Assembly (NCBI GenBank): GCA_028697885.1 | Contig: JAQVER010000001.1 | Span: forward strand, 19,970 to 83,969 | Direction of reading: 5' to 3' | Origin: Desulfocapsaceae bacterium | GTDB lineage: Bacteria; Desulfobacterota; Desulfobulbia; Desulfobulbales; Desulfocapsaceae | DNA length: 64,000 bases | Part shown: positions 1-64,000 of the stretch, piece by piece | How the letters are laid out: every line of letters begins with the position of its first letter | Numbering within the stretch: position 1 is the first letter of the stretch | Translations under genes and position numbers: made by a program | The notes under the pieces: generated by a model | The model's database searches: none | What the model was told of the DNA's origin: nothing | Seen by the model: only the letters and a program-made list of their open reading frames with translations

Positions 1-1740
1 AATATCTGAAAGGCCACGATTAATAAAACGTTTGATGTCGTTTTTATCATAGAGTTCGAGATTGGTATCAAGAACCGAGAGAGAGACCTTGATTGAATTG
101 ATCGGGTTACCCAGTTCATGGCGAATGCTGGAAAAAATAAATCCGATATTGTCCATGAGGTTTGCCGCCTCGACAATGGACTCCAGTCGTTTTTTTTCTG
201 TGATATTACGTTTGACGATCACTTGGTGGGTAATGCCTCCCATTGGATTGACAGCTGGTGAAATGAGCATCTCTTCTTCATAGAGGGTGTGATCTTTGCG
301 ATAGTTGGCAAATTGTCCCTGCCATTTTTCTCCATTCTTCAGGGCTGTTGTAATCTCTTTCCATGTGCTGCTGTCTTTGACGTTTTCAGGATAGAGGGTC
401 TTGATGTGTGTGTTGATGATTTCTGCCTGCGAATAGCCGGTGATAGTTTCGCAGGCAGGATTGGCATAAAGAATTTGGCCTGCAGGGTTGGTTATAAGGG
501 TACAGTCACTTGATTGTTCAATCACTGTTGCTAAACGGTCTCTTTCTGAACAATCCCGTTGGTTACGGATGGTCATGGCCAGGATATTGGCAATAAATTT
601 TAATCCCTGGATCTGTTGCTCGGTAAACGGAGTGGCATTTGTCAGTCTATCCGTGCCGATGATTCCCCAAAGTTCATTCTTTAACAAAATTGGGATATCA
701 AGAAAGGCCTGGACGCCGAGTTCTTTAAGCCCATTGTGTTCTTCTTCTGATATCTGAGGAGACTGATTGTTGATGATATGGCCGTTTTTCAGGAGGGCAA
801 CGCAATCAGGATTGTTAAATATCCAGCTATGATCAATAGTTGCCTGGAACTTTTTTTGCTGTCTGACTGTCTGTCTGGCGTTTGTATCTGCTTCGACGAT
901 GTAGATCCGGTCACTTTCCAGCGGCTGGCAGAGGGTGGAGAGCTTGCCGCTGAAACAGTTTTGCCAGCTGTTTTGGAGATGGGATTGGTCGGTGATGGTC
1001 AGAATGGTCTTCCAGATGGCCTCATTGCGGATCAGTCTGTGCGGAGTTCTTTGATCGGTAAATTTTTGTAATTGTTCCCTGAAGTCCTTAAGAACCTTGA
1101 GGACTTCAGGATTTTGTGATGTCGCAGAATAGAGTTCACTCCTCGGGCTTGTTTTGGGCTTATGGAGACCCCTGTGGGTAGGAGAACGAAGTGTTCTTGA
1201 ATAAAAATAGATGAAGCCCCCTTGCAAAAATGTGAGTGCAAGCAGACAAAAGGCAAGAGGAGTCGTGTCGGCAGGTGCCTTGAAGGTGAGGATGTAAAGC
1301 ATGGGGATGAGGCCGATGGCGAGAAAACAATAGGCTATTATCGGGACAGCTGCGAGGTAGGTACTGAAGAGGGCGCAGATACAAAAGAGAAACAGGGTAT
1401 GTATGGCATAGAGCAGCAGGGTGCCATTTGTGATAAGCAGAATGCTGCTTCCCCAACAGAGAGCCAGTAGTAGAGAGATGAGCAGCAGAAAACGATAGGT
1501 TTTACCGATCTTTAAAGTTGATCCTCGATGGGCGTAGGCAATCAAAAAAATATATAAGCAGGAGAGGCAGGTGTAACCGAGTATTCCGGATACAAGAAGA
1601 GTTTTAGGGAGTGCCTTCCATAAAATGGTTGTTTCCATAAATACCGCCGCGAGAGCTGCCAGCTGGATATGAGGGCCATAGAGATAAAGACCTCGCAGGG
1701 CGTTGTGGAAAGGTCTGGTAGAGCCAGAGATGGATGACAT
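1..1740 (-). CDS. Sensor histidine kinase, N-terminal 580 codons only (polytopic membrane domain, GAF-like, PAS, HisKA H-box); the ATPase domain lies beyond the window start
   Basis: Not in the ORF track because it has no stop inside the window. My reverse-strand translation from ATG 1740..1738 stays open to base 1: MSSISGSTRPFHNALRG..., then about 6 hydrophobic helices, then LATVIEQSSDCTLITNPAGQILYANPACETITGYSQAEII (PAS) and FIFSSIRHELGNPINSIKVSL (H-box). I spot-checked the frame at 541-600 and 1081-1140 and saw no stops. Confidence 0.85.
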   Translation of the reverse strand, partial: MSSISGSTRPFHNALRGLYLYGPHIQLAALAAVFMETTILWKALPKTLLVSGILGYTCLSCLYIFLIAYAHRGSTLKIGKTYRFLLLISLLLALCWGSSILLITNGTLLLYAIHTLFLFCICALFSTYLAAVPIIAYCFLAIGLIPMLYILTFKAPADTTPLAFCLLALTFLQGGFIYFYSRTLRSPTHRGLHKPKTSPRSELYSATSQNPEVLKVLKDFREQLQKFTDQRTPHRLIRNEAIWKTILTITDQSHLQNSWQNCFSGKLSTLCQPLESDRIYIVEADTNARQTVRQQKKFQATIDHSWIFNNPDCVALLKNGHIINNQSPQISEEEHNGLKELGVQAFLDIPILLKNELWGIIGTDRLTNATPFTEQQIQGLKFIANILAMTIRNQRDCSERDRLATVIEQSSDCTLITNPAGQILYANPACETITGYSQAEIINTHIKTLYPENVKDSSTWKEITTALKNGEKWQGQFANYRKDHTLYEEEMLISPAVNPMGGITHQVIVKRNITEKKRLESIVEAANLMDNIGFIFSSIRHELGNPINSIKVSLSVLDTNLELYDKNDIKRFINRGLSDI

Positions 1741-2121
1741 ATGAGTTCGGGGTGAAGGGTAAAATTTAAAAAGTACTTATTCTAAAATAGTATTTTGCTC
1801 ACAAAGCATAGCAGAAGATGCACTAAACAACAAAAAAATGCTGGATATTTTTTGTGGCTTTAGCAAAGCAAGTGTGGTGAGAAATGCTTGCTGAGATGAA
1901 GGTTTAAATAATTGTTGCAATAATTGGTTGATATTGTAAGTAAAATAATATTGAAGAGTGTTTTTGTTGTGGAAAAGTATAATTATTTTTATTTTTATGG
2001 GTCGTTAATGAGGCGGCGATATGGCGTTGCGCTGCGTAACATATTGATATTATATTGAAAATATTTATATATCATGTTTGGCATAAGAAATGCTATATAT
2101 GTTGTATCTCTTCTCTCCTGG

Positions 2122-2156
2122 AAAAAGCCGGTCCGCTCTTGTGTGACTGGCTTTTT
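2122..2156 (+). terminator. Terminator-like hairpin in the leader about 20 nt upstream of the DUF362 CDS
   Basis: AAAAAGCCGGTC-(11 nt)-GACTGGCTTTTT. The core stem is 7 bp with one G-U pair, and it is followed by TTTTTCTATTTC. Confidence 0.35.
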
Positions 2157-2175
2157 CTATTTCTAGGGTTCCTGT

Positions 2176-3132
2176 TTGTTAAAGTCTATCCCTCTTATGG
2201 TTGCATCTATCCCTGTTTGTCTTGAGCGTTGCCAAGGGTATGAACGTAAGGTTCTGCAGTCTGTGCTTGAGCGAGTCATGCCGTGTATTGGGGAGTTAAA
2301 CCTGTCACCTGGCACCAGGGTATTGTTGAAGCCCAATCTGATCAGCGCCCGCGCTCCGTCTCTTGCCTGTACCCATGCCGGCTTTGTTGCTGCGGTTGCT
2401 ACCTGGTTTCTTGATCATGGTTGTCGAGTCGTGATCGGTGATTCGCCAGCTTTTGGCAGTGCCATGGATGCAGTAAAGCGCCAGGGAATTGCCAGGGCCG
2501 TACGAGGGATGAATATCCAGGTTGTCGAATTTGCATCTGTTGTATGCAGGCGCTTGCCAAGCGGAATTTCCGTTGGTATTGCCGCAGAGGCTCTTGACTG
2601 TGATCTTTTGGTGAATCTTCCCAAGATTAAGGCTCATGACCAGATGTATGTAAGTATGGCAGTGAAAAATATTTTTGGTATAGTGAAAGGGCCGCGCAAG
2701 TCCTGGCTTCATATGCGGCATGGTAGTTCGCATCTTGAGTTTGCCAGGATCATCCTGGACCTTCAAGAATTTTTGCCTGAGAACATTACCCTTGCTGATG
2801 GTATTGAGGTGATGCACAGGCATGGCCCTATGGATGGAGAGTTGCTTTCTTTAGGGTGTCTTGCCGGCTCAAAAAGCCCGGTGGCCCTTGATACAGCGAT
2901 ATTGGCACTTCTTGAGCTGGAACCAGGAAGAAGCCCATTGTGGCGTGTTGCCAGAGAGCGCGCCTTGTCTGGTGCACAGCTTTCCGGGATAGAGTTTCCT
3001 TTATTGGCACCGGCTGACTTTTTCGGTTCAGGCTTTGTGGCTCCGGAAATCTTAAATCCTGTACGTTTCAGGCCGCTGCGATATGTTTTTAATTCCTTGA
3101 AGCGAGTTGTTCTTGGCTTGCATCGGGAATAA
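2176..3132 (+). CDS. DUF362 domain-containing protein
   Basis: The 318-aa ORF has a TTG start in the track; an ATG at 2197 (MVASIPV...) is an alternative. Segments VLLKPNLISA, GDSPAFGS and LVNLPKIKAHDQMYVSMAVKNIFG are typical of DUF362 as I remember it. Confidence 0.75.
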   Translation: MLKSIPLMVASIPVCLERCQGYERKVLQSVLERVMPCIGELNLSPGTRVLLKPNLISARAPSLACTHAGFVAAVATWFLDHGCRVVIGDSPAFGSAMDAVKRQGIARAVRGMNIQVVEFASVVCRRLPSGISVGIAAEALDCDLLVNLPKIKAHDQMYVSMAVKNIFGIVKGPRKSWLHMRHGSSHLEFARIILDLQEFLPENITLADGIEVMHRHGPMDGELLSLGCLAGSKSPVALDTAILALLELEPGRSPLWRVARERALSGAQLSGIEFPLLAPADFFGSGFVAPEILNPVRFRPLRYVFNSLKRVVLGLHRE

Positions 3133-3230
3133 TAATAGTTTTAAGTGTACAGATAAGATCTGGCATAACAGATAATGAGAATTGCCAATACACGGCTTTA
3201 ATTTAATCTATTTTTACTGGGATATATGTC

Positions 3231-3983
3231 ATGTTTGATTTACAGGGAAAAGTCGCTTTGGTAACAGGTGGGTCACGCGGAATCGGAAGGGCAATTGCCA
3301 TCCGGTTGGCGGAAAACGGTGTGCAAGTAGTGGTGAATTACGTGCGGCATAAACGTGATGCCGAAGAAACGGCAAACGTCATAGAACGGCAGGGTGGTCG
3401 TTGTCTCCTGGTTAAGGCGAATGTGGCTGAAGAGTCTGATGTTGAGGCAATGTTTGAGGTTATTGCCAAGGAGTTCGGTGTAGTGGATATTCTGGTTTCC
3501 AATGCTGCCTCTGGGGTTCTGAAGCCGGTCATGGAACTTACTCAGCGTCACTGGGACTGGGCTATGGATATCAATGCCAGGGCTTTGCTGACCCTGGTGC
3601 AGAAGGGTTTTCCACTGATGAGCCGGGGAAGCCGGGTATTGGCGGTCTCCAGTCTCGGTGCCACTCGGGCTATTGAAAATTATACAACAGTGGGTGCTTC
3701 CAAAGCCGCTCTTGAGTCTCTCGTGCGGCATCTGGCTGTTGAGTTTGGCCCAGAGGGTATTAATGTGAATACCATTAGTGCCGGTGCGGTGGATACGGAT
3801 GCCTTGAAAAAATTTCCCAATCGCGATGAAATTCTTGAGACGGCCTTGCGACGAACTCCGCTGGGCCGTCTCACCACCCCCGATGATGTCGCAGATGTGG
3901 CATTGTTTCTCTGTTCGCATCTGGCCGCAATGATTCAGGGGCAGGTGGTTACTGTGGATGGCGGCTATGCTATCAGAGGGTAA
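3231..3983 (+). CDS. fabL: Enoyl-[acyl-carrier-protein] reductase, FabL type (SDR family)
   Basis: The N-terminus is TGGSRGIGRAIAIRLAENG. NAASGVLKPVMELTQRHWDWAMDINARALL and ENYTTVGASKAALESLVRHLAVE...AVDTDALKKFPNR are nearly collinear with my memory of Bacillus subtilis FabL. Confidence 0.8.
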   Translation: MFDLQGKVALVTGGSRGIGRAIAIRLAENGVQVVVNYVRHKRDAEETANVIERQGGRCLLVKANVAEESDVEAMFEVIAKEFGVVDILVSNAASGVLKPVMELTQRHWDWAMDINARALLTLVQKGFPLMSRGSRVLAVSSLGATRAIENYTTVGASKAALESLVRHLAVEFGPEGINVNTISAGAVDTDALKKFPNRDEILETALRRTPLGRLTTPDDVADVALFLCSHLAAMIQGQVVTVDGGYAIRG

Positions 3984-4028
3984 TGGGTAAGGATCTTGTT
4001 AAAAATGATGGTTGAATAGTAAGGTGTT

Positions 4029-4658
4029 ATGTACAATTCGTCATGCAAAAGGAAACTGCAGCCAATCTATCGTAGCTGTAAATCCTTGATTCTGGCGTCA
4101 GCTTCACCTCGCCGGCAAGCATATCTCTTGGACCTTGGGATGGAATTTCGTGTCCAGAGTGCTGATATTGATGAAACACCATTTCCGGAAGAAAAGCCCC
4201 ATGCTTTTGTTCGACGTATGGCTGTGGATAAAGCCAGACCTATTATGGATCTTTATCCTGATGCTTGGGTTGTCGCCGCAGATACGGTGGTCAGCCTTGC
4301 AGATATCATTTTGGGAAAACCAAAAGACAGCGAGAATGCTGTGTCTATGTTGATGCAACTTTCCGGGATGGAGCATTGGGTGCAGACTGGGATATGCCTT
4401 GCCTGCCGTCAGGAAGAGGTTGTTGCTGTACAGTCGGTGAGTACCCGTGTTGTTTTCAATTCTTTCCCTGAGAAAGTGGCACAGGCGTATGTGGCAACCG
4501 GGGAACCTCTTGACAAGGCTGGTTCTTATGGGATTCAGGGCAAAGGGGCTTTTCTGGTTAAAGAGATTGAGGGCTCTTATTCAAACGTGGTGGGTTTACC
4601 GTTGTGTGAACTGTTGTTGATGCTTGAAAGCCATGGTGTAATTGCTGTTGCAGCATAA
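4029..4658 (+). CDS. maf: Maf-like nucleoside triphosphate pyrophosphatase / septum formation protein
   Basis: Shows LILASASPRRQAYLLDLG, ADTVV..ILGKP and GAYGIQG-like SYGIQGKGAFLVKEIEGSYSNVVGLP. Confidence 0.9.
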   Translation: MYNSSCKRKLQPIYRSCKSLILASASPRRQAYLLDLGMEFRVQSADIDETPFPEEKPHAFVRRMAVDKARPIMDLYPDAWVVAADTVVSLADIILGKPKDSENAVSMLMQLSGMEHWVQTGICLACRQEEVVAVQSVSTRVVFNSFPEKVAQAYVATGEPLDKAGSYGIQGKGAFLVKEIEGSYSNVVGLPLCELLLMLESHGVIAVAA

Positions 4659-5082
4659 TTTTTCATGAAAGCAGAGTGGGGCTGGCTGCCAGATGAGCCC
4701 ATGTAACGGTATGTCTCAATATCGTTACCAATGACGTGATTTGAAATGGGTTGAAGAGGGGCAAGAACTTGTGCAGAATAGATCAGGAAGAGCTTTGTGA
4801 GACGGATTCTGAGCCTTTGTCAAAAAATAACTGTAACTAGGCGGTAGTCATCATAACGGACCGCAATGAAAGTGATAAAGATATAACGGTTATTTCTTAA
4901 CCGCCCTTAAATAACAGGCCGCATTCCTTGACTTTTACGGTTTATTTGTGGTAGGCCAGTAATGATAATGATACGAATAAACTCTTTGCGGTGAGATTGG
5001 TGAATAGATGACAATTTATGAATGCAAGGGTTTTGAACAGTGAATAAAATCAGTATCTTGAAAAAGCATACAGGGTATTTTT

Positions 5083-8000
5083 ATGGTAAGTGTTGATCGG
5101 CAGCAGCACGCTTTAGAGGTCTTAAAGTATATCAACAAGGCGATCACTAATCTCCGCCTTTATCCTGAGCAGTCTGTACAGGTTGGTAATACAGTGGAGA
5201 AGGCCTACTCAGAGTTGAAGATCTTTTTACGTCTGTATGGAACCCTCAACTTTGGCTTGCACAAAGGTGTGCCGACTCTCGATGGCGTTATTTTTGAGAG
5301 AAGAGGAAGGGAACAGTTGGATGACTTGTCCCTGGTGGATTTTCTGGATAAGGCTGGACTTACGGGTATGACTCTGGTTCAAGGGCTTGACCGTAAACGA
5401 TTTAAGCAAATATTGTCTTTTTTTACCACCCATCACGAGCAGATTCAAAAATCCGGAGGGGTTGCTGCCTTTGTGAAAGACTCTGGCTTGGGCGCTGTTT
5501 TTCTTGGAGATAGTGATAGTGATGTGGTTCAGGAGCAGATTGTTACTCACAGCCTTAGTGATTATCTGCAACAATTAATGGTGAAGGGGGTTCGGCAGGA
5601 TCAGTTTCGTTCTTTACTCCGGCAGGGCGAGAATTGGCAGCAGAATGAGGATATAAGAAACGAATTGACAGGGGCAGATAAGGGTGTTGATGTCTTTGCC
5701 GCCGCTGTTTGTTTTGTGCTTCAGGATTTGCAACGGGCAGGTATCTATGAAGTTTCTCCTGGTTTTCGCCAGTTGTTGGAGAATATGACCGTTGCCTTGA
5801 AAGAAGAGGAAATTCGACAGGTCGCAGCTGGAGCTGCCTCGAAGTTGACTGTAAATCTTGATACGGCCTCCATGGCGCTGCTTGTTTGTCAGAGCTTTGC
5901 AACGCGTTTTGGTGAATCGTTTTTTGCCAGTCTTATGGCCTCCATTGACAAAGAATGCTTTCGCTCTCTGGTTGGTTTCTTGAGACAGGAAGGAGAGAGG
6001 CTGGATGGATCTCTGAGTCAGGTAGATGCAGAGTCCAGCCAACTAGTGAATGAGGCTTGTCAGCGCCTGATGGAAACGGGCAAAGGACGGCAGCTGCATG
6101 CCATAGAAAACATGGGCATGACGGAAAAACAACGGCAAAGTAAGCGGTTGCAGGCGGGATTGATCGCACTTACTCGAGGCAATCTGGATGGGCTAAGAAA
6201 CAAAGAGATATTGCTGCATCTCCCTGTCACTTTTGAGCGATTGATAATAAATAAAAAAGAAAATGTTGCTGCTGCCATTATCCAGACCCTTGTGGGGGGA
6301 CTCAAGCTTGAAGATGAGGAGTTGCGTCTTCGTTCAGGGCAGAGTCTTGGTTTAATTGGGGAGAAGTTGGTTGCCATGGATTATTGGGGGTGGTTGGAAA
6401 AATTAACCCCTACATTTCTTTTCTGGCTAAGACGCTCTGAAGATGTAGATGATGCCAGCACTCTGATTGTTAAGGTTTTACAGGACATTCTGACCCATGC
6501 TCAAAAAACAGGAAATGAGGATCTGGTTGATAAGATACTTCCCCTCTTCTATGCTATTCGCTCCGGGGCTTTAGGAAAAACAATAGAGATGAGGAATCTG
6601 GTGGGCCAGATTCAGGATAAGGCTGTTGACCGAAGCGTCCTTCAGGCCTACCTTGACGAGTCTTTTGAGAAACCGATTAAAGCGATGTGTTGTCAGAAGA
6701 TTGTTATGCATGGTCCGTTGGGAATCCAGTTTTTGTTGGACTCATTGTTAACCAACAACAGTAGGCCAGAGCGGATCCGGCTGTTGAAAATTCTTGCTGG
6801 TGTCGGTGGAGATTTTTCCTCACTTCTTCTGGCGCGATTGCAGGAGCCCATGCCCTGGTATGGAAAACGTAATCTGATCAGGTTACTGGCTGCAACTGGC
6901 AATGAAGAAGATGTTGTTGCTGTGCAGGGATATCTTACCCATGATGACCTTCGAGTTCAAAGTGAGGCCCTGGCCTGTATTTATAAACTCAGTGATCAAA
7001 AGAAGAAACAGTATCTTCTTGATGCGCTACCGCGGATCAGTGAAAAATTGAAGTTTCAGGTGGTTCAGGCCTTGGCCGCAGTGGTGGACGAAGAGGTGGT
7101 CGAGGTCCTGATTGAACTATTGCAGGATGAAAAGTATTTTTCCGATGATATCAAAACAACACTTCTGGTCAGTATCTGTGAGACTTTGGGGCGGAGTGGT
7201 TCTGCTCAGGCACAGAAGGTCCTGCAGAGCATGTCGGGAAAAGAAAATGTCCGTTCTAAAAAGATGACCAAAGAAGTATGGCAGGCAGTCCAGCGGGGGC
7301 TGGCATTGCTTGATGTGAGTCGCAGGCAGCAGAAAGAGAGGCATGCCGAGATTCAGAAGAGCTCAAAAAACGCGGTCAGGATGGTTCAGTCCGGGCAGAA
7401 CAGGTCAGGGGTATATACCCCGGTAACAAATCTGGCCGAAGAACAGGAACTCTATACGTTGCTTGCTCAAAACAAAAAAGTAGCAGCAAAAGGACTTCTT
7501 TTGGATCTGATTTCCACCATGAGCTATCTCCGGCAGTTTGATCAGGCAGAAGTGCTTTGTCAACGTTTGGTTGAGATTGACCCCTTGGCCATGGAAGATA
7601 TTATAAAAGCTACTGAACTGGTTGCGGAACAGAGAGCCGCCAGTAGTGATCAGGGACAGAGTCTGAGCTGGGTGGAACTCTATGACTTTCTGACCACTGA
7701 TGAATTCAAAACCTTGTATTCTTCCATGGAGCAGGTAACGTTTAGTCCTGATGAGAAAATTGTGAATCAGGGCGATCTGCAGCAACGGCTTTTCTTTATT
7801 AATAAGGGACGGGTTAAGCTGTTTTCCCGGGACCTTCATGGCAATGATATTCTGTTGAAAACGCTAGGGCCAGGGGAAATTTTTGGTTTAGATTCTTTTT
7901 TTAAGGCATCCGTCTGGACCGTCAATGCGGCAAGTGTCGGCACGGTTGACGTCTTTGTCCTGCCGCACGAGGCGCTTCGTGGATGGCAGAATAGCTTTCC

Positions 8001-8448
8001 TGGTCTGGAGTTAAAACTGCAGAATTTTTGTCAGCAGCTTGTTGAGCATGATACTCTGAAAGTTATGGCCATTGATCGTCGTGGTACCGAACGATTGAAG
8101 TTCTCAGGCCGGCTTGCGATGGCTATCCTTGACGATCAGGGTAAGGAGACAGGAACTGTCTTACAGGGTGAGAACGGTGACGTTTCGATCGGTGGTATTT
8201 CTTCCACGGTCCGCATCTCTCAAAAAAGAAACATTCGTCTGTTGCTCGGGCGGAAGATAGCTGTCCGTTTAGTGGATGGGCCGATTAACAGTCCGTTGAC
8301 GTCTGGGATGGCAGGTCTTGTGGTGGCGATCTATGTTGAGGATTCGAGCCACGAAGATTCGACGGCCTATGTGCATTATTCGATCCATGTCCAATTTGAT
8401 CAGCCCATGCAGGAAGCTGATCTGGCAGTAATCGCCTCTGGTGGTTGA
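5083..8448 (+). CDS. 1121-aa multidomain protein: long HEAT/armadillo-like repeat region, cyclic-nucleotide-binding-like domain, C-terminal PilZ domain
   Basis: PBS-lyase-type HEAT repeats are present (e.g. LLKILAGVGGDF..LLAATGNEEDVVAVQGYL..ALACIYKL). A cNMP-like beta-roll lies at about 7670-7990 (FSPDEKIVNQGDLQQRLFFINKGRVKLF...GPGEIFGLDSFF). PilZ signatures are RRGTER at 8077-8094 and DVSIGG (DxSxxG) at 8179-8196. Confidence 0.8.
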   Translation: MVSVDRQQHALEVLKYINKAITNLRLYPEQSVQVGNTVEKAYSELKIFLRLYGTLNFGLHKGVPTLDGVIFERRGREQLDDLSLVDFLDKAGLTGMTLVQGLDRKRFKQILSFFTTHHEQIQKSGGVAAFVKDSGLGAVFLGDSDSDVVQEQIVTHSLSDYLQQLMVKGVRQDQFRSLLRQGENWQQNEDIRNELTGADKGVDVFAAAVCFVLQDLQRAGIYEVSPGFRQLLENMTVALKEEEIRQVAAGAASKLTVNLDTASMALLVCQSFATRFGESFFASLMASIDKECFRSLVGFLRQEGERLDGSLSQVDAESSQLVNEACQRLMETGKGRQLHAIENMGMTEKQRQSKRLQAGLIALTRGNLDGLRNKEILLHLPVTFERLIINKKENVAAAIIQTLVGGLKLEDEELRLRSGQSLGLIGEKLVAMDYWGWLEKLTPTFLFWLRRSEDVDDASTLIVKVLQDILTHAQKTGNEDLVDKILPLFYAIRSGALGKTIEMRNLVGQIQDKAVDRSVLQAYLDESFEKPIKAMCCQKIVMHGPLGIQFLLDSLLTNNSRPERIRLLKILAGVGGDFSSLLLARLQEPMPWYGKRNLIRLLAATGNEEDVVAVQGYLTHDDLRVQSEALACIYKLSDQKKKQYLLDALPRISEKLKFQVVQALAAVVDEEVVEVLIELLQDEKYFSDDIKTTLLVSICETLGRSGSAQAQKVLQSMSGKENVRSKKMTKEVWQAVQRGLALLDVSRRQQKERHAEIQKSSKNAVRMVQSGQNRSGVYTPVTNLAEEQELYTLLAQNKKVAAKGLLLDLISTMSYLRQFDQAEVLCQRLVEIDPLAMEDIIKATELVAEQRAASSDQGQSLSWVELYDFLTTDEFKTLYSSMEQVTFSPDEKIVNQGDLQQRLFFINKGRVKLFSRDLHGNDILLKTLGPGEIFGLDSFFKASVWTVNAASVGTVDVFVLPHEALRGWQNSFPGLELKLQNFCQQLVEHDTLKVMAIDRRGTERLKFSGRLAMAILDDQGKETGTVLQGENGDVSIGGISSTVRISQKRNIRLLLGRKIAVRLVDGPINSPLTSGMAGLVVAIYVEDSSHEDSTAYVHYSIHVQFDQPMQEADLAVIASGG

Positions 8449-8524
8449 TATTTTAAACGCTGCTTTCCGGTCTCCATCTTTTTAGTTTTATCTCTTATTA
8501 TTCCACCAAAGGAGCTGCCTTGGT

Positions 8525-10303
8525 ATGGAGCCAAATGAGGCTGTATCCTTATTTTATCACGGGTATCTGCACAACATCTGTGAGGAAAAATCACATCTCA
8601 GCGCTGATTGTCCTTTCTGTCAAAAGCAGGGTAGAGACTATAGTGGCCGTTTGGTCGTATCTCTCAATAAGGCTGGTTTTTTTTATGGATATTTCCGCTG
8701 TCTGAATCATTGCGTGCCTGGCGGCTTTCCGCTCTGGTTTGCCAGGTTGATGGGAATCAACCCTGTTGATGTTCCAGGGTATGACCCTGATCGGGAACTT
8801 TTTTTAAGAAAGATAGATTATCCGATAGTCAATATCAATAATGAAATTAAGTTGTATCAGGACAGGCTCAGTGGAGAAATTCTAGCCCGCTTTCAGAAGG
8901 CGGGGATCGGTCCAGCTGTCCTTGCAGAGTTGAAAATTGGCTTTAATGGCCGTTATCTTGTCTATCCCTATGTGCAGGACGATGGCAATTGCTATGCCGC
9001 TCGTTGTGTCTTCCCAGAGAGGAAGGAAGATTTTTTCTGGCATGGCGATGAACAATTTTTTGGTGATCAGCACCATGTCTTTAATCTTCAGGATCTTCAG
9101 CGGTGTGAGAATGGTGCACTTTTTGTCTGTCAAGGAGAGGAAAATCTTCTTGCTCTGAAGCAGCTCGGCTTCCCCGGTGTTGCTGTTCCTGACTGCCACA
9201 GTCTGGAGGCTCTTGCTTCGGAGCATTTTTCCTTTGTGCATACCGTTTTTATTGTCATGGAGAATAATGCTGAAGCAGAGGCTGCGGCGCGCAGTGTTGC
9301 TGCCAGAATTGGCTATAAGGCCCGTCTCTTCAGGTGGCCAGCTTCTCTTGCAAAAGATTATAGTCTGTGGCAATTGGCCTGTGACAAGGGAAAGGATTTT
9401 AAGGCGGCTGTTTCGTCGATGATCCAGGCGTCCAGCGCCTTTTCGCCGTTCGCCAGTCCAAGGCGGGAGTATGATCGTTTTCTGGAGCAGCTGGCCTTGG
9501 AATCCGGTTCTGCTTATGGTGCTCTCAGCTCCGGGTTTCCTCAATTTGATCAGGCTCTGGAGGGCGTTCATGGAATTAATATTATCGGTGGTGCACCTAA
9601 ATCCGGAAAATCCATTTTTGCTATCCAGATTGCCACTGATATGGCACAGCGAAAGGTGCCGGTGCTCTATTATGATTTTGAGAATGGCAGACAGAAGATC
9701 TATCAACGGACCTTGAGCCGCTTGAGTCGTTTATCCACCGGCGATATCAAAAATGGTGTTGCAAGAGGTGTGGTCGGTCAAGATCTTGATCGTGCTCGCC
9801 AGGATTTTCAAGATATTCTCAGTTCTTTCCGAGTTGTAAATGATCGGAAACTTAACTCTGAGATCATGCGTCGTCATATAGACTTCATCCGTCATGAGAC
9901 TCGGAGTGATTATACAGTGGTGGTGATTGACAGTCTGCATAAGTTGCCTTTTAAAGATTTTACCGAGCAACGCTCTGGGATTGACGCCTGGTTGCGACAA
10001 CTGGAGGCTATCCGGGATGAGCTGCAGGTCTCTTTTGTGATCATCTCTGAATTGTCGCGGGGAGTTGGTGATGGTTATACGGATATGCCCCATATGGGAG
10101 TTTTTAAAGGTTCCGGAGATATTGAGTATAGTGCTGATAATGCCCTGGTCCTTGCCCCTGAGTGGGATTCTCTGGGGGCAGTCGTTAAAGAGCAACGGCA
10201 GAATAAGCTGTGGCTGGTGGCCAGTCGTGAACACAGTCCCGGCCTTGTGGCAAGGTATCGTCTGGATTATCCTTATTGGGGATTTGTGGAGCTGAATGAG
10301 TAG
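8525..10303 (+). CDS. T7 gp4/Twinkle-like protein: N-terminal Cys4 zinc ribbon, Toprim-like domain with substituted acidic residues, C-terminal DnaB-family (RecA-fold) ATPase
   Basis: The zinc ribbon is CPFC...CLNHC (8609-8713). Toprim-like elements are FVCQGEENLL (9128-9145) and IVMENNAEAEAAARSVA (9254-9274) where DxD..AG is expected. Walker A is GGAPKSGKS (9587-9613) and Walker B-like is VVVIDSLHKL. DnaB-like motifs are ISELSRGV and FKGSGDIEYSADNALVL. Confidence 0.8.
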   Translation: MEPNEAVSLFYHGYLHNICEEKSHLSADCPFCQKQGRDYSGRLVVSLNKAGFFYGYFRCLNHCVPGGFPLWFARLMGINPVDVPGYDPDRELFLRKIDYPIVNINNEIKLYQDRLSGEILARFQKAGIGPAVLAELKIGFNGRYLVYPYVQDDGNCYAARCVFPERKEDFFWHGDEQFFGDQHHVFNLQDLQRCENGALFVCQGEENLLALKQLGFPGVAVPDCHSLEALASEHFSFVHTVFIVMENNAEAEAAARSVAARIGYKARLFRWPASLAKDYSLWQLACDKGKDFKAAVSSMIQASSAFSPFASPRREYDRFLEQLALESGSAYGALSSGFPQFDQALEGVHGINIIGGAPKSGKSIFAIQIATDMAQRKVPVLYYDFENGRQKIYQRTLSRLSRLSTGDIKNGVARGVVGQDLDRARQDFQDILSSFRVVNDRKLNSEIMRRHIDFIRHETRSDYTVVVIDSLHKLPFKDFTEQRSGIDAWLRQLEAIRDELQVSFVIISELSRGVGDGYTDMPHMGVFKGSGDIEYSADNALVLAPEWDSLGAVVKEQRQNKLWLVASREHSPGLVARYRLDYPYWGFVELNE

Positions 10304-10476
10304 GAGAGAGTGCGGAGTAATGTTATTATTCGGTGAAGAGAGTGGTCAAAGATTATTGTATTCCATTTTATGAAGAGATATAGTAAAAAAATGTGTTATG
10401 GGTTGTCTTCTCAATGTTTGTTGTATTGAGTATTGGGTTGGTGAAGGGAATAATGAAAAGAGTAGAGGACTAAAGA

Positions 10477-11160
10477 ATGCGACGAATAACTACTGGTATT
10501 GTGGCTGGTCTGCTCCTGCTAAGCGCTCATCATGCGCAGGCCTTTGATGAAAAAGGAGGAAATGCGCTTTGGGGCAAATATGCCATCCAAACATGTCGAT
10601 CCTGCCATAAAGAAAAAGGGTTGAGCAGTCTGGAGCCAGATGAAAAGAGCGCTGCGGAGTGGGAATCGTTTTTTGTCGATCGGTATAAGAAATTGCGGGA
10701 TATGAACCATGATTTCTCAGCAATAGGGATTAATGAACGTCAGTTGGAAAATATTCATCGTTACCTGCTTGAAGATTCAATGAAAAGAGAGGCTGGCAAG
10801 GCTCCTGAGACCACTGCGTTAAAAACCATTGGGGCAAAGCCTAAAAAGGTGCTGGCAGAGGATGACGAAAAAATGGAGGGGGCTGGTCTGTTTAATGCTT
10901 CCGCTGGAGATGCTAGGAAGGGGCGCTATGTTTTTCGAAGGTGTCTGACCTGCCATAAAAAAAATGATGCGCCGATTATCAGTCCTGCTGATCGAACCAA
11001 GGCGGCCTGGGATCGTTATTTTGCCAATGATTTTAAAAAATTGAAAAAAGATATGCCCAAGTTTGATACCTACGGGTTTACTATTGGTCAGATGGAGCAT
11101 TTGCATCAGTTTGTTCTGGAGTACGCACTGGATGCATCAAGACCTAAGACCTGTGAATAA
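10477..11160 (+). CDS. Periplasmic diheme c-type cytochrome (internally duplicated)
   Basis: Signal peptide MRRITTGIVAGLLLLSAHHAQA. The two CxxCH motifs are CRSCH (10594-10608) and CLTCH (10942-10956). The halves align: AAEWESFFVDRYKKLRDM..ERQLENIHRYLLE versus KAAWDRYFANDFKKLKKDM..IGQMEHLHQFVLE. Confidence 0.85.
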   Translation: MRRITTGIVAGLLLLSAHHAQAFDEKGGNALWGKYAIQTCRSCHKEKGLSSLEPDEKSAAEWESFFVDRYKKLRDMNHDFSAIGINERQLENIHRYLLEDSMKREAGKAPETTALKTIGAKPKKVLAEDDEKMEGAGLFNASAGDARKGRYVFRRCLTCHKKNDAPIISPADRTKAAWDRYFANDFKKLKKDMPKFDTYGFTIGQMEHLHQFVLEYALDASRPKTCE

Positions 11161-11250
11161 AGAGGGGATCTCGAAAGCTGTTTTTCTTAAAATAGTTTCT
11201 GTCTCAATTTCAGGAAAATGGTAGTTGACAGTGAATGAGCAACGCAGAAA

Positions 11251-11291
11251 GCGAAAGGCCTTTTTACCGGTTTGGTAAAAAGGCCTTTCGC
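11251..11291. terminator. Bidirectional hairpin terminator between convergent genes
   Basis: A perfect 18-bp stem, GCGAAAGGCCTTTTTACC-GGTTT-GGTAAAAAGGCCTTTCGC, lies between the cytochrome stop (11160) and the barrel-protein stop (11333). Confidence 0.7.
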
Positions 11292-11332
11292 TTTGGTGCT
11301 ATTTCTTTATATGAGCGATGCTCTTGTTTTTG

Positions 11333-13057
11333 TTACCAACGATATGCGAGATTGACATAATAGTTCCACATGGTATCGACCACCGGCATAAAGGTGTCCA
11401 GAGATGTCAGCTCTGAGATCTTAACCGGATCACCCATGGGGCTGCCGCTGCCTGAATATTCATAATCATAATATTGGGCGCCAATTGAGAGTACAAGTTT
11501 ATTGTCAACAAAGGGCTGGTTGTAGAATATTTCATATACACTTCCCCGGGTGGCCAGTTTGCTGCCGGCAATGTTGTCCTCGCCACCAGTGAAACCTAGC
11601 CAGTATTGGGAGCCCCAGTTGTATTCGAAGCCAATGGTGCCTTCAGTCCAAGAGACAGGCGCTTTCACACCTGCCCAGATGGAGTAGCCGGTCCGGTCAA
11701 ACTGTTCGCCGTTGCTGTTGAGCAGTCCGTCTGTGCCAAAAAATTGCATCATGGGGCTCATCGATATTCCGGACGGACGGGTATGGCTGAGGGCCAAGTC
11801 GGCGAAGAAACCTATGTCTTTGTATTCAGATTGACCAAGGAGGGTAATAATGTCAATGTCGCCAATGTTGGCCGTAGGTTCTGTTCGACTGATATAGCCG
11901 CCAGTGTTTGCAGTCATGCTGTAGCTATCATAACGGCCATCTCCATTCATATCCATGCCAGACATGGTGAAGGGCATAACCACAAGTCCGGTAAAGCCGT
12001 CTGTGACATCAAAGGCATGGGCGTACATGTTGATGACTTTTGTCTTGTCATTTTCGTAAAGATTGGCTATCCAGCCAGCAAACTGCATGTCCTTGACGTC
12101 CGAGGAGGATGAAAAAGAATAGGAGTTTCCTGACCCGGCACCAGACTCAAAGCCATTTCCCCAGCAGATTTTGAAGGCGGATCCTTCTACGCCAGTTGCT
12201 TCCGCCAGGTTGAATCCCAGGGATGCCCCGTCAAATTGCCAGTTGATGCCGTGTGCCATGGGAGAGCCGCCGACGGTACTGGCATTGCTGAATTCTGAAG
12301 GCGCTCCATCAAGGGCCGGGCGGCGACCGATGGAGAAATGATAGGGTATTCCATTGATATCGTCAAAATAAGTAAAAAAAGCACGTTCCAGACGGAGAGC
12401 TGAATCACTGCCTGTGGAGTGTACATTGCCATCCATGGTAACGGCATTGGGGCCGCCATTATACCATTTGACCCCGGAGGAATCGCCATAGACCTTGTTG
12501 GCGGAAAGCCGTCCAACAAAGGAGAGGGAGTCGGCAGGGCGGGCCTTTAAGTCAACGCGAATCCGGGTGCCAAAGATGGTGTTATTATCGATATCTTGAT
12601 CTTCCGGTGGGGGCAGAGGGCCAAGGGCGCCAAGGGCAGCCTTGGTGAAAGGAGTACCATTGGCCATGCTCATGATGCCATTCTGTAACGATTGCGGCAT
12701 GCCCTTGGCATCCATATGCAGGGAATTCAGTCTGGTTTCAAGATCGGCACTCAGGTTCAGTTTGTCCAGGGTGCTATGTTCTTCGTTGCTGGATACCCGT
12801 TTGTCCAAGTCGTCCAGCTCATCCTGCAGCTCCTGCCCATGACCACCTTGTTTGTTTTGTTGTTCCAGTGAAATTTGCAGCGTTTCTTCAGCAGTTGCCA
12901 GACGCTCATTGAGATCCATGACAATTGCTTTCAGCATCTCGATTTCCTGTACTAGTTCCTGGCTGGCTACAGGGCCGCCGGCAACGGCATCTCCCGGTAG
13001 GCCTTGGAACGATAAAAGTAATGTCGCTAAACTTGCAAGTCCGTAACGTTTTATCAT
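11333..13057 (-). CDS. Putative outer-membrane beta-barrel protein with N-terminal coiled coil (DUF3373-like)
   Basis: Signal peptide MIKRYGLASLATLLLSFQGLPGDAVA. About 90 aa of heptad-like sequence follow (QELVQEIEMLKAIVMDLNERLATAEETLQ). The rest is a long Gly/Ser/aromatic-rich region with alternating pattern, ending in YYVNLAYRW (terminal aromatic residue). Size and layout fit my memory of DUF3373. Confidence 0.7.
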   Translation of the reverse strand: MIKRYGLASLATLLLSFQGLPGDAVAGGPVASQELVQEIEMLKAIVMDLNERLATAEETLQISLEQQNKQGGHGQELQDELDDLDKRVSSNEEHSTLDKLNLSADLETRLNSLHMDAKGMPQSLQNGIMSMANGTPFTKAALGALGPLPPPEDQDIDNNTIFGTRIRVDLKARPADSLSFVGRLSANKVYGDSSGVKWYNGGPNAVTMDGNVHSTGSDSALRLERAFFTYFDDINGIPYHFSIGRRPALDGAPSEFSNASTVGGSPMAHGINWQFDGASLGFNLAEATGVEGSAFKICWGNGFESGAGSGNSYSFSSSSDVKDMQFAGWIANLYENDKTKVINMYAHAFDVTDGFTGLVVMPFTMSGMDMNGDGRYDSYSMTANTGGYISRTEPTANIGDIDIITLLGQSEYKDIGFFADLALSHTRPSGISMSPMMQFFGTDGLLNSNGEQFDRTGYSIWAGVKAPVSWTEGTIGFEYNWGSQYWLGFTGGEDNIAGSKLATRGSVYEIFYNQPFVDNKLVLSIGAQYYDYEYSGSGSPMGDPVKISELTSLDTFMPVVDTMWNYYVNLAYRW

Positions 13058-13069
13058 GAACGCCCCTTC

Positions 13070-13099
13070 GCATGTTGAGGAATCCTGTTATTGCACAGG
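13070..13099 (-). promoter_or_regulatory. Stable hairpin in the 5' UTR of the barrel-protein gene (reads as hairpin+T6 on the + strand)
   Basis: GAATCCTGT-TATTGC-ACAGGATTC followed by TTTTTT, 13-40 nt upstream of start codon 13057. The SD-like GAAGGGG lies between the hairpin and the ATG on the minus strand. Confidence 0.4.
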
Positions 13100-13172
13100 A
13101 TTCTTTTTTAATTAAAAAAAAACTCTTCTCTAACTCTTCCTTAATGATTTCTATAGAGATGCGATGGATTTG

Positions 13173-13228
13173 TCAAGAAGAATCAATAATAAAGCCTCGT
13201 GTAATCAGCTAGTAAAGATTCTTCTTGA
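13173..13228. repeat. 12-bp perfect inverted repeat in a divergent promoter region
   Basis: TCAAGAAGAATC (13173-13184) and GATTCTTCTTGA (13217-13228) are separated by 32 nt, between the divergent genes starting at 13057(-) and 13391(+). Confidence 0.6.
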
Positions 13229-13390
13229 TAATGAAATGGGACCAAATATTATTGATTATGTAATTTTCCGATTTCCATTTCGTCTGTAGTCGTGCTATGT
13301 TGATGATTAATATCAGCAGGCTGGAAGGCCAAAAGATGAATGACTGTAGTGAATGCAGTCATTATTAATGATGCTTCATTGGAGGGAGAA

Positions 13391-14287
13391 ATGGGAATCC
13401 GTGCAAAGTTTATTACCATTATCAGTGTGTTGAGTCTGTTGGCGACGATTGCTATTGGCTACACCAGTTATATGTTCAGTCGTCAGAACGCCTTGGCTGA
13501 TGCCAAAAGTAAAGGGGAGATTCTTTTTAATTATATTGAAGCGAGCGGGACATTTTTTGGTCGATATCAGAAGCCGTTGATTGACGAATTGGTGACGGAT
13601 AAGGATAGATTTATTCCTGAGCTGATGTCAATGTTTGTGGTGAAACGTATGGAGTACGATCTCTTCTCAGAGGCTCAAAAGGGATATCAATTCAAACAGG
13701 CAACTATTGATCCTCTGTGGCCTGATAATAAAGCGGATGCTGATGAACTGAAAGTTATTCAATATTTTGCAAGCAACCCGACTGCCCAGAGTAAGGATGG
13801 AATTGTTGAAAAGGGTGGCGAGCAGTTTTTCTATGCGGCCAAACCGGTCAGGATTGAGAAGGATTTCTGTCTCAATTGTCATGGCGATCCTGCCAGTGCC
13901 CCGAAAGATCAGTTGGATATATATGGTTCAGATCATGGTTATAACTGGAAGCTCGATGATACGGTGGGTGCCTCCATGGTTTATGTCTCCATTTCTCCGG
14001 CCTTGGCATTGGCCAAAAAGTCGGCGTTGAAGGTTTTTATTTTGGGTATCGGTTGTCTGCTGGTGACCATCGTCTGTATCTGGGTTTTCTTTGATAAGGC
14101 GGTGGTAGGACCTATTGTTCGTCTTTCTGAAACGGCGAAGGATATCAGTATCGGTAAGAATCTCTGCGATAGCGTCCATTCCGATGTCAAGGATGAGATT
14201 GGTATTTTGGCTAATTCCATTGATCGGATGCGGATCAGTGTAAATAAATTGTTAAAACGCAGTTGCCCGGATCGAAAACAGGAATAG
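13391..14287 (+). CDS. Membrane protein with periplasmic heme-c DUF3365 (Tll0287-like) sensor domain and cytoplasmic HAMP domain, no output domain
   Basis: The track ORF starts at 13340. I prefer ATG 13391, which is preceded by GGAGGGAG. TM1 is FITIISVLSLLATIAIGY. CLNCH lies at 13868-13882 within FCLNCHGDPASAPKD. TM2 is VFILGIGCLLVTIVCIWVFF. The HAMP is PIVRLSETAKDIS...DEIGILANSIDRMRISV, with a stop about 15 aa later. Confidence 0.75.
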   Translation: MGIRAKFITIISVLSLLATIAIGYTSYMFSRQNALADAKSKGEILFNYIEASGTFFGRYQKPLIDELVTDKDRFIPELMSMFVVKRMEYDLFSEAQKGYQFKQATIDPLWPDNKADADELKVIQYFASNPTAQSKDGIVEKGGEQFFYAAKPVRIEKDFCLNCHGDPASAPKDQLDIYGSDHGYNWKLDDTVGASMVYVSISPALALAKKSALKVFILGIGCLLVTIVCIWVFFDKAVVGPIVRLSETAKDISIGKNLCDSVHSDVKDEIGILANSIDRMRISVNKLLKRSCPDRKQE

Positions 14288-14310
14288 CCTTTGTTGAAAA
14301 AAGATAGGGG

Positions 14311-14347
14311 AAAAGGTCTGTCAGCATGTTGCTGTCAGACCTTTTTT
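14311..14347. terminator. Bidirectional terminator between convergent genes
   Basis: AAAAGGTCTGTCAGCA-TGT-TGCTGTCAGACCTTTTTT, with one internal mismatch. The T-tract overlaps the trmFO stop codon. Confidence 0.65.
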
Positions 14348-15680
14348 ATTGCAACTCGTTCTCATGCTGCCATCTGGCCAGCGCTACCAGGGCTGTGCTT
14401 GCTCTGAGATCACCACGTTGGTGTTTCCCCATCTTGGGCATACTCTTATCCCACTCCGGAAAAAGACCAAAAGTGACATTGGAGGGTTGGAAATGTTTCG
14501 GATCCGATAAGGTCAGATGGGTGATGAGGGCTCCCATGGCTGTCTCCGGAGGCGGAATGACCAGACTTTTACCCGTTAGCATTCTGCTGGCATTGATTCC
14601 GGCCAGTAGGCCCATGGCAGTTGATTCCACATAACCTTCCACCCCTGAAAGCTGTCCGGCCAGGAACAGATCCTGTCTTGATTTGAGTTGCAGGGTCGGC
14701 TCCAGAAGCTCAGGCGCGCAGACAAAGGTGTTGCGATGAATTGACCCGAGACGGGCGAACTCGGCCTCGGCCATGCCCGGGATCATGCGGAAGATACGTT
14801 TCTGTTCCCCATAGGTCAGTTTGGTCTGGAAACCAACAAGGTTGTACAGACTGCCCTGCTTGTTTTCTTTGCGTAACTGGACCACGGCATAGGGCCATCT
14901 GCCGGTGCGCGGGTCATCAAGCCCTACTGGTTTCATCGGCCCGAAACGCAGGGTGTTGTCGCCGCGGCCTACCATGACTTCGATGGGCAGACATCCTTCA
15001 AAGTATTTGACCTCTTCAAACGCCTTTAAAGGGACGGTCTCCGCCTCTTTAAGGGCCGTGATGAAGGCGAAATATTCTTCTTTATTCATCGGGCAGTTAA
15101 GATAGTCGCCAGGTCCGTCATCATAACGTGATTTCAAATAGACAATGTTCATGTCCAGGGATTCGGCATGGACGATCGGGGCTATGGCATCGTAAAAGGC
15201 AAGACGTTCACGTCCGGTTAATTGAGCCAGCGAATCTGCCATGGATTCTGAAGTGAGCGGTCCGGTGGCCAGGATGATCGGGGTGTCGGAAGGAGGTGGA
15301 ATGTCGGTCTGTTCCTGGCGCACAATCTCCACCAAAGGGTGTTGCTTCAGGTGTTTTGTGATCTCTTGGGAAAAATGATCCCGGTTGACGGCCAGGGCCT
15401 TGCCGGCTGGCACGGCTGTCTCTGCTGCCACCAGCATGATGAGAGAACCCAGACGGCGCATTTCTTCTTTTAACAGTCCGACAGCCGAGTTCTGGGCATC
15501 AGAGCGTAGTGAATTGCTGCAGACCATCTCGGCCAGTAGAGGGGAGCTGTGGGCAGGGCTGAATCTGTGGGGCTTCATGTCATAAAGGCGAACGGGGCAG
15601 CCGCGACTTGCTGCCTGCCAGGCGGCCTCGCATCCAGCGAGTCCGCCACCTATGATCTGTATTTGGTTTTTTTTTGTCAT
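14346..15680 (-). CDS. trmFO: Methylenetetrahydrofolate--tRNA-(uracil-5-)-methyltransferase TrmFO (Gid)
   Basis: [21 protein letters not shown] is followed by [20 protein letters not shown]. Length and collinearity are typical of TrmFO. Confidence 0.92.
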
Positions 15681-15982
15681 GATATAAAATATAGGATAAA
15701 AAATTAATTGGCTGAGAATAGTTTGCTTGTGATCTCAGTATCGCAATGAACATTCGTTTTCAGGACTTTGTTTGCCCACTGAAAGAATTATACCGATTTC
15801 TTCAAAAAATAAAATAAATTAGCGGGGGAATAAGATTGATCTCGGTGAGATGTCAGCGGAACAGCAAGCTTGATGGTAAGGTTTGAGCGAAGTGAAAGAG
15901 CTTCACTTCGCTCGGAGGATGACTGTGATGGGCTTTCAGAGTCTTGCCGATCTTCATGTCGCAAGTAACTAAAAAAATAATA

Positions 15983-17923
15983 TTAGTATTTTTCTTGCTC
16001 CCACATCTCGGGTAAGAATCGGACAACCCTGTTTCTTCCTTCGTTCTTGGCTCGATAGAGGGCTACGTCGGCAAATTTTATCGCCTCCCAGAAACCTTCT
16101 GTGTCTCCGGGGAATTCACTGGCGCCAATACTCAGAGTCTTTTTCAGGGTACCGTCAGGGACATTGATGACTGTAAGTTCCATGGTGCTACGAATTCTTT
16201 CGGCGAGGTCCAGAATATCTTGACTGCTTTTCACATCAATAAGCAGGATTACAAACTCTTCCCCACCATAACGGATGACCATATCTGATGCCCTGACGCA
16301 ACTTTTTAACACTTCTGCTGTTTTGATCAGGACCACATCTCCGGTCTCATGACCATAGGTGTCATTGACTTCTTTGAAGAAGTCCATGTCACACATCAGG
16401 ATGCCAACCATGGTTGCCCGGCGCATAGTGCTGGCCACCAAGGTGTCGGAGTAGGTCTCTAGGAAGCGTCTGTTGTAAAGATCGGTCATCGGGTCACGCA
16501 AGGTGGTCTCCTGCAGGGCCGAAGCAAAGCGTTTCCCCTCAATAACGGGTGTTGCCTCCTTGATGTAGCGGGAGGCCCTTTTTACCAGATACTCAAATTT
16601 CTTCCGTTCTTCTGCGGAGCTTCCCCGTTCAAGGAGCAATTGTACAACCCCGACCACTTTGCCGTTGGCCATCATGGGAGTGCAATGATGTTCAAATCGG
16701 TCTCCGTGTGGGAATTTTTTGCAGATCTCAGGAAATTCGAGGGAGGAAATATCATGCCCCGTGCGTTTTGCCCGGCAGAAGTTGGCATCGTCAAAAATCT
16801 CGGGGCTGCATACATTGTCAAAGTTCGAGGCATAGGCCACGGACATATTGTTTTTTGTGCCGGTAACTTCGTAAATATAAAGCTTATCCAGATGATAACG
16901 ATCGCAAAGGAGGTGGGCCAGACGCTGGTTGACTTCGGTCGTGGATTCTTCCTCCTCGATGATGGCCTTGAAGGTGTTGAGGCTGAAGGTATTGTCCACC
17001 ATGATGTTGAGCTGATGGGCCAGTTGTCCGACCTCGTCATTACTCTTGACCGTGATTCTCTGACAACGCTCACTGTCGCCTTTGGCAATCCAGGTGATTT
17101 TTTTCAGGATATCCTGCAGTGGCTTGGCGATAAGTAAGATGTAGAGCAGGGTGGCAACAGCCAGGATTGCGGCAATGCAGATTCCGATAAAAAGAGAACG
17201 GGAGGAGGTGGTGGTGATGATATTGTCCAGTTTTGTAAATTGATCCGTATGCTGGTTATTACTTGCCACGGCCATGGTAATACCGAGATCATATAGTTTG
17301 TCAAGGGAGTCGGTCAGGTCCGTCGTCAGCGTTTCCTTTTTCTCTGTAGGGCACTGATTGACCAGGCATTCGGTCAGGGCATGAAATGCTTGGTCGAGTA
17401 AACGTGATTCTTGGGCCACTGAGGCGACCAGAGTGTTCATCTGCGGATCCGTTGATTTCTGGACAGTGAACACATCAAGGGTCTTGTTGGCAACCTTGGC
17501 CACGTCCAATACTGGCCCCCCGTTCTGCAGAGCGTTGATCATGGTCTTTAGGTCACCCAGTCGTCGTTCATTGGCCAAGATGTTGCGGTTGTCTTCTTTG
17601 AGTTGCGGGGCATTGAGGGTGTAGATAAGTGAGATCTTGAATCCGTTGATGTTGCGTAAAATGTACTGACTTATCTTGTATTGAGGGATGGCTATATCTC
17701 TGATGACATGGTTTCGGTCTGCAATCCTTTGCAGGGCGACCGTATTAAAAGTGATCAACAGGGCGAAGCCAAGGAGGGAAACTACCAGCATGCCAATCAA
17801 TTTTCCGGTGATGCCTGTATCCAGGCATTTTTGGAAAAAAGATCCCAAGAGTGTATCTGATGAACAGGTTATGCCAAGCAGAGAGAACTTTTTGTTCGTA
17901 GAGATATTTGTTGCAGAAGGCAT
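15983..17923 (-). CDS. Membrane diguanylate cyclase (periplasmic sensor, HAMP, GAF-like, GGDEF)
   Basis: Two TM helices flank about 190 aa. The HAMP is PLQDILKKITWIAKGD..VGQLAHQLNIMV. The catalytic motif is RYGGEEF at about 16254-16268, with the I-site RASD five residues upstream. Confidence 0.88.
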   Translation of the reverse strand: MPSATNISTNKKFSLLGITCSSDTLLGSFFQKCLDTGITGKLIGMLVVSLLGFALLITFNTVALQRIADRNHVIRDIAIPQYKISQYILRNINGFKISLIYTLNAPQLKEDNRNILANERRLGDLKTMINALQNGGPVLDVAKVANKTLDVFTVQKSTDPQMNTLVASVAQESRLLDQAFHALTECLVNQCPTEKKETLTTDLTDSLDKLYDLGITMAVASNNQHTDQFTKLDNIITTTSSRSLFIGICIAAILAVATLLYILLIAKPLQDILKKITWIAKGDSERCQRITVKSNDEVGQLAHQLNIMVDNTFSLNTFKAIIEEEESTTEVNQRLAHLLCDRYHLDKLYIYEVTGTKNNMSVAYASNFDNVCSPEIFDDANFCRAKRTGHDISSLEFPEICKKFPHGDRFEHHCTPMMANGKVVGVVQLLLERGSSAEERKKFEYLVKRASRYIKEATPVIEGKRFASALQETTLRDPMTDLYNRRFLETYSDTLVASTMRRATMVGILMCDMDFFKEVNDTYGHETGDVVLIKTAEVLKSCVRASDMVIRYGGEEFVILLIDVKSSQDILDLAERIRSTMELTVINVPDGTLKKTLSIGASEFPGDTEGFWEAIKFADVALYRAKNEGRNRVVRFLPEMWEQEKY

Positions 17924-18053
17924 AGGGTAACCGAGTGTGGAGGGTGGTTAGATGATCTTTTTAGGGAATCTCGAAAACCCTAATTCCCAAGGTCCTTTTT
18001 GTTAGTATACTATTATCGGCATATGGAGGTGCTTGTCAAGGAAAGAGAGAGTT

Positions 18054-19028
18054 TTATTCCAATGACTTCTCAATTGTTGCGGTAGAATGGTTCATTACCA
18101 TGTTAATTGCCGAAAGATATTGTTCCTCTGTACTGGCTTTTTTTATTTTTTTCCAGATCTTTTGTTGCCCTGGGAATGAAGCCGCAAGATAAAACCAAAT
18201 CTGCTTCATCCTGCCGAGCAGATGGCTGGGGCCGGCAAGGCTTTTCTTGTAAACTTCATAGAGATCCTGATGGAAGGCCATCAGCATGGCGGCGCGTTGC
18301 TCGGCGCTGAATTGTTGGCCTTTGATCGTTCTGGCCAGAAAAGGGTCGGCCAGAACTCCCCGGCCGATCATCCAGCGCTGCACCGTGGGAAATTGTTTTT
18401 GCAGGCTGTGGAAGGTGACGGTGTCGGTGATGTCACCGTTGTAGACCAGTTGATGCCGGCTCAGCTCCAGACAATGGCCGAAACTCTCTGGATCGGTTGA
18501 TCCCTTGTAGAGTTGCTTGCCCAGACGGGTATGGATGATGATCTCTTTCAGCGGGTAGTCATTAAGCCGCGGCAGAAGTGCTGTCAGCTCATCCTTGTGG
18601 TTCAGACCCAGGCGTGTCTTGATGGAGAGCTGCATGGGCAGCTTGGGCAGAATCTGGTCGAGGAGGGAGATAATGGCCTCGGGATAGGGCAGCAGACCGG
18701 AACCCCGCCGTTTACGGGTGACCATGGGGGCCGGGCAACCCAGGTTCCAGTTGATGTGTGTGTATCCCAGGTCATGCAGTCGATGAGCCAGAGAGAGGAG
18801 GCCGTTTATCTCAGTATGGAGAAACTGCGGTACCACCGGTAAACTCTTATTCTCTTCAGGTTGAAGATCGCGAAGCTGCTTCGGATCAAAGGGTGAGTGC
18901 GGCTGCGGGTTGATAAAAGGGGCAACCGCCTGGTCAAAGCCGCCAAAATGGTGCTGAAACAGGTTGCGGAAGAGGCAGTCGGTAATCCCGCGAATGGGTG
19001 CGAGATAAAGAAAAGGCTGGTCAGTCAT
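18054..19028 (-). CDS. tRNA-dihydrouridine synthase family protein
   Basis: Starts LYLAPIRGITDCLFRNLF. It contains INWNLGCPAPMV and IHTRLGKQLYKG, consistent with a Dus-like TIM barrel. Confidence 0.8.
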   Translation of the reverse strand: MTDQPFLYLAPIRGITDCLFRNLFQHHFGGFDQAVAPFINPQPHSPFDPKQLRDLQPEENKSLPVVPQFLHTEINGLLSLAHRLHDLGYTHINWNLGCPAPMVTRKRRGSGLLPYPEAIISLLDQILPKLPMQLSIKTRLGLNHKDELTALLPRLNDYPLKEIIIHTRLGKQLYKGSTDPESFGHCLELSRHQLVYNGDITDTVTFHSLQKQFPTVQRWMIGRGVLADPFLARTIKGQQFSAEQRAAMLMAFHQDLYEVYKKSLAGPSHLLGRMKQIWFYLAASFPGQQKIWKKIKKASTEEQYLSAINMVMNHSTATIEKSLE

Positions 19029-19515
19029 TATCAGGCGAGACCTCGCGAATCCATCCTTCCACCTGGGCCAGGGTTGGTTTGATACCGGCGACCTTGATCT
19101 GGCCGTTGATCATCAGGGCAGGGGTCGAGGTAACTCCCAGGCGCCAGATCTCATCCCGATCATGAATCTGTTCGATGTCGGCGGCAACTCCAGCCCGTTC
19201 CATGGCGTCGATGACCATGGTCTGCAGGCCGTTGCAGCTGATACAGCCCGTCCCCAGGATGCGGATGGTCAGTCCCTGCTCCTGCTCATCATGGATGCCC
19301 AGGAGCTTACGGTATTCCCGGCCTATGGCTTCCTGGTATTTTTCGACCATGGTGGGAGGGATATAGTTGTGCTCTTTGACAGCCCGGAAAATAAAAGCGA
19401 CTGCCTGATCTATGGGCATCTCTGCGGTCAAGGCCTTGTTTAAAGCAATGTCGACTCCGATCAGGCCAATGGAACTCTTGCCGATCCTGATCATTCGTTG
19501 GGTAGGACTATCCAT
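19021..19515 (-). CDS. Thioredoxin-fold protein (redox-active disulfide protein 2 / MTH895-like CxxC module) with an unassigned N-terminal domain of about 85 aa
   Basis: The C-terminal half is IRILGTGCISCNGLQTMVIDAMERAGVAADIEQIHDRDEIWRLGVTSTPALMINGQIKV. Its stop overlaps the dus start by 8 nt (ATGACTGA). Confidence 0.7.
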   Translation of the reverse strand: MDSPTQRMIRIGKSSIGLIGVDIALNKALTAEMPIDQAVAFIFRAVKEHNYIPPTMVEKYQEAIGREYRKLLGIHDEQEQGLTIRILGTGCISCNGLQTMVIDAMERAGVAADIEQIHDRDEIWRLGVTSTPALMINGQIKVAGIKPTLAQVEGWIREVSPDND

Positions 19516-19610
19516 ATTTGTGCTGATGTGGTAATTGTAGAAGGACTTTTGATACGTTAATTTCTAACCTCTATTTCTTTGCATCTTACGATAATCCAAA
19601 GTGCTGGCAG

Positions 19611-21131
19611 ATGGAAGAAGAAAGAAGCAATACCCTTCATGACCTGACATTGTTGCGTCTAAGGCTTGGGAGTTATCCGCAACAGCTGATTACGGCCCTT
19701 TTACGGGTGGCGGAGCGACATGTGCTGGACTTTTTTGTCATTGGCGGCACAGTGCGGGATTGGCTGCTGGGCAGGGCTCCGGCCGATCTTGACATCACGG
19801 TGGCCCATGACGCCGTCTCCTGTTGTCGTGACCTGATTGCGGAGTTGGGCCGGGGGACCTTCGTACCCCTCGGCTGCTTTGAGAAGGATGCTGGACGGGT
19901 GGTGTGGCAGGGGTTGACTATTGATTTTTCCAGCTTTCGGCAAGGGGCGCGAGATATTGAAGCCGATCTTAGCCTCCGGGATTATACGATCAATGCCATG
20001 GGGGTTTCCCTTGCCTCGCTGGTGGACGGATCGGTTGCGCCGCGTTTGATCGACCCCCTGCATGGTGTTCAGGACCTGGAAGAGCGTCTCCTTCGTGCCT
20101 GTCCTCATGCCTTTGTTGCGGATCCTCTGCGGATGCTCCGTGGATACCGCTTGAGTGCCACCCTGGGTTTCAGGATAGACGAGGCGACGAGATCGGAGAT
20201 CGAGCGCCATGTACTGCTGATCTGTGAGGTTTCCGTTGAACGGATCGGTCATGAGCTGGATCTGATCATGGACTCTGATCGGGCCTACACAGTGATCGAG
20301 GAAATGGCACAAGTCGGCTTGCTCTCGCAGATTATTCCCGAACTTGCCAAAGGCGTGGGGATGGAACAGCCGGGATTCCATCATCTGGATGTATTCCATC
20401 ACAGTTTGGCAGCACTCGGATTCATGGAGGAGATTGTGGCAAGCCCCGACCGCTTTTATCCGGAGAATGCGGCCAGAATAAAGGAGTATATTGCTCAGCC
20501 GGGGATGAAGGTGCGGCTGAAATGGGCGGCCCTGCTCCATGATCTGGGGAAACCTGTGACCATGGATATCCGTGCTGACAAGGACGGCCGGGTCACTTTC
20601 TATGGCCATGATCAGGCGGGAAAGGATCTGGTGTTGAGGTTGGGCCGGGAATGGCGATGGAGCAATGAGAAGCGGGAAAGAATTGCCGGGCTGATCGGGA
20701 TGCATATGCAGCCTTTTCATCTCTGTAATGTCCGGCGGGAACAGCCTTTGAGCCGGAAGGCCTGTCTGAATCTCAGTAAAAAGGCAGAAGAGGATCTGAT
20801 TGGCCTCTTCCTTCTTGCTATGTCTGACAGTCTGGCGGGAAAAGGGGAGAAAAAACCGCCAAGCATGGAGGCGGAACTGGCCGCTTTGCTGGGTGAGGTT
20901 CTGAAAATTTATGAGCAATATATTCAGCCTGTTGTCAAGAATCCTCGTTTGTTGAGTGGTCAGGATCTGATTGCATTATTTTCATTATCGCCAGGTCCTC
21001 TTTTTGCAAAGATCCTTGACGCGCTTCAGGTGGCGCAGGTGGAAGGTGAGGTAGTTTCAGTGGAAGACGCGCAACAATGGGTCCGCCAGTATCTTGCGCA
21101 GATCCAAGAAGCCGGGGAGAGTGAGACCTAA
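19611..21131 (+). CDS. cca: CCA tRNA nucleotidyltransferase (poly(A) polymerase family head plus HD domain)
   Basis: Shows FVIGGTVRDWLLGRAPADLDITV, RDYTINAM, and HD-like LLHDLGKP..GHD. Confidence 0.85.
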   Translation: MEEERSNTLHDLTLLRLRLGSYPQQLITALLRVAERHVLDFFVIGGTVRDWLLGRAPADLDITVAHDAVSCCRDLIAELGRGTFVPLGCFEKDAGRVVWQGLTIDFSSFRQGARDIEADLSLRDYTINAMGVSLASLVDGSVAPRLIDPLHGVQDLEERLLRACPHAFVADPLRMLRGYRLSATLGFRIDEATRSEIERHVLLICEVSVERIGHELDLIMDSDRAYTVIEEMAQVGLLSQIIPELAKGVGMEQPGFHHLDVFHHSLAALGFMEEIVASPDRFYPENAARIKEYIAQPGMKVRLKWAALLHDLGKPVTMDIRADKDGRVTFYGHDQAGKDLVLRLGREWRWSNEKRERIAGLIGMHMQPFHLCNVRREQPLSRKACLNLSKKAEEDLIGLFLLAMSDSLAGKGEKKPPSMEAELAALLGEVLKIYEQYIQPVVKNPRLLSGQDLIALFSLSPGPLFAKILDALQVAQVEGEVVSVEDAQQWVRQYLAQIQEAGESET

Positions 21132-21264
21132 GAACGGCGACGGCCATGGATGGCCTAATGCAGTGCAAGCCGGGGAAAGCGGGAACGGTAATGTCAAGGC
21201 TGTGTCACCTTGTTTTCCGTCTTGTCAAAGAATTATAAATGGAATAAAGTGCGAAAATAAACAT

Positions 21265-21906
21265 ATGCGTAAAGTAAAAGACTTTTATTATAAGAAGGCC
21301 AAACAGGACAAGTATCCTGCCCGTTCCATTTACAAGCTGGAAGAGGCGCAGAAAAAGTATCATTTCCTGCGTCGTGGTGATTCGGTGCTGGATCTGGGAT
21401 GCTGCCCTGGAAGCTGGTCACTCTACGCCTCGGAGACAGTTGGTGAAACTGGTATCGTGGTGGCCGTTGATCTTCAGGAGAGTGAAAAGGCCCCGCGGTC
21501 TGGTGGTGCTCCTATTCACTGGATTGTTGCGGATATTATGGATCCTGAACTGGTGCAGCAGGTGCGGAAAATCAGGCCGGCCTTTAAGGTTCTGATCTCA
21601 GATCTTGCCCCGAAAACCACGGGTAATCGCTGGGCCGATCATCAACAATCGTTGAATCTGGTGCGCCAGACCTTGTTTATGGCCGAGACTCTGCTGCATG
21701 AGAAAGGACATTTTTTCTGCAAGGCCTTTCAGGGTGAAGACTTTCCTGCTTTTGTGCTGGAAGTTCAGGCCCGTTTTGAGCAGGTCAAGGTCGTAAAACC
21801 CAAAAGCTCCCGAACAGAGAGCAGAGAAGTTTTTGTCCTGGGCATGGGGTTTAAGAAGACAAAAGGGATACCTGGCAAGGAAGAACAGCAGCCCCTTGGC
21901 TGTTGA
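21265..21906 (+). CDS. rlmE: 23S rRNA (uridine2552-2'-O)-methyltransferase RlmE/FtsJ
   Basis: MRKVKDFYYKKAKQDKYPARSIYKLEEAQKKY..VLDLGCCPGSWS..ISDLAPKTTG. The track ORF (21094) adds a 57-aa extension that overlaps cca. ATG 21265 gives the usual length of about 213 aa. Confidence 0.88.
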   Translation: MRKVKDFYYKKAKQDKYPARSIYKLEEAQKKYHFLRRGDSVLDLGCCPGSWSLYASETVGETGIVVAVDLQESEKAPRSGGAPIHWIVADIMDPELVQQVRKIRPAFKVLISDLAPKTTGNRWADHQQSLNLVRQTLFMAETLLHEKGHFFCKAFQGEDFPAFVLEVQARFEQVKVVKPKSSRTESREVFVLGMGFKKTKGIPGKEEQQPLGC

Positions 21907-22000
21907 GTCAACTTGCACTCCTTAGCCTGCAACCTTCAGTATCGTCTTTTACATTTTAATTATCACTTTATTACTTTTAACTCTTTTTCAGGAACACATC

Positions 22001-22750
22001 ATGTCAGGACATTCCAAGTGGTCAACAATCAAGCATAAGAAGGGCGCGACCGATGCCAAACGAGGCAAGATTTTTACCCGGTTGATCAAAGAGATCACCG
22101 TAGCTGCCCGGATGGGTGGCGGTGACCCCGACGGCAATCCTCGGTTGCGTTCCGCCATCGCTTCTGCCAAAACAGAAAACATGCCGAAAGACAATATCGT
22201 CCGAGCCATCAAGAAAGGCACCGGCGAGCTGGAAGGAGCCGTTTATGATGAGATCCTCTATGAGGGCTATGGGCCGGGTGGGGTGGCGGTGCTCGTTGAG
22301 TGCATGACGGATAACCGGAACCGGACCGTTGCCGATGTGCGCCATTTCTTTGCCAAGAGCAATGGAAACTTGGGGGAGTCCGGCTGTGTCGCCTGGATGT
22401 TCGACAAGAAAGGGCTGCTGCAGGTGGAAAAGGAGGGGATTTCGGAAGAGCAATTGATGGAGATGGCCCTTGAGGCCGGAGCTGAGGATGTGCTGGAGGA
22501 AGATGACGAGTTCCAGGTGATCACTGCTCCCGAGTCCTTTGATGCGGTTCGTGATGCCCTCGAGGCCCACAAGGTGCGGTTCATTGACGCCTCCATCACC
22601 ATGATCCCCCAGAACAATATTGAAGTGACCGATGAGAAGATCGCCATCTCCCTGCTCAAGTTGCTGGAAAATCTTGAGGATCATGATGATGTTCAGACGG
22701 TGCACGCCAATTTTGATATTGACGATGAACTAATGGAGAAACTGTCATAG
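22001..22750 (+). CDS. yebC: YebC/PmpR family DNA-binding transcriptional regulator
   Basis: [50 protein letters not shown]. Confidence 0.93.
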
Positions 22751-22796
22751 CTGGTGCCGGGGTGGCAGGGAGTTTTCAATCTACAGTTCTTTTGCC

Positions 22797-23264
22797 ATGA
22801 CCCGCATCCTGGGCATTGATCCCGGTTCCCGGTTGACTGGTTACGGTGTGATCGAGGTTGTTTCCGGCAGGATATGCTTTGTGGCCTGCGGGGTGGTGAA
22901 AACGACTCAGCAATTTCCTTTTGCCCATCGCCTCAATGAGATCTTTGATGGAATCAATGAGGTTATTCAGCTCCACAATCCCGAGGTCGCGGCAGTTGAG
23001 GATGTGTTCATGGCCAGCAATGCCAGCTCTGCTCTCAAACTTGGTCAGGCCAGGGGGGCGGCCGTGGTTGCGGCCATGCAGAATGGCCTGGGAGTTCATG
23101 ATTACAGTGCCAAAAAAGTTAAACGGTCTGTTGTGGGCTACGGTCAGGCCGAAAAAGGGCAGGTGCAGCATATGATCAAAGTCTTGCTGGGTCTTTCTTC
23201 CTTGCCTAGTACTGATGCTGCCGATGCTCTGGCGGTTGCAATTTGCCATGCCCATCATCTGTGA
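22797..23264 (+). CDS. ruvC: Crossover junction endodeoxyribonuclease RuvC
   Basis: Shows MTRILGIDPGSRLTGYGVIE and the C-terminal DAADALAVAICH. Confidence 0.93.
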   Translation: MTRILGIDPGSRLTGYGVIEVVSGRICFVACGVVKTTQQFPFAHRLNEIFDGINEVIQLHNPEVAAVEDVFMASNASSALKLGQARGAAVVAAMQNGLGVHDYSAKKVKRSVVGYGQAEKGQVQHMIKVLLGLSSLPSTDAADALAVAICHAHHL

Positions 23265-23314
23265 AAGAACAATTCTCAAAATCACTCTTTCGTCTTTGTT
23301 TTCCCTGAAATGAT

Positions 23315-23947
23315 ATGATTGCCACCCTGACAGGAAATGTACTGATGACAGGCCCGGATCGGGCCGTTATTGATGTAGGGGGGGTGGGATATGAGGTCTT
23401 CCTCTCCTCGGATGGATTGGCCCGTCTGCCCGAAAAGAACAGTCAGATCTTTCTCCATATTCATACCCATGTCCGGGAGGATGCTATCGTCCTCTTTGGT
23501 TTTCTGGAGGTGGAAGAAAAGGAGCTGTTTCTTATTCTCAAGACGGTATCCGGTATTGGTCCTAAGCTCGGTCTTGCCATTCTCTCCGGGATGCCGGTGG
23601 CGGATCTGTGTCAGGCCATTGTTCGTGAAGATATCAGTCGTCTCACTACCTTGCAGGGGGTGGGGAAAAGGACAGCCGAGCGGCTGTGTGTGGAGTTGAA
23701 GGACAAGGTCAGTCATCTGCAGGGCGCGGGGGAAGGGCGTGAAGGTGTGGCGGAAAAGGTAACATCCCTGTCTGCGGCTCCCGGTGGCGCGGTTTTAGAT
23801 ACCCTGTCGGCGCTGGTCAACCTCGGCTATCCTGACCCTGTGGCCAGACAGGCCTTGACTGTAGTGAAAAAACGGGTGGGGGCCGCCTCTTTTGCGACAA
23901 TGCAGATTGAAGAACTTATCCGGGAAACCTTGCGGACTCTAGCATGA
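23315..23947 (+). CDS. ruvA: Holliday junction branch migration complex subunit RuvA
   Basis: Shows MIATLTGNV...[14 protein letters not shown] and the HhH segments [14 protein letters not shown] and [12 protein letters not shown]. Confidence 0.93.
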
Positions 23948-25005
23948 ATATTGAGGAAGAAATAGGCGTTGGTGAACGTCTGGTCACTCCAAGGGCTGTC
24001 AGTCGTGAACCTTTGAATGAGTATGATTTACGGCCCAAAAGACTGGTGGACTATATTGGGCAAGAGGGACTGCGCAAGAGTCTGGATATCTTTATCCGTG
24101 CCGCTAAAGGGCGCGGCGAGCCTTTGGATCATGTCCTGTTCCATGGCTTCCCCGGTCTTGGTAAAACCACCCTCTCTCATATTATCGCCAATGAAATGGA
24201 TGCCGGGATTAAGGTGACTTCCGGCCCGGTCATTGAGCGCCAAGGCGATCTTGCCGCCATTCTCACCAGCCTGCAGGAAGGGGATGTCCTTTTTATTGAT
24301 GAGATCCATCGCTTGAATCATGCTGTGGAAGAGATCCTCTATCCGGCTATGGAGGATTTTCAGCTTGATCTTATTATTGGTCAGGGGCCTGGCGCCAGGT
24401 CTGTGCGCATGGATCTGCCCCGTTTTACCCTGGTTGGTGCCACTACGCGGACCGGTCTGCTGACTCCGCCATTGCGAGATCGTTTCGGAGTTGTTCTCCG
24501 TCTTGAATTGTATGCCCCTGAAGAACTGGTCATCATTGTTCAGCGTTCGGCCCTGATCTTGGGGATGCGGATTGATGCCAGTGGAGCCCTTGAGCTTGGC
24601 CGTCGGTCGCGGGGTACCCCTAGAATTGCCAATCGGCTATTGCGGCGGGTGCGAGATTTTGCCGAGGTCGGGAATCACACAGTCATTGATGCTGGGGTTG
24701 CTGATGCGGCCCTGAATATGTTGAACGTGGATGGCTTTGGCCTGGATGAGATGGATCGGCGGATTATTCTGACCATCATCGATACCTTTCAGGGCGGTCC
24801 CATTGGTCTTGATACCCTGGCCACGGTGGTCTGTGAAGAAAAAAATACCCTGGAAGATGTTTATGAACCCTTTCTGATCCAGTCTGGATTTCTGGCCAGA
24901 ACCCCTCGGGGACGGATGGCCACCATGAAGGCTTATCAGCACTTTAACCGGACACTTCCACAGCCGGGAAGCCGTCAGCCTTCACTTTTTGATATCGGAG
25001 AATAA
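23944..25005 (+). CDS. ruvB: Holliday junction DNA helicase RuvB
   Basis: Shows [39 protein letters not shown] and RTPRGR. There is a 4-nt ATGA overlap with ruvA. Confidence 0.95.
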
Positions 25006-25008
25006 CCC

Positions 25009-25848
25009 ATGGCCAAAAGAAAAACCGTAGCTGATATCCTTGCCATGAAAGCAGCAGGCAAGAAAGTCACCATCCTTACCGCCTATGATGCCTCCATGGC
25101 AGCTCTCCTGGCAGGCTGCGATGTGGATGTCCTGCTGGTGGGGGATTCGCTTGGTATGGTGGTGCTTGGCTATGATTCCACGGTACCGGTGACCATGGAG
25201 GAGATGATCCATCATGCGGCTGCAGTCAGGCGGGGGGCACCCGGTGCCTTTGTCATTGGCGATATGCCCTTTGGTTCGTATCAGAGCAGTCCGCGTGATG
25301 CCATTATCAATGGCACCAGATTTCTCAAAGAGGCGGGATGCGATGCGGTGAAGCTGGAAGGTGGAATGGAGGTCTGTGCGACGGTGGCAGCTATGGTCGG
25401 GGCCGGTATCTCAGTGATGGGCCATATCGGCCTGACTCCCCAGACAGCCACCCAACTAGGCGGCTACAAGGTGCAGGGCAGGGATCTGGAATCAGCCAGG
25501 AAGATGGTTGCAGCGGCAAAAGGCCTGCAGCAGGCCGGTGCCTTTGGCCTGGTTCTCGAGTGTATCCCTGATCAACTGGCCAGGATTATATCTGACACCC
25601 TCTCTATCCCTACCATCGGCATTGGTGCCGGTGTCCATTGTGATGGCCAGGTGCTGGTGACCCATGACCTTTTAGGGATGTTTGAAAAATTTATTCCTAG
25701 TTTTGTCAAAACCTATACCAGCCTTGCCCCTTTGATCAAAGAAAATGTGACTTGCTATGTCGAGGAAGTGCGCCGTGGGGTGTTCCCTGATGAAGCCCAC
25801 AGCTTTACAACCCAGTTTGATTTCAGTGAGCTTGTGAGGCAAAAATAA
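25009..25848 (+). CDS. panB: 3-methyl-2-oxobutanoate hydroxymethyltransferase
   Basis: Shows ILTAYDASMAALL...VLLVGDSLGMVVLGYDSTVPVTMEEMIHH, VKLEGG and GHIGLTPQ. Confidence 0.93.
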   Translation: MAKRKTVADILAMKAAGKKVTILTAYDASMAALLAGCDVDVLLVGDSLGMVVLGYDSTVPVTMEEMIHHAAAVRRGAPGAFVIGDMPFGSYQSSPRDAIINGTRFLKEAGCDAVKLEGGMEVCATVAAMVGAGISVMGHIGLTPQTATQLGGYKVQGRDLESARKMVAAAKGLQQAGAFGLVLECIPDQLARIISDTLSIPTIGIGAGVHCDGQVLVTHDLLGMFEKFIPSFVKTYTSLAPLIKENVTCYVEEVRRGVFPDEAHSFTTQFDFSELVRQK

Positions 25849-25886
25849 TAGGGTTTCGAAATCTTATTTATTATTGACTTTCAACT

Positions 25887-25936
25887 CCGCCTGCTCTTCT
25901 TTGAGAAGAAGAGCAGGCGGGACGTTTTTTCTTTTT
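25887..25936 (+). terminator. Rho-independent terminator after panB
   Basis: A 15-bp perfect stem, CCGCCTGCTCTTCTT-TGAG-AAGAAGAGCAGGCGG, is followed by GACGTTTTTTCTTTTT. Confidence 0.8.
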
Positions 25937-26222
25937 ACCTGATGTTTTTGCTTTGCGTCTGACTATCTTTGTGGATCTCATTTTTTTCTCCTGTATCCTT
26001 CTGTTGATTCCAGAAAAATATCCGTAATATTTAAATAATAATTTCATTGTGATGGTTTGTCTGTAGGGCAAGTTGTCATGGAGTTATTTCCTCAATGATG
26101 ATTCTGTATGTCTTTATTTATGCCTTCTGTTGTGCTCATTTATTTGACTCTATACACTCTGTAGTGTCTGTGCCTTTAGCTACCTGAAGGTAATCGTTTT
26201 TGTATAAAATTGGGGAAAAATC

Positions 26223-26250
26223 TTGACAAGTGGGTTCTTCCTGCTATAAA
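26223..26250 (+). promoter_or_regulatory. Sigma70-like promoter of the dcw cluster
   Basis: TTGACA (26223-26228), a 16-nt spacer, then TATAAA (26245-26250), about 65 nt upstream of the mraZ ATG. Confidence 0.55.
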
Positions 26251-26260
26251 AGGGTATATA

Positions 26261-26310
26261 GTGGTGTAAAGTGGTGAAGAGGGGAGTGAGGTGGATAAGG
26301 GTGGCGGGGG
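26261..26310 (+). promoter_or_regulatory. Array of five 10-bp-phased GTGG boxes (putative MraZ operator)
   Basis: GTGGTGTAAA|GTGGTGAAGA|GGGGAGTGAG|GTGGATAAGG|GTGGCGGGGG lies directly between the -10 element and the mraZ start (26314). Confidence 0.6.
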
Positions 26311-26313
26311 GCC

Positions 26314-26784
26314 ATGGGAAACAGCAACTTAACAGCCAGCAGATTTCGCGGTAGATCGGAACATGCGCTTGATATCAAAGGACGTTTGAATGTCCCCAGC
26401 AGATTCAGGGACGTCCTTGCGCAGTATGATTCCGAGGAGCTGATGGTGACCAGTTGGGGCGCCCATCTTCGCGTCTTCCCCGTCTCTCAGTGGGAGATTC
26501 TGGAAAATAAGTTGTTGACCAATGGCCGTGAACAGCCTGGTCTGACCGGTTTTATCCGTCTGGTGGTCTCCGGGGTTACTCCCTGTCAACCTGATAAGCA
26601 GGGGCGGGTGTTGCTTCCTCCCTCGCTGCGCAGTGAGGTCGGAATAGTCAAGGATGTCGTGTTGACCGGGATGCTCGATTATGTGGAGATCTGGGACAAA
26701 GAGGCATGGGAGCTGGAGAATCAGGCCACCCGGGAGAACTTTAGTGATTATACGGAGAGTTTGGCCAAATTGGGTATTTTCTGA
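26314..26784 (+). CDS. mraZ: Transcriptional regulator MraZ
   Basis: It carries two DxxxR repeats, ALDIKGRLNVPSRFR and PDKQGRVLLPPSLR, and occupies the first position of the dcw cluster. Confidence 0.93.
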   Translation: MGNSNLTASRFRGRSEHALDIKGRLNVPSRFRDVLAQYDSEELMVTSWGAHLRVFPVSQWEILENKLLTNGREQPGLTGFIRLVVSGVTPCQPDKQGRVLLPPSLRSEVGIVKDVVLTGMLDYVEIWDKEAWELENQATRENFSDYTESLAKLGIF

Positions 26785-27683
26785 TGGAGCCTGCTCAACA
26801 GGAAACCGCTATCCATTGTTCTGTGTTGCCCGCCGAGATTCTCCATTATCTCGCTCCTCGCTCAGGTGGATTGTATGTAGATGGTACTTTGGGTCTTGGC
26901 GGCCACACCGAGGCAATTTTACGCCACTCTGCTCCGGATGGTCGGGTCATTGCCTTTGAATGGGATGAAGACGCTATTGCCAGGAGTCGGGTTAGATTAC
27001 AGCCTTTTGGTGACCGTCTGACCATTGTCAGACGTAATTTCGCTGAGATCGGTGCCGGGCTGGCAGAGCGCGGAATAAAGCAGGTAGATGGTATTCTTAT
27101 AGATATCGGTCTTTCTTCCCTGCAACTGGATCTAGGTGGCCGTGGTTTCAGCTTTCGGCATGATGAACCCCTTGATATGCGGATGGATACCAGGCGGGAA
27201 GTGACGGCAGCATCGCTTCTTGCAACTTGTACTGAAGAAGAACTGGCGGATATCTTTTTTTATTATGGTGATGAAAAGCAGGCCAGACCCATTGCCAGAG
27301 AAATTGTACGGTCCCGTTTTGCAGAGAAGATCGTAAGCTCTGGGCAACTGGCAGCTGTTGTGGCCAAGGCAATCCCGCGGCGTTTTCATCCCGATAAGAT
27401 TCATGTGGCCACCAAGGTATTTCAGGCCCTGCGAATCGCGGTGAATGGCGAGTTGGAAAATCTGGCCCGAATTCTTGATGATGCTCCGTCATTGCTTCGA
27501 TCCGGGGCAAGATTTTGTGTGATTTCGTTTCACTCTTTGGAAGATCGATTGGTGAAACGAAAATTTAGAGAACAAGGCGATATGGAGGTCCTTACCTCCA
27601 AACCTGTAATGCCCACAGCAAATGAGATTGCGACAAATTACAGGGCGCGTAGTGCACGATTGAGAGTGGCGGCCAGGAAATGA
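26784..27683 (+). CDS. rsmH: 16S rRNA (cytosine1402-N4)-methyltransferase RsmH (MraW)
   Basis: Shows HCSVLPAEIL, YVDGTLGLGGHTEAIL, DIGLSSLQLD, RGFSFRHDEPLDMRMD and SFHSLEDRLVK. Confidence 0.95.
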   Translation: MEPAQQETAIHCSVLPAEILHYLAPRSGGLYVDGTLGLGGHTEAILRHSAPDGRVIAFEWDEDAIARSRVRLQPFGDRLTIVRRNFAEIGAGLAERGIKQVDGILIDIGLSSLQLDLGGRGFSFRHDEPLDMRMDTRREVTAASLLATCTEEELADIFFYYGDEKQARPIAREIVRSRFAEKIVSSGQLAAVVAKAIPRRFHPDKIHVATKVFQALRIAVNGELENLARILDDAPSLLRSGARFCVISFHSLEDRLVKRKFREQGDMEVLTSKPVMPTANEIATNYRARSARLRVAARK

Positions 27684-27736
27684 TAGTTTGAACCTGGTCG
27701 TATTGTTATTTTAGAAATCAACGGAGGGAACGTACT

Positions 27737-28099
27737 ATGTTTATCAATCAATCTGTCCAAGCATATAGCCGTCCCATGATGCCATCGTCAATGCACCAGC
27801 AATTGCGGAAAAAAGCTCTTAGTGTGCTCGGTCCGAAAATATTGTGGATGGCTGTAGGGAAGGTGTTGCTCTTTTTCTGTCCGTTGTTTCTTCTGGCGAA
27901 CTTCTGGCTGACAGCCTCTGCGAGTCGCTTGGCTTTAGTTGTTGAGGATGCAGAAAAAAGTCGTTATGTCCTTATGGATGAACATATCAAGCTCAGGGCT
28001 GAGCGGGCCCGTCTTTATTCCCCTGAGTATCTCAATAAGATAGCGGCAAGTCAGCTCGCACTCTATGTTCCTGGAAAAGAACAGATTACCCGTTTTTAG
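27737..28099 (+). CDS. ftsL: FtsL-like cell division protein
   Basis: It is 120 aa with a single TM (ILWMAVGKVLLFFCPLFLLANFWL) followed by a coiled-coil-like segment. It sits between rsmH and the PBP gene. Confidence 0.7.
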   Translation: MFINQSVQAYSRPMMPSSMHQQLRKKALSVLGPKILWMAVGKVLLFFCPLFLLANFWLTASASRLALVVEDAEKSRYVLMDEHIKLRAERARLYSPEYLNKIAASQLALYVPGKEQITRF

Positions 28100-28240
28100 G
28101 GGACGATCAGGACTCCTTCTGCACCAAGGATGGTGCGGGAGTTACCTTTTTGAGAGTCTTCCCTGACGAATTTTTATATCCTTCCTATTATTTTAAGATC
28201 AAAATTATTCTTTACCAATAAGAGTTTAACTAGAGCTAAG

Positions 28241-30289
28241 ATGGTCATCCAGTCGCGTCGGAGGGGAAAGAAGAGCGGGCGAAGCGGGTTGGCGGTTTTG
28301 GGAATTGCGCTGATTGTTGTCGCAGGAGTTGTCGCTGGTGCTGCTCTGTATCGGCAGGAGGTCGCTCCTGCGTCGTCTTTGGTGCCCTCGACACTGGACC
28401 ATCCATGGTCAGCGCTTACAGGCTTTGTCAACAAGATGTTTTCCGGGCAGGAGAAGGCGGCAGAAAAGAAAAAAAATGTACGTGGGACTATTTATGACCG
28501 TAGCTTTAAGGAGTTAGCCTTATCGCTTGATCGGGTTTCTCTCTATGTGAGACCTAGGGAGTTGGAAGATGTGCATGGCAGTGCCAGGCAGCTTGCCACA
28601 GTTCTGGGTCTGGATGAACAAGAGTTGCTGACCCGTCTGGATAAGGATGCTCAGCGGATCTGGTTGGCAAAAGATATTAGTCTGGAAGAAGAAAAGGCAG
28701 TGGAGGATCTTCATCTTTCGGGTGTTTTTCTGCACCGGGAGCAGGTTCGCTATTATCCGTATAAGAGTATTGCTGCCCATGTGATTGGTTTTGCCGATCG
28801 AAATATGGGATTGGCCGGGGTGGAGCGTTATTATAATCGTCTCCTGGATCAAGCCAGTATCAGTCGTGATGATTTTCCCCATATCGATTTGGCAGGCCAT
28901 TATAAGACGGGTATCAGTGGTCAGCATCTTGTCTTGACCATTGATCTGAAAATACAGGATATTCTTGAAAAATACGTGACAGCGCTAGGTGCGGTGCATG
29001 AGGATGCGGGAATTGTAGCTCTTCTCATGGAGACAGAGACGGGTGCCATTGTTGCCAATGCAAATTTCCCGTCCTTCGACCCGAATTTATTTTATCAATA
29101 TAAAAAACAGAATTTTGCAAATATCTTGTTGGAGCCTGTGGCTATTCCTGGTGCAATCAGGAGCTTGTTTCATGACTCGGCTTTACTTCAGGCCGATGTG
29201 GGGCAGGGGAAGCAGATCTACCCCTGGAGTATCACGGCAGGATCTGTTGACAGCGGTAGTGAACTTCGTTTGTGGCAGCGGTTGGGTTTGAGTGCGGTGC
29301 CGGATCTGGATTTTTCGATGCAGGAGGTTCATCCTGATGTTGGCGGGACTGAAAGAAAATCTTCCGCTCCGGAAAGTGAAATGGGAACCGTGCCGTCCAC
29401 AGCAACGCCCATGCAGATACTTGTCGGGCTGAACTCTCTATTAAATGGTGGCCATCGGGTCTTGCCGCATGTGCTTGATCGCATTATGGAGCGGAACGGA
29501 ACTCATGAGTATTTTTTTAGATCTTTCGCAACAGGTGACGGACAGGGAGGTTCTGAGGCCCAAGGAACAAGGGATGACGGGATAGGTGAAGAACGTGGGC
29601 AGGTGTCGCAACGGGCATTGGCTGAAACATTGAGTTTGTTAAAGGCCCAAGGACAGAAAGGGGTGCTCGATTCAGTTTATATTGATGTCCCGGATCTCTC
29701 TTTGCAGCCGGTTGGTAAAAATGGCGAATATATCAGAACCAGAATGATGTTTGCCGTGCTGCCTGCAGACAAACCGGAACTGATTCTTATGGTGATGGTG
29801 CGTCAGCCATACCTGGAACCGTCCATTGCCTCAGCTAAAGATGTATTTGATCTTGTCGGGCCGGTTGGGAAAATCTTGCCGTCGATGGTGGCACTGCAGC
29901 AGGTTCATAAAAATCTTTCTGATATGATGGCTAAGTCTGAAAGGAAAGAGATTAATTATCAGCAGGAGCAAGAGAAAAAAATTCCGCTTGGGCTGGAAAC
30001 CATGCTTGAGCAGCACCATCCACTCATGCCGGACCTTTCCGGTCTGAGTTTGAGGCGGGCCTTGCATTTGTTGCAGGACAAGAATGTCAAGGTACGGATT
30101 CAGGGGACAGGGCGTGTTGTGGCTCAGAACCCGGCTGCTGGTATATCGCTTGGCGGGGTGAAAGAGTGTCTGCTTACCTTGCAGAAAGATGAACAAATAG
30201 GCAAGCACGCAGCTGGTAAAGATCAACCCGTGAGTGATGGCAATATAAAAAACAAAATCGAACGAATAAAGGGTGCGTTGAGGAAATAA
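28241..30289 (+). CDS. ftsI: Class B PBP (positional FtsI/PBP3) with degenerate transpeptidase motifs and a C-terminal PASTA domain
   Basis: A TM anchor and a PBP dimerisation domain (RGTIYDRS..., YYPYKSIAAHVIGF, GLAGVERYYN) are present, followed by ANANFPSFDPN. Where EPGSTxK is expected the sequence reads EPVAIPGAIRS (29132-29164). SxN reads SVD. KTG reads KNG (29717-25). The PASTA domain is MPDLSGLSLRRALHLLQDKNVKVRIQGTGRVVAQNPAAG. Confidence 0.8.
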   Translation: MVIQSRRRGKKSGRSGLAVLGIALIVVAGVVAGAALYRQEVAPASSLVPSTLDHPWSALTGFVNKMFSGQEKAAEKKKNVRGTIYDRSFKELALSLDRVSLYVRPRELEDVHGSARQLATVLGLDEQELLTRLDKDAQRIWLAKDISLEEEKAVEDLHLSGVFLHREQVRYYPYKSIAAHVIGFADRNMGLAGVERYYNRLLDQASISRDDFPHIDLAGHYKTGISGQHLVLTIDLKIQDILEKYVTALGAVHEDAGIVALLMETETGAIVANANFPSFDPNLFYQYKKQNFANILLEPVAIPGAIRSLFHDSALLQADVGQGKQIYPWSITAGSVDSGSELRLWQRLGLSAVPDLDFSMQEVHPDVGGTERKSSAPESEMGTVPSTATPMQILVGLNSLLNGGHRVLPHVLDRIMERNGTHEYFFRSFATGDGQGGSEAQGTRDDGIGEERGQVSQRALAETLSLLKAQGQKGVLDSVYIDVPDLSLQPVGKNGEYIRTRMMFAVLPADKPELILMVMVRQPYLEPSIASAKDVFDLVGPVGKILPSMVALQQVHKNLSDMMAKSERKEINYQQEQEKKIPLGLETMLEQHHPLMPDLSGLSLRRALHLLQDKNVKVRIQGTGRVVAQNPAAGISLGGVKECLLTLQKDEQIGKHAAGKDQPVSDGNIKNKIERIKGALRK

Positions 30290-30388
30290 ATGACCAAAGT
30301 TCTTTTGCACTCTCCACTGAAAATCTCATTCACATGTGTCTGATGAGACCGATTAAGGTCCTAAATTTTATCTTTCAATTATTTTTTA

Positions 30389-33300
30389 ATGGATAGTGTA
30401 AGAGCTGAGGAGCAGTTTGTTGAAGGGTGCAGTTGCAAGGGATATTTGCTTGAGACGCTTCTGGCTTCTGTCACTTATTCACTTTTGGGTAAAAAACTGC
30501 CAGCAGGCATAGTCGTCTCTGGTGTGACCGTTGATTCCCGGAGAATAGAGGCAGGATCGCTTTTTGTGGCCCTTGCCGGAAGCAGGACGGATGGGCATGC
30601 CTATCTCGAGCAGGTGATGGCCAGTAGGGCTACGGTATTGGTGGTTGAAGAAGGCCGGGTGAGGCCAGAACAGTTTGCCGATTGTCGTCAGTGTGTGATT
30701 GTAGTTGCGGACAGCCATCTGGCCTATGCGCAGATTGCAGCCAATCTGTATGGCCAGCCGGCACAGGGATTGACTCTGGTCGGAGTCACCGGCACCAATG
30801 GCAAGACCACGGTCAGTTATCTCCTTGAGAGTGTACTGAGACAGCTGGGTCTGGCGGTTGGGGTTATCGGCACGATTAACTATCGCTATCGTGATGCCAG
30901 GGGACAGGATGTTGAGATTCCTGCCCCTTTCACGACACCTGAACCACTCTTGCTTCAGTCTCTCCTGCGGCAAATGGCTGATGCCGGTGTAACCCATGTG
31001 ATCATGGAGGTTTCCTCTCACGCCCTGGTCCAGCGCCGTCTTGGCGATCTGCAATTTGATGTGGTTGCCTTTACCAATCTCTCGCGTGATCATCTGGACT
31101 ATCATCAGGACATGGATGATTATTTTGCCGCCAAGGCCCTCCTTTTTCGTGACCATCTGCAAAAGGGTGGTAAGGCTGTTATTACCCGGACAGCAGCTCA
31201 TGATCCTGAAGAAGAAAAAAGGACGCAACAATTGCTTGGCTTATGTGAGGCTCAGGGTGCTCAGGTGTGGCAGTGTGGCGGGAACGGTGATATTTATCCT
31301 TTGAGTGTCCAGTCAGGTTTGGATTCCACCACCATAACCCTGCATACTTCCGAAGATGAAATCCAGCTTACGACTTCTCTGGTGGGTGATTTTAATGTGG
31401 CAAACCTGTTGACTGTGATGGGAATTGGGCTGGCCCTGGGAGTAGAGGTACAAGCTTTGTCTCTGATGCTGGGGCAGGCATCCGGGGCGCCAGGACGCCT
31501 GCAGCGGATAATGGCCGCAGAACAGGAAAGGCCCTTCCGGCCAGCGGTGTTTGTTGATTATGCCCATACCCCGGATGCCCTGCAAAAGGTTTTAGAAACT
31601 CTTTCCCGGCTTCCGCATCGGAGATTGATCTGTGTTTTTGGCTGCGGCGGTGATCGGGACAAGGGAAAACGGGCTATTATGGGTGAGATCGCCGCTCATT
31701 GCAGCGATGTGGTAGTGGTCACCGACGATAATCCCCGCAGTGAATCACCCCAGGAGATAGTGGCTCAGATTGTCTCCGGTGTCCGTTTGACGGATCTGGA
31801 AAAACGGGAACCTTCCTGGCTTATGGCTTCGGTCGGAGATGAACAGGGATTTCTGGTGCTTCATGATCGTACCCAGGCGATATCCCTGGCCATTGGAGCG
31901 GCAACGGTCGATGATATTGTGCTTATTGCCGGAAAAGGACATGAGCGATATCAACTTGGGGCGGAGGGTACGCGTTTCTTTGATGACAGTCTTGAGGCCA
32001 AGAAAGGACTGACCAGCTGGAGACTTGAAAGTCTTTGTCTCGCTGCTCACGGTGAGCTGGTCGGAGAGAGGAGAGGAATAACTGATCTTGGCTCAGTGGT
32101 CACCGACAGCCGGAAAGTGGTAGCGGGTGATATCTTTGTGGCCTTGGCCGGAGAGAGGTTTGACGGTCATGATTTTCTGCAGCAGGTGGCCTCTGCCGGT
32201 GCAGGATGTCTTGTGATTCGCCGGGAAACTCCTTTAGAGGCGCTTCCTGCCATTCCCTGTCTGTTGGTGGATGATACTTTACAGGCCTTGGGCGATCTGG
32301 CCGCATATCGGCGGCAGGTGATGAAGGCGATCAGTGGGCCGTTGGTGGTGGGGATTACCGGTAGTTGTGGCAAGACGACGGTCAAGGAGATGACTGCCGC
32401 AATCTTTGAACAGCATTGGCAGGGGTTGAATCCAGGGACTCAGGCCTCTTTTGATCAGGTGTTGAAGACCAGGGGCAATTTTAATAATCTTATCGGGTTA
32501 CCTCTTTCTCTCTTGCCAATGAATCCTGGCCACAGAGCTGCTGTTCTGGAGATGGGGATGAACCGGCCAGGTGAGATTGACAGGCTTGTCCGCATTGCTG
32601 ACCCTGATATTGCCTGTATTGTCAATGTCCATGCCGCGCATCTCGAGGGGCTGCACTCCATCGAAGGGGTGGCACGAGCTAAGGAAGAGCTCTTTGCCGG
32701 AAGCGGCCAAGACAGTACCCTGGTGATTAATCTGGATGATCCCCATGTGCGGAACTGTGCTGAAAGGTATTCTCAGAAAAAGGTTTTGTATGCAGCAGGT
32801 GAAGAAGGAATGCGTCACAGACCTCAGGTCTGGGCTTCTGACTTAGGGAGTGAGGGAAGCAGTGCCCAGACCTTTGTCCTTCATATTGCATTGGAGACAA
32901 TCTCTGTGACCTTGCATGTTCCTGGTGTTCATAATATCTCCAATGCTGTGGCTGCAGCGGCTATTGCCCATGCTGCAGGTCTCGGTATAGGAGTGATCGG
33001 GGCAGGGCTTACTGTATTCCAGCCAACTGATAAACGAATGCAGATTGTCAAAGGCATGGGAGGTTTGTATATTCTCAATGATACGTATAATGCCAATCCG
33101 GCCTCAATGCGGGCAGGTCTTGCGACCCTTGCTCAGCAAGGTAATGGAAGGCGGGTTGCCATTCTGGGAGATATGCTGGAACTGGGACCGACCAGCGCGG
33201 AGGCCCATCGGGAAGTGGGAGGGTATGCGGCAGGTCAGCTCATTGATTATCTGGCCCTGGTTGGTAGTTTTGCGGCAGAGACAGCCACGGGGGCGAGAAT

Positions 33301-33475
33301 GGCAGGCATGGAAAGTCTGCGGATCAGGGTTTTTCAGGAGAAGAAGGATGTCGTGTCCTGGATTGAAGAGCTTCTGAGCGCGCGTCAGTTACAGGCTGGT
33401 GACTGGCTATTGGTCAAAGGTTCAAGGGGGATGCGCCTTGAAGAGGTGGTAGAACAGTTGCAGGAGAGTTTGTAG
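30389..33475 (+). CDS. murE-murF: Fused UDP-MurNAc-tripeptide synthetase MurE / UDP-MurNAc-pentapeptide synthetase MurF (1028 aa)
   Basis: The MurE half has GVTGTNGKTTVSYLL and VTDDNPRSE. The junction is near 32010 (..EAKKGLTSWRLESLCLAAHGELVG..). The MurF half has VTDSRKVVAGDIFVAL, GITGSCGKTTVKEM and NDTYNANPASM. There is no stop between the halves. Confidence 0.9.
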   Translation: MDSVRAEEQFVEGCSCKGYLLETLLASVTYSLLGKKLPAGIVVSGVTVDSRRIEAGSLFVALAGSRTDGHAYLEQVMASRATVLVVEEGRVRPEQFADCRQCVIVVADSHLAYAQIAANLYGQPAQGLTLVGVTGTNGKTTVSYLLESVLRQLGLAVGVIGTINYRYRDARGQDVEIPAPFTTPEPLLLQSLLRQMADAGVTHVIMEVSSHALVQRRLGDLQFDVVAFTNLSRDHLDYHQDMDDYFAAKALLFRDHLQKGGKAVITRTAAHDPEEEKRTQQLLGLCEAQGAQVWQCGGNGDIYPLSVQSGLDSTTITLHTSEDEIQLTTSLVGDFNVANLLTVMGIGLALGVEVQALSLMLGQASGAPGRLQRIMAAEQERPFRPAVFVDYAHTPDALQKVLETLSRLPHRRLICVFGCGGDRDKGKRAIMGEIAAHCSDVVVVTDDNPRSESPQEIVAQIVSGVRLTDLEKREPSWLMASVGDEQGFLVLHDRTQAISLAIGAATVDDIVLIAGKGHERYQLGAEGTRFFDDSLEAKKGLTSWRLESLCLAAHGELVGERRGITDLGSVVTDSRKVVAGDIFVALAGERFDGHDFLQQVASAGAGCLVIRRETPLEALPAIPCLLVDDTLQALGDLAAYRRQVMKAISGPLVVGITGSCGKTTVKEMTAAIFEQHWQGLNPGTQASFDQVLKTRGNFNNLIGLPLSLLPMNPGHRAAVLEMGMNRPGEIDRLVRIADPDIACIVNVHAAHLEGLHSIEGVARAKEELFAGSGQDSTLVINLDDPHVRNCAERYSQKKVLYAAGEEGMRHRPQVWASDLGSEGSSAQTFVLHIALETISVTLHVPGVHNISNAVAAAAIAHAAGLGIGVIGAGLTVFQPTDKRMQIVKGMGGLYILNDTYNANPASMRAGLATLAQQGNGRRVAILGDMLELGPTSAEAHREVGGYAAGQLIDYLALVGSFAAETATGARMAGMESLRIRVFQEKKDVVSWIEELLSARQLQAGDWLLVKGSRGMRLEEVVEQLQESL

Positions 33476-33553
33476 ATTTTTGGCTGTCAGCTAAATCCCT
33501 GCAGGCTTAACTGCTTGAGTCGTTTAAAAATTAACCCTAAAAACTCGTAAGTT

Positions 33554-34633
33554 ATGCTCTACCATCTTCTCTATCCACTGCATACGACTTTCAGCGGTTT
33601 TAATATCTTCCGCTATATCACCGTCCGTTCCATTGGCGGAGCGGTGACGGCCTTTCTGCTGATGATTATCCTGGGACCAATGTTTATCAGGGCTCTGCGG
33701 CGTTTCCAGATTGGACAGGTGGTTCGGGATGACGGGCCGGAAACTCATCTGGCAAAGCAGGGAGTGCCCACTATGGGTGGGGTGCTGATTCTCTCTGCCA
33801 TTACCTGCTCGACGCTGCTGTGGGCCAGGCTGGATAGTTCATTGGTATGGCTGCTGCTCTTTGTGACCTTGTTTTTCGGTATGATCGGGGCAATTGATGA
33901 TCTGAAAAAGGTTCACAAGAAAAACAGCAAAGGGCTGAGTGCCAGAGGAAAACTGATTCTGCAGATTGGTGGCGCTTCCGTGGTTGGCCTTTTTGTGCTG
34001 CTGCATCCAGGATTTGACGGGCAGTTGAGTGTGCCTTTTTTTAAAAATATTCATCCCAACTTGGGCTGGTTTTATGTCGTCTTTGCGGTAGTGGTCATTG
34101 TCGGAGCTTCAAATGCGGTAAATCTTACCGACGGTCTTGATGGTCTTGCCACCGGTCCAACGGTTATCTCCGGATCGGTCTATCTGATCTTTTCTTATCT
34201 GGCCGGACATACCGTGCTGGCGGAGTATCTGCAAATTCCCTTTGTACCGGGTGCAGGCGAACTGGCGATTTTCTGTGGGGCGATGGTCGGGGCTTCACTC
34301 GGGTTTCTGTGGTTTAATGCCTATCCGGCCCAAATCTTCATGGGTGACGTTGGATCACTGGCCCTGGGAGGTGCCTTGGGTTCGGTGGCTATCATTATCA
34401 AACAAGAGATCCTGTTGGCCATTGTCGGAGGGATCTTTGTTATGGAGGCGCTATCCGTCATCTTGCAGGTGGGCTATTTTAAGATGACCAATGGCAAACG
34501 GATCTTCCTGATGGCACCTTTTCATCATCATTTTGAGAAAAAAGGCTGGCATGAACCAAAGGTGGTGGTCAGGTTCTGGATTGTTTCCGTGATCCTGGGC
34601 CTTATTGCCGTTGCGACTTTGAAGCTGCGTTGA
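33554..34633 (+). CDS. mraY: Phospho-N-acetylmuramoyl-pentapeptide transferase
   Basis: Shows [16 protein letters not shown] and [13 protein letters not shown], with a polytopic membrane profile. Confidence 0.95.
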
Positions 34634-36075
34634 TGACCAGGCAAGTTAACAAAGCAGTCGGGAGTCATGCTCCCTCTTCATCCCGCCCGGAAGCATCCAA
34701 GCCTTGCGTCGCGGTGATGGGGCTGGGAGTCTCAGGCCGGGCCGCGGTACGTTATCTGGCATCGCAGGGGCTGAAGGTGTTGGTTTCTGATACCAGGGCC
34801 GCACATTTGTTGCCGGCAGCAGATCTGGCCTTTCTGGCAGAATATGGAGTGGAATACGAATGTGGAGGTCATAGCCTAGCCTTTCTCAGACAGGCTGATA
34901 AAATTCTGGTCAGTCCTGGAATCAGGCAGGAACTGGAGATTCTGCTGCAACTTCGAGCCCTTAACATTCCGGTGCTGGGTGAATTGGCTGTGGCTGCGCC
35001 GCTCATCAACAAACCGGTAATTGCCATCACCGGTACCAATGGTAAGACCACTGTCACTGCCCTGATTGGCGAGTTGCTGCAAGGGGCCGGGAAAAAGGTT
35101 TTTGTCGGTGGCAATATCGGAACATCGCTTTTTGATTATCTCAATAATCCTGAAGATGTTGATGTGCTGGTTCTTGAACTGTCAAGTTTTCAGTTGGAGG
35201 CAGCCGGGGACTTTAAGGCCGATGTGGCGATCCTCCTTAATGTGACCCCGGATCATCTGGACCGCCACGGCAGTATGGAGAGCTATGCTGCGGCCAAGAT
35301 GAAGATCTTTTCCGGTCAGGGACAGAATGACACGGCAATTCTCAGCGGAGATGATCACTCTTGTCGAGAGATGCTATCGGGGCTCGGGGGCGGGCAGCGG
35401 CAACTGCTTTTCGGGCATGGCCAGGATTGTCAGGCGCGGATTGAAGATCATAGGGTTATGCTTTTGTGGCAAGGGCGCGAAGAGCGTTATGATCTTACGG
35501 GCTCCATGCTTGATACTGCCACAGGCGCATTGAACAGTGCTGCTGCCATCCTTGCCGTCCGTAGCTTTGGTTGTGGCCAGGAGGTGATCGCGCAGGGTCT
35601 TGCTGCCTTTCAGGTGGCGGCTCATCGAATGGCCTTAGTGGGGGAGGCTGCCGGGGTCTCTTATTATGATGACTCCAAGGCCACCAATACTGGAGCCGTT
35701 CTCAGCGCCCTGGAAAATTTTAAGGGTAACGTGATCCTTATTGTCGGCGGCCGTGACAAGGGCGATGATTATACCCTGCTGAAGGAGAGTGTTGGTCGGA
35801 AAGTGCGCTGTCTGATTCTGATAGGGGAGGCCGCGGAGCTGATTGGCCAGGCCCTGGCAGGAGTGACGGAGTTGCGAAAGGCCTGCTCAATGGAAGATGC
35901 GGTGCTGCTGGCGGCCTCCATTGCCAGAGCTGGGGATACGGTGCTGCTTTCTCCTGCCTGTGCCAGTTTTGATATGTTTGAGAATTATGGCCATCGGGGC
36001 AGGGTCTTTGCGGAGGCAGTGCAGAGGGTGATTGATCAGTCAGGGCCTGTCGCAGGCCAGGATGGCGGTAGCTGA
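34633..36075 (+). CDS. murD: UDP-N-acetylmuramoylalanine--D-glutamate ligase
   Basis: Shows VAVMGLGVSGRAAVRYL and ITGTNGKTTVTALIGELL. ATG 34633 overlaps the mraY stop (TTGATGA); the track begins at TTG 34630. Confidence 0.92.
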   Translation: MTRQVNKAVGSHAPSSSRPEASKPCVAVMGLGVSGRAAVRYLASQGLKVLVSDTRAAHLLPAADLAFLAEYGVEYECGGHSLAFLRQADKILVSPGIRQELEILLQLRALNIPVLGELAVAAPLINKPVIAITGTNGKTTVTALIGELLQGAGKKVFVGGNIGTSLFDYLNNPEDVDVLVLELSSFQLEAAGDFKADVAILLNVTPDHLDRHGSMESYAAAKMKIFSGQGQNDTAILSGDDHSCREMLSGLGGGQRQLLFGHGQDCQARIEDHRVMLLWQGREERYDLTGSMLDTATGALNSAAAILAVRSFGCGQEVIAQGLAAFQVAAHRMALVGEAAGVSYYDDSKATNTGAVLSALENFKGNVILIVGGRDKGDDYTLLKESVGRKVRCLILIGEAAELIGQALAGVTELRKACSMEDAVLLAASIARAGDTVLLSPACASFDMFENYGHRGRVFAEAVQRVIDQSGPVAGQDGGS

Positions 36076-37280
36076 TGGGGAAGAGGCAGGAACCCATACG
36101 GTTGCTGCTTACCGGTGGTGGGACCGGGGGCCATCTTTTCCCGGCCATTGCCACGGCAGAGGCCATGTGCCGCCGTCTTCCAGGTACCGAGATACTTTTT
36201 GTGGGAACGCGCCGCAAGATGGATAAGAGCAGTCTTGCCCACTATGGTTTCACTACCAGGACCATCCATTGCCAGGGATTAAAAGGAAAGGGGGCGTTGG
36301 CTCTGCTTCAGGCCCTGGTTCTACTGCCGCTCTCCCTGGTGGAGGCCCTCTGGCATATCCTCCGTTTTCACCCGCATCTGGTGGTGGGTGTCGGCGGCTA
36401 TGTGACAGGACCGGTGGTGGCTGCAGCAAGGATACTGGGAGTTCCAACCGTGATTCATGAACAGAATTCTGTGCCGGGGTTAGCCAATAGAAAATTAGGT
36501 GGCCTGGCCACCAGAATCTGTCTTTCACTCCCGGGCAGTGAGGATTTTTTCCCGGCAGGAAAGACGGTGCTGACCGGTAATCCTGTGCGTCGTCAGATCC
36601 TGGAACTGGCCGGGAAATCGCAGGCCAAGAAAGGCCAAGTGCCACAGATGGATGCAGAGCGACTGCAGGCCAAAGATGGACACGTGTCGCTCGCTCCAGG
36701 GATGGAGGAAGAGCGACCACTCAGGAAAATCGGTGATAAAGTAAGGATTCTGATTCTGGGAGGCAGTTTGGGAGCGCATCGGGTCAATGAGCTGATGGTG
36801 GATGTGTTGACCAAATATGGCAAGATCCTGCCACCAGGGATAGAGGTTATTCATCAGACAGGCGCGGCAGATCAGGAGATGGTGCGGTTGGCCTATGAGC
36901 AGGCCGGAGTCAAGGCCACTGTGGCAGCTTTTTTTACCGATATGGCAGAGATTTATGGCAAAAGTGATTTGCTGGTCTCACGGGCTGGTGCCACTACCCT
37001 TGCCGAGTTGGCAGTTCTTGGAAAACCTGCCCTGCTGATTCCTTATCCCTTTGCCGCTGATGACCATCAATACAGGAATGGTCGCTATTATGCTGACAGT
37101 GGTGGGGCTGTGGTTTTAATGGAGCGGGAACTGTCGGGCAGGAAACTGGCAGAGGCCCTGGCTGCTCTTGTCAGCAGTCCTGGACGGCTGCAGGAGATGG
37201 CAGAGGCCATGCACTCTATGGCACGACCTGATGCCGCGGAAAGGATAGTCGATGTTTGTTTGGAAATGATAACTAACTGA
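36075..37280 (+). CDS. murG: UDP-GlcNAc:lipid I N-acetylglucosaminyltransferase MurG (with linker insertion)
   Basis: Shows LLLTGGGTGGHLFPAIATAEA, HEQNSVPGLANR, GGSLGA and RAGATTLAEL. Its start overlaps the murD stop by 1 nt, so no gene lies between murD and murG. Confidence 0.93.
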   Translation: MGKRQEPIRLLLTGGGTGGHLFPAIATAEAMCRRLPGTEILFVGTRRKMDKSSLAHYGFTTRTIHCQGLKGKGALALLQALVLLPLSLVEALWHILRFHPHLVVGVGGYVTGPVVAAARILGVPTVIHEQNSVPGLANRKLGGLATRICLSLPGSEDFFPAGKTVLTGNPVRRQILELAGKSQAKKGQVPQMDAERLQAKDGHVSLAPGMEEERPLRKIGDKVRILILGGSLGAHRVNELMVDVLTKYGKILPPGIEVIHQTGAADQEMVRLAYEQAGVKATVAAFFTDMAEIYGKSDLLVSRAGATTLAELAVLGKPALLIPYPFAADDHQYRNGRYYADSGGAVVLMERELSGRKLAEALAALVSSPGRLQEMAEAMHSMARPDAAERIVDVCLEMITN

Positions 37281-37289
37281 TAATACATC

Positions 37290-38669
37290 ATGTATAAGAA
37301 AACTAAACATATTCATTTTGTCGGAATCGGCGGCATCGGCATGAGCGGTATTGCCGAACTGTTATTGAACCTGGGATATAAGGTCTCAGGTTCTGATCTC
37401 TATAGTTCTGCCATTACTGCCAATCTGGCCTCTCTTGGCGGAATGATTTATGCTGGTCATCAGGGCCAGTGGGTGAGTGGTGCCGATGTGGTCGTGACAT
37501 CATCGGCCATTGCCGTGACTAATCCGGAGGTAGTGGCTGCCCATGAAGCGGGTATCCCTGTGATCCAGCGGGCGGAGATGTTGGCCGAGCTGATGCGTTT
37601 GAAGAAATTTGGAATTGCCATTGCCGGCAGTCACGGCAAAACCTCTACCACCTCCATGGTCAGCTGGCTGCTGACCCGGGCCGGACTTGATCCAACTATT
37701 GTTGTCGGCGGCAAGGTCGACAGCCTGGGTGGCAATGCCAAGCTCGGAGAAGGCGAATTCCTGGTGGCTGAGGCCGATGAGAGTGATGGCTCCTTTCTCA
37801 AGCTGTCTCCCGTGCTGGAGGTGGTCACCAATATTGATCTGGAACATCTCGATTATTATCGGGATATTGACCATATCAAGTCGGTGTTCATGGAATTCAT
37901 CGACAAAATACCCTTTTATGGTGCGGTGATCCTTTGCCTCGATGATGCCAATATTGCCGATCTGCTGCCTGCGATCAGGAAGAGAATGATAACCTATGGA
38001 CTCACGGCCCAGGCGGATGTGCATGCGGAGCAGTTGGAAGCGGCAGGGGGAAGGACACGCTTTATGGTCAAGAAAGGTGAGACTCAACTGGGTGAGATCC
38101 ACCTTTCTCTGCCGGGCCGTCATAATGTATATAATGCCTTGGCCGCGGTCTGTGTGGGGCTTGAACTGGAAATCCCTTTTGCAGTTATTGCCGGGGCGCT
38201 CGGCAGCTTCGAGGGGGTGCAGCGCCGGATGCAGTTGAAAGGGGAAGCACAGGACATCACGATCATTGATGATTATGGCCATCATCCCACTGAGATCAGG
38301 GCAACCTTGTCTGCCGTCAAAGAGGCCTGGCCGGGAAAACGGCTCGTGGTCCTGTTTCAGCCCCATCGTTATACCCGGACCGAGGCCCTGTACAAGGACT
38401 TTCTGACGGCCTTTCATCAGGCTGATTTCCTGGTGATGACCGATATCTACGCCGCCAGTGAGACGCCGATTCCCGGGGTCAGCAGTGAGAATTTGTTGCT
38501 GGATATTAAGCAGCATGGGCAGCGTCACACACAATTAATTCCGGCAGTGGAAGGGCTGGCCGAAGCGTTGTTGCCCCTTCTGCTTAAGGATGATCTGGTG
38601 CTGACCCTCGGTGCCGGCAATATTGTGCGGGCCGGGGAAGACCTGCTGGAACTGCTCAGGAAGACATAA
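37290..38669 (+). CDS. murC: UDP-N-acetylmuramate--L-alanine ligase
   Basis: Shows HIHFVGIGGIGMSGIAELLLNLGYKVSGSD, GSHGKTSTTSM and DDYGHHPTEI. Confidence 0.95.
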   Translation: MYKKTKHIHFVGIGGIGMSGIAELLLNLGYKVSGSDLYSSAITANLASLGGMIYAGHQGQWVSGADVVVTSSAIAVTNPEVVAAHEAGIPVIQRAEMLAELMRLKKFGIAIAGSHGKTSTTSMVSWLLTRAGLDPTIVVGGKVDSLGGNAKLGEGEFLVAEADESDGSFLKLSPVLEVVTNIDLEHLDYYRDIDHIKSVFMEFIDKIPFYGAVILCLDDANIADLLPAIRKRMITYGLTAQADVHAEQLEAAGGRTRFMVKKGETQLGEIHLSLPGRHNVYNALAAVCVGLELEIPFAVIAGALGSFEGVQRRMQLKGEAQDITIIDDYGHHPTEIRATLSAVKEAWPGKRLVVLFQPHRYTRTEALYKDFLTAFHQADFLVMTDIYAASETPIPGVSSENLLLDIKQHGQRHTQLIPAVEGLAEALLPLLLKDDLVLTLGAGNIVRAGEDLLELLRKT

Positions 38670-39602
38670 ATGGCAATGGGGAGTGAGTTGAAGAAGGAGC
38701 TGGTGTCGCTGGTAAGCAGCCCAGTACTTTGGGATTGTCCTTTGAGCGCTTATACCTCTTTTGCCATAGGTGGTCCTGCTGCAGCCTTGATTACGGTCGA
38801 GGAGCTTGCAGAGCTTCAACGATTGCTTGTGTTTTTCCAGGAGCAGAAGATCTCATGGCGTGTCATTGGTCGGGGAACCAACCTCTTGGTGAGTGATAGC
38901 GGATTTGATGGGGTCGTCCTTGTTTTGGGCAAAGGATTTACTTCTATTAGCCGTAGAGATAGAGTAGAGAATGGCGGAGGTGTTATCCAGGTTGGAGCCG
39001 CATGCAGCCTTACCCGTCTTGTTGACTGGTGCGTGGAGCAGGGCCTTTCAGGAGTCGAATTTGCGGCTGGAATTCCGGGGACGATTGGGGGGGCGGTGAT
39101 CATGAACGCCGGGGCCTGGGGGCGTGAACTGGCTGAGGTTCTTGTTTCCGTCACCTGTGTCAGTGCATCTGGTCAAGTCTGTACTCTGCCACGGGCAGAA
39201 CTCGAATTTGGCTATCGAACCTGGCATGACCATTATCGTACAGAACAGGATCGGGTGGTGGTAGGGGTGGAATTACACTGCGTGGTGGCGGATCAGGAAC
39301 AGATACGAAAGCTCTGTCAGTCGTATCGTGCAAAGCGCCGGATGAAACAACCCAAGGGAGAACCCAATGCCGGATCTTTTTTTAAGAATCCGAAAGGAGA
39401 CGCCGCCGGCCGCCTTATAGAGGCCAGTGGTCTGAAGGGACTCAGGGTCGGCGGCGCTATGGTGTCCCCCGTTCATGCTAATTTTCTGGTGAATAGCGGT
39501 GGGGCTACGGCCGCCGATGTCATGGAGTTGATGGAAAAAGTGCGGGCCAAGGTTCAGGAGGACAGTGGAATTGTGCTTGAACCAGAAGTTCATTTTCTCT
39601 GA
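38670..39602 (+). CDS. murB: UDP-N-acetylenolpyruvoylglucosamine reductase
   Basis: Shows YTSFAIGGPA, IGRGTNLLVSD, AGIPGTIGGAVIMNAGA and GSFFKNP. It starts immediately after the murC stop. Confidence 0.93.
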   Translation: MAMGSELKKELVSLVSSPVLWDCPLSAYTSFAIGGPAAALITVEELAELQRLLVFFQEQKISWRVIGRGTNLLVSDSGFDGVVLVLGKGFTSISRRDRVENGGGVIQVGAACSLTRLVDWCVEQGLSGVEFAAGIPGTIGGAVIMNAGAWGRELAEVLVSVTCVSASGQVCTLPRAELEFGYRTWHDHYRTEQDRVVVGVELHCVVADQEQIRKLCQSYRAKRRMKQPKGEPNAGSFFKNPKGDAAGRLIEASGLKGLRVGGAMVSPVHANFLVNSGGATAADVMELMEKVRAKVQEDSGIVLEPEVHFL

Positions 39603-39619
39603 ATGGTTATTGATGTATC

Positions 39620-40648
39620 GTGAAGGGCTTAAGAAACGTGTTGAATCCTATGAGAAAGATAGGTTCCCTTTTTCGCTTACCTAAGAAGAACAATAGAAAT
39701 GTTCGTGGTGGTATTGCAGGCCAGGGGAAACAACCGGTGTTTACTTCAAGGGCTGCAGTCCAGCATCAGAAACGTGGCGGGATAGTTAGCAGGATACGAT
39801 CGCTGTTTAAGCGATCGGCCAGGCGTAAGGAATTAAAGCGCATGCCTGTTGTGGCACAAAGGAGGACTCCGAGGGGGTTGATACCGGTATGTCTTTTGGC
39901 TTTACTTGTATCGTTAGGTTTTCTACTTTATTCACCGTTGATGAATGCTGTGTCGGGCATGAACATCTTCAAAATACAGGATATTAGCATTAACGGTTGT
40001 CGGAAGACCTCTCCGTCCATGATTCGCGAACTTACCGGCATCAGGTATCAGGCCAGTCTGGTCAGGCTTAATCCGGAACATATTGCAGCTATTCTCAGAT
40101 CGCATCCATGGATAGCGGCGGCAGAGGTTACGCGTGACTGGCCCGATGTTGTTGTGGTATCTATTAAGGAATACATACCTGAAGCCTTGATTACTCAGGA
40201 TGGCCCCGGCGGCAGGCAGTTTTTTTATCTTGATAAGAGCGGGGTTGTTTTTGCGCCGGTTGAGCCGGGACAGGATATGGATCTTCCGGTTATAACCGGC
40301 TTGGAGGCAAAGGATGGCGGGGGTGGTAATGGCAGTCGGTCGGAGAGGATCAGTGAGGCATTGGCCTTGCTCAAACTTGTCAGACAGAATAATCCTAATT
40401 TGCCGCTTCAGAATCTTTCTGAGATTCATGTTGGCCGTGATGCGGGGATGACCATTTATCTCGCTGACTATCCCTTTCCCATTTATTTTGGTGTAGGTGC
40501 TATCAGAACGAAATACAGTCGTTTGAAAAGGGTGTTGGAGGTTTTGTATAAGGAAACAGAGCAGGGGATGACCATTGCAGATGTTGCGTATATCCGTATG
40601 GATTATTTGGAGAATAAGGTGCTGGTGGCACACAGCGGATCGGGTTGA
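39620..40648 (+). CDS. ftsQ: Cell division protein FtsQ (POTRA) with a long basic N-terminal tail
   Basis: The start is GTG 39620, or ATG 39650. A TM (LIPVCLLALLVSLGFLLY) is followed by the POTRA-like IQDISINGCRKTSPSMIREL and ..VTRDWPDVVVVSIKE. It sits upstream of ftsA. Confidence 0.8.
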   Translation: MKGLRNVLNPMRKIGSLFRLPKKNNRNVRGGIAGQGKQPVFTSRAAVQHQKRGGIVSRIRSLFKRSARRKELKRMPVVAQRRTPRGLIPVCLLALLVSLGFLLYSPLMNAVSGMNIFKIQDISINGCRKTSPSMIRELTGIRYQASLVRLNPEHIAAILRSHPWIAAAEVTRDWPDVVVVSIKEYIPEALITQDGPGGRQFFYLDKSGVVFAPVEPGQDMDLPVITGLEAKDGGGGNGSRSERISEALALLKLVRQNNPNLPLQNLSEIHVGRDAGMTIYLADYPFPIYFGVGAIRTKYSRLKRVLEVLYKETEQGMTIADVAYIRMDYLENKVLVAHSGSG

Positions 40649-40654
40649 AAACTG

Positions 40655-41926
40655 ATGAATGAAATAAATGAAATGAATGACATAGAACCAGTGGTCGAAG
40701 AGGAGCAGGCTTCTGAAAAACGGGCGCCAGGTGAGGTCGTGGCGGGGCTCGATATCGGAACCACGAAGATATGCTGCGTCGTCGGGGAGGTCTTCGATGA
40801 TGGGGTGGATATCATCGGTGTCGGTACAGCGCCCTCAGTGGGATTGAAAAAAGGGATTGTGGTCAATATCGAGTCGACTGTAAAGTCCATTCGGCAGGCC
40901 GTGGAGCAGGCGGAAGAGGCAGCCGGATGTGAATTGCATACTGTCTATGTGGGGATTGCCGGAAATCACATTAAAGGGTTCAACAGTCCCGGAATTCTGG
41001 CCATTAACGGCAGGGAAATCAAAGAGGCTGATGTCGAAGATGTGATTGTGGCAGCCAAGACCGTGAAGATCTCAGAAAATCAGCAGATTATCCATGTCCT
41101 GCCTCAAGAGTATATGGTGGATGATCATACTGGAATCCAGAATCCTCTGGGGATGACCGGTGTTCGTCTCGTGACCAATGTACACATTGTGACCGCTGAT
41201 ATGGCTGCCGTGCATAATCTCTATACCTGTTGTCGGAAGGCAGGTCTGGAGGTATTGGATATGGTGTTGGAATCTATTGCCTCAGCCTATGCCGTCCTCA
41301 GTGCCGATGAAATGGAGCTGGGGGTGGCCCTTGTTGATATCGGGGGTGGCACCACGGATCTGGCAGTCTTCTGTGACGGGACTATCAGGCACACCTGTGA
41401 GATCGGGCTTGGCGGACATAATCTGACCAACGATCTGTCGGTGGGATTGCGGACACCACTTCAGGAGGCTGAGCGCTTGAAGGAGGATTACGGCAGTGCC
41501 ATCGCCTCATTGATTAAACCGAATCATGTAGTTGATGTGCCGACCGTAGGTGATCGGGAACCACGCAAGGTGACCCAGAAGGTCCTGGTGGATATTTTAC
41601 AGGCCCGTATAGTGGAGATTCTGGAGATGGTTAACCAGGAACTGATTCACTCCGGGAAAAAAAATAAGATCCACGGCGGGATAGTGATTACTGGCGGAAC
41701 AGCTTTGCTTGCCAATTTGGTGGATCTTGCCGAGCAGATATTTGATCTGCCGGTACGGATTGGTTATCCGGTAAAGATCGGAGGGCGTGTTGAAGAGGTT
41801 CATACCCCGCGCTGCACGACTGCTGTCGGTCTGGTCATGTATGGTCGTAAGCATCGGGTGCAGAGAATAAGCGGTGACTCTTCGATGTTGGGACGTATGA
41901 AGATGTTGATGAAAAAAATCATGTGA
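40655..41926 (+). CDS. ftsA: Cell division protein FtsA
   Basis: Shows VAGLDIGTTKICCVVGE, VDIGGGTTDLAVF and IVITGGTALL. Confidence 0.95.
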   Translation: MNEINEMNDIEPVVEEEQASEKRAPGEVVAGLDIGTTKICCVVGEVFDDGVDIIGVGTAPSVGLKKGIVVNIESTVKSIRQAVEQAEEAAGCELHTVYVGIAGNHIKGFNSPGILAINGREIKEADVEDVIVAAKTVKISENQQIIHVLPQEYMVDDHTGIQNPLGMTGVRLVTNVHIVTADMAAVHNLYTCCRKAGLEVLDMVLESIASAYAVLSADEMELGVALVDIGGGTTDLAVFCDGTIRHTCEIGLGGHNLTNDLSVGLRTPLQEAERLKEDYGSAIASLIKPNHVVDVPTVGDREPRKVTQKVLVDILQARIVEILEMVNQELIHSGKKNKIHGGIVITGGTALLANLVDLAEQIFDLPVRIGYPVKIGGRVEEVHTPRCTTAVGLVMYGRKHRVQRISGDSSMLGRMKMLMKKIM

Positions 41927-42041
41927 TTCTTATGATTTTTGTTTAAGCGAGTGTCAGCAGGTGCTATATTCTATCTGGTGATATTGTTATTAACGGCCCG
42001 CAAGCAGGGGGCTTTGGCAAATCGTACTCAGGGGTGAGATT

Positions 42042-43268
42042 ATGCCGTTTAGAATGGCGGAAACAGAAGGGGTTGCAGTGGTAAAGGTTATTGGTGTCGG
42101 CGGTGGCGGCGGGAATGCCATCAACACCATGGTTAACAATAAGCTGCAGGGTGTTGAGTTTATTGTGGCCAATACGGATAAGCAGGCCCTGAATCAGTCT
42201 CTGGCGGATATCTGTCTGCAGATTGGGCCCAGTATCACCAAAGGGTTGGGTGCAGGCACTGATCCTGATATCGGCGCCCAGGCCGCTCATGAGTCTCTCG
42301 AGGAGCTCAAGAAGGTCCTGAAGGGCAGTGATATGGTCTTTGTCGCAGCCGGGCTTGGCGGTGGTACCGGAACAGGAGCCGCTCCGGTTGTGGCTAAAGT
42401 GAGTAAGGAAATGGGTGCGCTCACTGTGGCAGTGGTAACCAAACCCTTTCATTTTGAAGGTAAGTCCCGGATGAACAATGCCGAGGCAGGTTGGGAAGAA
42501 TTGCGAAAATATGCGGATACGATCATTACCGTTCCCAATGATCGACTTCTCTCACTGATGCAGAAGAATACCAGGCTTTCCGATATGCTCGTCATGGCCG
42601 ATCTTGTTCTGTTGCAGGCGGTTAAGGGGATAACAGACCTGATCAATGTGCCGGGAATGATTAATGCTGATTTTGCAGATCTGCGCACAGTCATGCGGGA
42701 AGTGGGGCCTGCCATCATGGGATCAGGCGCTGCCGTTGGCGAAAACAGGGCAACCGAGGCGGCCAAACGGGCCATTGACAATCAACTCCTTGAAGATGTG
42801 GGGATAGATGGTGCCCGCGGCTTAATTATCAATGTCTCTGCAACACAAGAGAGTTTGACTCTGGCTGAATATATGGAGGTATCGGCTCTCATTCAAAGTA
42901 AGGTGGATGAGGATGCCAAGGTTGTTCTGGGAGTATTGTACGATGAAACCCTTGGTGATGAATTGCGTGTTACAGTGATCGCGACGGGAATAGGCAATGT
43001 GGTCAAGAAAAATGAGCCGATCACTCTGATGGATGAACCACGTAAGACAGTGAAAATTTCAGCCACGCAGGAGACCCCTGTTGCACCGGCTCCAGCCAAT
43101 CCGCGGCCAACCTTTGTCACTCCTCTGCTGCAATCTAATTTTGAAGGTTTTGACAACCTCGGTGTCTCCTCGTCCCGTAAAGAGGTGGGGCGCAGTCAAA
43201 AGGAATCCCGGCCCTGGAATGAGGATTATCTGGAGACGCCAACGTATCTTCGGAAAAAGGCAAATTGA
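42042..43268 (+). CDS. ftsZ: Cell division GTPase FtsZ
   Basis: Shows [29 protein letters not shown] and [13 protein letters not shown]. The C-terminal peptide is [13 protein letters not shown]. Confidence 0.97.
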
Positions 43269-43332
43269 GGAGACAGGTGACAGGACGACTGCAGGAGACA
43301 ACTGACAGGAGAGAGGTAACAGGTTGCAGGAA
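43267..43332 (+). repeat. Purine-rich cluster of six CAGG (ACAGG/GCAGGA) motifs in the ftsZ 3' region / radical-SAM leader
   Basis: CAGG occurs at 43274, 43281, 43292, 43306, 43320 and 43327, within GAGGAGACAGGTGACAGGACGACTGCAGGAGACAACTGACAGGAGAGAGGTAACAGGTTGCAGGAAA. Confidence 0.6.
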
Positions 43333-43379
43333 ATTCGCTATTTCCCCTGCTCCCGGCAGTCTGTACCCTGTTCCGTGAT

Positions 43380-45131
43380 ATGGATCGTCGCTCACTACTT
43401 GATCTGGAAAGAGGGAGCTATTTAAAGAAATGGACAGGGCAGTTGCCGATTGCCCTGATTTACCCCAATTCCTATTCCGTTGGCATGTCCAGCCTTGGAT
43501 TTCAGCTGGTCTATGCGCTGCTTGGGGAAATAGAAGGGATTGTCTGCGAACGTTTTTTCTTTTCCGGAACAGATGAGCCTCTGCTCTCATTGGAGTCTGG
43601 CCGTACTCTGGATAACTTCCCCCTGGTTTTTTTCTCCATCAGTTTTGAACATGATTATCTGAACCTTGTCCGGCTTCTTCTTGCCGGATCTCTCCCACCT
43701 TTTGCTGAAAATCGGGACGAAAAAGTCTGTGCTTCACAACCACTGGTTGTTTGTGGAGGTGTCGCCACCTTTATGAATCCCGAACCTCTGGCCCCCTTTG
43801 TGGACCTTTTTGTCCTTGGCGAGGCAGAGCCAGTGCTGGCTTCCCTGGTCTCTTTCCTCGCTGTACATATGAAAAAGGAAAGACGTGCTGACCTGTTAAA
43901 AGAGATCAGCCTTGGTTTTCCCGGCTGCTATGCTCCAGCCCTCTACGCCCCGCAATATACTCAGGACGGTTCATTTGCCGGACATACTCCTGCCCCTGGC
44001 TTGCCGCAGCGTATTCAAAAGGTGACTACCCAAACCTGTGACCAGGCGGCCCATTCTCAGCTTCTAACGCCGAATGCTGAGTTTTCTGATCTCTATCTCA
44101 CCGAGCTTGGCCGGGGATGTTCAAGGGGGTGTCGATTCTGTGCTGCCGGTTTCATCTATCGGCCGCCTCGACTGTGGGATGTCGATGCCGTACTGAGTGG
44201 TCTGGCCGAGCGTCCCGATGCGGTAAATCGGATTGGCCTGTTGGGGATGGAGATGGCTGATCATGATTCATTGACCATCCTCTCCCGCTACCTTCTTGAA
44301 AGTGGTTGTTCACTCGCATTCTCGTCTCTCCGTGCTGACAGAATATCCGGGCCTTTGTTGAGTCTTCTTGAAAAAAGCCAGCTCAAGAGTGTGGCCATTG
44401 CGCCCGATGGGGCTTCAGAGCGTTTGCGTCGGGTGATCAATAAGGGTTTGACCGCTGACGACCTGCTGGCGGCGGCGGAATCTCTGGCCCGTGCTGGTCT
44501 GTATAAATTGAAGATGTATCTGATGATTGGCCTGCCCACGGAGACGCTGGAAGATCTCGAGGAAATGCTGGAGCTTATTCGCAGGATCAAGGAGCGAATC
44601 CAGCCCATAGGGCGGGAGCGGGGGCGGCTTTGTGAAATTACCCTGTCCGTCAACAGCTTCACCCCCAAGCCATGTACTCCGTTTCAGTTTCATCCCTTTG
44701 GGGTGAGTGAACGACTGGCCCCCGGAGAAACACGTGATGGGGCAGATGCTGTCCGGTCACTGAAAGAAAAAATCAAATTTTTACAAAGTGGACTAAAAAA
44801 AGAGGCCAATGTTCGTATGACTTCTGACAAGCCGGAAAATGTTCTCTTTCAGGCGGTACTGGCGCGGGGGGATCGCAGGTTGGCCCCGGTTTTGTTTGAT
44901 ATGGCAGCCGAGGGGCTCTCCTGGAAACGGGCAATGCGCAAGAACCATCTGCAGGCTGAACAGTTTGCCATACGTGGATATGGCTGTGATGAACCTTTAC
45001 CTTGGAGCATCGTTGATCACGGGATTAAACAGCAATATCTATGGGATGAATACCTGAAGGCCTTTGCGGAAAAATCCACCATAGCCTGTGACACCCGAGT
45101 TTGCAGGCGTTGTGGGGTTTGTAATGATTGA
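43380..45131 (+). CDS. Radical SAM protein with N-terminal B12-binding-like domain (TIGR03960-like as I recall)
   Basis: The N-terminal segment is IALIYPNSYSVGMSSLGFQLVYALL. The CxxxCxxC motif is CSRGCRFC (44118-44141). The protein ends in the Cys-rich CDTRVCRRCGVC. Confidence 0.8.
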   Translation: MDRRSLLDLERGSYLKKWTGQLPIALIYPNSYSVGMSSLGFQLVYALLGEIEGIVCERFFFSGTDEPLLSLESGRTLDNFPLVFFSISFEHDYLNLVRLLLAGSLPPFAENRDEKVCASQPLVVCGGVATFMNPEPLAPFVDLFVLGEAEPVLASLVSFLAVHMKKERRADLLKEISLGFPGCYAPALYAPQYTQDGSFAGHTPAPGLPQRIQKVTTQTCDQAAHSQLLTPNAEFSDLYLTELGRGCSRGCRFCAAGFIYRPPRLWDVDAVLSGLAERPDAVNRIGLLGMEMADHDSLTILSRYLLESGCSLAFSSLRADRISGPLLSLLEKSQLKSVAIAPDGASERLRRVINKGLTADDLLAAAESLARAGLYKLKMYLMIGLPTETLEDLEEMLELIRRIKERIQPIGRERGRLCEITLSVNSFTPKPCTPFQFHPFGVSERLAPGETRDGADAVRSLKEKIKFLQSGLKKEANVRMTSDKPENVLFQAVLARGDRRLAPVLFDMAAEGLSWKRAMRKNHLQAEQFAIRGYGCDEPLPWSIVDHGIKQQYLWDEYLKAFAEKSTIACDTRVCRRCGVCND

Positions 45132-46695
45132 TGGTGGAAACATCATGGCTGATCAAGAAAACTCGCAAGGGGAGATGGTCTTGCCGCCAGTTGAAAAAAA
45201 AATGCGGAGGGAGGAAATACAGGCTGGATTGCGTCCCTTCCAGCTGGTTAAATATTTTTCTTTCACCAGTTTGGGGGTTATTCTTGTCTTTACCTTGATC
45301 CTCTCCTGGGTTATCTCTAATCATGCCCGCAAGATTATGCTGGAACAGAGTGAGGAGTATTCACTCCTGCTGGCAGAAAATCTGAATCAACAGGTTTTTC
45401 GTAGCTTTGTCCTGCCGACGGTAGTTCGTTTTGGTAAAATTGCCCTCAGTCATCCGGATCAGTTTGAGATGCTGGATCGTATCGTTAAAAATGCTACTCA
45501 GGGGCTTAAAACGGAATCAGTTACTATCTATGACTCCAGTATCAATATCATTTCCTATTCGACCCGTCCGGAGCTTGTCGGCAAGAAAGATGTGGGAGGT
45601 GTCGAATATCAGAAAGCCTTGAAAAATAATCCCATCTCTCAGATTGTCTTCAGTGGCTCCCTTTGGAGCCTGATGCCTGGGGCGCCATCGGTCCAGTGTC
45701 AGCTCAAGACCTATATCCCCTTTCGTCAGGTCAGTAACAGCGGGGCTGCCAGCCCGCAGATCATGGGGGTTATAGAGATTACACAGGACCTTTCCAAGGA
45801 ATATGGTGCCATAATCGAATTGCAGGGGCGGATTATTCTGGTTTCCAGCATTATTATGGCAGTATTGTTTATTGTCCTTCGCACCATTGTCAGTCGGGGT
45901 GACCGGCTTATGGAAATTCGGGCCACGGAACGGCTTCGTCTGGAAGAAAAATTGAACCAGTCAGAACGGCTTGCCCACTTGGGAACTATGGTGGCCACTG
46001 TGTCCCATGAGATCAAAAGTCCCTTAGGTATTATCAGAAGCACGGCTGAACTTTTGGAAAAGAGAATTAAGAAGGTGGCTCCGGGGAATGAGCAATTGGC
46101 CAGGATTATTGTGGATGAGACCACACGGCTGAATAATATTGTCATGGAATTTCTTGATTTCGCCAGACCTCAGGAACCTAAGCTGTCGAGGGTTGATGTC
46201 AATACTGTTGTCCGCAAAGCCTTGCAGTTTATTGAGCCCAGTGCGCGCGAGAAAAAAATCGAGTTACGGGCAGAACTTGAGCCTGTTCTGGCTCCAATTG
46301 CTTTGGATCAGGAGATGTTCTATCGGGCTTTACTGAACATCTTGGTGAATGGCCTGCAGGCCATGGATGACCAAGGGGTGTTGCAGGTCTCGACCACTAA
46401 AGGAGAAGCTGCCGGTTCATCGATAGCCATGGATAGCCAAGTGATACAGGAGCCAGGGGTGGTGCAGGAGCAACCTACAGGAGTCGTGAAAATTATTGTT
46501 CGTGATAACGGTAAGGGGATGTCTGCTGAAAAGGTAGAGCAGATCTTCAAACCCTTTTTTAGTGATAAAAATCGAGGCACAGGTCTTGGTCTTGCCATAA
46601 GCCGCAATATTATCGAGCATCATCATGGAAGCATTGGGGTTGAGAGCAAAGAGGGAGAGGGAACAACCTTTACCATTATTTTGCCCGCAGTTTGA
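45124..46695 (+). CDS. Membrane sensor histidine kinase
   Basis: Two TMs flank about 170 aa. The H-box is LGTMVATVSHEIKSPLGII. The ATP lid is DNGKGM...GTGLGLAISRNIIEHHHGSIGVES. The start is ATG 45124 (overlapping the rSAM stop) or ATG 45145; the track extends to 45088. Confidence 0.85.
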   Translation: MIDGGNIMADQENSQGEMVLPPVEKKMRREEIQAGLRPFQLVKYFSFTSLGVILVFTLILSWVISNHARKIMLEQSEEYSLLLAENLNQQVFRSFVLPTVVRFGKIALSHPDQFEMLDRIVKNATQGLKTESVTIYDSSINIISYSTRPELVGKKDVGGVEYQKALKNNPISQIVFSGSLWSLMPGAPSVQCQLKTYIPFRQVSNSGAASPQIMGVIEITQDLSKEYGAIIELQGRIILVSSIIMAVLFIVLRTIVSRGDRLMEIRATERLRLEEKLNQSERLAHLGTMVATVSHEIKSPLGIIRSTAELLEKRIKKVAPGNEQLARIIVDETTRLNNIVMEFLDFARPQEPKLSRVDVNTVVRKALQFIEPSAREKKIELRAELEPVLAPIALDQEMFYRALLNILVNGLQAMDDQGVLQVSTTKGEAAGSSIAMDSQVIQEPGVVQEQPTGVVKIIVRDNGKGMSAEKVEQIFKPFFSDKNRGTGLGLAISRNIIEHHHGSIGVESKEGEGTTFTIILPAV

Positions 46696-46833
46696 TTGTT
46701 GACGCTCGTGAATGGATCTTGAATATAATTTTTCTCTACATCTCTGCGGCTCTGTCTGTCCCGGAGAGTCTGTAGAAACCGCTTTTATAATTGGTTTTTT
46801 TTATTAAATAGGTATGAAAAATGGAGAAACAGT

Positions 46834-48570
46834 ATGAGTGAAAAAGTTGGTGAAAAAATTGTTATTATTGGAGGGGTAGCAGCAGGCCCCAAGGCTGCGT
46901 GTCGGGTTAAACGTTTGATGCAGAACGCACAGGTGACTATTATTGATGAGGACAGTCTTATCTCCTATGGCGGATGCGGCATTCCTTATTATGTTTCAGG
47001 GGACGTGTCTGATGAGTCAGAGTTGCGCTCGACCAGTTTTCATATGGTGCGGAACGAAAACTTTTTCCAGGATGCCAAAGGGGTGGATGTCTTGACCCGT
47101 ACTCGTGCCCTGTCCATTGACTGCAAGAACAAGGTTGTTCATGTTGAACATGTGGAGACAGGGGAGAAACAGGGTCTCTCCTATGATAAACTGATGTTGG
47201 CAACGGGCAGCCGTCCTTTTGTGCTGCCCATTCCTGGTGTGGAACTTGATGGAGTGTTCACCATCAGCAATCTGCATAAGGCCATTGAAATCAAGAAGAG
47301 AATTGCCGGCGGCAAGGTCTCACGTGCTGTGGTCATTGGTGGCGGCGCCATCGGCGTTGAGATGGCAGAGTCTTTGACTGATTTGTGGGGGGTGGAGACG
47401 ACCCTGGTTGAGTTTATGCCGCAGCTCCTGCCCCGTATTGTCGATTTTCCCATGGCAGCCATGCTGGCCAGTCATCTGCGTGAGAAAGGGGTGGCGGTCC
47501 ATTTGGGCGAAGGGGCCGCCGAGATTGTGGGAGAGGATGGCAGGGTGACAGCTGTCCGCACTTCTGCCCGCACTCTTGAGGCTGATCTGGTGATCATGGC
47601 TGCAGGCGTCCGTCCCCGTTCAGAACTGGCGCGAGATGCCGGGCTACAGATTTCGCCCATGGGTGCGATTGTCGTTAATGAGCGGATGCAGACTTCGGAT
47701 CCTTTTATCTATGCTGCCGGAGATTGCATCGAGGTTCGTCATCTGGTTTCCGGGAAGAAATTCTACGCACCTCTTGGTTCTCTTGCTAATAAGGAAGGGA
47801 GGGTGGTTGGCGATAACATGGCAGGGATTCCCTCGGTCTTCAAGGGGGCAGTGGGCAGTTTTATCATGAAGGCCTTTGATGTCTGTATCGGTGCCACCGG
47901 CTTGAGTCTTGATGTGGCCCTGGCTGAAGGGTATGATGCGGATGTGGCCCTGACCGCTCCTTCTGATCGGGCTCATTTCTTTCCCGGTGAGGCCATCGTC
48001 GTTTTTCAGATGGTGTTTGATAAGCGGACGCGGCGGGTATTGGGGCTGCAAGGGTTTGGACCCATGGGTGATGGCATCTCGGCACGCATTGATGCGGCTG
48101 CGGCCCATATCAGCATGGGGGCCAATATTGACGATTTCGGGATATTGGAGATGGCCTATGCGCCGCCTTTCTCTGCGGCGATTGATTCGATCAATGCTGT
48201 GGCCTATGTGGCTGATAATATCTGTGATGGCCGTCTGCGAAAGATTCCCATGATTTCTTTTCTGCAGTGGATGGATGACTTCAGTACGCAACCGGATTGG
48301 ATTGCTCTCGATATCAGACATCCGAAAGAAACGGGGCCGTTTGTTGAGAAATTTGGGCCAGAACGATGGCTGGCCATTCCCTATAATGAAGTGCGGGCCA
48401 GATATCGTGAGCTGTCCGCTGATAAGACCATGGTTATCCTCTGTGATGCCGGAACCCGTTCCTTTGAGATCCAGAGCTTTTTAGACAGTGTTGGTCTGCG
48501 AAATAGTCAGGTCTTGAGTGGTGGTTTTAATGTAGTGCGAAGGATTGGGGTCGACTGGTATCCCGAATAA
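46834..48570 (+). CDS. CoA-disulfide reductase/NADH-oxidase family flavoprotein fused to a C-terminal rhodanese domain (persulfide/polysulfide reductase-like)
   Basis: Shows IVIIGGVAAGPKAA, the redox Cys in ISYGGCGIPYY (46975-77), VVIGGGAIGVEMAE and AAGDC. The rhodanese loop is ILCDAGTRS (Cys codon 48442-44). Confidence 0.85.
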   Translation: MSEKVGEKIVIIGGVAAGPKAACRVKRLMQNAQVTIIDEDSLISYGGCGIPYYVSGDVSDESELRSTSFHMVRNENFFQDAKGVDVLTRTRALSIDCKNKVVHVEHVETGEKQGLSYDKLMLATGSRPFVLPIPGVELDGVFTISNLHKAIEIKKRIAGGKVSRAVVIGGGAIGVEMAESLTDLWGVETTLVEFMPQLLPRIVDFPMAAMLASHLREKGVAVHLGEGAAEIVGEDGRVTAVRTSARTLEADLVIMAAGVRPRSELARDAGLQISPMGAIVVNERMQTSDPFIYAAGDCIEVRHLVSGKKFYAPLGSLANKEGRVVGDNMAGIPSVFKGAVGSFIMKAFDVCIGATGLSLDVALAEGYDADVALTAPSDRAHFFPGEAIVVFQMVFDKRTRRVLGLQGFGPMGDGISARIDAAAAHISMGANIDDFGILEMAYAPPFSAAIDSINAVAYVADNICDGRLRKIPMISFLQWMDDFSTQPDWIALDIRHPKETGPFVEKFGPERWLAIPYNEVRARYRELSADKTMVILCDAGTRSFEIQSFLDSVGLRNSQVLSGGFNVVRRIGVDWYPE

Positions 48571-48879
48571 GGTGTTTTCTTCTGGTGTATGATGTGTGAG
48601 ATCCGGTGGCAGGGGCGAGAATGGATGAAAATCATCTCTTCTCGCCTTGATTAAAGCCGCCGAAAGCTTCTTTCCTCAACCAAAGACAGGCTAGAGGATA
48701 GTTTTATTCTGCTTTTCTGGACAAGTTTGATCTTCTTGTGATATATATACACCTTTCTACATGGTTGTTAACGAGAAGTTTAATTCCGCGATGAAATGGT
48801 TTGTCGGGCAGTATCGTTTCAGTTTTTGTGTAACTGTAAGATATCCATTATTAACCAATAATATTTGGCAGGATGTGAT

Positions 48880-50496
48880 ATGACGGATTTAAATCCCCAG
48901 CATATGATTGAAGAGATACAGGATAATATAAAAACCGGCGATGCCATGAAAACGCAGTTGGTTCTTTCCCATCTGGGTGAGGTTGATAAGAAGACTCAGA
49001 ATCGTTTGATTTATGAGTTGACCCGTGGTGAGGTACCGTTCAGTATTCCTCAACTTCTCTATCTTCTTGCTGATCATGCCGTGCTGGCTGCTGAGCTGCC
49101 GATTATCAAGGAGACGCTGATCTCACAACTCCTGGCCTATCCAGAACTGCTGAGTGGCTTTCTTATAGATCCCAAGATCAAGGGGAAACAGTATCTGATT
49201 CAGATCGCGGGTGAGCTTCGCTCCGATGATTCCACTCAGGCTTTGATGGAGCTGGTTGCCGGTTCCCAGGACGAGGCGGAGATAAAACTTGTCCTGGAGA
49301 CTCTTGGTCTGATCGGTGATCCTGAGGCCATTAATCTTCTTACCGATTATCTCTATGCCGCTAATCGAGAGTTGATTATTGCCGCCGTCCAGGCTCTTGG
49401 TCAGGTGGGAACACCGACTGCCATGCACAGGCTGGCCGAGCGGATGGGGACGGATAATGAACTTGATTTCATGATTCTTTCCATCTTTGCTGATGTACAG
49501 GATCAGGTGTCGCTGGAGAAGTTGAATGAAACCCTGCGCTCCCATTATGCCCATATGCGGACCTATGCGAAACAAGAGATTGTACGTATCGGGGCGAAGG
49601 CTGTGCCTAATCTCATTGAGAACCTCTTGCATGAAGATCCTGATTTTCAGATTCATACCTTGAATGTCTTGGGTGAGATTGGAGATGAATCGGCAATCAT
49701 GCCAATCAGAAAGTTACTGGGACGTGACCCCAAGAGCGCTAATGTGCGTTTTGCAGCCTATGAGTCACTGGCCCTTCTGCCTTTGCGCAAAGGGGCCTAT
49801 ACCTTGACCGCCGGACTGACCGACAAGGAGGACCATGTCTGTATAGCGGCTGCCAGGGCCATAGAACGGAATTATTCCGATATCCTGGTGGCAGGCATTA
49901 AAAATCTCTTGATGGAGAAGGATGATGATGCCCATCATATCACCAAAATCATTGTTAATGGTCAGGTTGATAAAATATTTATGAGTCTTGCCGATGAGCC
50001 TTACTTTCAGGAAATGGCCATGATTTATCTGCCCCATGCCCATAAGGATATCCTTCAACATTATCATACCTTGTTGAAGAATGCCGGCATGGATGATTTT
50101 GCCAGAAAACTGGTTGGTACTGAAGAGGTGTCGGTTAAACTGAAAGTGGTGGCTGTGGATGATTCCCGGATGATCCTTAATATTTATAAGGCGACCCTGC
50201 ATGAACTGGGCTATGATCCCGTGTTGTTTGAGTTTCCTGCATCGGCCCTTGAGTGGTTGGCCAAAGAGAAACCTGCCATGGTCCTGACGGATCTGAATAT
50301 GCCGGAGATTACCGGGGTAGGTTTGACGGAAGGGATACGGAAAAAATATTCTGCCACAGAGCTGCCGGTGATTATGGTTACCACCCAGAATGAGGTTCAG
50401 GATAACAAGGCTGCCCTGTCCGCAGGAGTGAACAAAATTATTCAGAAGCCCTTTAATGCAGCATCATTGAAAGCGGCTATGTCCGAGTTTATCTGA
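48880..50496 (+). CDS. HEAT-repeat protein with C-terminal response-regulator receiver domain
   Basis: PBS-lyase-type HEAT repeats are present (TLGLIGDPEAINLL, ALGQVGTPTAMHRL, VLGEIGDESAIMPIRKLL). The REC domain is KVVAVDDSRMI...MVLTDLNMPEITG...VIMVTT...KPF. ATG 48880 is preferred over the track's TTG 48865. Confidence 0.82.
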   Translation: MTDLNPQHMIEEIQDNIKTGDAMKTQLVLSHLGEVDKKTQNRLIYELTRGEVPFSIPQLLYLLADHAVLAAELPIIKETLISQLLAYPELLSGFLIDPKIKGKQYLIQIAGELRSDDSTQALMELVAGSQDEAEIKLVLETLGLIGDPEAINLLTDYLYAANRELIIAAVQALGQVGTPTAMHRLAERMGTDNELDFMILSIFADVQDQVSLEKLNETLRSHYAHMRTYAKQEIVRIGAKAVPNLIENLLHEDPDFQIHTLNVLGEIGDESAIMPIRKLLGRDPKSANVRFAAYESLALLPLRKGAYTLTAGLTDKEDHVCIAAARAIERNYSDILVAGIKNLLMEKDDDAHHITKIIVNGQVDKIFMSLADEPYFQEMAMIYLPHAHKDILQHYHTLLKNAGMDDFARKLVGTEEVSVKLKVVAVDDSRMILNIYKATLHELGYDPVLFEFPASALEWLAKEKPAMVLTDLNMPEITGVGLTEGIRKKYSATELPVIMVTTQNEVQDNKAALSAGVNKIIQKPFNAASLKAAMSEFI

Positions 50497-51295
50497 TCGT
50501 TGAAAGATGGTCCAGCAGTTCAGGGATTTTGTGAAAGTATCTACCCACATCCTCAGGTTTGTGGGCATCTGATCCGGCAACAAGTGGGATTTTTCTGCTT
50601 ATTGCCATCTGGATAATAGCTGGGGCCGGGAAAGGGGTTCCGCGGATAGCAAATCCTGAGGTATTTATCTCAAGAGCCATATCCTGTTCCTTGACGGTGT
50701 CCAGCAGTTCCTCGATCTGTTGCCAGTGGCTTGGCATGAGTTGAAGTCCAGGTTGAAAACGGAGGGCGGCGTCCATGTGGCAGAGTACAGTGCCGGGAAG
50801 GACGCGTGCTGCTTCTATGAGGGTATCGAAATAGTCACTCAGAATACTCCCACAGCCTGTTTCGGCAATGGCCAGGATGTTTTTTGCCTTTCTGCTGACC
50901 AAGTTCAAGTCAAAAGATTGACCGAGAACAGGCATAAAGTGGTAGGAAATTCCTATTTGATCCCAGGATCGTCTTAACAGCCGATCCTGAAGTTCTTGTC
51001 GTTGTGCGGCATTATACCCAACTTCTACGCCGAGGCCGATATTCAGCCGGTTGCTATACTTCTCCTTGAGCTTTTCCCCCTCCTCAAAGTAGTCATCAAA
51101 ATCCTTGTCAGTCAACCAGGTCGTTTCAAAGTAGTTTACACCCGTTCCTTCCATATGTTCAAGAAAGACAATATGGTCAAACCCCTTTTTGATTGCAGAC
51201 AGCACGTACTCCTCCATGGTGCCGGTGGCATGATGGCAGTATCTGGTGTGCATGTGACCATCGAAAAGGAGATTGATCAAGGAGTGATTTAACAT
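50489..51295 (-). CDS. PHP-family histidinol-phosphatase-like protein
   Basis: Shows LFDGHMHTRYCHHA, DHIVFLEHME, LCHMD and AGSDAH, the PHP metal-ligand pattern. Confidence 0.8.
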   Translation of the reverse strand: MLNHSLINLLFDGHMHTRYCHHATGTMEEYVLSAIKKGFDHIVFLEHMEGTGVNYFETTWLTDKDFDDYFEEGEKLKEKYSNRLNIGLGVEVGYNAAQRQELQDRLLRRSWDQIGISYHFMPVLGQSFDLNLVSRKAKNILAIAETGCGSILSDYFDTLIEAARVLPGTVLCHMDAALRFQPGLQLMPSHWQQIEELLDTVKEQDMALEINTSGFAIRGTPFPAPAIIQMAISRKIPLVAGSDAHKPEDVGRYFHKIPELLDHLSTIR

Positions 51296-51319
51296 GAAAA
51301 AGGCTTGAAGGAATGGTGC

Positions 51320-51514
51320 TCAGGCGTTTCCCTTGGGGAAAAAATGGACAATGCCATCAATTTCTGAGGTGTCGCAGACATGACCAATATCCAGTTCCAG
51401 ATCGAGGAATTCACCGATGCCGCCAATGTTCAGCGATAAGGCTGGACCATCCGGTAGATGGTAGATCAGAGTTTGAACCTTTGCATAATTGATGGGTCGG
51501 GTGAAAATCTTCAT
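51320..51514 (-). CDS. Hypothetical small protein (64 aa)
   Basis: This ORF lies directly upstream of, and co-directional with, the PHP gene (24-nt gap). It has no recognisable motif and no clear SD. Confidence 0.35.
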   Translation of the reverse strand: MKIFTRPINYAKVQTLIYHLPDGPALSLNIGGIGEFLDLELDIGHVCDTSEIDGIVHFFPKGNA

Positions 51515-51721
51515 TGAATATACCTATAGTCATTAAAGTGATGGATTTTTTTAATATTAGTGAAAAGAATTATCTCTTTAAAATTGACTATAAGGATTTT
51601 TATAATAAACCGCAAGGGGTATGAGATGAGGGTGTCTTGGCCGTAATGTCCTGTGAAAGAGAAAATTCAAGAGTTATTGACGAGGTATCGGGTGTATCGG
51701 AATAACTGGTATGAAATAGGT

Positions 51722-51750
51722 TTGACAGTGAAAGAGTATATGTTTACTAT
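51722..51750 (+). promoter_or_regulatory. Sigma70-like promoter upstream of the YkgJ-like gene
   Basis: TTGACA (51722-27), a 17-nt spacer, then TACTAT (51745-50), about 75 nt upstream of ATG 51823. Confidence 0.45.
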
Positions 51751-51822
51751 ACTAGGTTCTATAGAGGAACTTTCTCCGCTCTTGCGTGGTGCGGTAATTA
51801 CTATTTGATATAAGGTGATAAT

Positions 51823-52767
51823 ATGACAGAACAAAATATGTCTGCCAAAGAGAATATCCTCTTTGGCAAAGCAACAAATCCATCCAATATCCTTCCCCGG
51901 AAACTGACTTTGGACAGTAAAATCAAGTTTCGTTGTCATCCCGGCGTGAAATGCTTTACAGCTTGTTGCGGTGGCATCAAGATCATTTTGACTCCCTATG
52001 ATATTCTACAGCTGACAAAAAGGCTGAATATGCCAGCCCATGAGTTCCTGCATCAGTATGCGACCCCAGTCTATCTTGAGCAGACCGATATGCCTGGTGT
52101 GGCTATCAAGCTGCGAGAGGATGATCAGAAATGTCCTTTTGTGACCCCGGAGGGGTGCACCGTCTATAGCGATCGTCCTTCTGCTTGTCGCTATTATCCT
52201 GTGGGGATGGCTGATTTTCACGAGGGTGGAGATAACAAGAGTAAGGATGGTGATCAGAACGATGAAGAAAAATTTTTCTTTATCGTCAAAGAAGAACACT
52301 GCAAGGGCTTTGAAGAAGATAAAGAGTGGACCGTTCGGGAATGGCGTGCCGATCAGGGCGTTGATGTCCGCGACGAGATGAACAAGGAGTGGCTGCGTCT
52401 GGTGATGCGCCGTAAATCATTCGGGCATCAGGCCACCCTCTCGGAGCAGGCCAAACGCATGTTCTTCATGGCCTCAACCGATCTTGACCATTTCCGTACT
52501 TTTGTCTTTGAAAGTTCATTCCTTGACACTTTTATTGTTGATGATGAGACAGTTGCCAAGATTAAGGAAGATGATGTCGAGCTTATGCTCTTCTCCTTCA
52601 AGTATCTGGCTGCAACCTTGTTTGGTGCCCAGGGCTTGAAAATACGAGAGGAGAAGATCCAGGCCAAGGTAGGGGAGATTAAACAACGGCAGGATGAATC
52701 CGTTCTTGAGTCAGTTCAGGACTATGAGAGGATCAAGCAACAACGAGCAATGGAAGGAAAAAGCTAG
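51823..52767 (+). CDS. YkgJ-family cysteine-cluster (Fe/Zn-chelating) protein with C-terminal extension
   Basis: Shows FRCHPGVKCFTACCGGIKIILTPYDILQL and CPFVTPEGCTVYSDRPSACRYYP. Confidence 0.78.
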   Translation: MTEQNMSAKENILFGKATNPSNILPRKLTLDSKIKFRCHPGVKCFTACCGGIKIILTPYDILQLTKRLNMPAHEFLHQYATPVYLEQTDMPGVAIKLREDDQKCPFVTPEGCTVYSDRPSACRYYPVGMADFHEGGDNKSKDGDQNDEEKFFFIVKEEHCKGFEEDKEWTVREWRADQGVDVRDEMNKEWLRLVMRRKSFGHQATLSEQAKRMFFMASTDLDHFRTFVFESSFLDTFIVDDETVAKIKEDDVELMLFSFKYLAATLFGAQGLKIREEKIQAKVGEIKQRQDESVLESVQDYERIKQQRAMEGKS

Positions 52768-52868
52768 GACTGAAATTAGATTGGTCAGGTGAAATTTTAA
52801 GAGGTGTTTTACTGGAGGGTGGTTGGTCGTGATCCCTCTGTGAACAGTTTTTGTTGAATTTGATAATA

Positions 52869-52910
52869 AAAAAGGGTGTTTCGGAAAGTTATTTTCGAAA
52901 CACCCTTTTT
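52869..52910. terminator. Bidirectional rho-independent terminator between convergent genes
   Basis: AAAAAGGGTGTTTCG-(loop)-CGAAACACCCTTTTT. The hairpin is followed by a T-run on both strands. Confidence 0.8.
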
Positions 52911-52972
52911 GTTTTGGGTAGATGTTTTTGAGCCTGTTCCTTGCGGAACAGGCTCAAAAAGTTACTAAGATT

Positions 52973-55900
52973 TTATTTTTCTGGTTCAAGAGACGCTGCC
53001 CGCGCTACCAGGAATTTCCAAGATTTAGTTACATCCTTCTGAGACAAGTCCATGAGCTCTTGGGCATGAGCTGGATTCATCATCTTCAGCATACGGTAGC
53101 GGTTTTCAGCCATAGCGTATTCCTCAAAGGAGATGGTGGGCTCCTTGGAGTCGATGGTCAAGGGATTCTTGCCTGCAATCTCCAACTCAGGGTTGTAGCG
53201 GTACAACGGCCAGTGACCGCATTCTACCGCTTTCTTCTGCTGATCCAAGCCCTTGGTCATGTTGATGCCATGGTTGATGCAGTGGGCGTAGGCGATGATG
53301 AGTGACGGTCCGTCATAAGCCTCGGCCTCGGCTATGGCCTTGGCAACCTGAATGGGATTAGCGCCCATGCTCACCTTGGCAATATAGACATTACCATAGG
53401 TGGAGAAGATCATGCCGATATCCTTTTTCGGCATCTTCTTGCCGCTGGCCGCAAACTGGGCGGTCGCCGCACGGGGGGTGGATTTTGACATCTGTCCGCC
53501 GGTGTTGGAGTACACCTCGGTATCAAGGATCATGACGTTCACATTTTCGCCGGAGGCAAGGACGTGATCGAGACCGCCGTAGCCGATATCATAGGCCCAG
53601 CCGTCACCGCCGAAGATCCAGACAGATTTTTTCACCAGGTAGTCAGCCACGGGCAGGAGGCGTTTAGCAATAACATCTTTGCTGCCTGCCAGTTTACTCT
53701 TCAGCTGGGCCACACGCTCCCGTTGTTGCTCAATGGCGGTCTGAGATTTCTGATCGGCACCGAGGATCTCATCGGCCATCTTCTTGGTGATCAGTTTGGC
53801 GGCAACGGCCTGATTCATGAGCTCGACGGCCTGGGCGCCAAGCTTGTTCACGGAGGCACGCATACCAAGACCAAACTCTGCATTGTCCTCAAACAGCGAG
53901 TTGGCCCAAGCAGGTCCGCGTCCGTCTGCACGTTTGCAGTATGGGGTGGTGGGCAGGTTGCCGCCATAGATGGAGGAACAGCCGGTGGCATTGGCAACCA
54001 GCATCCGGTCGCCGAACATCTGGGTTACCAGCTTAATGTAAGGGGTCTCGCCGCATCCGGCACAGGCGCCGGAAAACTCAAAGAGCGGCCGACAGAGTTG
54101 ACTGCCCTTGATGGTGGAGGGATCAATGTCGGCGGGGTTGACCTCGGGCAGGTTGAGGAAATACTCCACATTTTTGGCCTCGGTTGTGCGGATCATCTCG
54201 GTATTGGGGACCATCTGCAGGGCCTTGGTCTTGGCCGGGCAGACAGCAACGCACTGGGTGCAGGCACAGCAGTCTTCGGTGAAGACTTGGACTACAAATT
54301 TCTGACCTTTGAATTGGGCGCCGACACCATCTGCAGATTTAAATGCCTTTGGTGCTTTTTTCAGCTCGGGAACGACTTTCAGTCGTATGGCTGCATGAGG
54401 GCAGACCAAAGAACAACGGCCGCACTGGATACAGTTCTCAGGTATCCATTCAGCAACTTGTACGCCGATATTCCGTTTTTCGTACTGGGTGGTTCCGGTG
54501 GGCCAGGTACCATCATCGGGCATCTGCGAGACCTTGACTTCATCGCCTCTACCTTCAATCATAGTGGCGGTGACTTCCTTGACAAAGTCAGGTGCGTTTT
54601 CAGGGACAGTCGGCGGCATGTCATGACCGCTGGTAGATTTGCCCAGTTTCACCTCAACAATGTTCTTGACGGCGGCATCGACAGCGCTGTAGTTCATCTC
54701 CACGACCTTGTCACCTTTCTTGCCATAGGTCTTTTTGATGGCGTTTTTGATGGCGGCAATTGCATCTTCCTTGGAGAGGATGCCTGAAATCAGGAAGAAG
54801 GCGGTCTGCATGATCATGTTGATGCGGGCGCCAAGTCCCAACGCCTGGCCGAGGGCTATGGCGTCGATGATGTAGAATTTGGCCTTTTTCTGGATCAGGG
54901 CTTTTTGTACCTGGTTTGGCAGCTGAGCCCAGATCTGCTTGGCGTTGAAATGAGTGGTCAGGAGAAAGGTGCCACCTTCTTCCAGGTTGCGGAGCATGTC
55001 ATATTGGTCGAGAAAGTTGGAATTGTGGCAGGCGATGAAATTGGCCTTGTTAATGAGATAGGGAGCCACAATCGGATTCTTACCAAAACGGAGATGCGAG
55101 GTGGTGATTGATCCGGATTTTTTGGAGTCGTAAACGAAATAACCCTGAGCGGAGTTGTCGGTTTCGGTGCCGATGATCTTGATGCTGTTCTTGTTGGCGC
55201 CGACAGTGCCGTCGGAACCAAGACCGTAGAACAGGGCGCGGACGACATCCTTGCCCTCGATGCTGAAGCTCTTGTCATAATCGAGACTGGAGTGGGTTAC
55301 ATCATCATTGGGTCCGACGCAGAAGTGGTTTTTGGGGGCCATGGAGGCCATGTTGTCAAAAATCGCCTTAGCCATGGCCGGGGTGAATTCGGCGGAGCCA
55401 AGACCATAGCGGCCGGAGAGGACCAGGGGCTGGTAGGCGGCGATATTGCTCTCGGTGGCCTCGCCGACTGCGGCGCGGACATCAAGGTAGAGTGGCTCGC
55501 CGGCGCTGCCTGGCTCCTTGGTGCGGTCCATGACCGTGATGCGCTCAACCGTAGGAGGCAGGGCGTTGACCATGGCCTTGCAGTCAAAAGGACGATACAA
55601 GCGGACAATGACCATACCCACTCTCTTGTCCTGGGCCATCAGGTAATCAATGGTGGCTGCTACGGTCTCGCAACCGGAGGCCATCATTACGATGACATCT
55701 TCGGCATCGGGATCTCCATAATAATCAAAGAGGTGATACTGGCGTCCGGTGATGGTGGCGAACTTGTCCATCGTCTCCTGGACGATGCCGGGCAGGGCAT
55801 TGTAATATTTATTGACGGTCTCGCGGCCGGTAAAATAAACGTCAGGATTCTGGGCGGTCCCGCGGATGGTGGGGCGGTCAGGGCTGAGGGCGCGCTGACG

Positions 55901-56509
55901 ATGGGCAACGATCAGATCTTCATCGATCATGGCAGTCATATCTTCACGGGTCAGCTCTTCAATTTTCTGGATCTCATGGGAGGTACGGAAGCCGTCAAAG
56001 AAATGGACAAAAGGAATCCGGGAGGCCAGGGAGGCCTGGGTGACAATCAGGGCCATATCCATACATTCCTGGACGTTCTGGGAGGCGAGCAGGCCCCAGC
56101 CGGTCTGGCGTACAGCGTTGATGTCGCCATGGTCGCCGAAGATAGAGAGTCCCTGGCAGGCGATGGAACGGGCGGTCACATGAAAGACGGTGGGTGTCAG
56201 CTCGCCTGCAATCTTGTACATGTTGGGGATCATCAACAACAGGCCCTGAGATGCGGTGAAGGTGGTGCAGAGGGCGCCTGTGGCCAGAGAACCATGCAGA
56301 GAACCGGCAACACCTGCTTCAGACTGCATCTGGGTGACTACAGGGATGGAGTTCCAGATGTTCTCCTGCAGAGCGGCTGATTTGGTATCTGCCTCAGCAG
56401 CCATCGGGGTGGATGGGGTGATGGGGTAGATGGTGATGACTTCGCTGGTGGCATAGGCAACATGGGTACAGGCCTGATTACCGTCGATGGTGACCATTTT
56501 TCGTGACAT
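52973..56509 (-). CDS. por: Pyruvate:ferredoxin (flavodoxin) oxidoreductase, single-polypeptide type
   Basis: It is 1178 aa. It starts [34 protein letters not shown]-like. The two ferredoxin motifs are [13 protein letters not shown] and [12 protein letters not shown]. The TPP motif is [16 protein letters not shown]. Confidence 0.97.
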   Translation of the reverse strand: [1178 protein letters not shown]

Positions 56510-56572
56510 GAAGCGACTCTCCTTTATTGCTTAGATTAGAAAATGTTTTCTGTTTATTTATAAACTTGTTGA

Positions 56573-57250
56573 TTATTTTTTGGGCAGATCGCTCAGGTCG
56601 TCGATACTCTGGCTCACGATTTTGTATCCGCTCATTGCCGTGATCTCGCTGGCAAGGGCATCGATACCCTGTTCGGGAAGGATGCGCACCGAGACTCGTT
56701 TAAAGCCGGATGGTGCATCGTCAAAAGAGGTGAGAATAGAGAGGACACGGGCGTTGTGCTGGCGCAGGACGTCAATCAGCTTGGAGACGGAACCTCCGGT
56801 GTCAGCCATGTCAATGACAAATTGATAGGCACCGTCCTGGATGCCAGTGGCGTGGATGAATCCTCGGAGAACGTCTGATTCCGACAACAGGCCTACCAGT
56901 TGATCGTTGTTGTCCACCACCAGCAGTCCTGATATTTTCTCGCGCAGCATGACCAAGGCCGCCTTCTCCAGGGTGTCATCTTTTTTCAGGCAGATAGGGC
57001 TGCCGGTCATGACATCTTTGACCTTCATCTCAGAGAGCAGGTAGTACATCTCATGGATATCCATGTCGGCCTTGCTGGATGGTGATGCATCTTTCAGGTC
57101 GCGGTCGGTGATGATGCCGGCGAGTTTGCCATGGGACAGGACTGGCAGCCGTCTGAGATTGTTCTCTTTCATGGTCCGGGTGGCCCGCATGACCGAGGTG
57201 TTGGCATCCACAGTAAGAATCGTGGTTGCCATCCAGTCTTTTATTAACAT
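56573..57250 (-). CDS. CBS-pair plus ACT-like domain protein (AcuB-like)
   Basis: MLIKDWMATTILTVDANTSVMRATRTMKENNLRRLPVL..., a second CBS (VKDVMTGSPICLKKDD), and an ACT-like tail. ATG 57250 is preceded by GGAGG. The track's 35-aa upstream extension is rejected. Confidence 0.82.
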   Translation of the reverse strand: MLIKDWMATTILTVDANTSVMRATRTMKENNLRRLPVLSHGKLAGIITDRDLKDASPSSKADMDIHEMYYLLSEMKVKDVMTGSPICLKKDDTLEKAALVMLREKISGLLVVDNNDQLVGLLSESDVLRGFIHATGIQDGAYQFVIDMADTGGSVSKLIDVLRQHNARVLSILTSFDDAPSGFKRVSVRILPEQGIDALASEITAMSGYKIVSQSIDDLSDLPKK

Positions 57251-57588
57251 AAATGCCTCCTTTGAGTCGCGTAAATGGTTGCGCAAATCATAGAAAATGG
57301 AATAATGGATGTCATAGTGGATGAGCGTGTCTGACGGCAAGAGGGATAGAAACATGCGTCAAGACTGAAAAATATAGGATGTTTTTTTCTTGGAATATAT
57401 AGGTGTATTACCCACTATATTACCAATGGCAAAACTTCTTACACTCTTTGAATCGTCAAACCATCCTGCTTAACGAAAGTTCTACTTTTTTAAAGTAACC
57501 TATAATATCTGAAATTAAACTTAATAAAAACAATTTGCGACTATAAAGTATTTTAAATATTGATGCAAGATATGAATGAAATTGATAT

Positions 57589-59619
57589 GTGCGGCTCATG
57601 AATGTTCTCTCTGCTGGTAATCTAGATAAATTGCTCATGTTTCTGGCCGACAAGGAGCAATTTGTTTGGCTCGATACGGTCAAACCCGACGCTGAGAATA
57701 GGACCTCGTCCCTTTTTTTAAATCCGGTCAGCCATCTGCAATGTCACAGTGGTGACGACTTTCGGTTGTTTCTGGACCAGATTGAGTCGACACTGGCCGC
57801 TGGTCATTATGTGGCCGGCTGGTTCAGTTATGAATTTGGCTATCTCCTGGAAGAAAATTTACGGGGACTGCTCTGCCGACCAGGTGATACCTCGCTTCTT
57901 TTGGCTGATCTTGGGGTCTTTGCTGAGCCTTTCTTTTTTGACCATCGTACTGGGAATACAAATTTCCCAGGCCTGGTACCGGAGGCTCAGAGGGGGGTGA
58001 CCCGTGCAGGCAGTATTGAACAATCCTTGGACGTTGGTCATGCTTCATCCGTTCCTGGTGCCTGTTACACTGAGCCTTCTCTGGTGCGTGATTGTCAGGT
58101 GGAAGATATTCATCCCAGTCAGAGCCATGATGCCTATCTTCAGGCCATTCAGGCTATTCAGGAATATATCAAGGCTGGTGACACGTATCAGGTCAATTAT
58201 ACCCTGAAGTTGCTCTTCGATTTTGACGGATCACCGGAGGCTTTTTATAAAACACTCAGGCGAAATCAATCGGTGGCTTACGGAGCCTATCTCCGTTTTG
58301 GAGAGCAGCAACTGCTTTCTTTTTCCCCTGAACTCTTTTTTAAAAAAGATGCAGAAAGCATTGAGGTTCGCCCGATGAAAGGCACCATGAAAAGAGGGCG
58401 CTTCCCTAAGGAGGATCTGGAACAGGCACGTCAATTAAGTAGTGACGAAAAAAACCGCAGTGAAAATGTCATGATTGTTGACCTTCTGCGCAATGATTTA
58501 GGACGATTGATGCATGATCTTGGAGATGGCCCGGTCCAGACTCGTTCGCTCTTTGATGTGGAACGTTATGAGACGCTGCTCCAGATGACTTCCACTGTTG
58601 TTGCGGCAGCTGGGCAAAATCGCCTTGCCTCTCTCACTCTTCTTCAACTTTTTCAGGCCCTTTTCCCCTGTGGCTCTGTGACTGGTGCCCCCAAAATCCG
58701 CACGATGGAAATCATAAATGAACTGGAGCCCGAGCGTCGCGGTGTTTATACCGGGGCCATCGGCTATCTGGCACCCTCGGGAGAAACACTTTTCAACGTG
58801 CCGATTCGTACCGTCTCACTGCGTGGTGCGCAAGGAGAGATGGGTATCGGTTCCGGGATTGTTGCTGACTCGGATCCTGAACAGGAGTGGCAGGAGTGTT
58901 TGCTTAAAGGTAAGTTTCTGACCAGCTTTACCCCCGCCTTTCAGCTCATCGAGACCCTGTTGTGGGAACCCGAAACAGGCTATTGGCTCCTGGCCGACCA
59001 TTTGGAACGGCTGCATGCCTCCGCTGACTATTTTCTTTTTTGTTGTGATCTGTCCCTGATTGAACAGCAATTGCATCAAGAAAGCTGTCTGTTTTCCGGA
59101 GTTCCCATGCGTGTTCGTCTGACCCTGGCCAAAGAGGGAGTGGTTACAGTTACTTCTCTGCCCTGTTCCCTGCCAGTTGCTCGTAGCCTTCCACACCATC
59201 CGGATTTGCGGTCTGCTGATCTGCCGCGGATTGCTCTCTCCCCTGTGCGCACAGATTCGTCCATTTCCTGGTATTTTCATAAGACCACCAGACGGGAAGT
59301 CTATGACCGTGAGTTTAAACGTGCCCTAGCCCAAGGACTATTGGATTACTGTTTTTTGAATGAGCGGGCAGAACTTACTGAAGGGTGTATCTCAAATATT
59401 ATCCTTTATCGGAAGGGTGTTTATGTGACCCCGTCCTTGCAATGTGGATTACTGGCAGGTATTATGAGAAAACATTTGCTGAGGGATACACAAATACCCC
59501 TACGGGAAGAGGTCTTGACGCTTGATGATCTTCGGCAGGCAGAAGCTGTTTTCCTTTGTAACTCCGTGCGAGGGGTTGTGCAGGTGGCAGGAACAAGGGA
59601 ATTGGAAATAGTAGGTTAA
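57589..59619 (+). CDS. pabB-pabC: Fused aminodeoxychorismate synthase component I (PabB) / aminodeoxychorismate lyase-like class IV aminotransferase (PabC)
   Basis: The PabB half has AGDTYQVNYT, FSPELFF..VRPMKGT, DLLRNDLGR and GSVTGAPKIRTMEII..ERRGVYTGAIGY. From about 58925 a fold-type IV segment follows (FQLIETLLWE..., NIILYRKGVYVTP, GLLAGIMR). The start is GTG 57589 or ATG 57598. Confidence 0.82.
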   Translation: MRLMNVLSAGNLDKLLMFLADKEQFVWLDTVKPDAENRTSSLFLNPVSHLQCHSGDDFRLFLDQIESTLAAGHYVAGWFSYEFGYLLEENLRGLLCRPGDTSLLLADLGVFAEPFFFDHRTGNTNFPGLVPEAQRGVTRAGSIEQSLDVGHASSVPGACYTEPSLVRDCQVEDIHPSQSHDAYLQAIQAIQEYIKAGDTYQVNYTLKLLFDFDGSPEAFYKTLRRNQSVAYGAYLRFGEQQLLSFSPELFFKKDAESIEVRPMKGTMKRGRFPKEDLEQARQLSSDEKNRSENVMIVDLLRNDLGRLMHDLGDGPVQTRSLFDVERYETLLQMTSTVVAAAGQNRLASLTLLQLFQALFPCGSVTGAPKIRTMEIINELEPERRGVYTGAIGYLAPSGETLFNVPIRTVSLRGAQGEMGIGSGIVADSDPEQEWQECLLKGKFLTSFTPAFQLIETLLWEPETGYWLLADHLERLHASADYFLFCCDLSLIEQQLHQESCLFSGVPMRVRLTLAKEGVVTVTSLPCSLPVARSLPHHPDLRSADLPRIALSPVRTDSSISWYFHKTTRREVYDREFKRALAQGLLDYCFLNERAELTEGCISNIILYRKGVYVTPSLQCGLLAGIMRKHLLRDTQIPLREEVLTLDDLRQAEAVFLCNSVRGVVQVAGTRELEIVG

Positions 59620-59644
59620 TTGAATGGGGTGTCAGGGAGAGAGT

Positions 59645-61822
59645 ATGAACTGGAAAAATTGGTCGATTGGAATAAAAATTGGTGTGGCCTTGGGTGTTGT
59701 TTTGCTGCTGATGGTTGGGATTAGTGGCGTCGGGTTGCTCAAGGTGTCTCAGTTGAACTCTCACATGGATGAGGCCTTGTCAGTCAATGCGTTGAATACT
59801 GAACTCGCCAACCGGGAGATTGATCATCTCCGTTTTCTGGGCAAAATTACGACATTCCTTGAGAATACCTCCATGACTACCCTGGATCTGCAAACAGATG
59901 ATCATAAATGTAATTTAGGAAAATGGCTCTATGGTGAAGGTCGCAAAGAGGCGGAACAAAAGTTTCCTGAGCTGGCCCCGCAGCTGAAAGAGCTTGAGGC
60001 CCCCCATGCCTTGCTCCATGACTCAGTGGCCGAGATGCAGAAGATCCTGGCCAAGGCGGAAAACAAGGCGTTGGCCGTGCCTGCCCTGCGGGATGTTTTT
60101 CGTCAAAAAACAGAAAAGGCCTTGGTTGAGGTCTCCGCGATTCTGCAGAAAATGGGTGAAGAGCTGGCAAAGAAAACGACGCTTTTGAATGAACAGGCTC
60201 AACAAGGCGCCAGTAATGCCATTCGGATTATCCTGATCCTGACGGCCTTGGCGCTGGTTATTGGTGTCGTTTTCGGCTTTAATATGGTCCGGGTGATCAG
60301 TGGTAGTCTAAAAAAGATGGTGCTCTTTGCTGAAAATCTGGCCCAGGGGAATCTGACGGGACACCTTGAGATAAGTATGAAAGATGAGATTGGGGGCCTG
60401 GCCAACACCCTGAATACCACGGTTGCGCAGTGGCGGCAGATTGTTAGTGGCTTGGGTGATGAAGTTGCAGTGCTTGCTTCGTCCTCTCAGGAACTTACCT
60501 CAACCTCTCGTAGCTTGTCGGCTGGGGCCAGCAACTCTGCCGAGTTGTCCGCTTCGGTGGCCGCTGCCACTGAAGAGATGAGTGCCAATATGAACTCGGT
60601 GGCTGCGGCCAGTGAGGAAGCGGCAACCAATGTCAATATCGTAGCCACTGCGGCCGAGGAGATCAGCTCAACCATTCATCAGATTGCCGCCAAAACAGAG
60701 CAGGCCAAAGAGATTACCAGCGGTGCTGTGATTCTGGCACAAAGCTCCACTGAAAAGGTGGATGCTTTAGGAAGGGCTGCACTGGAGATCAGCAAGGTTA
60801 CAGAGGCCATTACCGAGATATCGGATCAGACTAATCTCCTGGCCTTGAATGCCACCATTGAGGCGGCCCGGGCTGGAGAGGCTGGTAAAGGGTTTGCGGT
60901 GGTGGCCAATGAAATCAAGGAACTGGCCAAGCAGACAGCGGCGGCAACTGGAGAGATTAAAAGCAGGATTGAATCTATTCAGGGATCTACGAACGAGACG
61001 GTTAGTGAGATCGAGCAGATCACCAAGGTCATCAGTCAGATGAACGGGATTGTGGCCGATATTGCCCAGTCTGTTGAAGAACAGACGGCCACTACCTCGG
61101 AAATTGCTGAAAGTGTCCTGCAGGCGGCTCAGGGGATCAGTGAGGTTAATGAAAATGTGGCCCAGAGCTCCGCAGTGGCTAGTGAGATCGCTGGCGATAT
61201 TTCAGAGGTCAGTAATGTTTCCAGCGCCCTCTCCAGAAGTGGTCAGGATGTGGAGAGAAACGCCCAGGATCTGGTTCATGTCGCAGAGGCCCTAAGGTCG
61301 TTGGTAGCCCATTTCAGCACGACTCCGGGTGCGGGTGGTGGAATGGACAAGGTGGTAACAGCAACGTCAAGGTCGGTGGCCACCTCCACGTCGTCTTCCA
61401 CTTCTGCCAATATCCCAGATCTTATGTCTTGGAATAACAATCTGAGTGTGAATATTAAGCAGATTGATGACCAGCATATAAAACTGGTGGGGTTGATTAA
61501 TGAACTGCATAAGGCCATGAAACTGAAAAGGAGTAATAGTACTATGGGTTCGATCCTTGACCGGCTTGCTGACTATACGGTCTCCCATTTTGCTACCGAA
61601 GAAAAGCTGTTTGCCAAGTATGGCTATCCTGAAGAGAAGGCCCATGTCGAGCTTCATCGGAAACTGGTGGCCCAGGTTGTGGATATTCAGAAAAAATTCA
61701 AGTCCGGAGATGCCATGATTTCTATGGAACTCATGTCTTTTCTTAAAGACTGGCTGGTCAAACATATCCAGGGTACAGATAAAAAATATAGTACTTTTTT
61801 ACGTGGGCATGGAGTGAAATAA
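59645..61822 (+). CDS. Methyl-accepting chemotaxis protein with a CZB (zinc-binding) domain between the TM helices and a C-terminal hemerythrin domain (DcrH-like)
   Basis: TM1 is [22 protein letters not shown]. The full CZB pattern is HLRF-x24-CNLGKW-x26-HALLH (about 59830-60020). TM2 and a HAMP follow, then the MA hairpin [33 protein letters not shown]. The hemerythrin domain runs from 61424 ([29 protein letters not shown]). Confidence 0.88.
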
Positions 61823-61844
61823 GCGCACAGGCGGGAAGTAAAGA

Positions 61845-61894
61845 AAAAATGCCCTTTACGCTTCATTTTCAATAAGGAGCGTAAAGGGCATTTT
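61845..61894. terminator. Hairpin terminator between convergent genes
   Basis: AAAAATGCCCTTTACGC-(17 nt)-GCGTAAAGGGCATTTT. Confidence 0.6.
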
Positions 61895-62008
61895 ACTGTG
61901 TAATGTAAAGATATTTTGTAAAAGTATCTTTACGAACAGTGGCATCGAGATGTAGTTGAAAGTTTTTTTGTTTTTCCGTTCATAACGGGAGCAGTTGTTT
62001 GTCTTTTG

Positions 62009-62524
62009 TTACTGGACAAGCCCTTGGTCTTCCTCCTGATTTATCTCCGCGGGAGCGATAATCAGCTGATGGGCATCGCCAAGGCTACGTGCCATAGTCA
62101 TAAAGGTGGAAGGAAGCGGTATCTCCCGTTCTTGAATCAGCAGGCCAATTTCGGTGGCATGTTTGAGGAGTTGTGCGCTATCTTTATCTTCCATATGGTC
62201 ACAGAGGGTCTGTACCCGGAGTGCATCGGTGAGTGGTGCGCGCAGGGTTGGAAGTTCTTGGGCCAGGCTGAGCAGCTCCTGTTCAATATCTGCCCGGTTT
62301 GTCCTGCGGAAATCCTGGAATTGCTCTTCCATGTTCAGGGTGCCAAAGAGCTCATTGGTGATAGCGCCGGTGAGCATGGAAATCGAGAGAGAGTCTCGGC
62401 CGGGGTGTTTGTTCATCAGTAGGGAACGCAGTTCTTTAAACAGAACCATTTGTACCACGCAAATTCCTTCCCGTAAGACAGGAAGCAGGCGTGACCCGGG
62501 ATTGTTTGTTTGTGTTGTATCCAT
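62009..62524 (-). CDS. Hypothetical protein (171 aa)
   Basis: It lies 9 nt downstream of, and co-directional with, the DUF493 gene. Its composition is helical and balanced, unlike the antisense ORF 62006..62422. Confidence 0.6.
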   Translation of the reverse strand: MDTTQTNNPGSRLLPVLREGICVVQMVLFKELRSLLMNKHPGRDSLSISMLTGAITNELFGTLNMEEQFQDFRRTNRADIEQELLSLAQELPTLRAPLTDALRVQTLCDHMEDKDSAQLLKHATEIGLLIQEREIPLPSTFMTMARSLGDAHQLIIAPAEINQEEDQGLVQ

Positions 62525-62533
62525 TTGTCTGCT

Positions 62534-62815
62534 CTAGAGTACCATCTTGACAGCAAGATGATTTTTCAAATTCTGGTAAATGGCAAGTCGGGAGGCCTCG
62601 TCGGCAACTTCGATTTCCACATTCAGGCTGCAATATTTGCCGCTGGAGCTGGTTTTTGATGGGGTTATAGAGACCTGAGCAGGACATACCGTGGTGATCG
62701 CCCTGGTAAGAGAGGTAAAATCCTCTCCAATCACCTTGTACAGCCAGACGCATGGATAGGTTATCTCTGGTTTTTTTGCAGCACAGTGGCTTGTGTTTTT
62801 AATATCAATCAGCAT
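62534..62815 (-). CDS. DUF493 (YbeD-like) family protein
   Basis: The 93-aa sequence is ITYPCVWLYKVIGED...SSSGKYCSLNVEIEVADEASRLAIYQNLKNHLAVKMVL. This matches the remembered YbeD pattern (FPC..KV.G, S..G.Y.S, Y..L...V.MVL). Confidence 0.75.
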   Translation of the reverse strand: MLIDIKNTSHCAAKKPEITYPCVWLYKVIGEDFTSLTRAITTVCPAQVSITPSKTSSSGKYCSLNVEIEVADEASRLAIYQNLKNHLAVKMVL

Positions 62816-62916
62816 CGTGTGTTTGTGCTCCTTGGTGGCTGAGATTGTCGGAATTATTTTTTTACGACTTTACCGAGGAGATCTGTAAGAGTCAAGAGGA
62901 ACAGGAGATAGGGAGT

Positions 62917-64000
62917 ATGGGAACGAAACCGCAATTTGGTGAAAAAATTTTTGTCGGAAAGAAGGTCTCTACAGAATACAGTTCTCTCTTTAAGGATTTG
63001 TTGGGGGATAAAACAGTAAGGCCAGAGGATTGTTTTGTCTTTGAGCAAGAACTTTTTGATGCCATTCCCGTGCCTGTTTTTATTAATGATGCCGAAGGGA
63101 ATTATCTTGGTGCTAATCGAGCCTTGACTGATTTTCTGGGGGTGGAGCGTGAAAGGATTCTGAGTCAGGGGGTGTATCATTTTTTGATCCCTGCCCTGGA
63201 AGAAGAATATCGACGTAAAGATGCAGAGTTGTTGGCCATGGGGGGCCGGGACTCCTTAGAGGAAAGGGTTTTAGCTCGGGATGGTCAGGAGCGCTCTGTG
63301 ATCTTTACCAAGGCAGCGGTTCATGATAGAGACGGCCGTATTCTGGGGCTTATCGTTACTCTGTCTGATATTTCAGAGTTGAAAAAGGCCCAGGAAAATC
63401 TGGGAGAGATTGAGTTGCAAAAGCAGGCCATCCTCGATGGATTTCCAGGGACAGTGGCCCTGCTTGATTGTGATTTAAAAGTTATCTGGTCCAATAGGGC
63501 CAAGAATGAAGGCAGTATACCCAGTACGGATGTGAAGAATCTGAGTTGCCATCAACTCTTGCTGGGTAAAAAAGATGCCTGTTTGGATTGTGCTGTCCGC
63601 CGGAGTCTAATGAGTGGACAGATTGAGTTTGGTTTGGAGGAGGTCGAATCTGGACAGGAAGGTGGGGATAAAAATTGCTTTGAACTGGTGGCTACGCCGA
63701 TCAAGGATGTAGCTGGTAAGGTCAAGAGTGTGGTGGCTATTTCGCGGGATGTCACTGAAAAGATAAAGCTGGAAAAACAGGTTCGTCATTCGCAGAAAAT
63801 GGAGGCAATCGGTTCATTGGCCGGTGGTATTGCTCATGATTTTAATAACGTCTTGACTCCGATTATCGGGCAGGCGGAGATTATACGTTTTCGTATGCGC
63901 CAACGTGGGCAGGAGGATCGTGAACTGGAGAGTTCTGTCGGAGAAATTTTGATGGCCGCCAAAAGGGCCAAGGGGTTGGTCGACCAGATTCTGACTTTTT
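62917..64000 (+). CDS. PAS/PAS sensor histidine kinase, N-terminal 361 codons (runs off the window end)
   Basis: It is not in the ORF track because it has no stop. ATG 62917 follows AGGAG and an in-frame upstream TAA. I read the translation through to 63999 with no stops. It shows PAS segments (LFDAIPVPVFINDAEGNYLGANRAL; ILDGFPGTVALLDCDLKVIWSN) and the H-box MEAIGSLAGGIAHDFNNVLTPI. Confidence 0.85.
   Translation, partial: MGTKPQFGEKIFVGKKVSTEYSSLFKDLLGDKTVRPEDCFVFEQELFDAIPVPVFINDAEGNYLGANRALTDFLGVERERILSQGVYHFLIPALEEEYRRKDAELLAMGGRDSLEERVLARDGQERSVIFTKAAVHDRDGRILGLIVTLSDISELKKAQENLGEIELQKQAILDGFPGTVALLDCDLKVIWSNRAKNEGSIPSTDVKNLSCHQLLLGKKDACLDCAVRRSLMSGQIEFGLEEVESGQEGGDKNCFELVATPIKDVAGKVKSVVAISRDVTEKIKLEKQVRHSQKMEAIGSLAGGIAHDFNNVLTPIIGQAEIIRFRMRQRGQEDRELESSVGEILMAAKRAKGLVDQILTF

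Follow-up and report, generated by a model that had tools for sequence, protein, structure and literature searches.

A predicted primase-dead gp4/Twinkle-like chromosomal protein of Desulfobulbales and Desulfobacterales and its proposed PilZ-bearing partner in Desulfocapsaceae

The stretch of Desulfocapsaceae DNA analysed here (64 kb; the window) carries two co-directional genes, gene 1 and gene 2, whose features are listed in Table 1. As read from its motifs, the gene 2 product is a primase-dead, Twinkle-like motor, and gene 2 is a vertically inherited chromosomal core gene of the Desulfobulbales and Desulfobacterales. Sulfate-reducing Desulfobacterota conserve a chromosomal phage/plasmid-type primase-helicase in which the primase active site is lost. 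Gene 1 would have joined it later, as a partner restricted to the lineage of the Desulfocapsaceae and their near relatives. The explanation that is tentatively preferred is that a domesticated gp4-type ring ATPase/helicase was placed under c-di-GMP control via gene 1 in Desulfocapsaceae. Neither the gene 2 family nor its pairing with gene 1 was found in the literature searched and, in agreement with the original prediction, no named system in PADLOC, NCBIfam or the literature matches the pair.

The ORF coordinates were rechecked and stand as first described, as do the spacers of 424 bp from the end of maf (4658) to gene 1, 76 bp between the two genes and 173 bp from gene 2 to a cytochrome ORF (start 10477). 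The 5' neighbour of gene 1 is Maf and on the 3' side of gene 2 follows a di-haem protein, in which CxxCH occurs twice. The arrangement of the pair is operon-like: no convincing terminator was found in the 76-bp gap, where the lone weak terminator-like match overlaps the stop codon and has 3 GC pairs. Alignment of the maf-gene 1 spacer from nine orthologous loci revealed a single strongly conserved block, a possible promoter of the gene 1-gene 2 unit. A search of positions 4400-10700 against Rfam gave no family match. The 45 large ORFs of the window are housekeeping genes (ruvAB, the dcw cluster from mraZ to ftsZ, PFOR and others) and, as had been claimed, no integrase, transposase, phage or plasmid genes are present.

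Table 1. Features of the gene 1-gene 2 locus (positions in the window).
Feature	Position	Strand	Remarks
Conserved non-coding block	4907..4966	+	~120-175 nt 5' of gene 1; TTGACT at 4928-4933
Gene 1 ORF	5083..8448	+	1121 aa; putative scaffold/receptor
HEAT_2 repeats	6823..7029	+	aa 581-649, inside solenoid; Pfam E 1e-10
cNMP-binding-like beta-barrel	7735..7980	+	aa 885-966; Pfam cNMP_binding E 5e-15; phosphate-binding cassette degenerate
PilZ domain	8080..8397	+	aa ~1000-1105; RxxxR 8080-8094, DxSxxG 8179-8196
Gene 1-gene 2 spacer	8449..8524	+	76 bp; gene 2 ribosome-binding site AAGGAG at 8509-8514, preceding the ATG
Gene 2 ORF	8525..10303	+	592 aa; primase-dead gp4/Twinkle-like protein (predicted)
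C4 zinc ribbon	8609..8713	+	C29, C32, C59, C63
Primase core and Toprim-like fold	8834..9364	+	aa ~104-280; metal ligands lost
Former EGxxD motif	9131-9145	+	Q203-G-E-E-N207; in Toprim-like fold of gene 2
Former DxD motif	9260-9268	+	E246-N-N248; in Toprim-like fold of gene 2
DnaB-type RecA ATPase	9524..10300	+	aa 334-592; Pfam DnaB_C residues 334-543, E 5e-24
Walker A	9587-9613	+	GGAPKSGKS; gene 2 ATPase

Gene 2 had been credited with the full domain order of a phage primase-helicase. The order of zinc ribbon, Toprim fold and DnaB-type ATPase was borne out, but with the acidic ligands of the Toprim site lost the protein does not count as a full primase-helicase. The AF2 model (pLDDT 85) gave T7 gp4 (E 2e-21) and Twinkle as best PDB matches in Foldseek, and full-length phage primase/helicases as best matches in BFVD. 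PHROG 239 ('DNA primase/helicase') matches residues 107-552 (E 6e-28), and the family profile matches Aquifex DnaG, Twinkle and T7 gp4, covering in the latter residues 74-245 (primase core/Toprim). All 81 close and all 49 Desulfobacterales-type sequences have the four zinc-ribbon cysteines, and distant relatives match Pfam Zn_ribbon_DnaG. With the catalytic acidic residues missing, only fold and profile still identify the Toprim domain. Position 207 is Asn in 57/81 close and 41/49 Desulfobacterales-type sequences, and position 248 is Asp in one of the former and none of the latter. Loss of the EGxxD and DxD ligands extends throughout the chromosomal family; the ATPase motifs are invariant.

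The ATPase residues were assigned by alignment to the DnaB proteins of Aquifex and Bacillus. Walker B D469, the catalytic Glu E386, the conserved R512 and K528, which occupies the DnaB arginine-finger position, are invariant in 81 + 49 + 6 sequences. The basic DnaB loop KRSDKRP aligns with an acidic/neutral segment, GDGYTDM. DNA translocation is therefore not assured, since a Lys stands at the arginine-finger position and the basic loop is absent. K528 and E509 are, however, also found in plasmid relatives with a canonical primase, and are thus subfamily traits rather than signs of lost helicase function. The non-catalytic N-terminal domains keep 58-63% identity within the family and so remain under selection.

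Relatives of gene 2 are encoded in 469 GTDB species genomes. Identity is 59-94% in Desulfocapsaceae/Desulfobulbaceae and ~50% in Desulfobacterales. The chromosomal contexts are always housekeeping. The conserved backbone order is maf-(gene 1)-gene 2-...-trmFO-3D-mutL, and the Desulfobacterales clade (~50% identity) adjoins alaS, dsbD, pcm and fabH. Mean identity to the window proteins is highest for TrmFO (73%), followed by gene 2 (~67-70%), Maf (59%) and gene 1 (48%). Relatives with a canonical Toprim (EGExD/DxD intact; ligands E, D, D, D) lie on small Rep3 plasmids, circular-looking elements of ~9.8 kb that also encode a Rep3 initiator and a serine recombinase, which speaks for a mobile origin of gene 2. 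No close relatives were found in phage, plasmid and IMG/VR collections, where matches reach just 21-31% identity over the ATPase domain.

Gene 1 codes for an N-terminal alpha/beta domain and an alpha-solenoid of ~700 aa (together ~850 aa), followed by a CNB-like fold and then PilZ. Its AF2 model (pLDDT 81) has a beta-barrel at residues 1005-1105. Homologues number 46, at 33-100% identity, the 100% match being a protein of a Desulfocapsaceae MAG. The original domain calls (HEAT, cNMP-like, PilZ with both motifs) were upheld by Pfam, by matches of orthologues and by invariant residues. The family profile matches alphaRep/PBS-HEAT designs at 593-725. Pfam PilZ gave no significant match to the window protein; it matches 18/32 orthologues (best E 1e-6), and short CNB-PilZ paralogues exceed its gathering threshold. 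R1000, R1004, S1035 and G1038 do not vary across the family, and D1033 hardly does. The CNB-like fold retrieves CRP, GlxR and PKG from the PDB. In the alignment with PKG, FGE is replaced by FGL and RTA (R[ST]A) by W945-T946-V, with W945 nearly invariant and T946 invariant in the family. The cNMP sensing originally proposed is doubtful, and canonical binding of cAMP/cGMP unlikely, because the Glu and Arg of the cassette are replaced and the replacements are conserved family-wide. As the cNMP pocket is without these hallmark residues, c-di-GMP, and not cAMP/cGMP, is the credible ligand predicted from the motifs.

In 63/79 informative species loci the gene immediately preceding gene 2 is gene-1-like. 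The gap is -11 to +365 nt in orthologues, and the pairing is kept down to 49% identity in gene 2 and 33% in gene 1. These counts bear out the pair in this lineage, but not the two-gene module of the original prediction: gene 2 belongs to a wider core-gene family mostly without gene 1, so the pair is not a self-contained module. The partner is absent from one 15-species clade of the close family and from all ~70 Desulfobacterales-type loci. The 15 species without gene 1 all fall into one clade, so that independent events are few. Conservation of the pair is largely confounded by the general synteny of these related genomes.

Under the preferred explanation, gene 2 would be related to the gp4-type primase-helicases of plasmids and phages but domesticated in the chromosome, as the bacterial equivalent of metazoan Twinkle, with the zinc ribbon and primase/Toprim fold kept as a structural or binding module. 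Ring formation and ATP-driven movement along single-stranded nucleic acid are expected of it, because the DnaB-type RecA ATPase is fully intact and the primase ligands are lost. The two genes would be transcribed together from the conserved promoter-like element and often be translationally coupled. The C-terminal CNB-like and PilZ unit of gene 1 would be the c-di-GMP receiver and the ~850-aa N-terminal solenoid a docking surface. Binding of c-di-GMP at RxxxR/DxSxxG may turn the PilZ barrel relative to the CNB-like barrel beside it, and the scaffold may then differ in its holding, recruitment or inhibition of the gene 2 ring. Through this change the c-di-GMP level would be linked to a DNA transaction, be it fork restart, recombination or the handling of the chromosome. 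We infer both a physical interaction of the two proteins and a nucleic acid substrate for gene 2.

Among the closest known systems are T7 gp4 and related phage/plasmid primase-helicases (PHROG 239), in which, as in gene 2, a zinc ribbon is followed by a primase core with a Toprim fold, a linker and a DnaB-type RecA ATPase, T7 gp4 being the best PDB fold match (5ikn, TM up to 0.67). Gene 2 differs in the missing Toprim metal ligands, in the Lys at the arginine-finger position and in being a fixed chromosomal core gene outside mobile replication modules. Its zinc ribbon is C4, whereas that of its closest canonical-Toprim (plasmid-type) relatives is DnaG-type CHC2. The zinc-binding cysteines are no longer present in human Twinkle, whereas the C4 ribbon of gene 2 is kept and invariant. 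Twinkle likewise derives from gp4 and was taken over by a cellular genome; it ranks second among the PDB fold matches (7t8c, 7t8b), and the family-profile match to it spans residues 25-470. The domestication of gene 2 would be independent and bacterial, and in one lineage the protein has a predicted c-di-GMP-receptor partner. In animal Twinkle the primase fold is retained but catalytically inactive and the helicase is active (PMC3610141), a precedent for loss of primase activity with helicase activity kept. The RecA ATPase of DnaB is homologous, and Walker A, Walker B, the catalytic Glu, SxLSR and SGxIExxAD align; gene 2 departs from DnaB in its own motifs YYDFENG and FKxSGDIEYSAD and its pseudo-primase N-terminus. 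PilZ c-di-GMP adaptors control ATPases/motors, as in YcgR and Xanthomonas PilZ-FimX-PilB. Gene 1 resembles them in a PilZ barrel with RxxxR and D/NxSxxG beside a second beta-barrel, and in genetic linkage to a hexameric-type ATPase. Its partner, however, is a DnaB-family ATPase, not a secretion/flagellar one, and its PilZ forms one protein with a CNB-like barrel and a HEAT solenoid of 850 aa. No such architecture was found in the literature searched for PilZ/DnaB/helicase and PilZ/HEAT/cNMP combinations. The CNB fold itself is of the CRP/PKG type, with the FGE Glu and R[ST]A Arg replaced.

The two genes may instead be neighbours by inherited synteny only, gene 1 being a c-di-GMP effector elsewhere (envelope, motility, redox) and gene 2 an independent helicase-like housekeeping protein. 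This is unlikely, though the most probable of the alternatives. Gene 2 stands without gene 1 in most of its family and is not relaxed where gene 1 is missing, so gene 1 may be a mere neighbour; gene 1 also evolves much faster, and with the whole region syntenic adjacency alone is weak evidence. Against this, the gene 2 start overlaps a gene-1-like ORF in ~15 species, a duplicated gene-1-like gene always has its short CNB-PilZ copy immediately 5' of gene 2, and gene 2 is downstream in every gene 1 context read; several gene 1 homologues also lie on contigs equal in length to those of listed gene 2 homologues. Moreover, the pair is never split by rearrangement, although the flanking cytochrome, DUF3373, c8 and c12-c16 come and go. 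A non-translocating signalling/assembly ATPase of the KaiC/FlaH/RAD55 type, acting in a c-di-GMP complex without a nucleic acid substrate, is improbable. It would suit the dead primase site, the Lys, the acidic/neutral loop, weak Pfam KaiC matches and the labels that JGI pipelines give to homologues ('KaiC/GvpD/RAD55 family RecA-like ATPase' or 'FlaH'). The best full-length sequence and structure matches are nevertheless primase-helicases and DnaB, not KaiC, the invariant C4 ribbon and conserved primase fold are nucleic-acid-recognition modules in gp4 and DnaG, and K528/E509 are common to canonical-primase plasmid relatives.

It is more doubtful still that gene 2 belongs to the replisome, whether as an additional replicative helicase, as a substitute for the usual one or as a factor that interacts with DnaB/DnaG, and that gene 1 couples chromosome replication to c-di-GMP through it. 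Conservation at phylum level close to TrmFO, retention in a 2.44-Mb genome, a D. sulfexigens copy 49-71 kb into the chromosome record and an ancestral replication role on Rep3 plasmids speak for it. DnaB is, however, to our knowledge universal in bacteria; gene 2 lacks the DnaB N-terminal domain, would bring no primase activity with its Toprim ligands lost, and scores 5-10 times under the NCBIfam DnaB equivalog cut-offs (64.5 bits vs 385, 76 vs 499). The GGDEF protein of the window (15983-17923) does carry the predicted GGEEF and I-site motifs (RASD-x5-GGEEF), but as a neighbour its gene is not conserved, occurring in only 7 of ~85 loci examined (window counted). Least probable is the anti-phage/anti-plasmid defence role first proposed, or a remnant of a prophage/plasmid replication module. 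The gene 2 fold does stem from mobile-element replication proteins, one distant homologue (42% identity) adjoins a DNA methylase, and PADLOC gave faint matches to mad8 and an RT-associated DnaG-like protein (E ~5e-4). These matches are weak (17-18 bits over ~85-100 residues), the window is free of mobile-element genes, and close relatives are missing from the phage and plasmid collections. Both readings are unlikely, the defence role being at odds with the conserved gene order, with vertical descent and with a degree of conservation near that of TrmFO, and the remnant being contradicted by the conservation and synteny data: the locus is fixed among housekeeping genes across ~80 species.

Two co-directional ORFs, gene 1 and gene 2, make up the pair (coordinates are listed in the table). 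The spacers were measured as 424 bp between maf (ending at 4658) and gene 1, 76 bp between the two genes, and 173 bp between gene 2 and a di-haem cytochrome ORF (at 10477), and the ORF pair and spacing of the original prediction were reproduced exactly. An AAGGAG is found at 8509-8514, 5' of the gene 2 ATG, and examination of the 76-bp gap for a terminator yielded none that was convincing. Housekeeping genes make up the 45 large ORFs of the 64 kb (ruvAB, a complete dcw cluster from mraZ to ftsZ, PFOR, tRNA-modification enzymes and sensor kinases). No integrase, transposase, phage or plasmid gene was found among them, which bears out the earlier reading of the 64 kb as free of mobile-element genes.

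Coordinates of the features discussed (window positions)
Feature	Position	Strand	Description
Conserved non-coding block	4907-4966		5' of gene 1; TTGACT at 4928-4933
Gene 1	5083-8448	+	1121-aa ORF
Gene 2	8525-10303	+	592-aa ORF, co-directional with gene 1
GGDEF protein	15983-17923	-	intact RASD-x5-GGEEF
MurE-MurF-like ORF	30389-33475	+	1028-aa ORF, two Mur-ligase domain sets
HEAT_2-receiver protein	48865-50496	+	543 aa, three HEAT_2 repeats and C-terminal response-regulator receiver domain

The non-coding block was the sole part of the otherwise divergent maf-gene 1 spacer to be strongly conserved in the alignment, and is a probable promoter or operator. An Rfam scan of positions 4400-10700 (E ≤ 1) gave no match, so that neither the block nor the rest of the scanned segment contains a leader RNA or riboswitch belonging to a known family. 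The GGDEF cyclase, pointed out in the original prediction as lying in the same window, has its GGEEF and I-site motif intact; it was rejected as part of the system, as it is a neighbour of the pair in only 7 loci (window included) of ~85 examined.

The product of gene 2 consists of an N-terminal zinc-binding domain, a primase core with a Toprim fold and a C-terminal DnaB-type (SF4) ATPase. Pfam DnaB_C was matched at residues 334-543 (E 5e-24) and PHROG 239, 'DNA primase/helicase', at residues 107-552 (E 6e-28). A family profile searched against the PDB matched Aquifex DnaG, Twinkle (25-470) and T7 gp4 (114-281). In Foldseek searches with the AF2 model (pLDDT 85), the PDB entries matched best were T7 gp4 (E 2e-21) and Twinkle, ahead of DnaB, and in BFVD the model aligned over its full length to phage primase/helicases. 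The primase-helicase fold and domain order first proposed were correct. Gene 2 does not qualify as a replicative DnaB helicase: the scores against NCBIfam TIGR00665 (64.5 bits, cut-off 385) and phage_DnaB (76 bits, cut-off 499) were 5-10 times below the cut-offs, and no Pfam match to the DnaB N-terminal domain was obtained. Annotation pipelines label the family only as 'DnaB-like C-terminal domain' or 'AAA ATPase'.

Conservation was unevenly distributed over the catalytic sites. All four cysteines of the zinc ribbon are invariant across the family, as are, in the ATPase, Walker A, the Walker B residue D469, the catalytic E386 and R512. K528 is an invariant Lys at the position of the DnaB arginine finger, and the segment aligned to the DnaB basic loop is non-basic. 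The Toprim metal ligands are gone, the EGxxD motif being replaced by Q203-G-E-E-N207 and DxD by E246-N-N248; position 248 is Asp in one of 81 close relatives and in none of 49 Desulfobacterales-type proteins (the wider clade), whereas plasmid relatives keep E, D, D and D at the ligand positions. The domain order upholds the proposal of a primase-helicase fold, and the loss of the Toprim acidic ligands would remove its primase activity. The N-terminal, non-catalytic domains are nevertheless 58-63% identical within the family, which indicates that they are maintained for some other role. Animal Twinkle has helicase activity only, owing to changes in its primase domain (PMC3610141). Judged from its sequence, gene 2 is in the same catalytic state as this mitochondrial protein, with a predicted dead primase domain and a retained ATPase with invariant Walker motifs.

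Database searches returned more than 1200 homologues of gene 2, the best 120 being 60-92% identical. When one genome per GTDB species was scanned, 469 species proved to encode a relative; the best 80 of these were all Desulfocapsaceae or Desulfobulbaceae, and included Desulfocapsa sulfexigens DSM 10523, Desulfofustis glycolicus DSM 9705 and Desulfobulbus sp. Tol-SR. The loci share a backbone, DUF362-SDR-maf-(gene 1)-gene 2-(cytochrome, DUF3373, Tll0287-like)-trmFO-3D-mutL. Mean identity to the window proteins was 73% for TrmFO, 67% for gene 2, 59% for Maf and 48% for gene 1.

In 63 of the 79 informative Desulfocapsaceae/Desulfobulbaceae species loci, gene 2 is immediately preceded by a gene-1-like gene, at a distance of -11 to +365 nt, and the start of gene 2 overlaps the upstream ORF in ~15 species. 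The two genes stay paired in a lineage with no more than 49% identity in gene 2, and also where identity in gene 1 drops to 33%. In eight loci the position immediately 5' of gene 2 is taken by a second, short paralogue of the CNB-PilZ type (339-620 aa). The pairing of the original prediction was borne out for this lineage by these counts and overlaps, but not as a general unit: gene 1 is missing from 15 species, in which maf adjoins gene 2 directly, and neither gene 1 nor maf was found near any of ~70 Desulfobacterales-type loci. The 15 species probably form one clade, given their common and distinct synteny, and no relaxation of gene 2 was detected in them in any domain. Comparison of species with and without gene 1 for an interface signature on gene 2 yielded four conservative substitutions only and no domain-specific relaxation, so that no gene 1 interface can be inferred from it.

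The ~70 loci came from a metagenome scan and encode full-length, equally primase-dead homologues (43-56% identity), placed by database names in Desulfobacteraceae, Desulfatiglandaceae and Desulfobacterales. Genes found around them are alaS, dsbD, pcm, fabH and one for an HD-domain protein; gene 2 looks monocistronic there, and one copy resides in a 2.44-Mb genome. Gene 1 was also absent beside homologues of 39-42% identity, and for three distant homologues (P0187, P0193 and P0167) the contigs were too short for the context to be read. Across ~150 loci gene 2 stands in housekeeping contexts.

Additional genes were seen at some loci. In a Desulfobulbaceae metagenome-assembled genome (WSXV01000001; locus L021, 7910-9319) two conserved ORFs of ~100 aa lie directly 3' of gene 2; by eye the pair looks like a toxin-antitoxin pair, and beyond it the 3' end of gene 2 is repeated (219 aa, 96% identity). 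The same ORF pair is found 3' of gene 2 at two other loci (L019 and L023). At locus L005, a 155-aa class III nucleotidyl cyclase fragment (9810-10277; Pfam Guanylate_cyc, E 1e-5) begins 49 nt 3' of P0170, a 39%-identical gene 2 homologue without gene 1, and may be a further connection to second messengers of the nucleotide type.

A Desulfocapsaceae metagenome-assembled genome encodes a protein that matches gene 1 at 100% identity. In Pfam, residues 885-966 match cNMP_binding (E 5e-15) and residues 581-649 match HEAT_2 (E 1e-10). In the AF2 model (pLDDT 81) a small N-terminal alpha/beta domain is followed by a long alpha-solenoid to about residue 770, and then by helical repeats and a cNMP-binding-like (CNB) barrel; residues 1005-1105 make up a second beta-barrel. 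The N-terminal 560 residues gave no informative match in Pfam, NCBIfam, Foldseek, profile-PDB or PHROGs searches. Foldseek matches to the model were dominated by the CNB barrel, with nothing informative for the alpha/beta domain or the solenoid; beyond the CNB, the profile search against the PDB added only designed HEAT repeats, and PHROGs returned nothing.

The claim of a PilZ domain with both c-di-GMP motifs was substantiated by the orthologue alignment, in which R1000, R1004, S1035 and G1038 are invariant and D1033 nearly so, placing RxxxR and [D/N]xSxxG on the predicted second barrel. Pfam recognizes PilZ in 18 of 32 orthologues and, above the gathering threshold, in the short CNB-PilZ paralogues; the window protein by itself stays below detection. 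By these motifs gene 1 has the sequence hallmarks of a PilZ receptor. The CNB barrel is supported by the Pfam match and by sequence and fold matches in the PDB. Alignment to PKG, however, showed FGE replaced by FGL and RTA by W945-T946-V, W945 (at the cassette Arg of R[ST]A) being nearly invariant and T946 invariant. The phosphate-binding cassette Glu and Arg are absent, and the domain lacks the ligand pocket that defines a cNMP receptor. Of the c-di-GMP/cNMP gating first proposed, the CNB fold and the PilZ motifs were borne out and an intact cNMP pocket was not. The degenerate pocket, together with the conserved PilZ signature, makes c-di-GMP the credible ligand, and sensing of cAMP or cGMP is doubtful.

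A stand-alone cNMP-binding protein of 149-151 aa (cluster c8) is encoded divergently 5' of maf at locus L002 (5085-5534) and ~22 others. The D. sulfexigens copy matches Pfam cNMP_binding, and by eye a representative retains both FGE and a cassette-region Arg (R-F-A). The gene is absent from the window.

Circular-looking elements of ~9.8 kb carry the closest relatives (26-33% identity) in which both the Toprim and a DnaG-type zinc finger are intact, with a Rep3-type initiator immediately 5' of the primase-helicase and a serine recombinase. In metagenome contigs (L103-L108, e.g. Ga0209203_1000639) these elements were assembled as tandem repeats, and their primase-helicase has an intact EGEKD/DND Toprim. 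These elements, probably small plasmids, look like the ancestor from which the gene 2 family came. Searches of IMG/VR and of phage and plasmid collections yielded only generic DnaB-like ATPase domains of 21-31% identity to gene 2. A recent mobile origin was rejected on these grounds, and the housekeeping contexts likewise contradict a mobile-element remnant.

Gene 2 descends from gp4-type primase-helicases and would work like them, but is without two of their defining features, a competent Toprim and a mobile replication context. Literature searches for the family, the pairing and the architecture found no description, and the curated NCBIfam and PADLOC libraries yielded no specific family match, in agreement with the initial view that no named system corresponds to the pair. 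The gene 2 family and its pairing with gene 1 are real and undescribed. We know of no direct c-di-GMP control of a DnaB-family helicase or other helicase-type motor, and the literature searches found none for DnaB-family helicases.

The data fit a history in three steps. A plasmid primase-helicase would have entered the chromosome of an ancestor shared by Desulfobulbales and Desulfobacterales; it would then have lost its primase chemistry and been kept as a core gene under strong purifying selection; a scaffold with a c-di-GMP receptor would at a later stage have come to lie 5' of it in the Desulfocapsaceae-type lineage and to be co-expressed with it. In the most likely mechanism, gene 2 would be a ring ATPase on single-stranded nucleic acid, its zinc ribbon and dead primase domain would serve recognition, and the PilZ/CNB-like pair of gene 1 would respond to c-di-GMP and tether or gate the motor via the HEAT scaffold. 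Taken jointly, these three parts come close to an even chance but fall short of it. Adjacency is confounded by synteny, with few independent evolutionary events, and gene 2 clearly manages without gene 1 in the greater part of its family; both points count against the mechanism, and the main alternative, that the genes are independent neighbours, is unlikely. The Lys at the arginine-finger position and the non-basic segment in place of the DnaB basic loop also speak against the mechanism. A KaiC/FlaH-like signalling ATPase is an improbable reading of gene 2, opposed by the full-length primase-helicase homology and the conserved zinc ribbon.

A true replisome role for gene 2, with or without replacement of DnaB, is quite improbable. 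A defence system, one of the functions offered in the original prediction, or a mobile remnant is highly improbable: synteny is fixed and of a housekeeping type, inheritance is vertical, and the best PADLOC matches were non-significant (E ~5e-4, 17-18 bits). Defence was accordingly rejected, the position being syntenic and not that of a variable defence island. A fuller version of the preferred mechanism is unlikely as a whole: a plasmid primase-helicase recruited to the Desulfobacterota chromosome, parallel to the rise of mitochondrial Twinkle, would act as an important accessory replicative or fork-restart helicase, possibly essential, with the dead primase recognizing DNA or a partner and the PilZ-HEAT scaffold binding the ring directly as a c-di-GMP on/off switch in Desulfocapsaceae.

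At best, the 'c-di-GMP-gated two-gene machine' amounts to a layer of regulation specific to one lineage. Gene 2 itself has a wider distribution and a greater importance than first recognized. Its family is an undescribed one, putatively of bacterial DNA metabolism, of gp4/Twinkle type, primase-dead and chromosomal, and its members keep ~50% identity between two orders that comprise sulfate reducers and sulfur disproportionators. If the proposed history is true, it would be an independent second example of the evolutionary route behind mitochondrial Twinkle, and the Desulfocapsaceae pairing with a PilZ scaffold offers a concrete handle on direct c-di-GMP action on a helicase-type motor. Should the products of the pair turn out not to interact, gene 2 would still be a conserved helicase-like gene and gene 1 a large orphan c-di-GMP effector.

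Other features of the window were recorded. The HEAT_2-receiver protein is a second HEAT-scaffold signalling protein besides gene 1. The MurE-MurF-like ORF, an apparent fusion, lies inside the complete dcw cluster, between mraZ (26314) and ftsZ (43268). GC skew was positive in all 2-kb bins of 1-64000 and the large ORFs are mostly on the + strand, which places the whole window on one replichore, its genes running in the direction of replication. In D. sulfexigens the orthologous locus is found 49-71 kb into the chromosome record.

What the first reader, a model, noticed from the sequence alone, without database searches (positions are those of the whole stretch)
8525..10303. Primase-helicase fusion whose Toprim acidic cluster is substituted (ExN in place of DxD)
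The protein is collinear with T7 gp4:
- A Cys4 zinc ribbon, CPFC-x26-CLNHC.
- A Toprim segment with the conserved Glu (CQGEEN) and the distal Asp (AKD).
- A DnaB-type ATPase with Walker A (GAPKSGKS), Walker B (VVVIDSLH) and the SGDIEYSAD motif.

At the position of the metal-binding DxD..AG motif the sequence reads MENNAEAEAAA. The helicase motifs look intact while the primase catalytic centre looks altered. This resembles metazoan Twinkle, where primase chemistry was lost. A stand-alone copy in an otherwise housekeeping chromosomal context is unusual for bacteria, which normally carry separate DnaG and DnaB.
Basis: partly seen in the sequence, partly recalled or inferred. Interest (0 to 1): 0.65.

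Follow-up and report, generated by a model that had tools for sequence, protein, structure and literature searches.

The report
Primase-dead phage-type helicase, chromosomal
This gene encodes a phage T7 gp4/Twinkle-like primase-helicase that sulfur bacteria of the order Desulfobulbales inherit as a single-copy chromosomal gene; its helicase motor looks intact and its primase metal site is lost, a bacterial parallel to the animal mitochondrial helicase Twinkle.

Summary
Fold searches and profile searches both show the layout zinc ribbon, DnaG-type primase domain (with Toprim), then DnaB/gp4-type helicase.

An alignment with T7 gp4 and seven Toprim-positive relatives shows more loss than "DxD to ExN". 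T7 D161, D207, D209 and D237 are replaced family-wide. E157 is Gln here. Only E159 (E205) is kept.

The zinc cysteines, the primase-domain nucleic-acid-binding residues and all helicase catalytic residues are conserved. dN/dS is about 0.1 along the whole protein.

The genome has separate canonical DnaB and DnaG. The gene is single-copy, in 92 of 201 sampled genomes of its order and almost none outside. It has syntenic housekeeping flanks, so it is not a prophage gene. It branches as one clade next to Toprim-positive relatives, one of which sits in a mobile-element context.

In two bacterial families it lies just downstream of a HEAT/cNMP/PilZ sensor protein. In six others it does not.

Most likely it is a domesticated, primase-dead, self-loading accessory helicase. 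Its biological role is unknown. I found no description in the papers searched.

The parts
8525..10303 (+). Complete ORF (592 aa + stop): gp4/Twinkle-type primase-helicase homologue with a degenerate primase metal site
8509..8514 (+). Shine-Dalgarno AAGGAG, 10 nt before the ATG
8525..8764 (+). Zinc-ribbon domain (res 1-80). C29, C32, C59 and C63 are invariant in 42/42 homologues and align with T7 C17/C20/C36/C39.
8915..9094 (+). N-terminal subdomain of the DnaG-type RNA-polymerase domain (res 131-190). Y144, Y149, R160 and R166 correspond to T7 Y106, Y111, K122 and K128 and are retained.
9095..9424 (+). Toprim-fold subdomain (res 191-300) lacking its acidic ligands
9128..9145 (+). Degenerate EGExD box, CQGEEN. 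Q203 = T7 E157, E205 = T7 E159 (invariant), N207 = T7 D161.
9257..9280 (+). Degenerate DxD box, MENNAEAE. E246 = T7 D207 (variable in the family), N248 = T7 D209 (N/S/T). E250 is a family-specific invariant Glu.
9362..9364 (+). S280, at the position of T7 D237 (N/S/T, and D in 5 of 42)
9425..9529 (+). Linker region between the primase-like and helicase domains (res 301-335)
9530..10300 (+). DnaB/gp4-type (SF4) RecA-fold helicase domain; Pfam DnaB_C at 85 bits
9587..9613 (+). Walker A GGAPKSGKS (K362 = T7 K318, invariant)
9671..9688 (+). Motif H1a, YDFENG (E386 = T7 catalytic E343, invariant)
9917..9940 (+). Walker B VVVIDSLH (D469 = T7 D424, invariant)
10046..10060 (+). Motif H3, SELSR (E509 at the T7 H465 sensor position; invariant Glu in the family and in its close Toprim-positive relatives)
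10103..10138 (+). Motif H4 / DNA-binding loop, FKGSGDIEYSAD
10226..10228 (+). R568 = T7 arginine finger R522 (invariant)
5083..8448 (+). Upstream neighbour (1121 aa): HEAT repeats (6823-7029), cNMP-binding domain (7735-7980), and a PilZ-type C-terminus with RxxxR (8077-8094) and DxSxxG (8179-8196). It is adjacent to the helicase gene in two bacterial families only.

Best explanation
The gene encodes a domesticated phage- or mobile-element-type primase-helicase of the T7 gp4 kind.

Shown by computation:
- The protein keeps three modules: a C4 zinc ribbon, a DnaG-type RNA-polymerase domain with a Toprim fold, and an SF4 (DnaB/gp4) RecA-fold helicase domain.
- The helicase catalytic residues are all present: Walker A Lys, catalytic Glu, Walker B Asp, the H4 DNA-binding loop and the Arg finger.
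- The acidic residues that hold the catalytic Mg2+ in Toprim primases are replaced throughout the family.
- The gene is a single-copy, vertically inherited chromosomal gene under strong purifying selection along its whole length.
- The genome has its own DnaB and DnaG.

Inferred:
- It forms a ring and works as a 5'-3' ssDNA translocase/helicase that cannot make primers.
- The zinc ribbon and the basic/aromatic tract of the primase-like domain are kept to capture ssDNA and load the ring without a separate loader, as described for T7 gp4 and Twinkle.
- It therefore serves as an accessory helicase in a DNA transaction other than bulk replication, such as repair, restart or recombination.
- In the two families where it sits directly behind a HEAT/cNMP/PilZ protein, its activity or recruitment may be tied to cyclic-nucleotide signalling.
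For: Architecture:
- Foldseek on the full model ranks T7 gp4 (5ikn, 6n9x, 1q57) and Twinkle (7t8b/c) first, E down to 7e-21.
- The N-terminal model hits only DnaG/gp4/Twinkle/gp61 primases.
- PHROG 239 'primase/helicase' matches at 5.8e-28.
- The profile of the N-terminal domain finds relatives with Zn_ribbon_DnaG + Toprim_2 + DnaB_C.

Loss of ligands:
- Eight Toprim-positive sequences, including T7 gp4, all have Asp at the D161/D207/D209/D237 columns.
- The 42 family members have N/T/S, a variable residue, N/S/T and N/S/T (D in 5) at those columns.
- The E157 position is Q here.

Intact motor: K362, E386, D469, R568 and G531 are invariant.

Constraint:
- Mean pairwise identity is 70% for the RPD N-subdomain, 62% for Toprim and 72% for the helicase.
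- Median dN/dS is 0.11 for the N-terminal half and 0.086 for the helicase.

Not the replicative pair: canonical DnaB and DnaG lie elsewhere in a 99.8%-complete genome.

Not mobile:
- One copy per genome in 92 of 201 genomes of the order, and 5 of about 380 outside it in the phylum sample.
- Flanks are syntenic and GC is flat.
- PADLOC gave only two marginal matches (E about 5e-4, 17-18 bits).

Origin:
- The family is one clade (SH-aLRT 100) beside or within Toprim-positive relatives.
- The basal member P0131 still has two of the four Asp.
- The Toprim-positive relative P0169 sits among serine recombinases, an MCM helicase, a PolA and HTH repressors.

Precedent for a non-catalytic role of the primase domain:
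- T7 R84 and Y111 are needed for loading on ssDNA (PMC9198812).
- The Twinkle N-terminal domain is needed for helicase activity although it lacks the metal ligands (PMC4417153, PMC2241861).
Against: - There is no biochemical or expression evidence.
- The primase-like domain is as conserved as the motor, and the zinc ribbon is fully kept, unlike human Twinkle. That would also fit a retained or new chemistry.
- Three acidic residues are (nearly) invariant at the C-terminal edge of the Toprim sheet (E205, D223, E250). I could not measure whether they form a replacement metal site, because no model coordinates are given.
- E509 replaces the His/Gln sensor of T7/DnaB, although the Toprim-positive relatives share this Glu.
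- The biological process the protein serves is not identified.
- Gene neighbours differ between families, so context gives no single functional hint.
Confidence: 0.7

Rival explanations
1. The primase-like domain is still an enzyme. Its metal site has been rebuilt from other acidic residues (E205 retained, plus family-specific D223, E250 and E/D252), and it still performs primer synthesis or another phosphoryl-transfer reaction such as nicking.
For: - E205 and E250 are invariant, D223 is in 38/42 and E/D252 in 40/42.
- By the model's secondary structure these residues sit at the C-terminal ends of Toprim strands 1, 2 and 3, which is the usual active-site face.
- The template/NTP tract (Y144, Y149, R160, R/K166) and the zinc ribbon are fully kept.
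- dN/dS of the RPD + Toprim region is 0.12.
Against: - Four Asp columns that are invariant in all eight Toprim-positive sequences are all lost, and the canonical Glu varies (E/Q/V).
- To my knowledge no Toprim enzyme works without the DxD pair.
- R84 of T7 is also lost, to A126.
Confidence: 0.12
2. It no longer acts on DNA. It is a RecA/KaiC-like ATPase that works as the output or scaffold partner of the neighbouring HEAT/cNMP/PilZ second-messenger receptor in a signalling module.
For: - It is directly adjacent to the HEAT/cNMP/PilZ gene in 24/30 genomes of family f1 and 14/29 of family f17.
- The two ORFs overlap in some genomes.
- The partner's PilZ RxxxR and DxSxxG motifs are invariant.
- Some databases label homologues 'KaiC/GvpD/RAD55 family ATPase'.
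Against: - In 0 of 33 genomes of six other families is the partner adjacent.
- The helicase gene occurs without any long partner (for example G016), and the partner occurs without it (G017, G121).
- The H4 DNA-binding loop, the Arg finger, the zinc ribbon and the primase nucleic-acid tract are conserved.
Confidence: 0.1
3. It is the replication gene of a prophage, plasmid or integrative element that happens to lie in this window.
For: - The closest Toprim-positive relatives are in mobile-element-like contexts.
- The best phage family match is PHROG 239.
Against: - There is no integrase, recombinase or other element gene nearby.
- The flanking housekeeping genes are syntenic across families.
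- It is single-copy and its similarity tracks taxonomy.
- No phage record covers more than 64% of the protein, and that one at 23% identity.
- GC is flat.
Confidence: 0.03
4. It is the cell's main replicative helicase-primase, replacing DnaB and DnaG.
For: The Desulfocapsa sulfexigens orthologue is annotated 'replicative DNA helicase' in NCBI.
Against: - Canonical DnaB (384 bits to DnaB_C, 500-aa frame) and DnaG (423 bits to TIGR01391) are present in the same genome.
- This protein scores 64.5 bits against a DnaB cut-off of 385.
- About half the genomes of the order lack it.
Confidence: 0.02

Closest known systems
Bacteriophage T7 gp4 primase-helicase, and phage/mobile-element primase-helicase fusions (PHROG 239; Zn_ribbon_DnaG + Toprim_2 + DnaB_C proteins)
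   Same: - Same three-module order and fold.
- The zinc cysteines, the Y106/Y111/K122/K128 tract and all helicase catalytic residues align.
- The family branches next to Toprim-positive members of this group.
   Different: - The equivalents of D161, D207, D209 and D237 (and E157 in this protein) are replaced, and R84 is lost.
- It is a single-copy chromosomal gene in a housekeeping context, not part of a phage or other element.
Metazoan Twinkle (mitochondrial replicative helicase)
   Same: - gp4-like architecture in which most metal-coordinating residues of the primase part are absent, while the N-terminal domain is still needed for helicase function (PMC4417153, PMC2241861).
- Among the top Foldseek hits.
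   Different: - Human Twinkle has also lost the zinc-binding cysteines (PMC4417153, PMC8688847). Here all four are invariant.
- Twinkle is the replicative helicase of its genome. Here DnaB and DnaG exist alongside.
- The loss appears independent, because the family nests among bacterial relatives. No Twinkle sequence was in that tree.
Bacterial DnaB replicative helicase
   Same: The C-terminal RecA-fold domain and its motifs H1-H4.
   Different: - No DnaB N-terminal domain.
- Scores far below the DnaB family cut-offs.
- The genome's real DnaB is a distant branch in the tree.
RadA/Sms (with its DisA / c-di-AMP link)
   Same: - An N-terminal C4 zinc finger plus a DnaB-like RecA-fold ring ATPase that acts in recombination and fork remodelling.
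- A genetic and functional link to a cyclic-dinucleotide protein (PMC8645862).
- This is a functional analogy for 'accessory ring helicase coupled to a second messenger'.
   Different: - No Lon-like C-terminal domain and no KNRFG motif.
- Only 28.5 bits against a RadA cut-off of 403.
- The genome has a separate RadA-like gene.
- The messenger partner here is a PilZ/cNMP receptor, not a cyclase.

Membership tests
T7 gp4-type primase-helicase | N-terminal Cys4 zinc ribbon | tested here: met
   C29/C32/C59/C63 align with T7 C17/C20/C36/C39 and are invariant in 42/42
T7 gp4-type primase-helicase | DnaG-type RNA-polymerase domain with a Toprim fold | tested here: met
   All 32 Foldseek hits of the N-terminal model at E<=3e-4 are DnaG, gp4, Twinkle or gp61 primases. 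PHROG 239 matches the N-terminal part alone at 5e-8. No Pfam Toprim model hits it directly.
T7 gp4-type primase-helicase | Toprim acidic metal ligands (T7 E157, D161, D207, D209, D237) | tested here: not met
   Q203, N207, E246 (variable), N248 and S280. All eight Toprim-positive sequences have E/D in these columns.
T7 gp4-type primase-helicase | SF4 helicase motifs H1, H1a, H2, H4 and the arginine finger | tested here: met
   K362, E386, D469, FKGSGDIEY and R568 are invariant. DnaB_C scores 85 bits.
T7 gp4-type primase-helicase | Primer synthesis and 5'-3' unwinding activity | not testable with these tools
   Needs biochemistry
DnaB replicative helicase (TIGR00665) | Score above the family cut-off, DnaB N-terminal domain, sole SF4 helicase of the genome | tested here: not met
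   64.5 bits against a cut-off of 385. The N-terminus is a primase fold. A canonical DnaB lies on contig C58.
DnaG primase (TIGR01391) | Match to the DnaG equivalog model | tested here: not met
   The whole-genome search finds DnaG on C45 (423 bits) and only a weak hit on C53. This locus is not hit at E<=1e-3.
Metazoan Twinkle | Orthology with the eukaryotic Twinkle clade | not tested
   No Twinkle sequence was in the tree. The structural similarity is shared with all gp4-like proteins. The family nests among bacterial relatives.
RadA/Sms | Match to TIGR00416, KNRFG motif, Lon-like C-terminal domain | tested here: not met
   28.5 bits against a cut-off of 403. The protein ends after the RecA-fold domain.
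Prophage / integrative-element replication module | Neighbouring integrase, recombinase or other element genes; patchy, multi-copy distribution | tested here: not met
   Neighbours are housekeeping genes and syntenic. One copy per genome, confined to a lineage.
Known anti-phage defence systems (PADLOC-DB) | Significant match to a defence-system protein model | tested here: not met
   Only two marginal hits, E about 5e-4 at 17-18 bits

The most novel reading that the evidence does not exclude
In the two Desulfobulbales families where the genes are adjacent (and in some genomes overlapping), the HEAT/cNMP/PilZ protein and the primase-dead helicase form a working pair. Binding of c-di-GMP or a cyclic mononucleotide by the partner would then gate loading or activity of a self-loading ring helicase. 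That would be a direct second-messenger switch on a DNA replication or repair motor, and I found no such pairing in the papers searched. A second, less likely novelty is that the former primase centre has been rebuilt (E205/D223/E250) for a different chemistry.
Probability: 0.2. Interest if true: 0.78.

Novelty: new variant of a known kind. Interest (0 to 1): 0.55.

Why it matters
This would be a bacterial counterpart of what happened to Twinkle in animal mitochondria. A phage-type primase-helicase was captured by a cellular lineage, lost primer synthesis and was kept for its motor. Here the capture is recent enough that Toprim-positive relatives, one in a mobile-element context, and a half-degenerate basal branch still exist.

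It offers a tractable system for two questions:
- What does a primase-like domain do once catalysis is gone (ssDNA capture, self-loading, zinc or Fe-S chemistry)?
- What does a second ring helicase do in a bacterium that already has DnaB?

The link to a PilZ/cNMP receptor in two families would, if functional, connect cyclic-nucleotide signalling to a DNA motor.

There is also a practical point. Homologues are currently annotated as 'replicative DNA helicase', 'KaiC/RAD55 ATPase' or 'FlaH', which is misleading.

Tried and rejected
- **Pfam and PDB sequence searches of the N-terminal 325 residues.** They found nothing. The primase assignment needed a family profile, PHROGs and fold comparison.
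- **A universal partner gene.** I looked across eight bacterial families and found none. The immediate neighbours are LexA, Uma2, a ThiL-like AIRS protein, SfsA, ETF-alpha, a GGDEF protein, a PLD-type protein or the HEAT/cNMP/PilZ protein, depending on the lineage. I therefore rejected 'obligate two-gene module'.
- **Prophage or element origin of this copy.** Considered and rejected.
- **Defence-system membership.** No significant PADLOC hit.
- **A four-cysteine cluster (C156, C161, C194, C202) at the old active site.** C156 and C161 lie five residues apart on one beta-strand and so should face opposite sides. I dropped it as a specific proposal and could not test it without coordinates.
- **Promoter and terminator scans.** No convincing terminator between the partner gene and this gene, and no clear promoter either. 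Uninformative.
- **Literature.** Five searches found no description of this bacterial family or of a PilZ/primase-helicase pairing. The library lacks most subscription journals.
Full report
**1. What is at the coordinates**

The ORF at 8525-10303 (+) encodes 592 residues and is the only long frame there. It has an AAGGAG ribosome-binding site 10 nt before the ATG.

Pfam recognises only the C-terminal DnaB_C/AAA_25 domain (res 334-543, 85 bits). The first 332 residues hit no Pfam model. A profile of the N-terminal part hits no PDB sequence even at E<=10. NCBIfam gives only sub-threshold DnaB-type hits, for example TIGR00665 at 64.5 bits against a cut-off of 385.

**2. Architecture**

An AlphaFold2 model built on 42 homologues has mean pLDDT 85.8. 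Its best Foldseek matches in the PDB are the T7 gp4 primase-helicase (5ikn, 6n9x, 1q57) and human Twinkle (7t8b, 7t8c), aligned over about 500 columns. DnaB helicases follow and match the C-terminal half only.

A separate model of residues 1-325 has pLDDT 79 and pTM 0.80. It hits nothing but DnaG-type primases among its 32 matches at E<=3e-4:
- Aquifex DnaG zinc-binding + polymerase domains (2au3)
- E. coli, S. aureus, B. subtilis and P. aeruginosa DnaG cores
- the T7 primase fragment (1nui)
- T4 gp61
- Twinkle

PHROG 239 'DNA primase/helicase' matches residues 107-552 at 5.8e-28, and the N-terminal part alone at 5e-8.

A profile of the N-terminal domain was searched against 1.84 billion representative proteins. 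It finds only 116 proteins at E<=1e-3. The more distant full-length ones carry Pfam Zn_ribbon_DnaG + Toprim_2 + DnaB_C. The collinearity with gp4 is therefore real, by both sequence and fold.

**3. The Toprim centre**

I aligned this protein and seven other family members with seven Toprim-positive relatives and T7 gp4. The T7 sequence was taken from NC_001604. I then mapped the functional residues of T7 and counted them in 42 family members.

| T7 residue | This protein | 42 family members | Eight Toprim-positive sequences |
|---|---|---|---|
| E157 | Q203 | E 26, Q 12, V 4 | E in all |
| E159 | E205 | invariant E | E in 7, W in 1 |
| D161 | N207 | N/T/S, one D | D in all |
| D207 | E246 | variable: E, S, V, L, A... 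| D in all |
| D209 | N248 | N/S/T | D in all |
| D237 | S280 | N/S/T, D in 5 | D in all |

The loss is therefore wider than 'DxD to ExN':
- The E of 'ExN' is a variable position.
The canonical one is Gln in this protein.
- T7 R84, which is needed for loading of full-length gp4 (PMC9198812), is also gone (A126).

What is kept:
- The four zinc cysteines are invariant.
- The aromatic/basic tract of the polymerase subdomain is retained. Y144, Y149, R160 and R/K166 correspond to T7 Y106, Y111, K122 and K128. [quoted passage not shown]

Three acidic residues specific to the family are invariant or nearly so: E195, D223 and E250. By secondary structure, D223 and E250 lie on the usual active-site edge of the sheet. 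I could not test whether they form a substitute site.

**4. The motor**

These residues are invariant in the family and conserved across the gp4 alignment:
- Walker A K362 (T7 K318)
- catalytic E386 (E343)
- Walker B D469 (D424)
- the H4 loop FKGSGDIEY
- R568 (arginine finger R522)

The sensor position (T7 H465) is Glu. It is also Glu in the Toprim-positive close relatives, so this is a clade trait and not a defect.

**5. Selection**

Mean pairwise identity by region is 58% for the zinc ribbon, 70% for the RPD N-subdomain, 62% for Toprim and 72% for the helicase. Nei-Gojobori dN/dS among 12 orthologues has a median of 0.11 for residues 1-325, 0.12 for residues 131-300 and 0.086 for the helicase domain. 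The primase-like half is not decaying. It has a selected function.

**6. Genomic status**

The window's genome is 3.88 Mb and 99.8% complete. It has a canonical DnaB (384 bits, contig C58), a RadA-like gene (C105) and a canonical DnaG (423 bits, C45). This gene is therefore not the replicative pair.

GC content is flat across the locus. The neighbours are DUF362, FabL, Maf, a 1121-aa HEAT/cNMP/PilZ protein, a c-type cytochrome, DUF3373, a Tll0287-like/HAMP protein, TrmFO and a GGDEF protein. The same block is found around the orthologues in Desulfocapsa sulfexigens and in a metagenome-assembled genome (MAG) whose orthologue is 60% identical.

Distribution:
- The protein has more than 1,200 homologues at 60-92% identity, labelled Desulfobulbaceae, Desulfocapsaceae or Thermodesulfobacteriota.
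- In a sample of 201 genomes of the order it is present once per genome in 92, within eight GTDB families and absent from the rest.
- In a 401-genome sample of the phylum only five genomes outside the order have it.
- No phage record covers more than 64% of it, and that one at 23% identity.
- PADLOC gave only two marginal matches, E about 5e-4 at 17-18 bits.

**7. Origin**

In a maximum-likelihood tree the family is one clade (SH-aLRT 100). It sits beside or within the Toprim-positive relatives P0157, P0169, P0182, P0144 and P0158, far from the genome's own DnaB. Its earliest branch, P0131, is found in one genus outside the order. P0131 still has the D209 and D237 equivalents, which fits stepwise degeneration.

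The Toprim-positive relative P0169 lies among two serine recombinases, an MCM helicase, a family-A DNA polymerase and HTH repressors. P0157 lies next to an HTH_17 protein and a Cas4-like nuclease. The simplest history is capture of a mobile-element primase-helicase by an ancestor of these Desulfobulbales, followed by loss of primase chemistry.

**8. The neighbour**

The upstream 1121-aa protein has HEAT repeats, a cNMP-binding domain and a C-terminal PilZ-type domain. Its RxxxR and DxSxxG motifs are invariant in seven orthologues.

Comparing the positions of both genes in the same 201 genomes gives:

| Group | Directly adjacent | Within 2-4 kb | Not linked / cannot tell |
|---|---|---|---|
| Family f1 (the window's own), 30 genomes | 24 | 3 | 3 |
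| Family f17, 29 genomes | 14 | 6 | 9 |
| Six other families, 33 genomes | 0 | 0 | 33 |

- Overall, 38 of 92 genomes (41%) have the two genes directly adjacent.
- In several genomes the two ORFs overlap: 11 nt in D. sulfexigens and 4 nt in L035.
- The partner exists without the helicase gene in genus g2 (G017, G121).
- The helicase gene exists without any long partner, for example in G016.
- Elsewhere the upstream gene is LexA (58-nt gap, L041), Uma2 (L042), an AIRS/ThiL-like protein, SfsA, ETF-alpha and others.

The pairing is therefore lineage-limited. It is suggestive of co-expression in those lineages, but it is not a defining feature.

**9. Mechanism proposed**

Shown: the domain architecture, the loss of the Toprim ligands, the intact motor residues, purifying selection, chromosomal vertical inheritance, and the presence of DnaB and DnaG elsewhere.

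Inferred:
- It is a hexameric 5'-3' ssDNA translocase that cannot prime.
- Its zinc ribbon and primase-like cleft capture ssDNA and help the ring load without a loader, as proposed for gp4 (PMC9198812) and shown to matter for Twinkle (PMC4417153, PMC2241861).
- It acts as an accessory helicase in repair, restart or recombination.

The LexA-linked copy in one lineage is a weak hint toward a role in the damage response. The DisA-RadA precedent (PMC8645862) is a weak hint that a ring helicase can be coupled to a cyclic-nucleotide protein. The zinc site might instead hold an Fe-S cluster in these anaerobes, as in the Drosophila helicase (PMC8688847). That is untested.

**10. Novelty and score**

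Five literature searches found no description of this bacterial family or of a PilZ/primase-helicase pair. The library is incomplete. The family has no dedicated Pfam or NCBIfam model, and its members are annotated inconsistently.

It is a new variant of a known kind: a gp4-type primase-helicase that has convergently reached the Twinkle state in a bacterial chromosome. Interest is moderate at 0.55. The finding is solid and conceptually neat, but the biology is unknown and the anomaly, a dead domain in a fusion protein, is of a familiar type.

Earlier notes of this scan on other genomes describe the same family and reach the same reading. I formed mine before reading them. I tested their main claims here and qualify the claim that the sensor gene is 'usually' adjacent.

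Noticed in passing
window 5083-8448 (+): A 1121-aa protein with HEAT repeats, a cNMP-binding domain and a PilZ-type C-terminus with intact RxxxR (8077-8094) and DxSxxG (8179-8196). The N-terminal 580 residues or so have no family assignment. The same genome has a shorter (about 790 aa) paralogue at G000:C57:19102-21438.
   Followed up: partly
L041:6291-6962 (+), genome G106: A LexA repressor gene (LexA_DNA_bind + Peptidase_S24) ends 58 nt before the orthologous helicase gene on the same strand. This suggests SOS control in that lineage.
   Followed up: partly
L042:8880-9548 (-), genome G179: A Uma2-family putative endonuclease gene ends about 15 nt before the orthologous helicase gene.
   Followed up: no
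P0131; L028 and L029 (genomes G227, G265): The basal subfamily (586 aa, 39% identical) lies outside the order. It still has Asp at the T7 D209 and D237 positions and has lost one zinc cysteine. It looks like a possible intermediate in the degeneration.
   Followed up: partly
window 8990-9130 (res 156-202): Family-specific cysteines C156, C161, C194 and C202 (three invariant) and the acidic residues E195, D223 and E250 surround the former primase cleft. Their purpose is unknown.
   Followed up: partly
G017:C8:290-3091 and G121:C1:1921715-1924711: One genus of the same family keeps the long HEAT/cNMP/PilZ gene but has no helicase-gene match. This is an apparent secondary loss of the helicase gene. 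I did not check for a pseudogene remnant.
   Followed up: no
L043 (contig of P0169): The Toprim-positive relative sits in an element with two serine recombinases, an MCM-family helicase, a family-A DNA polymerase and HTH repressors, so the element carries two different replicative-type helicases.
   Followed up: no
P0077 (Desulfocapsa sulfexigens DSM 10523, CP003985.1): The orthologue is annotated 'replicative DNA helicase'. Other homologues are labelled 'KaiC/GvpD/RAD55 family ATPase' or 'archaellum biogenesis ATPase FlaH'. These are inconsistent and probably wrong annotations.
   Followed up: partly
window 10477-13057: A c-type cytochrome gene (two haem-type motifs) and a DUF3373 gene follow the helicase gene. 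The same pair is conserved in D. sulfexigens, where a further multihaem/rhodanese gene lies between them.
   Followed up: no

Follow-up and report, generated by a model that had tools for sequence, protein, structure and literature searches.

The Question Raised by the Locus

Can FtsI be kept by an entire bacterial order after all three of its transpeptidase motifs have been lost, and, if so, in what capacity? The question is raised by a class B PBP (bPBP) homologue of 682 aa (28241..30289, + strand) that stands at the FtsI position of the dcw cluster in a 64-kb stretch of Desulfocapsaceae DNA, referred to here as the window. A preliminary description of the locus had proposed that the SxxK, SxN, and KTG motifs are gone from this protein, that an ordinary anchor, dimerization domain, and PASTA domain remain, and that the whole is a maintained pseudo-enzyme or scaffold rather than a decaying gene.

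Locus and Protein Architecture

The ORF is uninterrupted, as had been described, and begins with the earliest start codon available. Gene order in the cluster is mraZ-rsmH-ftsL-like-ftsI-murEF-mraY-murD-murG-murC-murB-ftsQ-ftsA-ftsZ, and the position between ftsL and murE is that expected of FtsI. The ORF in the FtsL position (27737..28099, +) encodes a bitopic protein of 120 aa that is divergent, its best Pfam match being DivIC with an E-value of only 0.11, and that is conserved, with 93% identity to its counterpart in the related locus L001 and an omega (dN/dS) of 0.22. The remaining divisome core, ftsQ, ftsA, and ftsZ (39620..43268, +), is ordinary. No other gene for a PBP, SEDS protein, or L,D-transpeptidase was found within the 64-kb window, and Rfam and tRNA scans of the same stretch produced no matches.

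The N-terminal part of the protein is clearly that of a bPBP, in keeping with the preliminary description. A single hydrophobic transmembrane helix, which spans aa 15–41 in the AF2 model (28283..28363, +; translation beginning SGLAVLGIALIVVAGVVAGAALY), serves as the membrane anchor, and it is followed by the pedestal, or non-penicillin-binding, module (aa 79–255; 28475..29005, +), which is recognized by its profile match, omega, and conservation. PBP_dimer (PF03717) matches aa 81–185 above its cut-off (E 7.6e-13), and the canonical RGxIYDR, RxYP, and GLxGxE motifs are retained. In the clade of related proteins described below, 34 of the 177 pedestal residues are at least 90% conserved; R81, G82, D86, R87, R170, Y172, P173, G190, G193, and E195 vary little or not at all and are also found in canonical relatives.

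The C-terminal PASTA domain (aa 596–650; 30026..30190, +) is also well formed, as had been claimed, and is evident from its profile, model, and conservation. PF03793 matches aa 596–634 with 34.5 bits against a Pfam cut-off of 23.2, and the AF2 model contains the expected alpha helix plus three strands (H604–612, E617–622, E625–630, and E642–648) at a pLDDT of 90–95. With 18 of its 56 residues at least 90% conserved in the clade, this domain is among the best-kept parts of the protein.

Between pedestal and PASTA lies a transpeptidase-like (TP-like) module that lacks catalytic residues (aa 256–538; 29006..29854, +). The Transpeptidase profile (PF00905) matches only a fragment of it, aa 259–328, corresponding to profile positions 2–68 of 299; the NFPSFDPN lead-in noted earlier is present at aa 275–282. 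The module also holds the low-complexity insert that had been pointed out, GDGQGGSEAQGTRDDGIGEERG at aa 432–453 (29534..29599, +), which is disordered in the AF2 model, varies between lineages of the clade, and has no counterpart in canonical FtsI relatives. The AF2 model of the full protein has a mean pLDDT of 78, with 81–97 in the core, and its top Foldseek matches in the PDB are SpoVD, PBP2x, PBP3, and PBP1 (E 1e-29 to 1e-25), with target TM scores of 0.6–0.68 for bPBP structures. On the strength of this model, it can be said with confidence that the predicted class B PBP, or penicilloyl-serine-transferase, fold has been kept.

Loss of the Three Catalytic Motifs

The register of the motif positions was obtained by three methods, namely phmmer against PDB PBP3, a MAFFT alignment with 120 homologues, and hhalign of degenerate versus canonical profiles (probability 100%), and all three gave the same answer. 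At motif 1 (29144..29164, +), EPGSTxK aligns to I302-P-G-A305-I-R-S308, exactly as had been read from the sequence, so that the nucleophilic Ser has been replaced by Ala305 and the Lys by Ser308 (or Arg307 with a one-residue gap). The nucleophile column is not fixed across the clade, where E, K, S, L, A, and G, among others, occur. At motif 2 (29222..29236, +), HSSN has become PWSIT; the SxN position is S330-I331-T332, in which the Ser is retained and the Asn is lost (T, A, or V in the clade), and P328-W329-S330 are about 90% conserved in the clade. At motif 3, on strand beta3 (29690..29701, +), KTGT has become PDLS, with P484-D485-L486 at the KTG position. The hhalign comparison also places a deletion of approximately 29 residues between the helix of motif 1 and the loop of motif 2.

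The three alignments thus uphold the triple motif loss that headed the preliminary description, while relocating two of its sites. The SxN motif is lost, but the site is not the proposed "SVD" (S335-V-D337), which lies five residues off. Likewise, KTG is lost, but the proposed "KNG" (K493-N-G495) is nine residues from the true site and aligns to "PDG" of E. coli in the beta3-beta4 turn. A KTGT string at position 491 of a related protein, P0077, was similarly rejected as a KTG motif, as it sits in the beta3-beta4 turn.

Could the protein still be a working D,D-transpeptidase with non-canonical residues, or could its motifs have been hidden through misalignment? The retained fold and the conserved S330 at the SxN serine position would fit such a reading. 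However, the register is agreed upon by all three alignment methods, the nucleophile column varies freely in the clade, and a search for an intact triad elsewhere in the domain was negative: S.N occurs nowhere in the protein, [KHR][ST]G is absent from its TP-like region, and no S..K pair in that region is conserved in the clade. The protein also falls far under every NCBIfam bPBP cut-off, with 143 bits versus 688 for SpoVD, 105 versus 455 for PBP2, and 79 versus 737 for FtsI. Acylation in D,D-transpeptidases needs the SxxK serine, and continued transpeptidase activity is accordingly very improbable. Without a Ser nucleophile, Lys base, SxN Asn, or KTG, the degenerate FtsI would be unable to form an acyl-enzyme and, by established PBP chemistry, is predicted neither to cross-link stem peptides nor to bind beta-lactams.

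Distribution and Selection

The same loss was found in all 83 related Desulfobulbales loci that were examined, comprising 80 GTDB species genomes and three further loci. Cultured members are included, namely Desulfopila sp. IMCC35008 and Desulfoprunum benzoelyticum DSM 28570, and FtsI is degenerate as well in the locus of Ca. Electrothrix aestuarii. Approximately 100 protein clusters, with identities of 25–89%, are all without the motifs. Degenerate and canonical FtsI sequences were split in 300 of 300 neighbor-joining bootstraps, and in 299 of 300 when only pedestal columns were used; judged by sequence, the degenerate proteins are one clade.

Omega, computed against five relatives, is about 0.2 for the whole gene (0.17–0.23). 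By module, it is 0.06–0.09 for the pedestal, the most constrained part of the protein, 0.23–0.29 for the TP-like module (bootstrap upper bounds of at most 0.42), and 0.13–0.23 for PASTA. Neighboring genes are under the same level of selection, with omegas of 0.18 for MurEF and 0.21 for MurD.

These results bear directly on whether the gene is a pseudogene under decay or an artefact of assembly or sequencing of the contig, as the disappearance of every catalytic motif and the presence of a low-complexity insert might lead one to suspect. Against this, the frame is intact, not only over 682 aa here but over 573–715 aa in the 83 other assemblies, save for one with 1662 aa; omega has tight bootstrap intervals around 0.2; and the same substitutions, together with the same 29-residue deletion, recur in independent genomes, isolates included. 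Close relatives, which might have carried a canonical sequence, are degenerate too, and the recurrence of the same dead motifs in independent assemblies of 83 related genomes excludes assembly error. Decay and artefact are thus ruled out, and we regard either as next to inconceivable. By the measures available from sequence, the protein has what defines a pseudo-enzyme, i.e., missing catalytic residues, purifying selection, and conservation across lineages. The earlier proposal of a maintained pseudo-enzyme rather than a decaying gene is therefore borne out by purifying selection, by the predicted bPBP fold, and by the 83 related genomes with the same dead motifs.

What is being maintained in the TP-like module is a further question. 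Its omega of 0.23–0.29 points to constraint beyond that of mere folding, and it is conceivable that what was once the transpeptidase cleft now forms a new binding or catalytic site, in which case the protein would be no passive scaffold but an active receptor or enzyme. Possible roles include a sensor of peptidoglycan or lipid II, or a hydrolase that uses S330 plus other residues. The conserved P328, W329, and S330 at the old SxN loop fit this idea, as does the conservation of D357, F358, H410, N402, E423, E462, and Y497 inside the dead domain. However, no conserved Ser/Lys or Ser/His/Asp arrangement is identifiable from the sequence, Electrothrix-type members, among others, have T, G, or a different residue in place of S330, the nucleophile position is free to vary across the clade, and the module matches no known family. 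We consider such a new function unlikely, and a non-catalytic divisome subunit remains the preferred reading.

Absence of ftsW from the Cluster and Fusion of murE and murF

Two further changes accompany the dead FtsI, namely the absence of ftsW from the dcw cluster and the fusion of murE with murF. In the window, murD (34630–36075) directly abuts murG (36075–37280) with no ftsW between them (34630..37280, +), and ftsW is absent from this position in every related locus that spans both genes; the gap between murD and murG is at most 162 nt in 62 of 63 cases. In the canonical relative L004, by comparison, ftsW is present and the gap is 1174 nt. A search for SEDS homologues was negative for the 64-kb window as well as for all 83 related flanks. 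When the FtsW of L004 was used to query a database of 5.8 billion proteins, the 120 matches listed were all close relatives with at least 70% identity. The MurE-MurF fusion encoded in the window is 1028 aa in length (30389..33475, +), and in all 78 loci where this could be assessed, counting the window itself, such a fusion accompanies the dead FtsI.

Absence from the dcw cluster need not mean absence from the genome, as Bacilli keep ftsW outside the cluster (PMC10693644). A 2021 paper, however, reported that ftsW is absent genome-wide from four Desulfobulbaceae, i.e., two Electrothrix and two Desulfobulbus genomes, in which rodA, pbpA, and mre are present (PMC7873302). The same study took the FtsI of these bacteria to be active (PMC7873302), and the cable-bacteria literature's assumption of septal synthesis "by FtsI activity" is corrected by the present findings. 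Literature searches on FtsW/FtsI in Desulfobacterota and on penicillin-binding in Desulfobulbales found nothing, and a search for proteins lacking the catalytic serine found no relevant precedent; the main text of a 2025 global bPBP survey names no Desulfobulbales.

A Proposed Divisome Role for the Pseudo-Enzyme

Taken with the lack of ftsW in the cluster, the loss of the FtsI catalytic site means that the division wall would have to be built in a non-standard way. The preliminary description had argued from established PBP chemistry that septal cross-linking would have to come from another enzyme, and the lack of ftsW in the cluster reinforces this view. The explanation that we favor, and consider probable, is that the protein is an FtsI orthologue that turned into a pseudo-enzyme early in the Desulfobulbales and was selectively kept as a non-catalytic subunit of the divisome. 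FtsQ, the FtsL-like protein, and FtsB would still recruit it through its anchor and pedestal, and the pedestal, TP-like shell, and PASTA domain could together link the Z-ring to other synthases, whether as a platform or as a regulator. Septal polymerization and cross-linking might then be carried out by RodA-PBP2, the only reported SEDS-bPBP pair, and/or by class A PBPs.

A broader version of this model is more tentative, and we would give it somewhat less than an even chance. It holds that the Desulfobulbales, cable bacteria included, have no dedicated septal SEDS-bPBP synthase, that RodA-PBP2 and/or class A PBPs build both side wall and septum, and that the degenerate FtsI is an adaptor handing these synthases to the divisome via its pedestal and PASTA domain.

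Comparison with Known Systems

The FtsI/PBP3 of E. coli and P. aeruginosa, which rank with the closest matches to the degenerate protein in both sequence and structure, share with it a locus between ftsL and murE, a transmembrane anchor, the pedestal motifs, and the predicted penicilloyl-serine-transferase fold. Unlike them, it is without SxxK, SxN, and KTG and has the deletion of approximately 29 residues near the site; moreover, these enzymes are paired with FtsW, whereas the degenerate FtsI carries an extra C-terminal PASTA domain and has no ftsW in its cluster. A PASTA-bearing architecture is found in S. aureus PBP1 and in PBP2x, both among its top structural matches, and the PASTA domains of S. 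aureus PBP1 are essential (PMC9426605).

A division role that does not depend on a protein's own transpeptidase activity has parallels as well. Division can still proceed with a catalytically inactive division bPBP if the activity comes from another PBP (Sassine 2017 and Shrestha 2025, following the summary in PMC12516126), and the degenerate FtsI would resemble in this respect B. subtilis PBP2B(S309A), for which PBP3 is the backup, C. difficile SpoVD/PBP3, and S. aureus PBP1. The PBP2B, SpoVD, and PBP1 cases, however, are laboratory point mutants of active enzymes whose SEDS partner is present, whereas the inactivation described here is natural and ancient, extends to all motifs and across the order, and coincides with the loss of ftsW. 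The degenerate FtsI can thus be regarded as a natural separation-of-function allele, and may reveal what a division bPBP does apart from catalysis that would merit its retention over hundreds of millions of years; candidates include divisome assembly, allosteric signaling, and PASTA-mediated sensing of the wall. It also leads to the prediction that PBP3-specific beta-lactams would be without a target in Desulfobulbales.

The septal peptidoglycan synthase FtsW-FtsI is widely held to be essential and universally conserved, and C. difficile, which divides without it by using a class A PBP, was presented in 2023 as the first exception (PMC10693644). The Desulfobulbales would be a second exception, independent of the first and comprising a whole Gram-negative order. 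As in C. difficile, a walled, FtsZ-using bacterium would have no septal FtsW-FtsI available and would need another synthase (PMC10693644). The exception nonetheless differs in kind: the dcw-encoded SEDS-bPBP pair of C. difficile is intact, catalytic, and specialized for sporulation, whereas the lineage described here, which is Gram-negative and does not sporulate, has lost the SEDS gene from the cluster and retains its bPBP in catalytically dead form.

Finally, catalytically dead peptidoglycan-enzyme folds are also kept as divisome regulators or adaptors in the dLytM factors EnvC and NlpD. The concept would be the same as that proposed for the degenerate FtsI, and the likeness is one of analogy only, as fold and partners are unrelated.

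Loss of the Catalytic Motifs in FtsI*

The ftsI* gene is a single open reading frame (ORF; 28241..30289, + strand) that begins at the first possible start codon and, as the preliminary description had stated, runs uninterrupted for 682 aa. Pfam recognizes a PBP_dimer domain (residues 81–185, E 7.6e-13), the first fifth only of the Transpeptidase profile (residues 259–328; profile positions 2–68 of 299) and, again as described earlier, a PASTA domain in the C-terminal part (residues 596–634; 34.5 bits vs. a cut-off of 23.2). Every NCBIfam model for penicillin-binding proteins of class B (bPBPs) matches the protein, all far under cut-off, including those for SpoVD (143 bits, cut-off 688), PBP2 (105 bits, cut-off 455), and FtsI (79 bits, cut-off 737). 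The low-complexity insert that had been noticed, GDGQGG...EERG, occupies residues 432–453 and is disordered, variable, and not present in canonical relatives.

Three independent alignments agree on the motif register. In phmmer comparisons with solved structures, "FEPGSTVKP" of E. coli PBP3 pairs with "AIPGA-IRS" of FtsI*, and IKTGTAKKVGPDGRYI pairs with VPDLSLQPVGKNGEYI; a MAFFT alignment of 117 homologues yields identical motif columns, as does hhalign when a 63-sequence degenerate profile is compared with a 17-sequence canonical one (probability 100%, 594 aligned columns). The SxxK serine and lysine correspond to Ala305 and Ser308, which is how they had first been read. The loss of all three motifs was therefore described essentially correctly, but two of the three had been placed in the wrong register: SxN had been read at S335-V-D337, where the true site is S330-I331-T332, 5 residues upstream, and KTG at K493-N-G495, the counterpart of E. 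coli "PDG", where the true site is P484-D485-L486, 9 residues upstream. The profile comparison also reveals that the stretch linking helix alpha2 to the SxN loop has lost ~29 residues. No S..K pair is conserved across the family in the transpeptidase-like (TP-like) region, no S.N occurs anywhere in the protein, and no [KHR][ST]G occurs in the TP-like domain. These findings strengthen, rather than weaken, the conclusion that the motifs are lost. By established PBP chemistry, an enzyme without the SxxK serine cannot form an acyl-enzyme, and so can neither perform D,D-transpeptidation nor bind beta-lactams.

Distribution Across the Desulfobulbales

A protein search with FtsI* returned ~100 clusters at 25–89% identity, carrying the names Desulfocapsaceae, Desulfobulbaceae, and Ca. 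Electrothrix, all of them without the motifs; the next matches, from P0103 onward except the degenerate P0105, possess GSTxK, SSN, and KTGT, spaced as expected. In the NCBI taxonomy, these families belong to Desulfobulbales, an order of the phylum Thermodesulfobacteriota. The window itself, being 88% identical to Desulfocapsaceae and Desulfocapsa MAGs, is assigned on similarity to a member of the Desulfocapsaceae. When GTDB species were scanned, each represented by a single genome, 263 relatives emerged, and the best 80 of these, all Desulfobulbales by name, cover isolates such as Desulfopila sp. IMCC35008 (complete genome), Desulfoprunum benzoelyticum DSM 28570, and Desulfobulbus sp. Tol-SR. 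The suggested comparison with related genomes found the motifs degenerate in 83/83 loci (the best 80 of 263 species genomes plus three further loci), with no canonical close relative. Degenerate and canonical FtsI separate by neighbour-joining in 300/300 bootstraps, and in 299/300 with pedestal (non-penicillin-binding module) columns alone, which is most simply explained by one ancient origin.

Two related loci have peculiarities of their own. In Ca. Electrothrix aestuarii (CP159373.1, 15084–21953), inserted genes, among them a reverse-transcriptase/trypsin-domain ORF, interrupt the dcw cluster after mraY, and FtsI* has lost the P-W-S motif as well. In a Desulfocapsaceae MAG (L073, match at 10001–11695), the FtsI* and MurEF frames are each ORFs of roughly 1660 aa, which may reflect additional fusions or an overlooked stop codon.

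Remodelling of the dcw Cluster

The cluster in the window reads mraZ, rsmH, FtsL-like ORF, ftsI*, murE-murF fusion, mraY, murD, murG, murC, murB, ftsQ, ftsA, ftsZ, with no ddl between murB (38670–39602) and ftsQ (39620–40648). Canonically, ftsW lies between murD and murG; here the two genes abut (34630–37280), murD ending on base 36075 and murG starting on it, and ftsW is therefore absent from the cluster. In 62 of the 63 loci that could be assessed, the gap between murD and murG is ≤162 nt, vs. 1174 nt, with ftsW inside, in the canonical relative L004. With an FtsW from a canonical relative as query, tblastn found no SEDS homologue across the 64-kb window, nor in the 83 related loci's 10-kb flanks. 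Beyond the cluster, the absence of ftsW comes from one paper, in which four genomes, two of Electrothrix and two of Desulfobulbus, were reported to be missing ftsW, zipA, and ftsN (Geerlings et al. 2021; PMC7873302), our own search having covered the window and flanks.

The murE-murF fusion is one 1028-aa ORF (30389–33475), and the genes are fused in 78/78 assessable loci, the window counted, vs. separate in L004. They are also still separate in a deep-branching degenerate lineage, L085 (GCA_039714695.1, a Thermodesulfobacteriota MAG), whose very divergent FtsI (P0102; 1023–2915) has a clade-typical PASTA domain; this suggests that FtsI inactivation predates the fusion. L085, whose contig ends inside murD, is a possible intermediate for ordering FtsI inactivation, ftsW loss, and fusion. 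FtsI inactivation thus reaches further than first seen: it is order-wide, ancient, and coupled to loss of ftsW from the cluster and, bar this one lineage, to murE-murF fusion.

In the FtsL position is a 120-aa ORF (27737–28099), ending 141 nt before ftsI*, where ftsL and ftsI overlap in L004. It has no match to Pfam FtsL and matches DivIC only at E 0.11, and ftsL is termed "absent" in many Desulfobulbaceae in the literature. The ORF is nevertheless conserved (93% identity to the related locus L001, omega 0.22) and may represent a divergent FtsL.

Selection and Fold

Nei-Gojobori dN/dS, calculated for ftsI* against five relatives at 82–88% amino-acid identity as had been proposed, is 0.17–0.23 for the whole gene, and neighbouring murEF and murD give 0.18 and 0.21. 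By module, values are 0.06–0.09 for the pedestal, 0.13–0.23 for PASTA, and 0.23–0.29 for the dead TP-like domain (bootstrap upper bounds 0.42 or less). An AlphaFold2 model (74-sequence alignment; mean pLDDT 78, pTM 0.68) has confident pedestal, TP-like, and PASTA cores, and its top PDB matches in Foldseek are C. difficile SpoVD, PBP2x, P. aeruginosa PBP3, and S. aureus PBP1 (E 1e-29 to 1e-25); the fold is therefore retained and the chemistry lost. A pseudogene or artefact is ruled out by this omega, the confident fold, and the 83/83 degenerate loci, and the pseudo-enzyme first proposed is supported on the same grounds.

Conservation peaks in the pedestal (34/177 residues ≥90% conserved) and PASTA (18/56), suggesting that the functional surfaces lie in this pair of modules. 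Room should be left for the main rival, that the former active site was rebuilt as a ligand site, as P328-W329-S330, D357-F358, and a few further residues are conserved within the dead domain.

Other Features of the Window

A 676-aa ORF (57589–59619) with chorismate-binding and aminotransferase class IV domains resembles a fusion of PabB and PabC (aminodeoxychorismate synthase/lyase). A methyl-accepting chemotaxis protein of 732 aa (59624–61822) has N-terminal CZB zinc-binding, HAMP, and C-terminal hemerythrin domains. At 5083–10303, a 1121-aa protein with HEAT repeats and a cyclic-nucleotide-binding domain precedes a 592-aa protein in which nothing but an ATPase domain of the DnaB_C/AAA_25 type can be recognised. 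Scans for tRNA genes and Rfam families gave no match in the 64 kb. Since GC skew is positive in all 2-kb bins (1–64000) and genes are mostly on the + strand, the window is consistent with the leading strand of one replichore.

Proposed Role and Comparison with Known Systems

FtsI* has lost its catalytic machinery; its fold, anchor, pedestal, and PASTA domain are kept under selection, and ftsW is gone from the cluster. The gene holds its dcw position beside the conserved FtsL-like ORF, with ordinary ftsQ, ftsA, and ftsZ, and its product would still be a divisome subunit, probably a scaffold or regulator serving other synthases (RodA-PBP2 and/or class A PBPs). Geerlings et al. 2021 found mre, pbpA (PBP2), and rodA grouped in one cluster, and took septal synthesis to run "by FtsI activity" (PMC7873302).

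Our literature search turned up no account of the dead FtsI in Desulfobulbales, which appears to be new; already known are the ftsW absence in four genomes and the Desulfobulbus MurE-MurF fusion, mentioned by Laddomada et al. 2019 (PMC6420597). In a 2025 global bPBP/SEDS survey, FtsI is listed as missing from Thermotogota, Deinococcota, Chlamydiota, and some Flavobacteria, and many "pedestal-only" proteins are reported, with no mention of Desulfobulbales in the text (PMC12516126). FtsI* makes a non-catalytic role of division bPBPs directly testable. FtsW-FtsI has been regarded as universal, with C. difficile, which uses a class A PBP, as an exception (Shrestha et al. 2023; PMC10693644), and the Desulfobulbales make FtsW-independent septation directly testable in a Gram-negative lineage.
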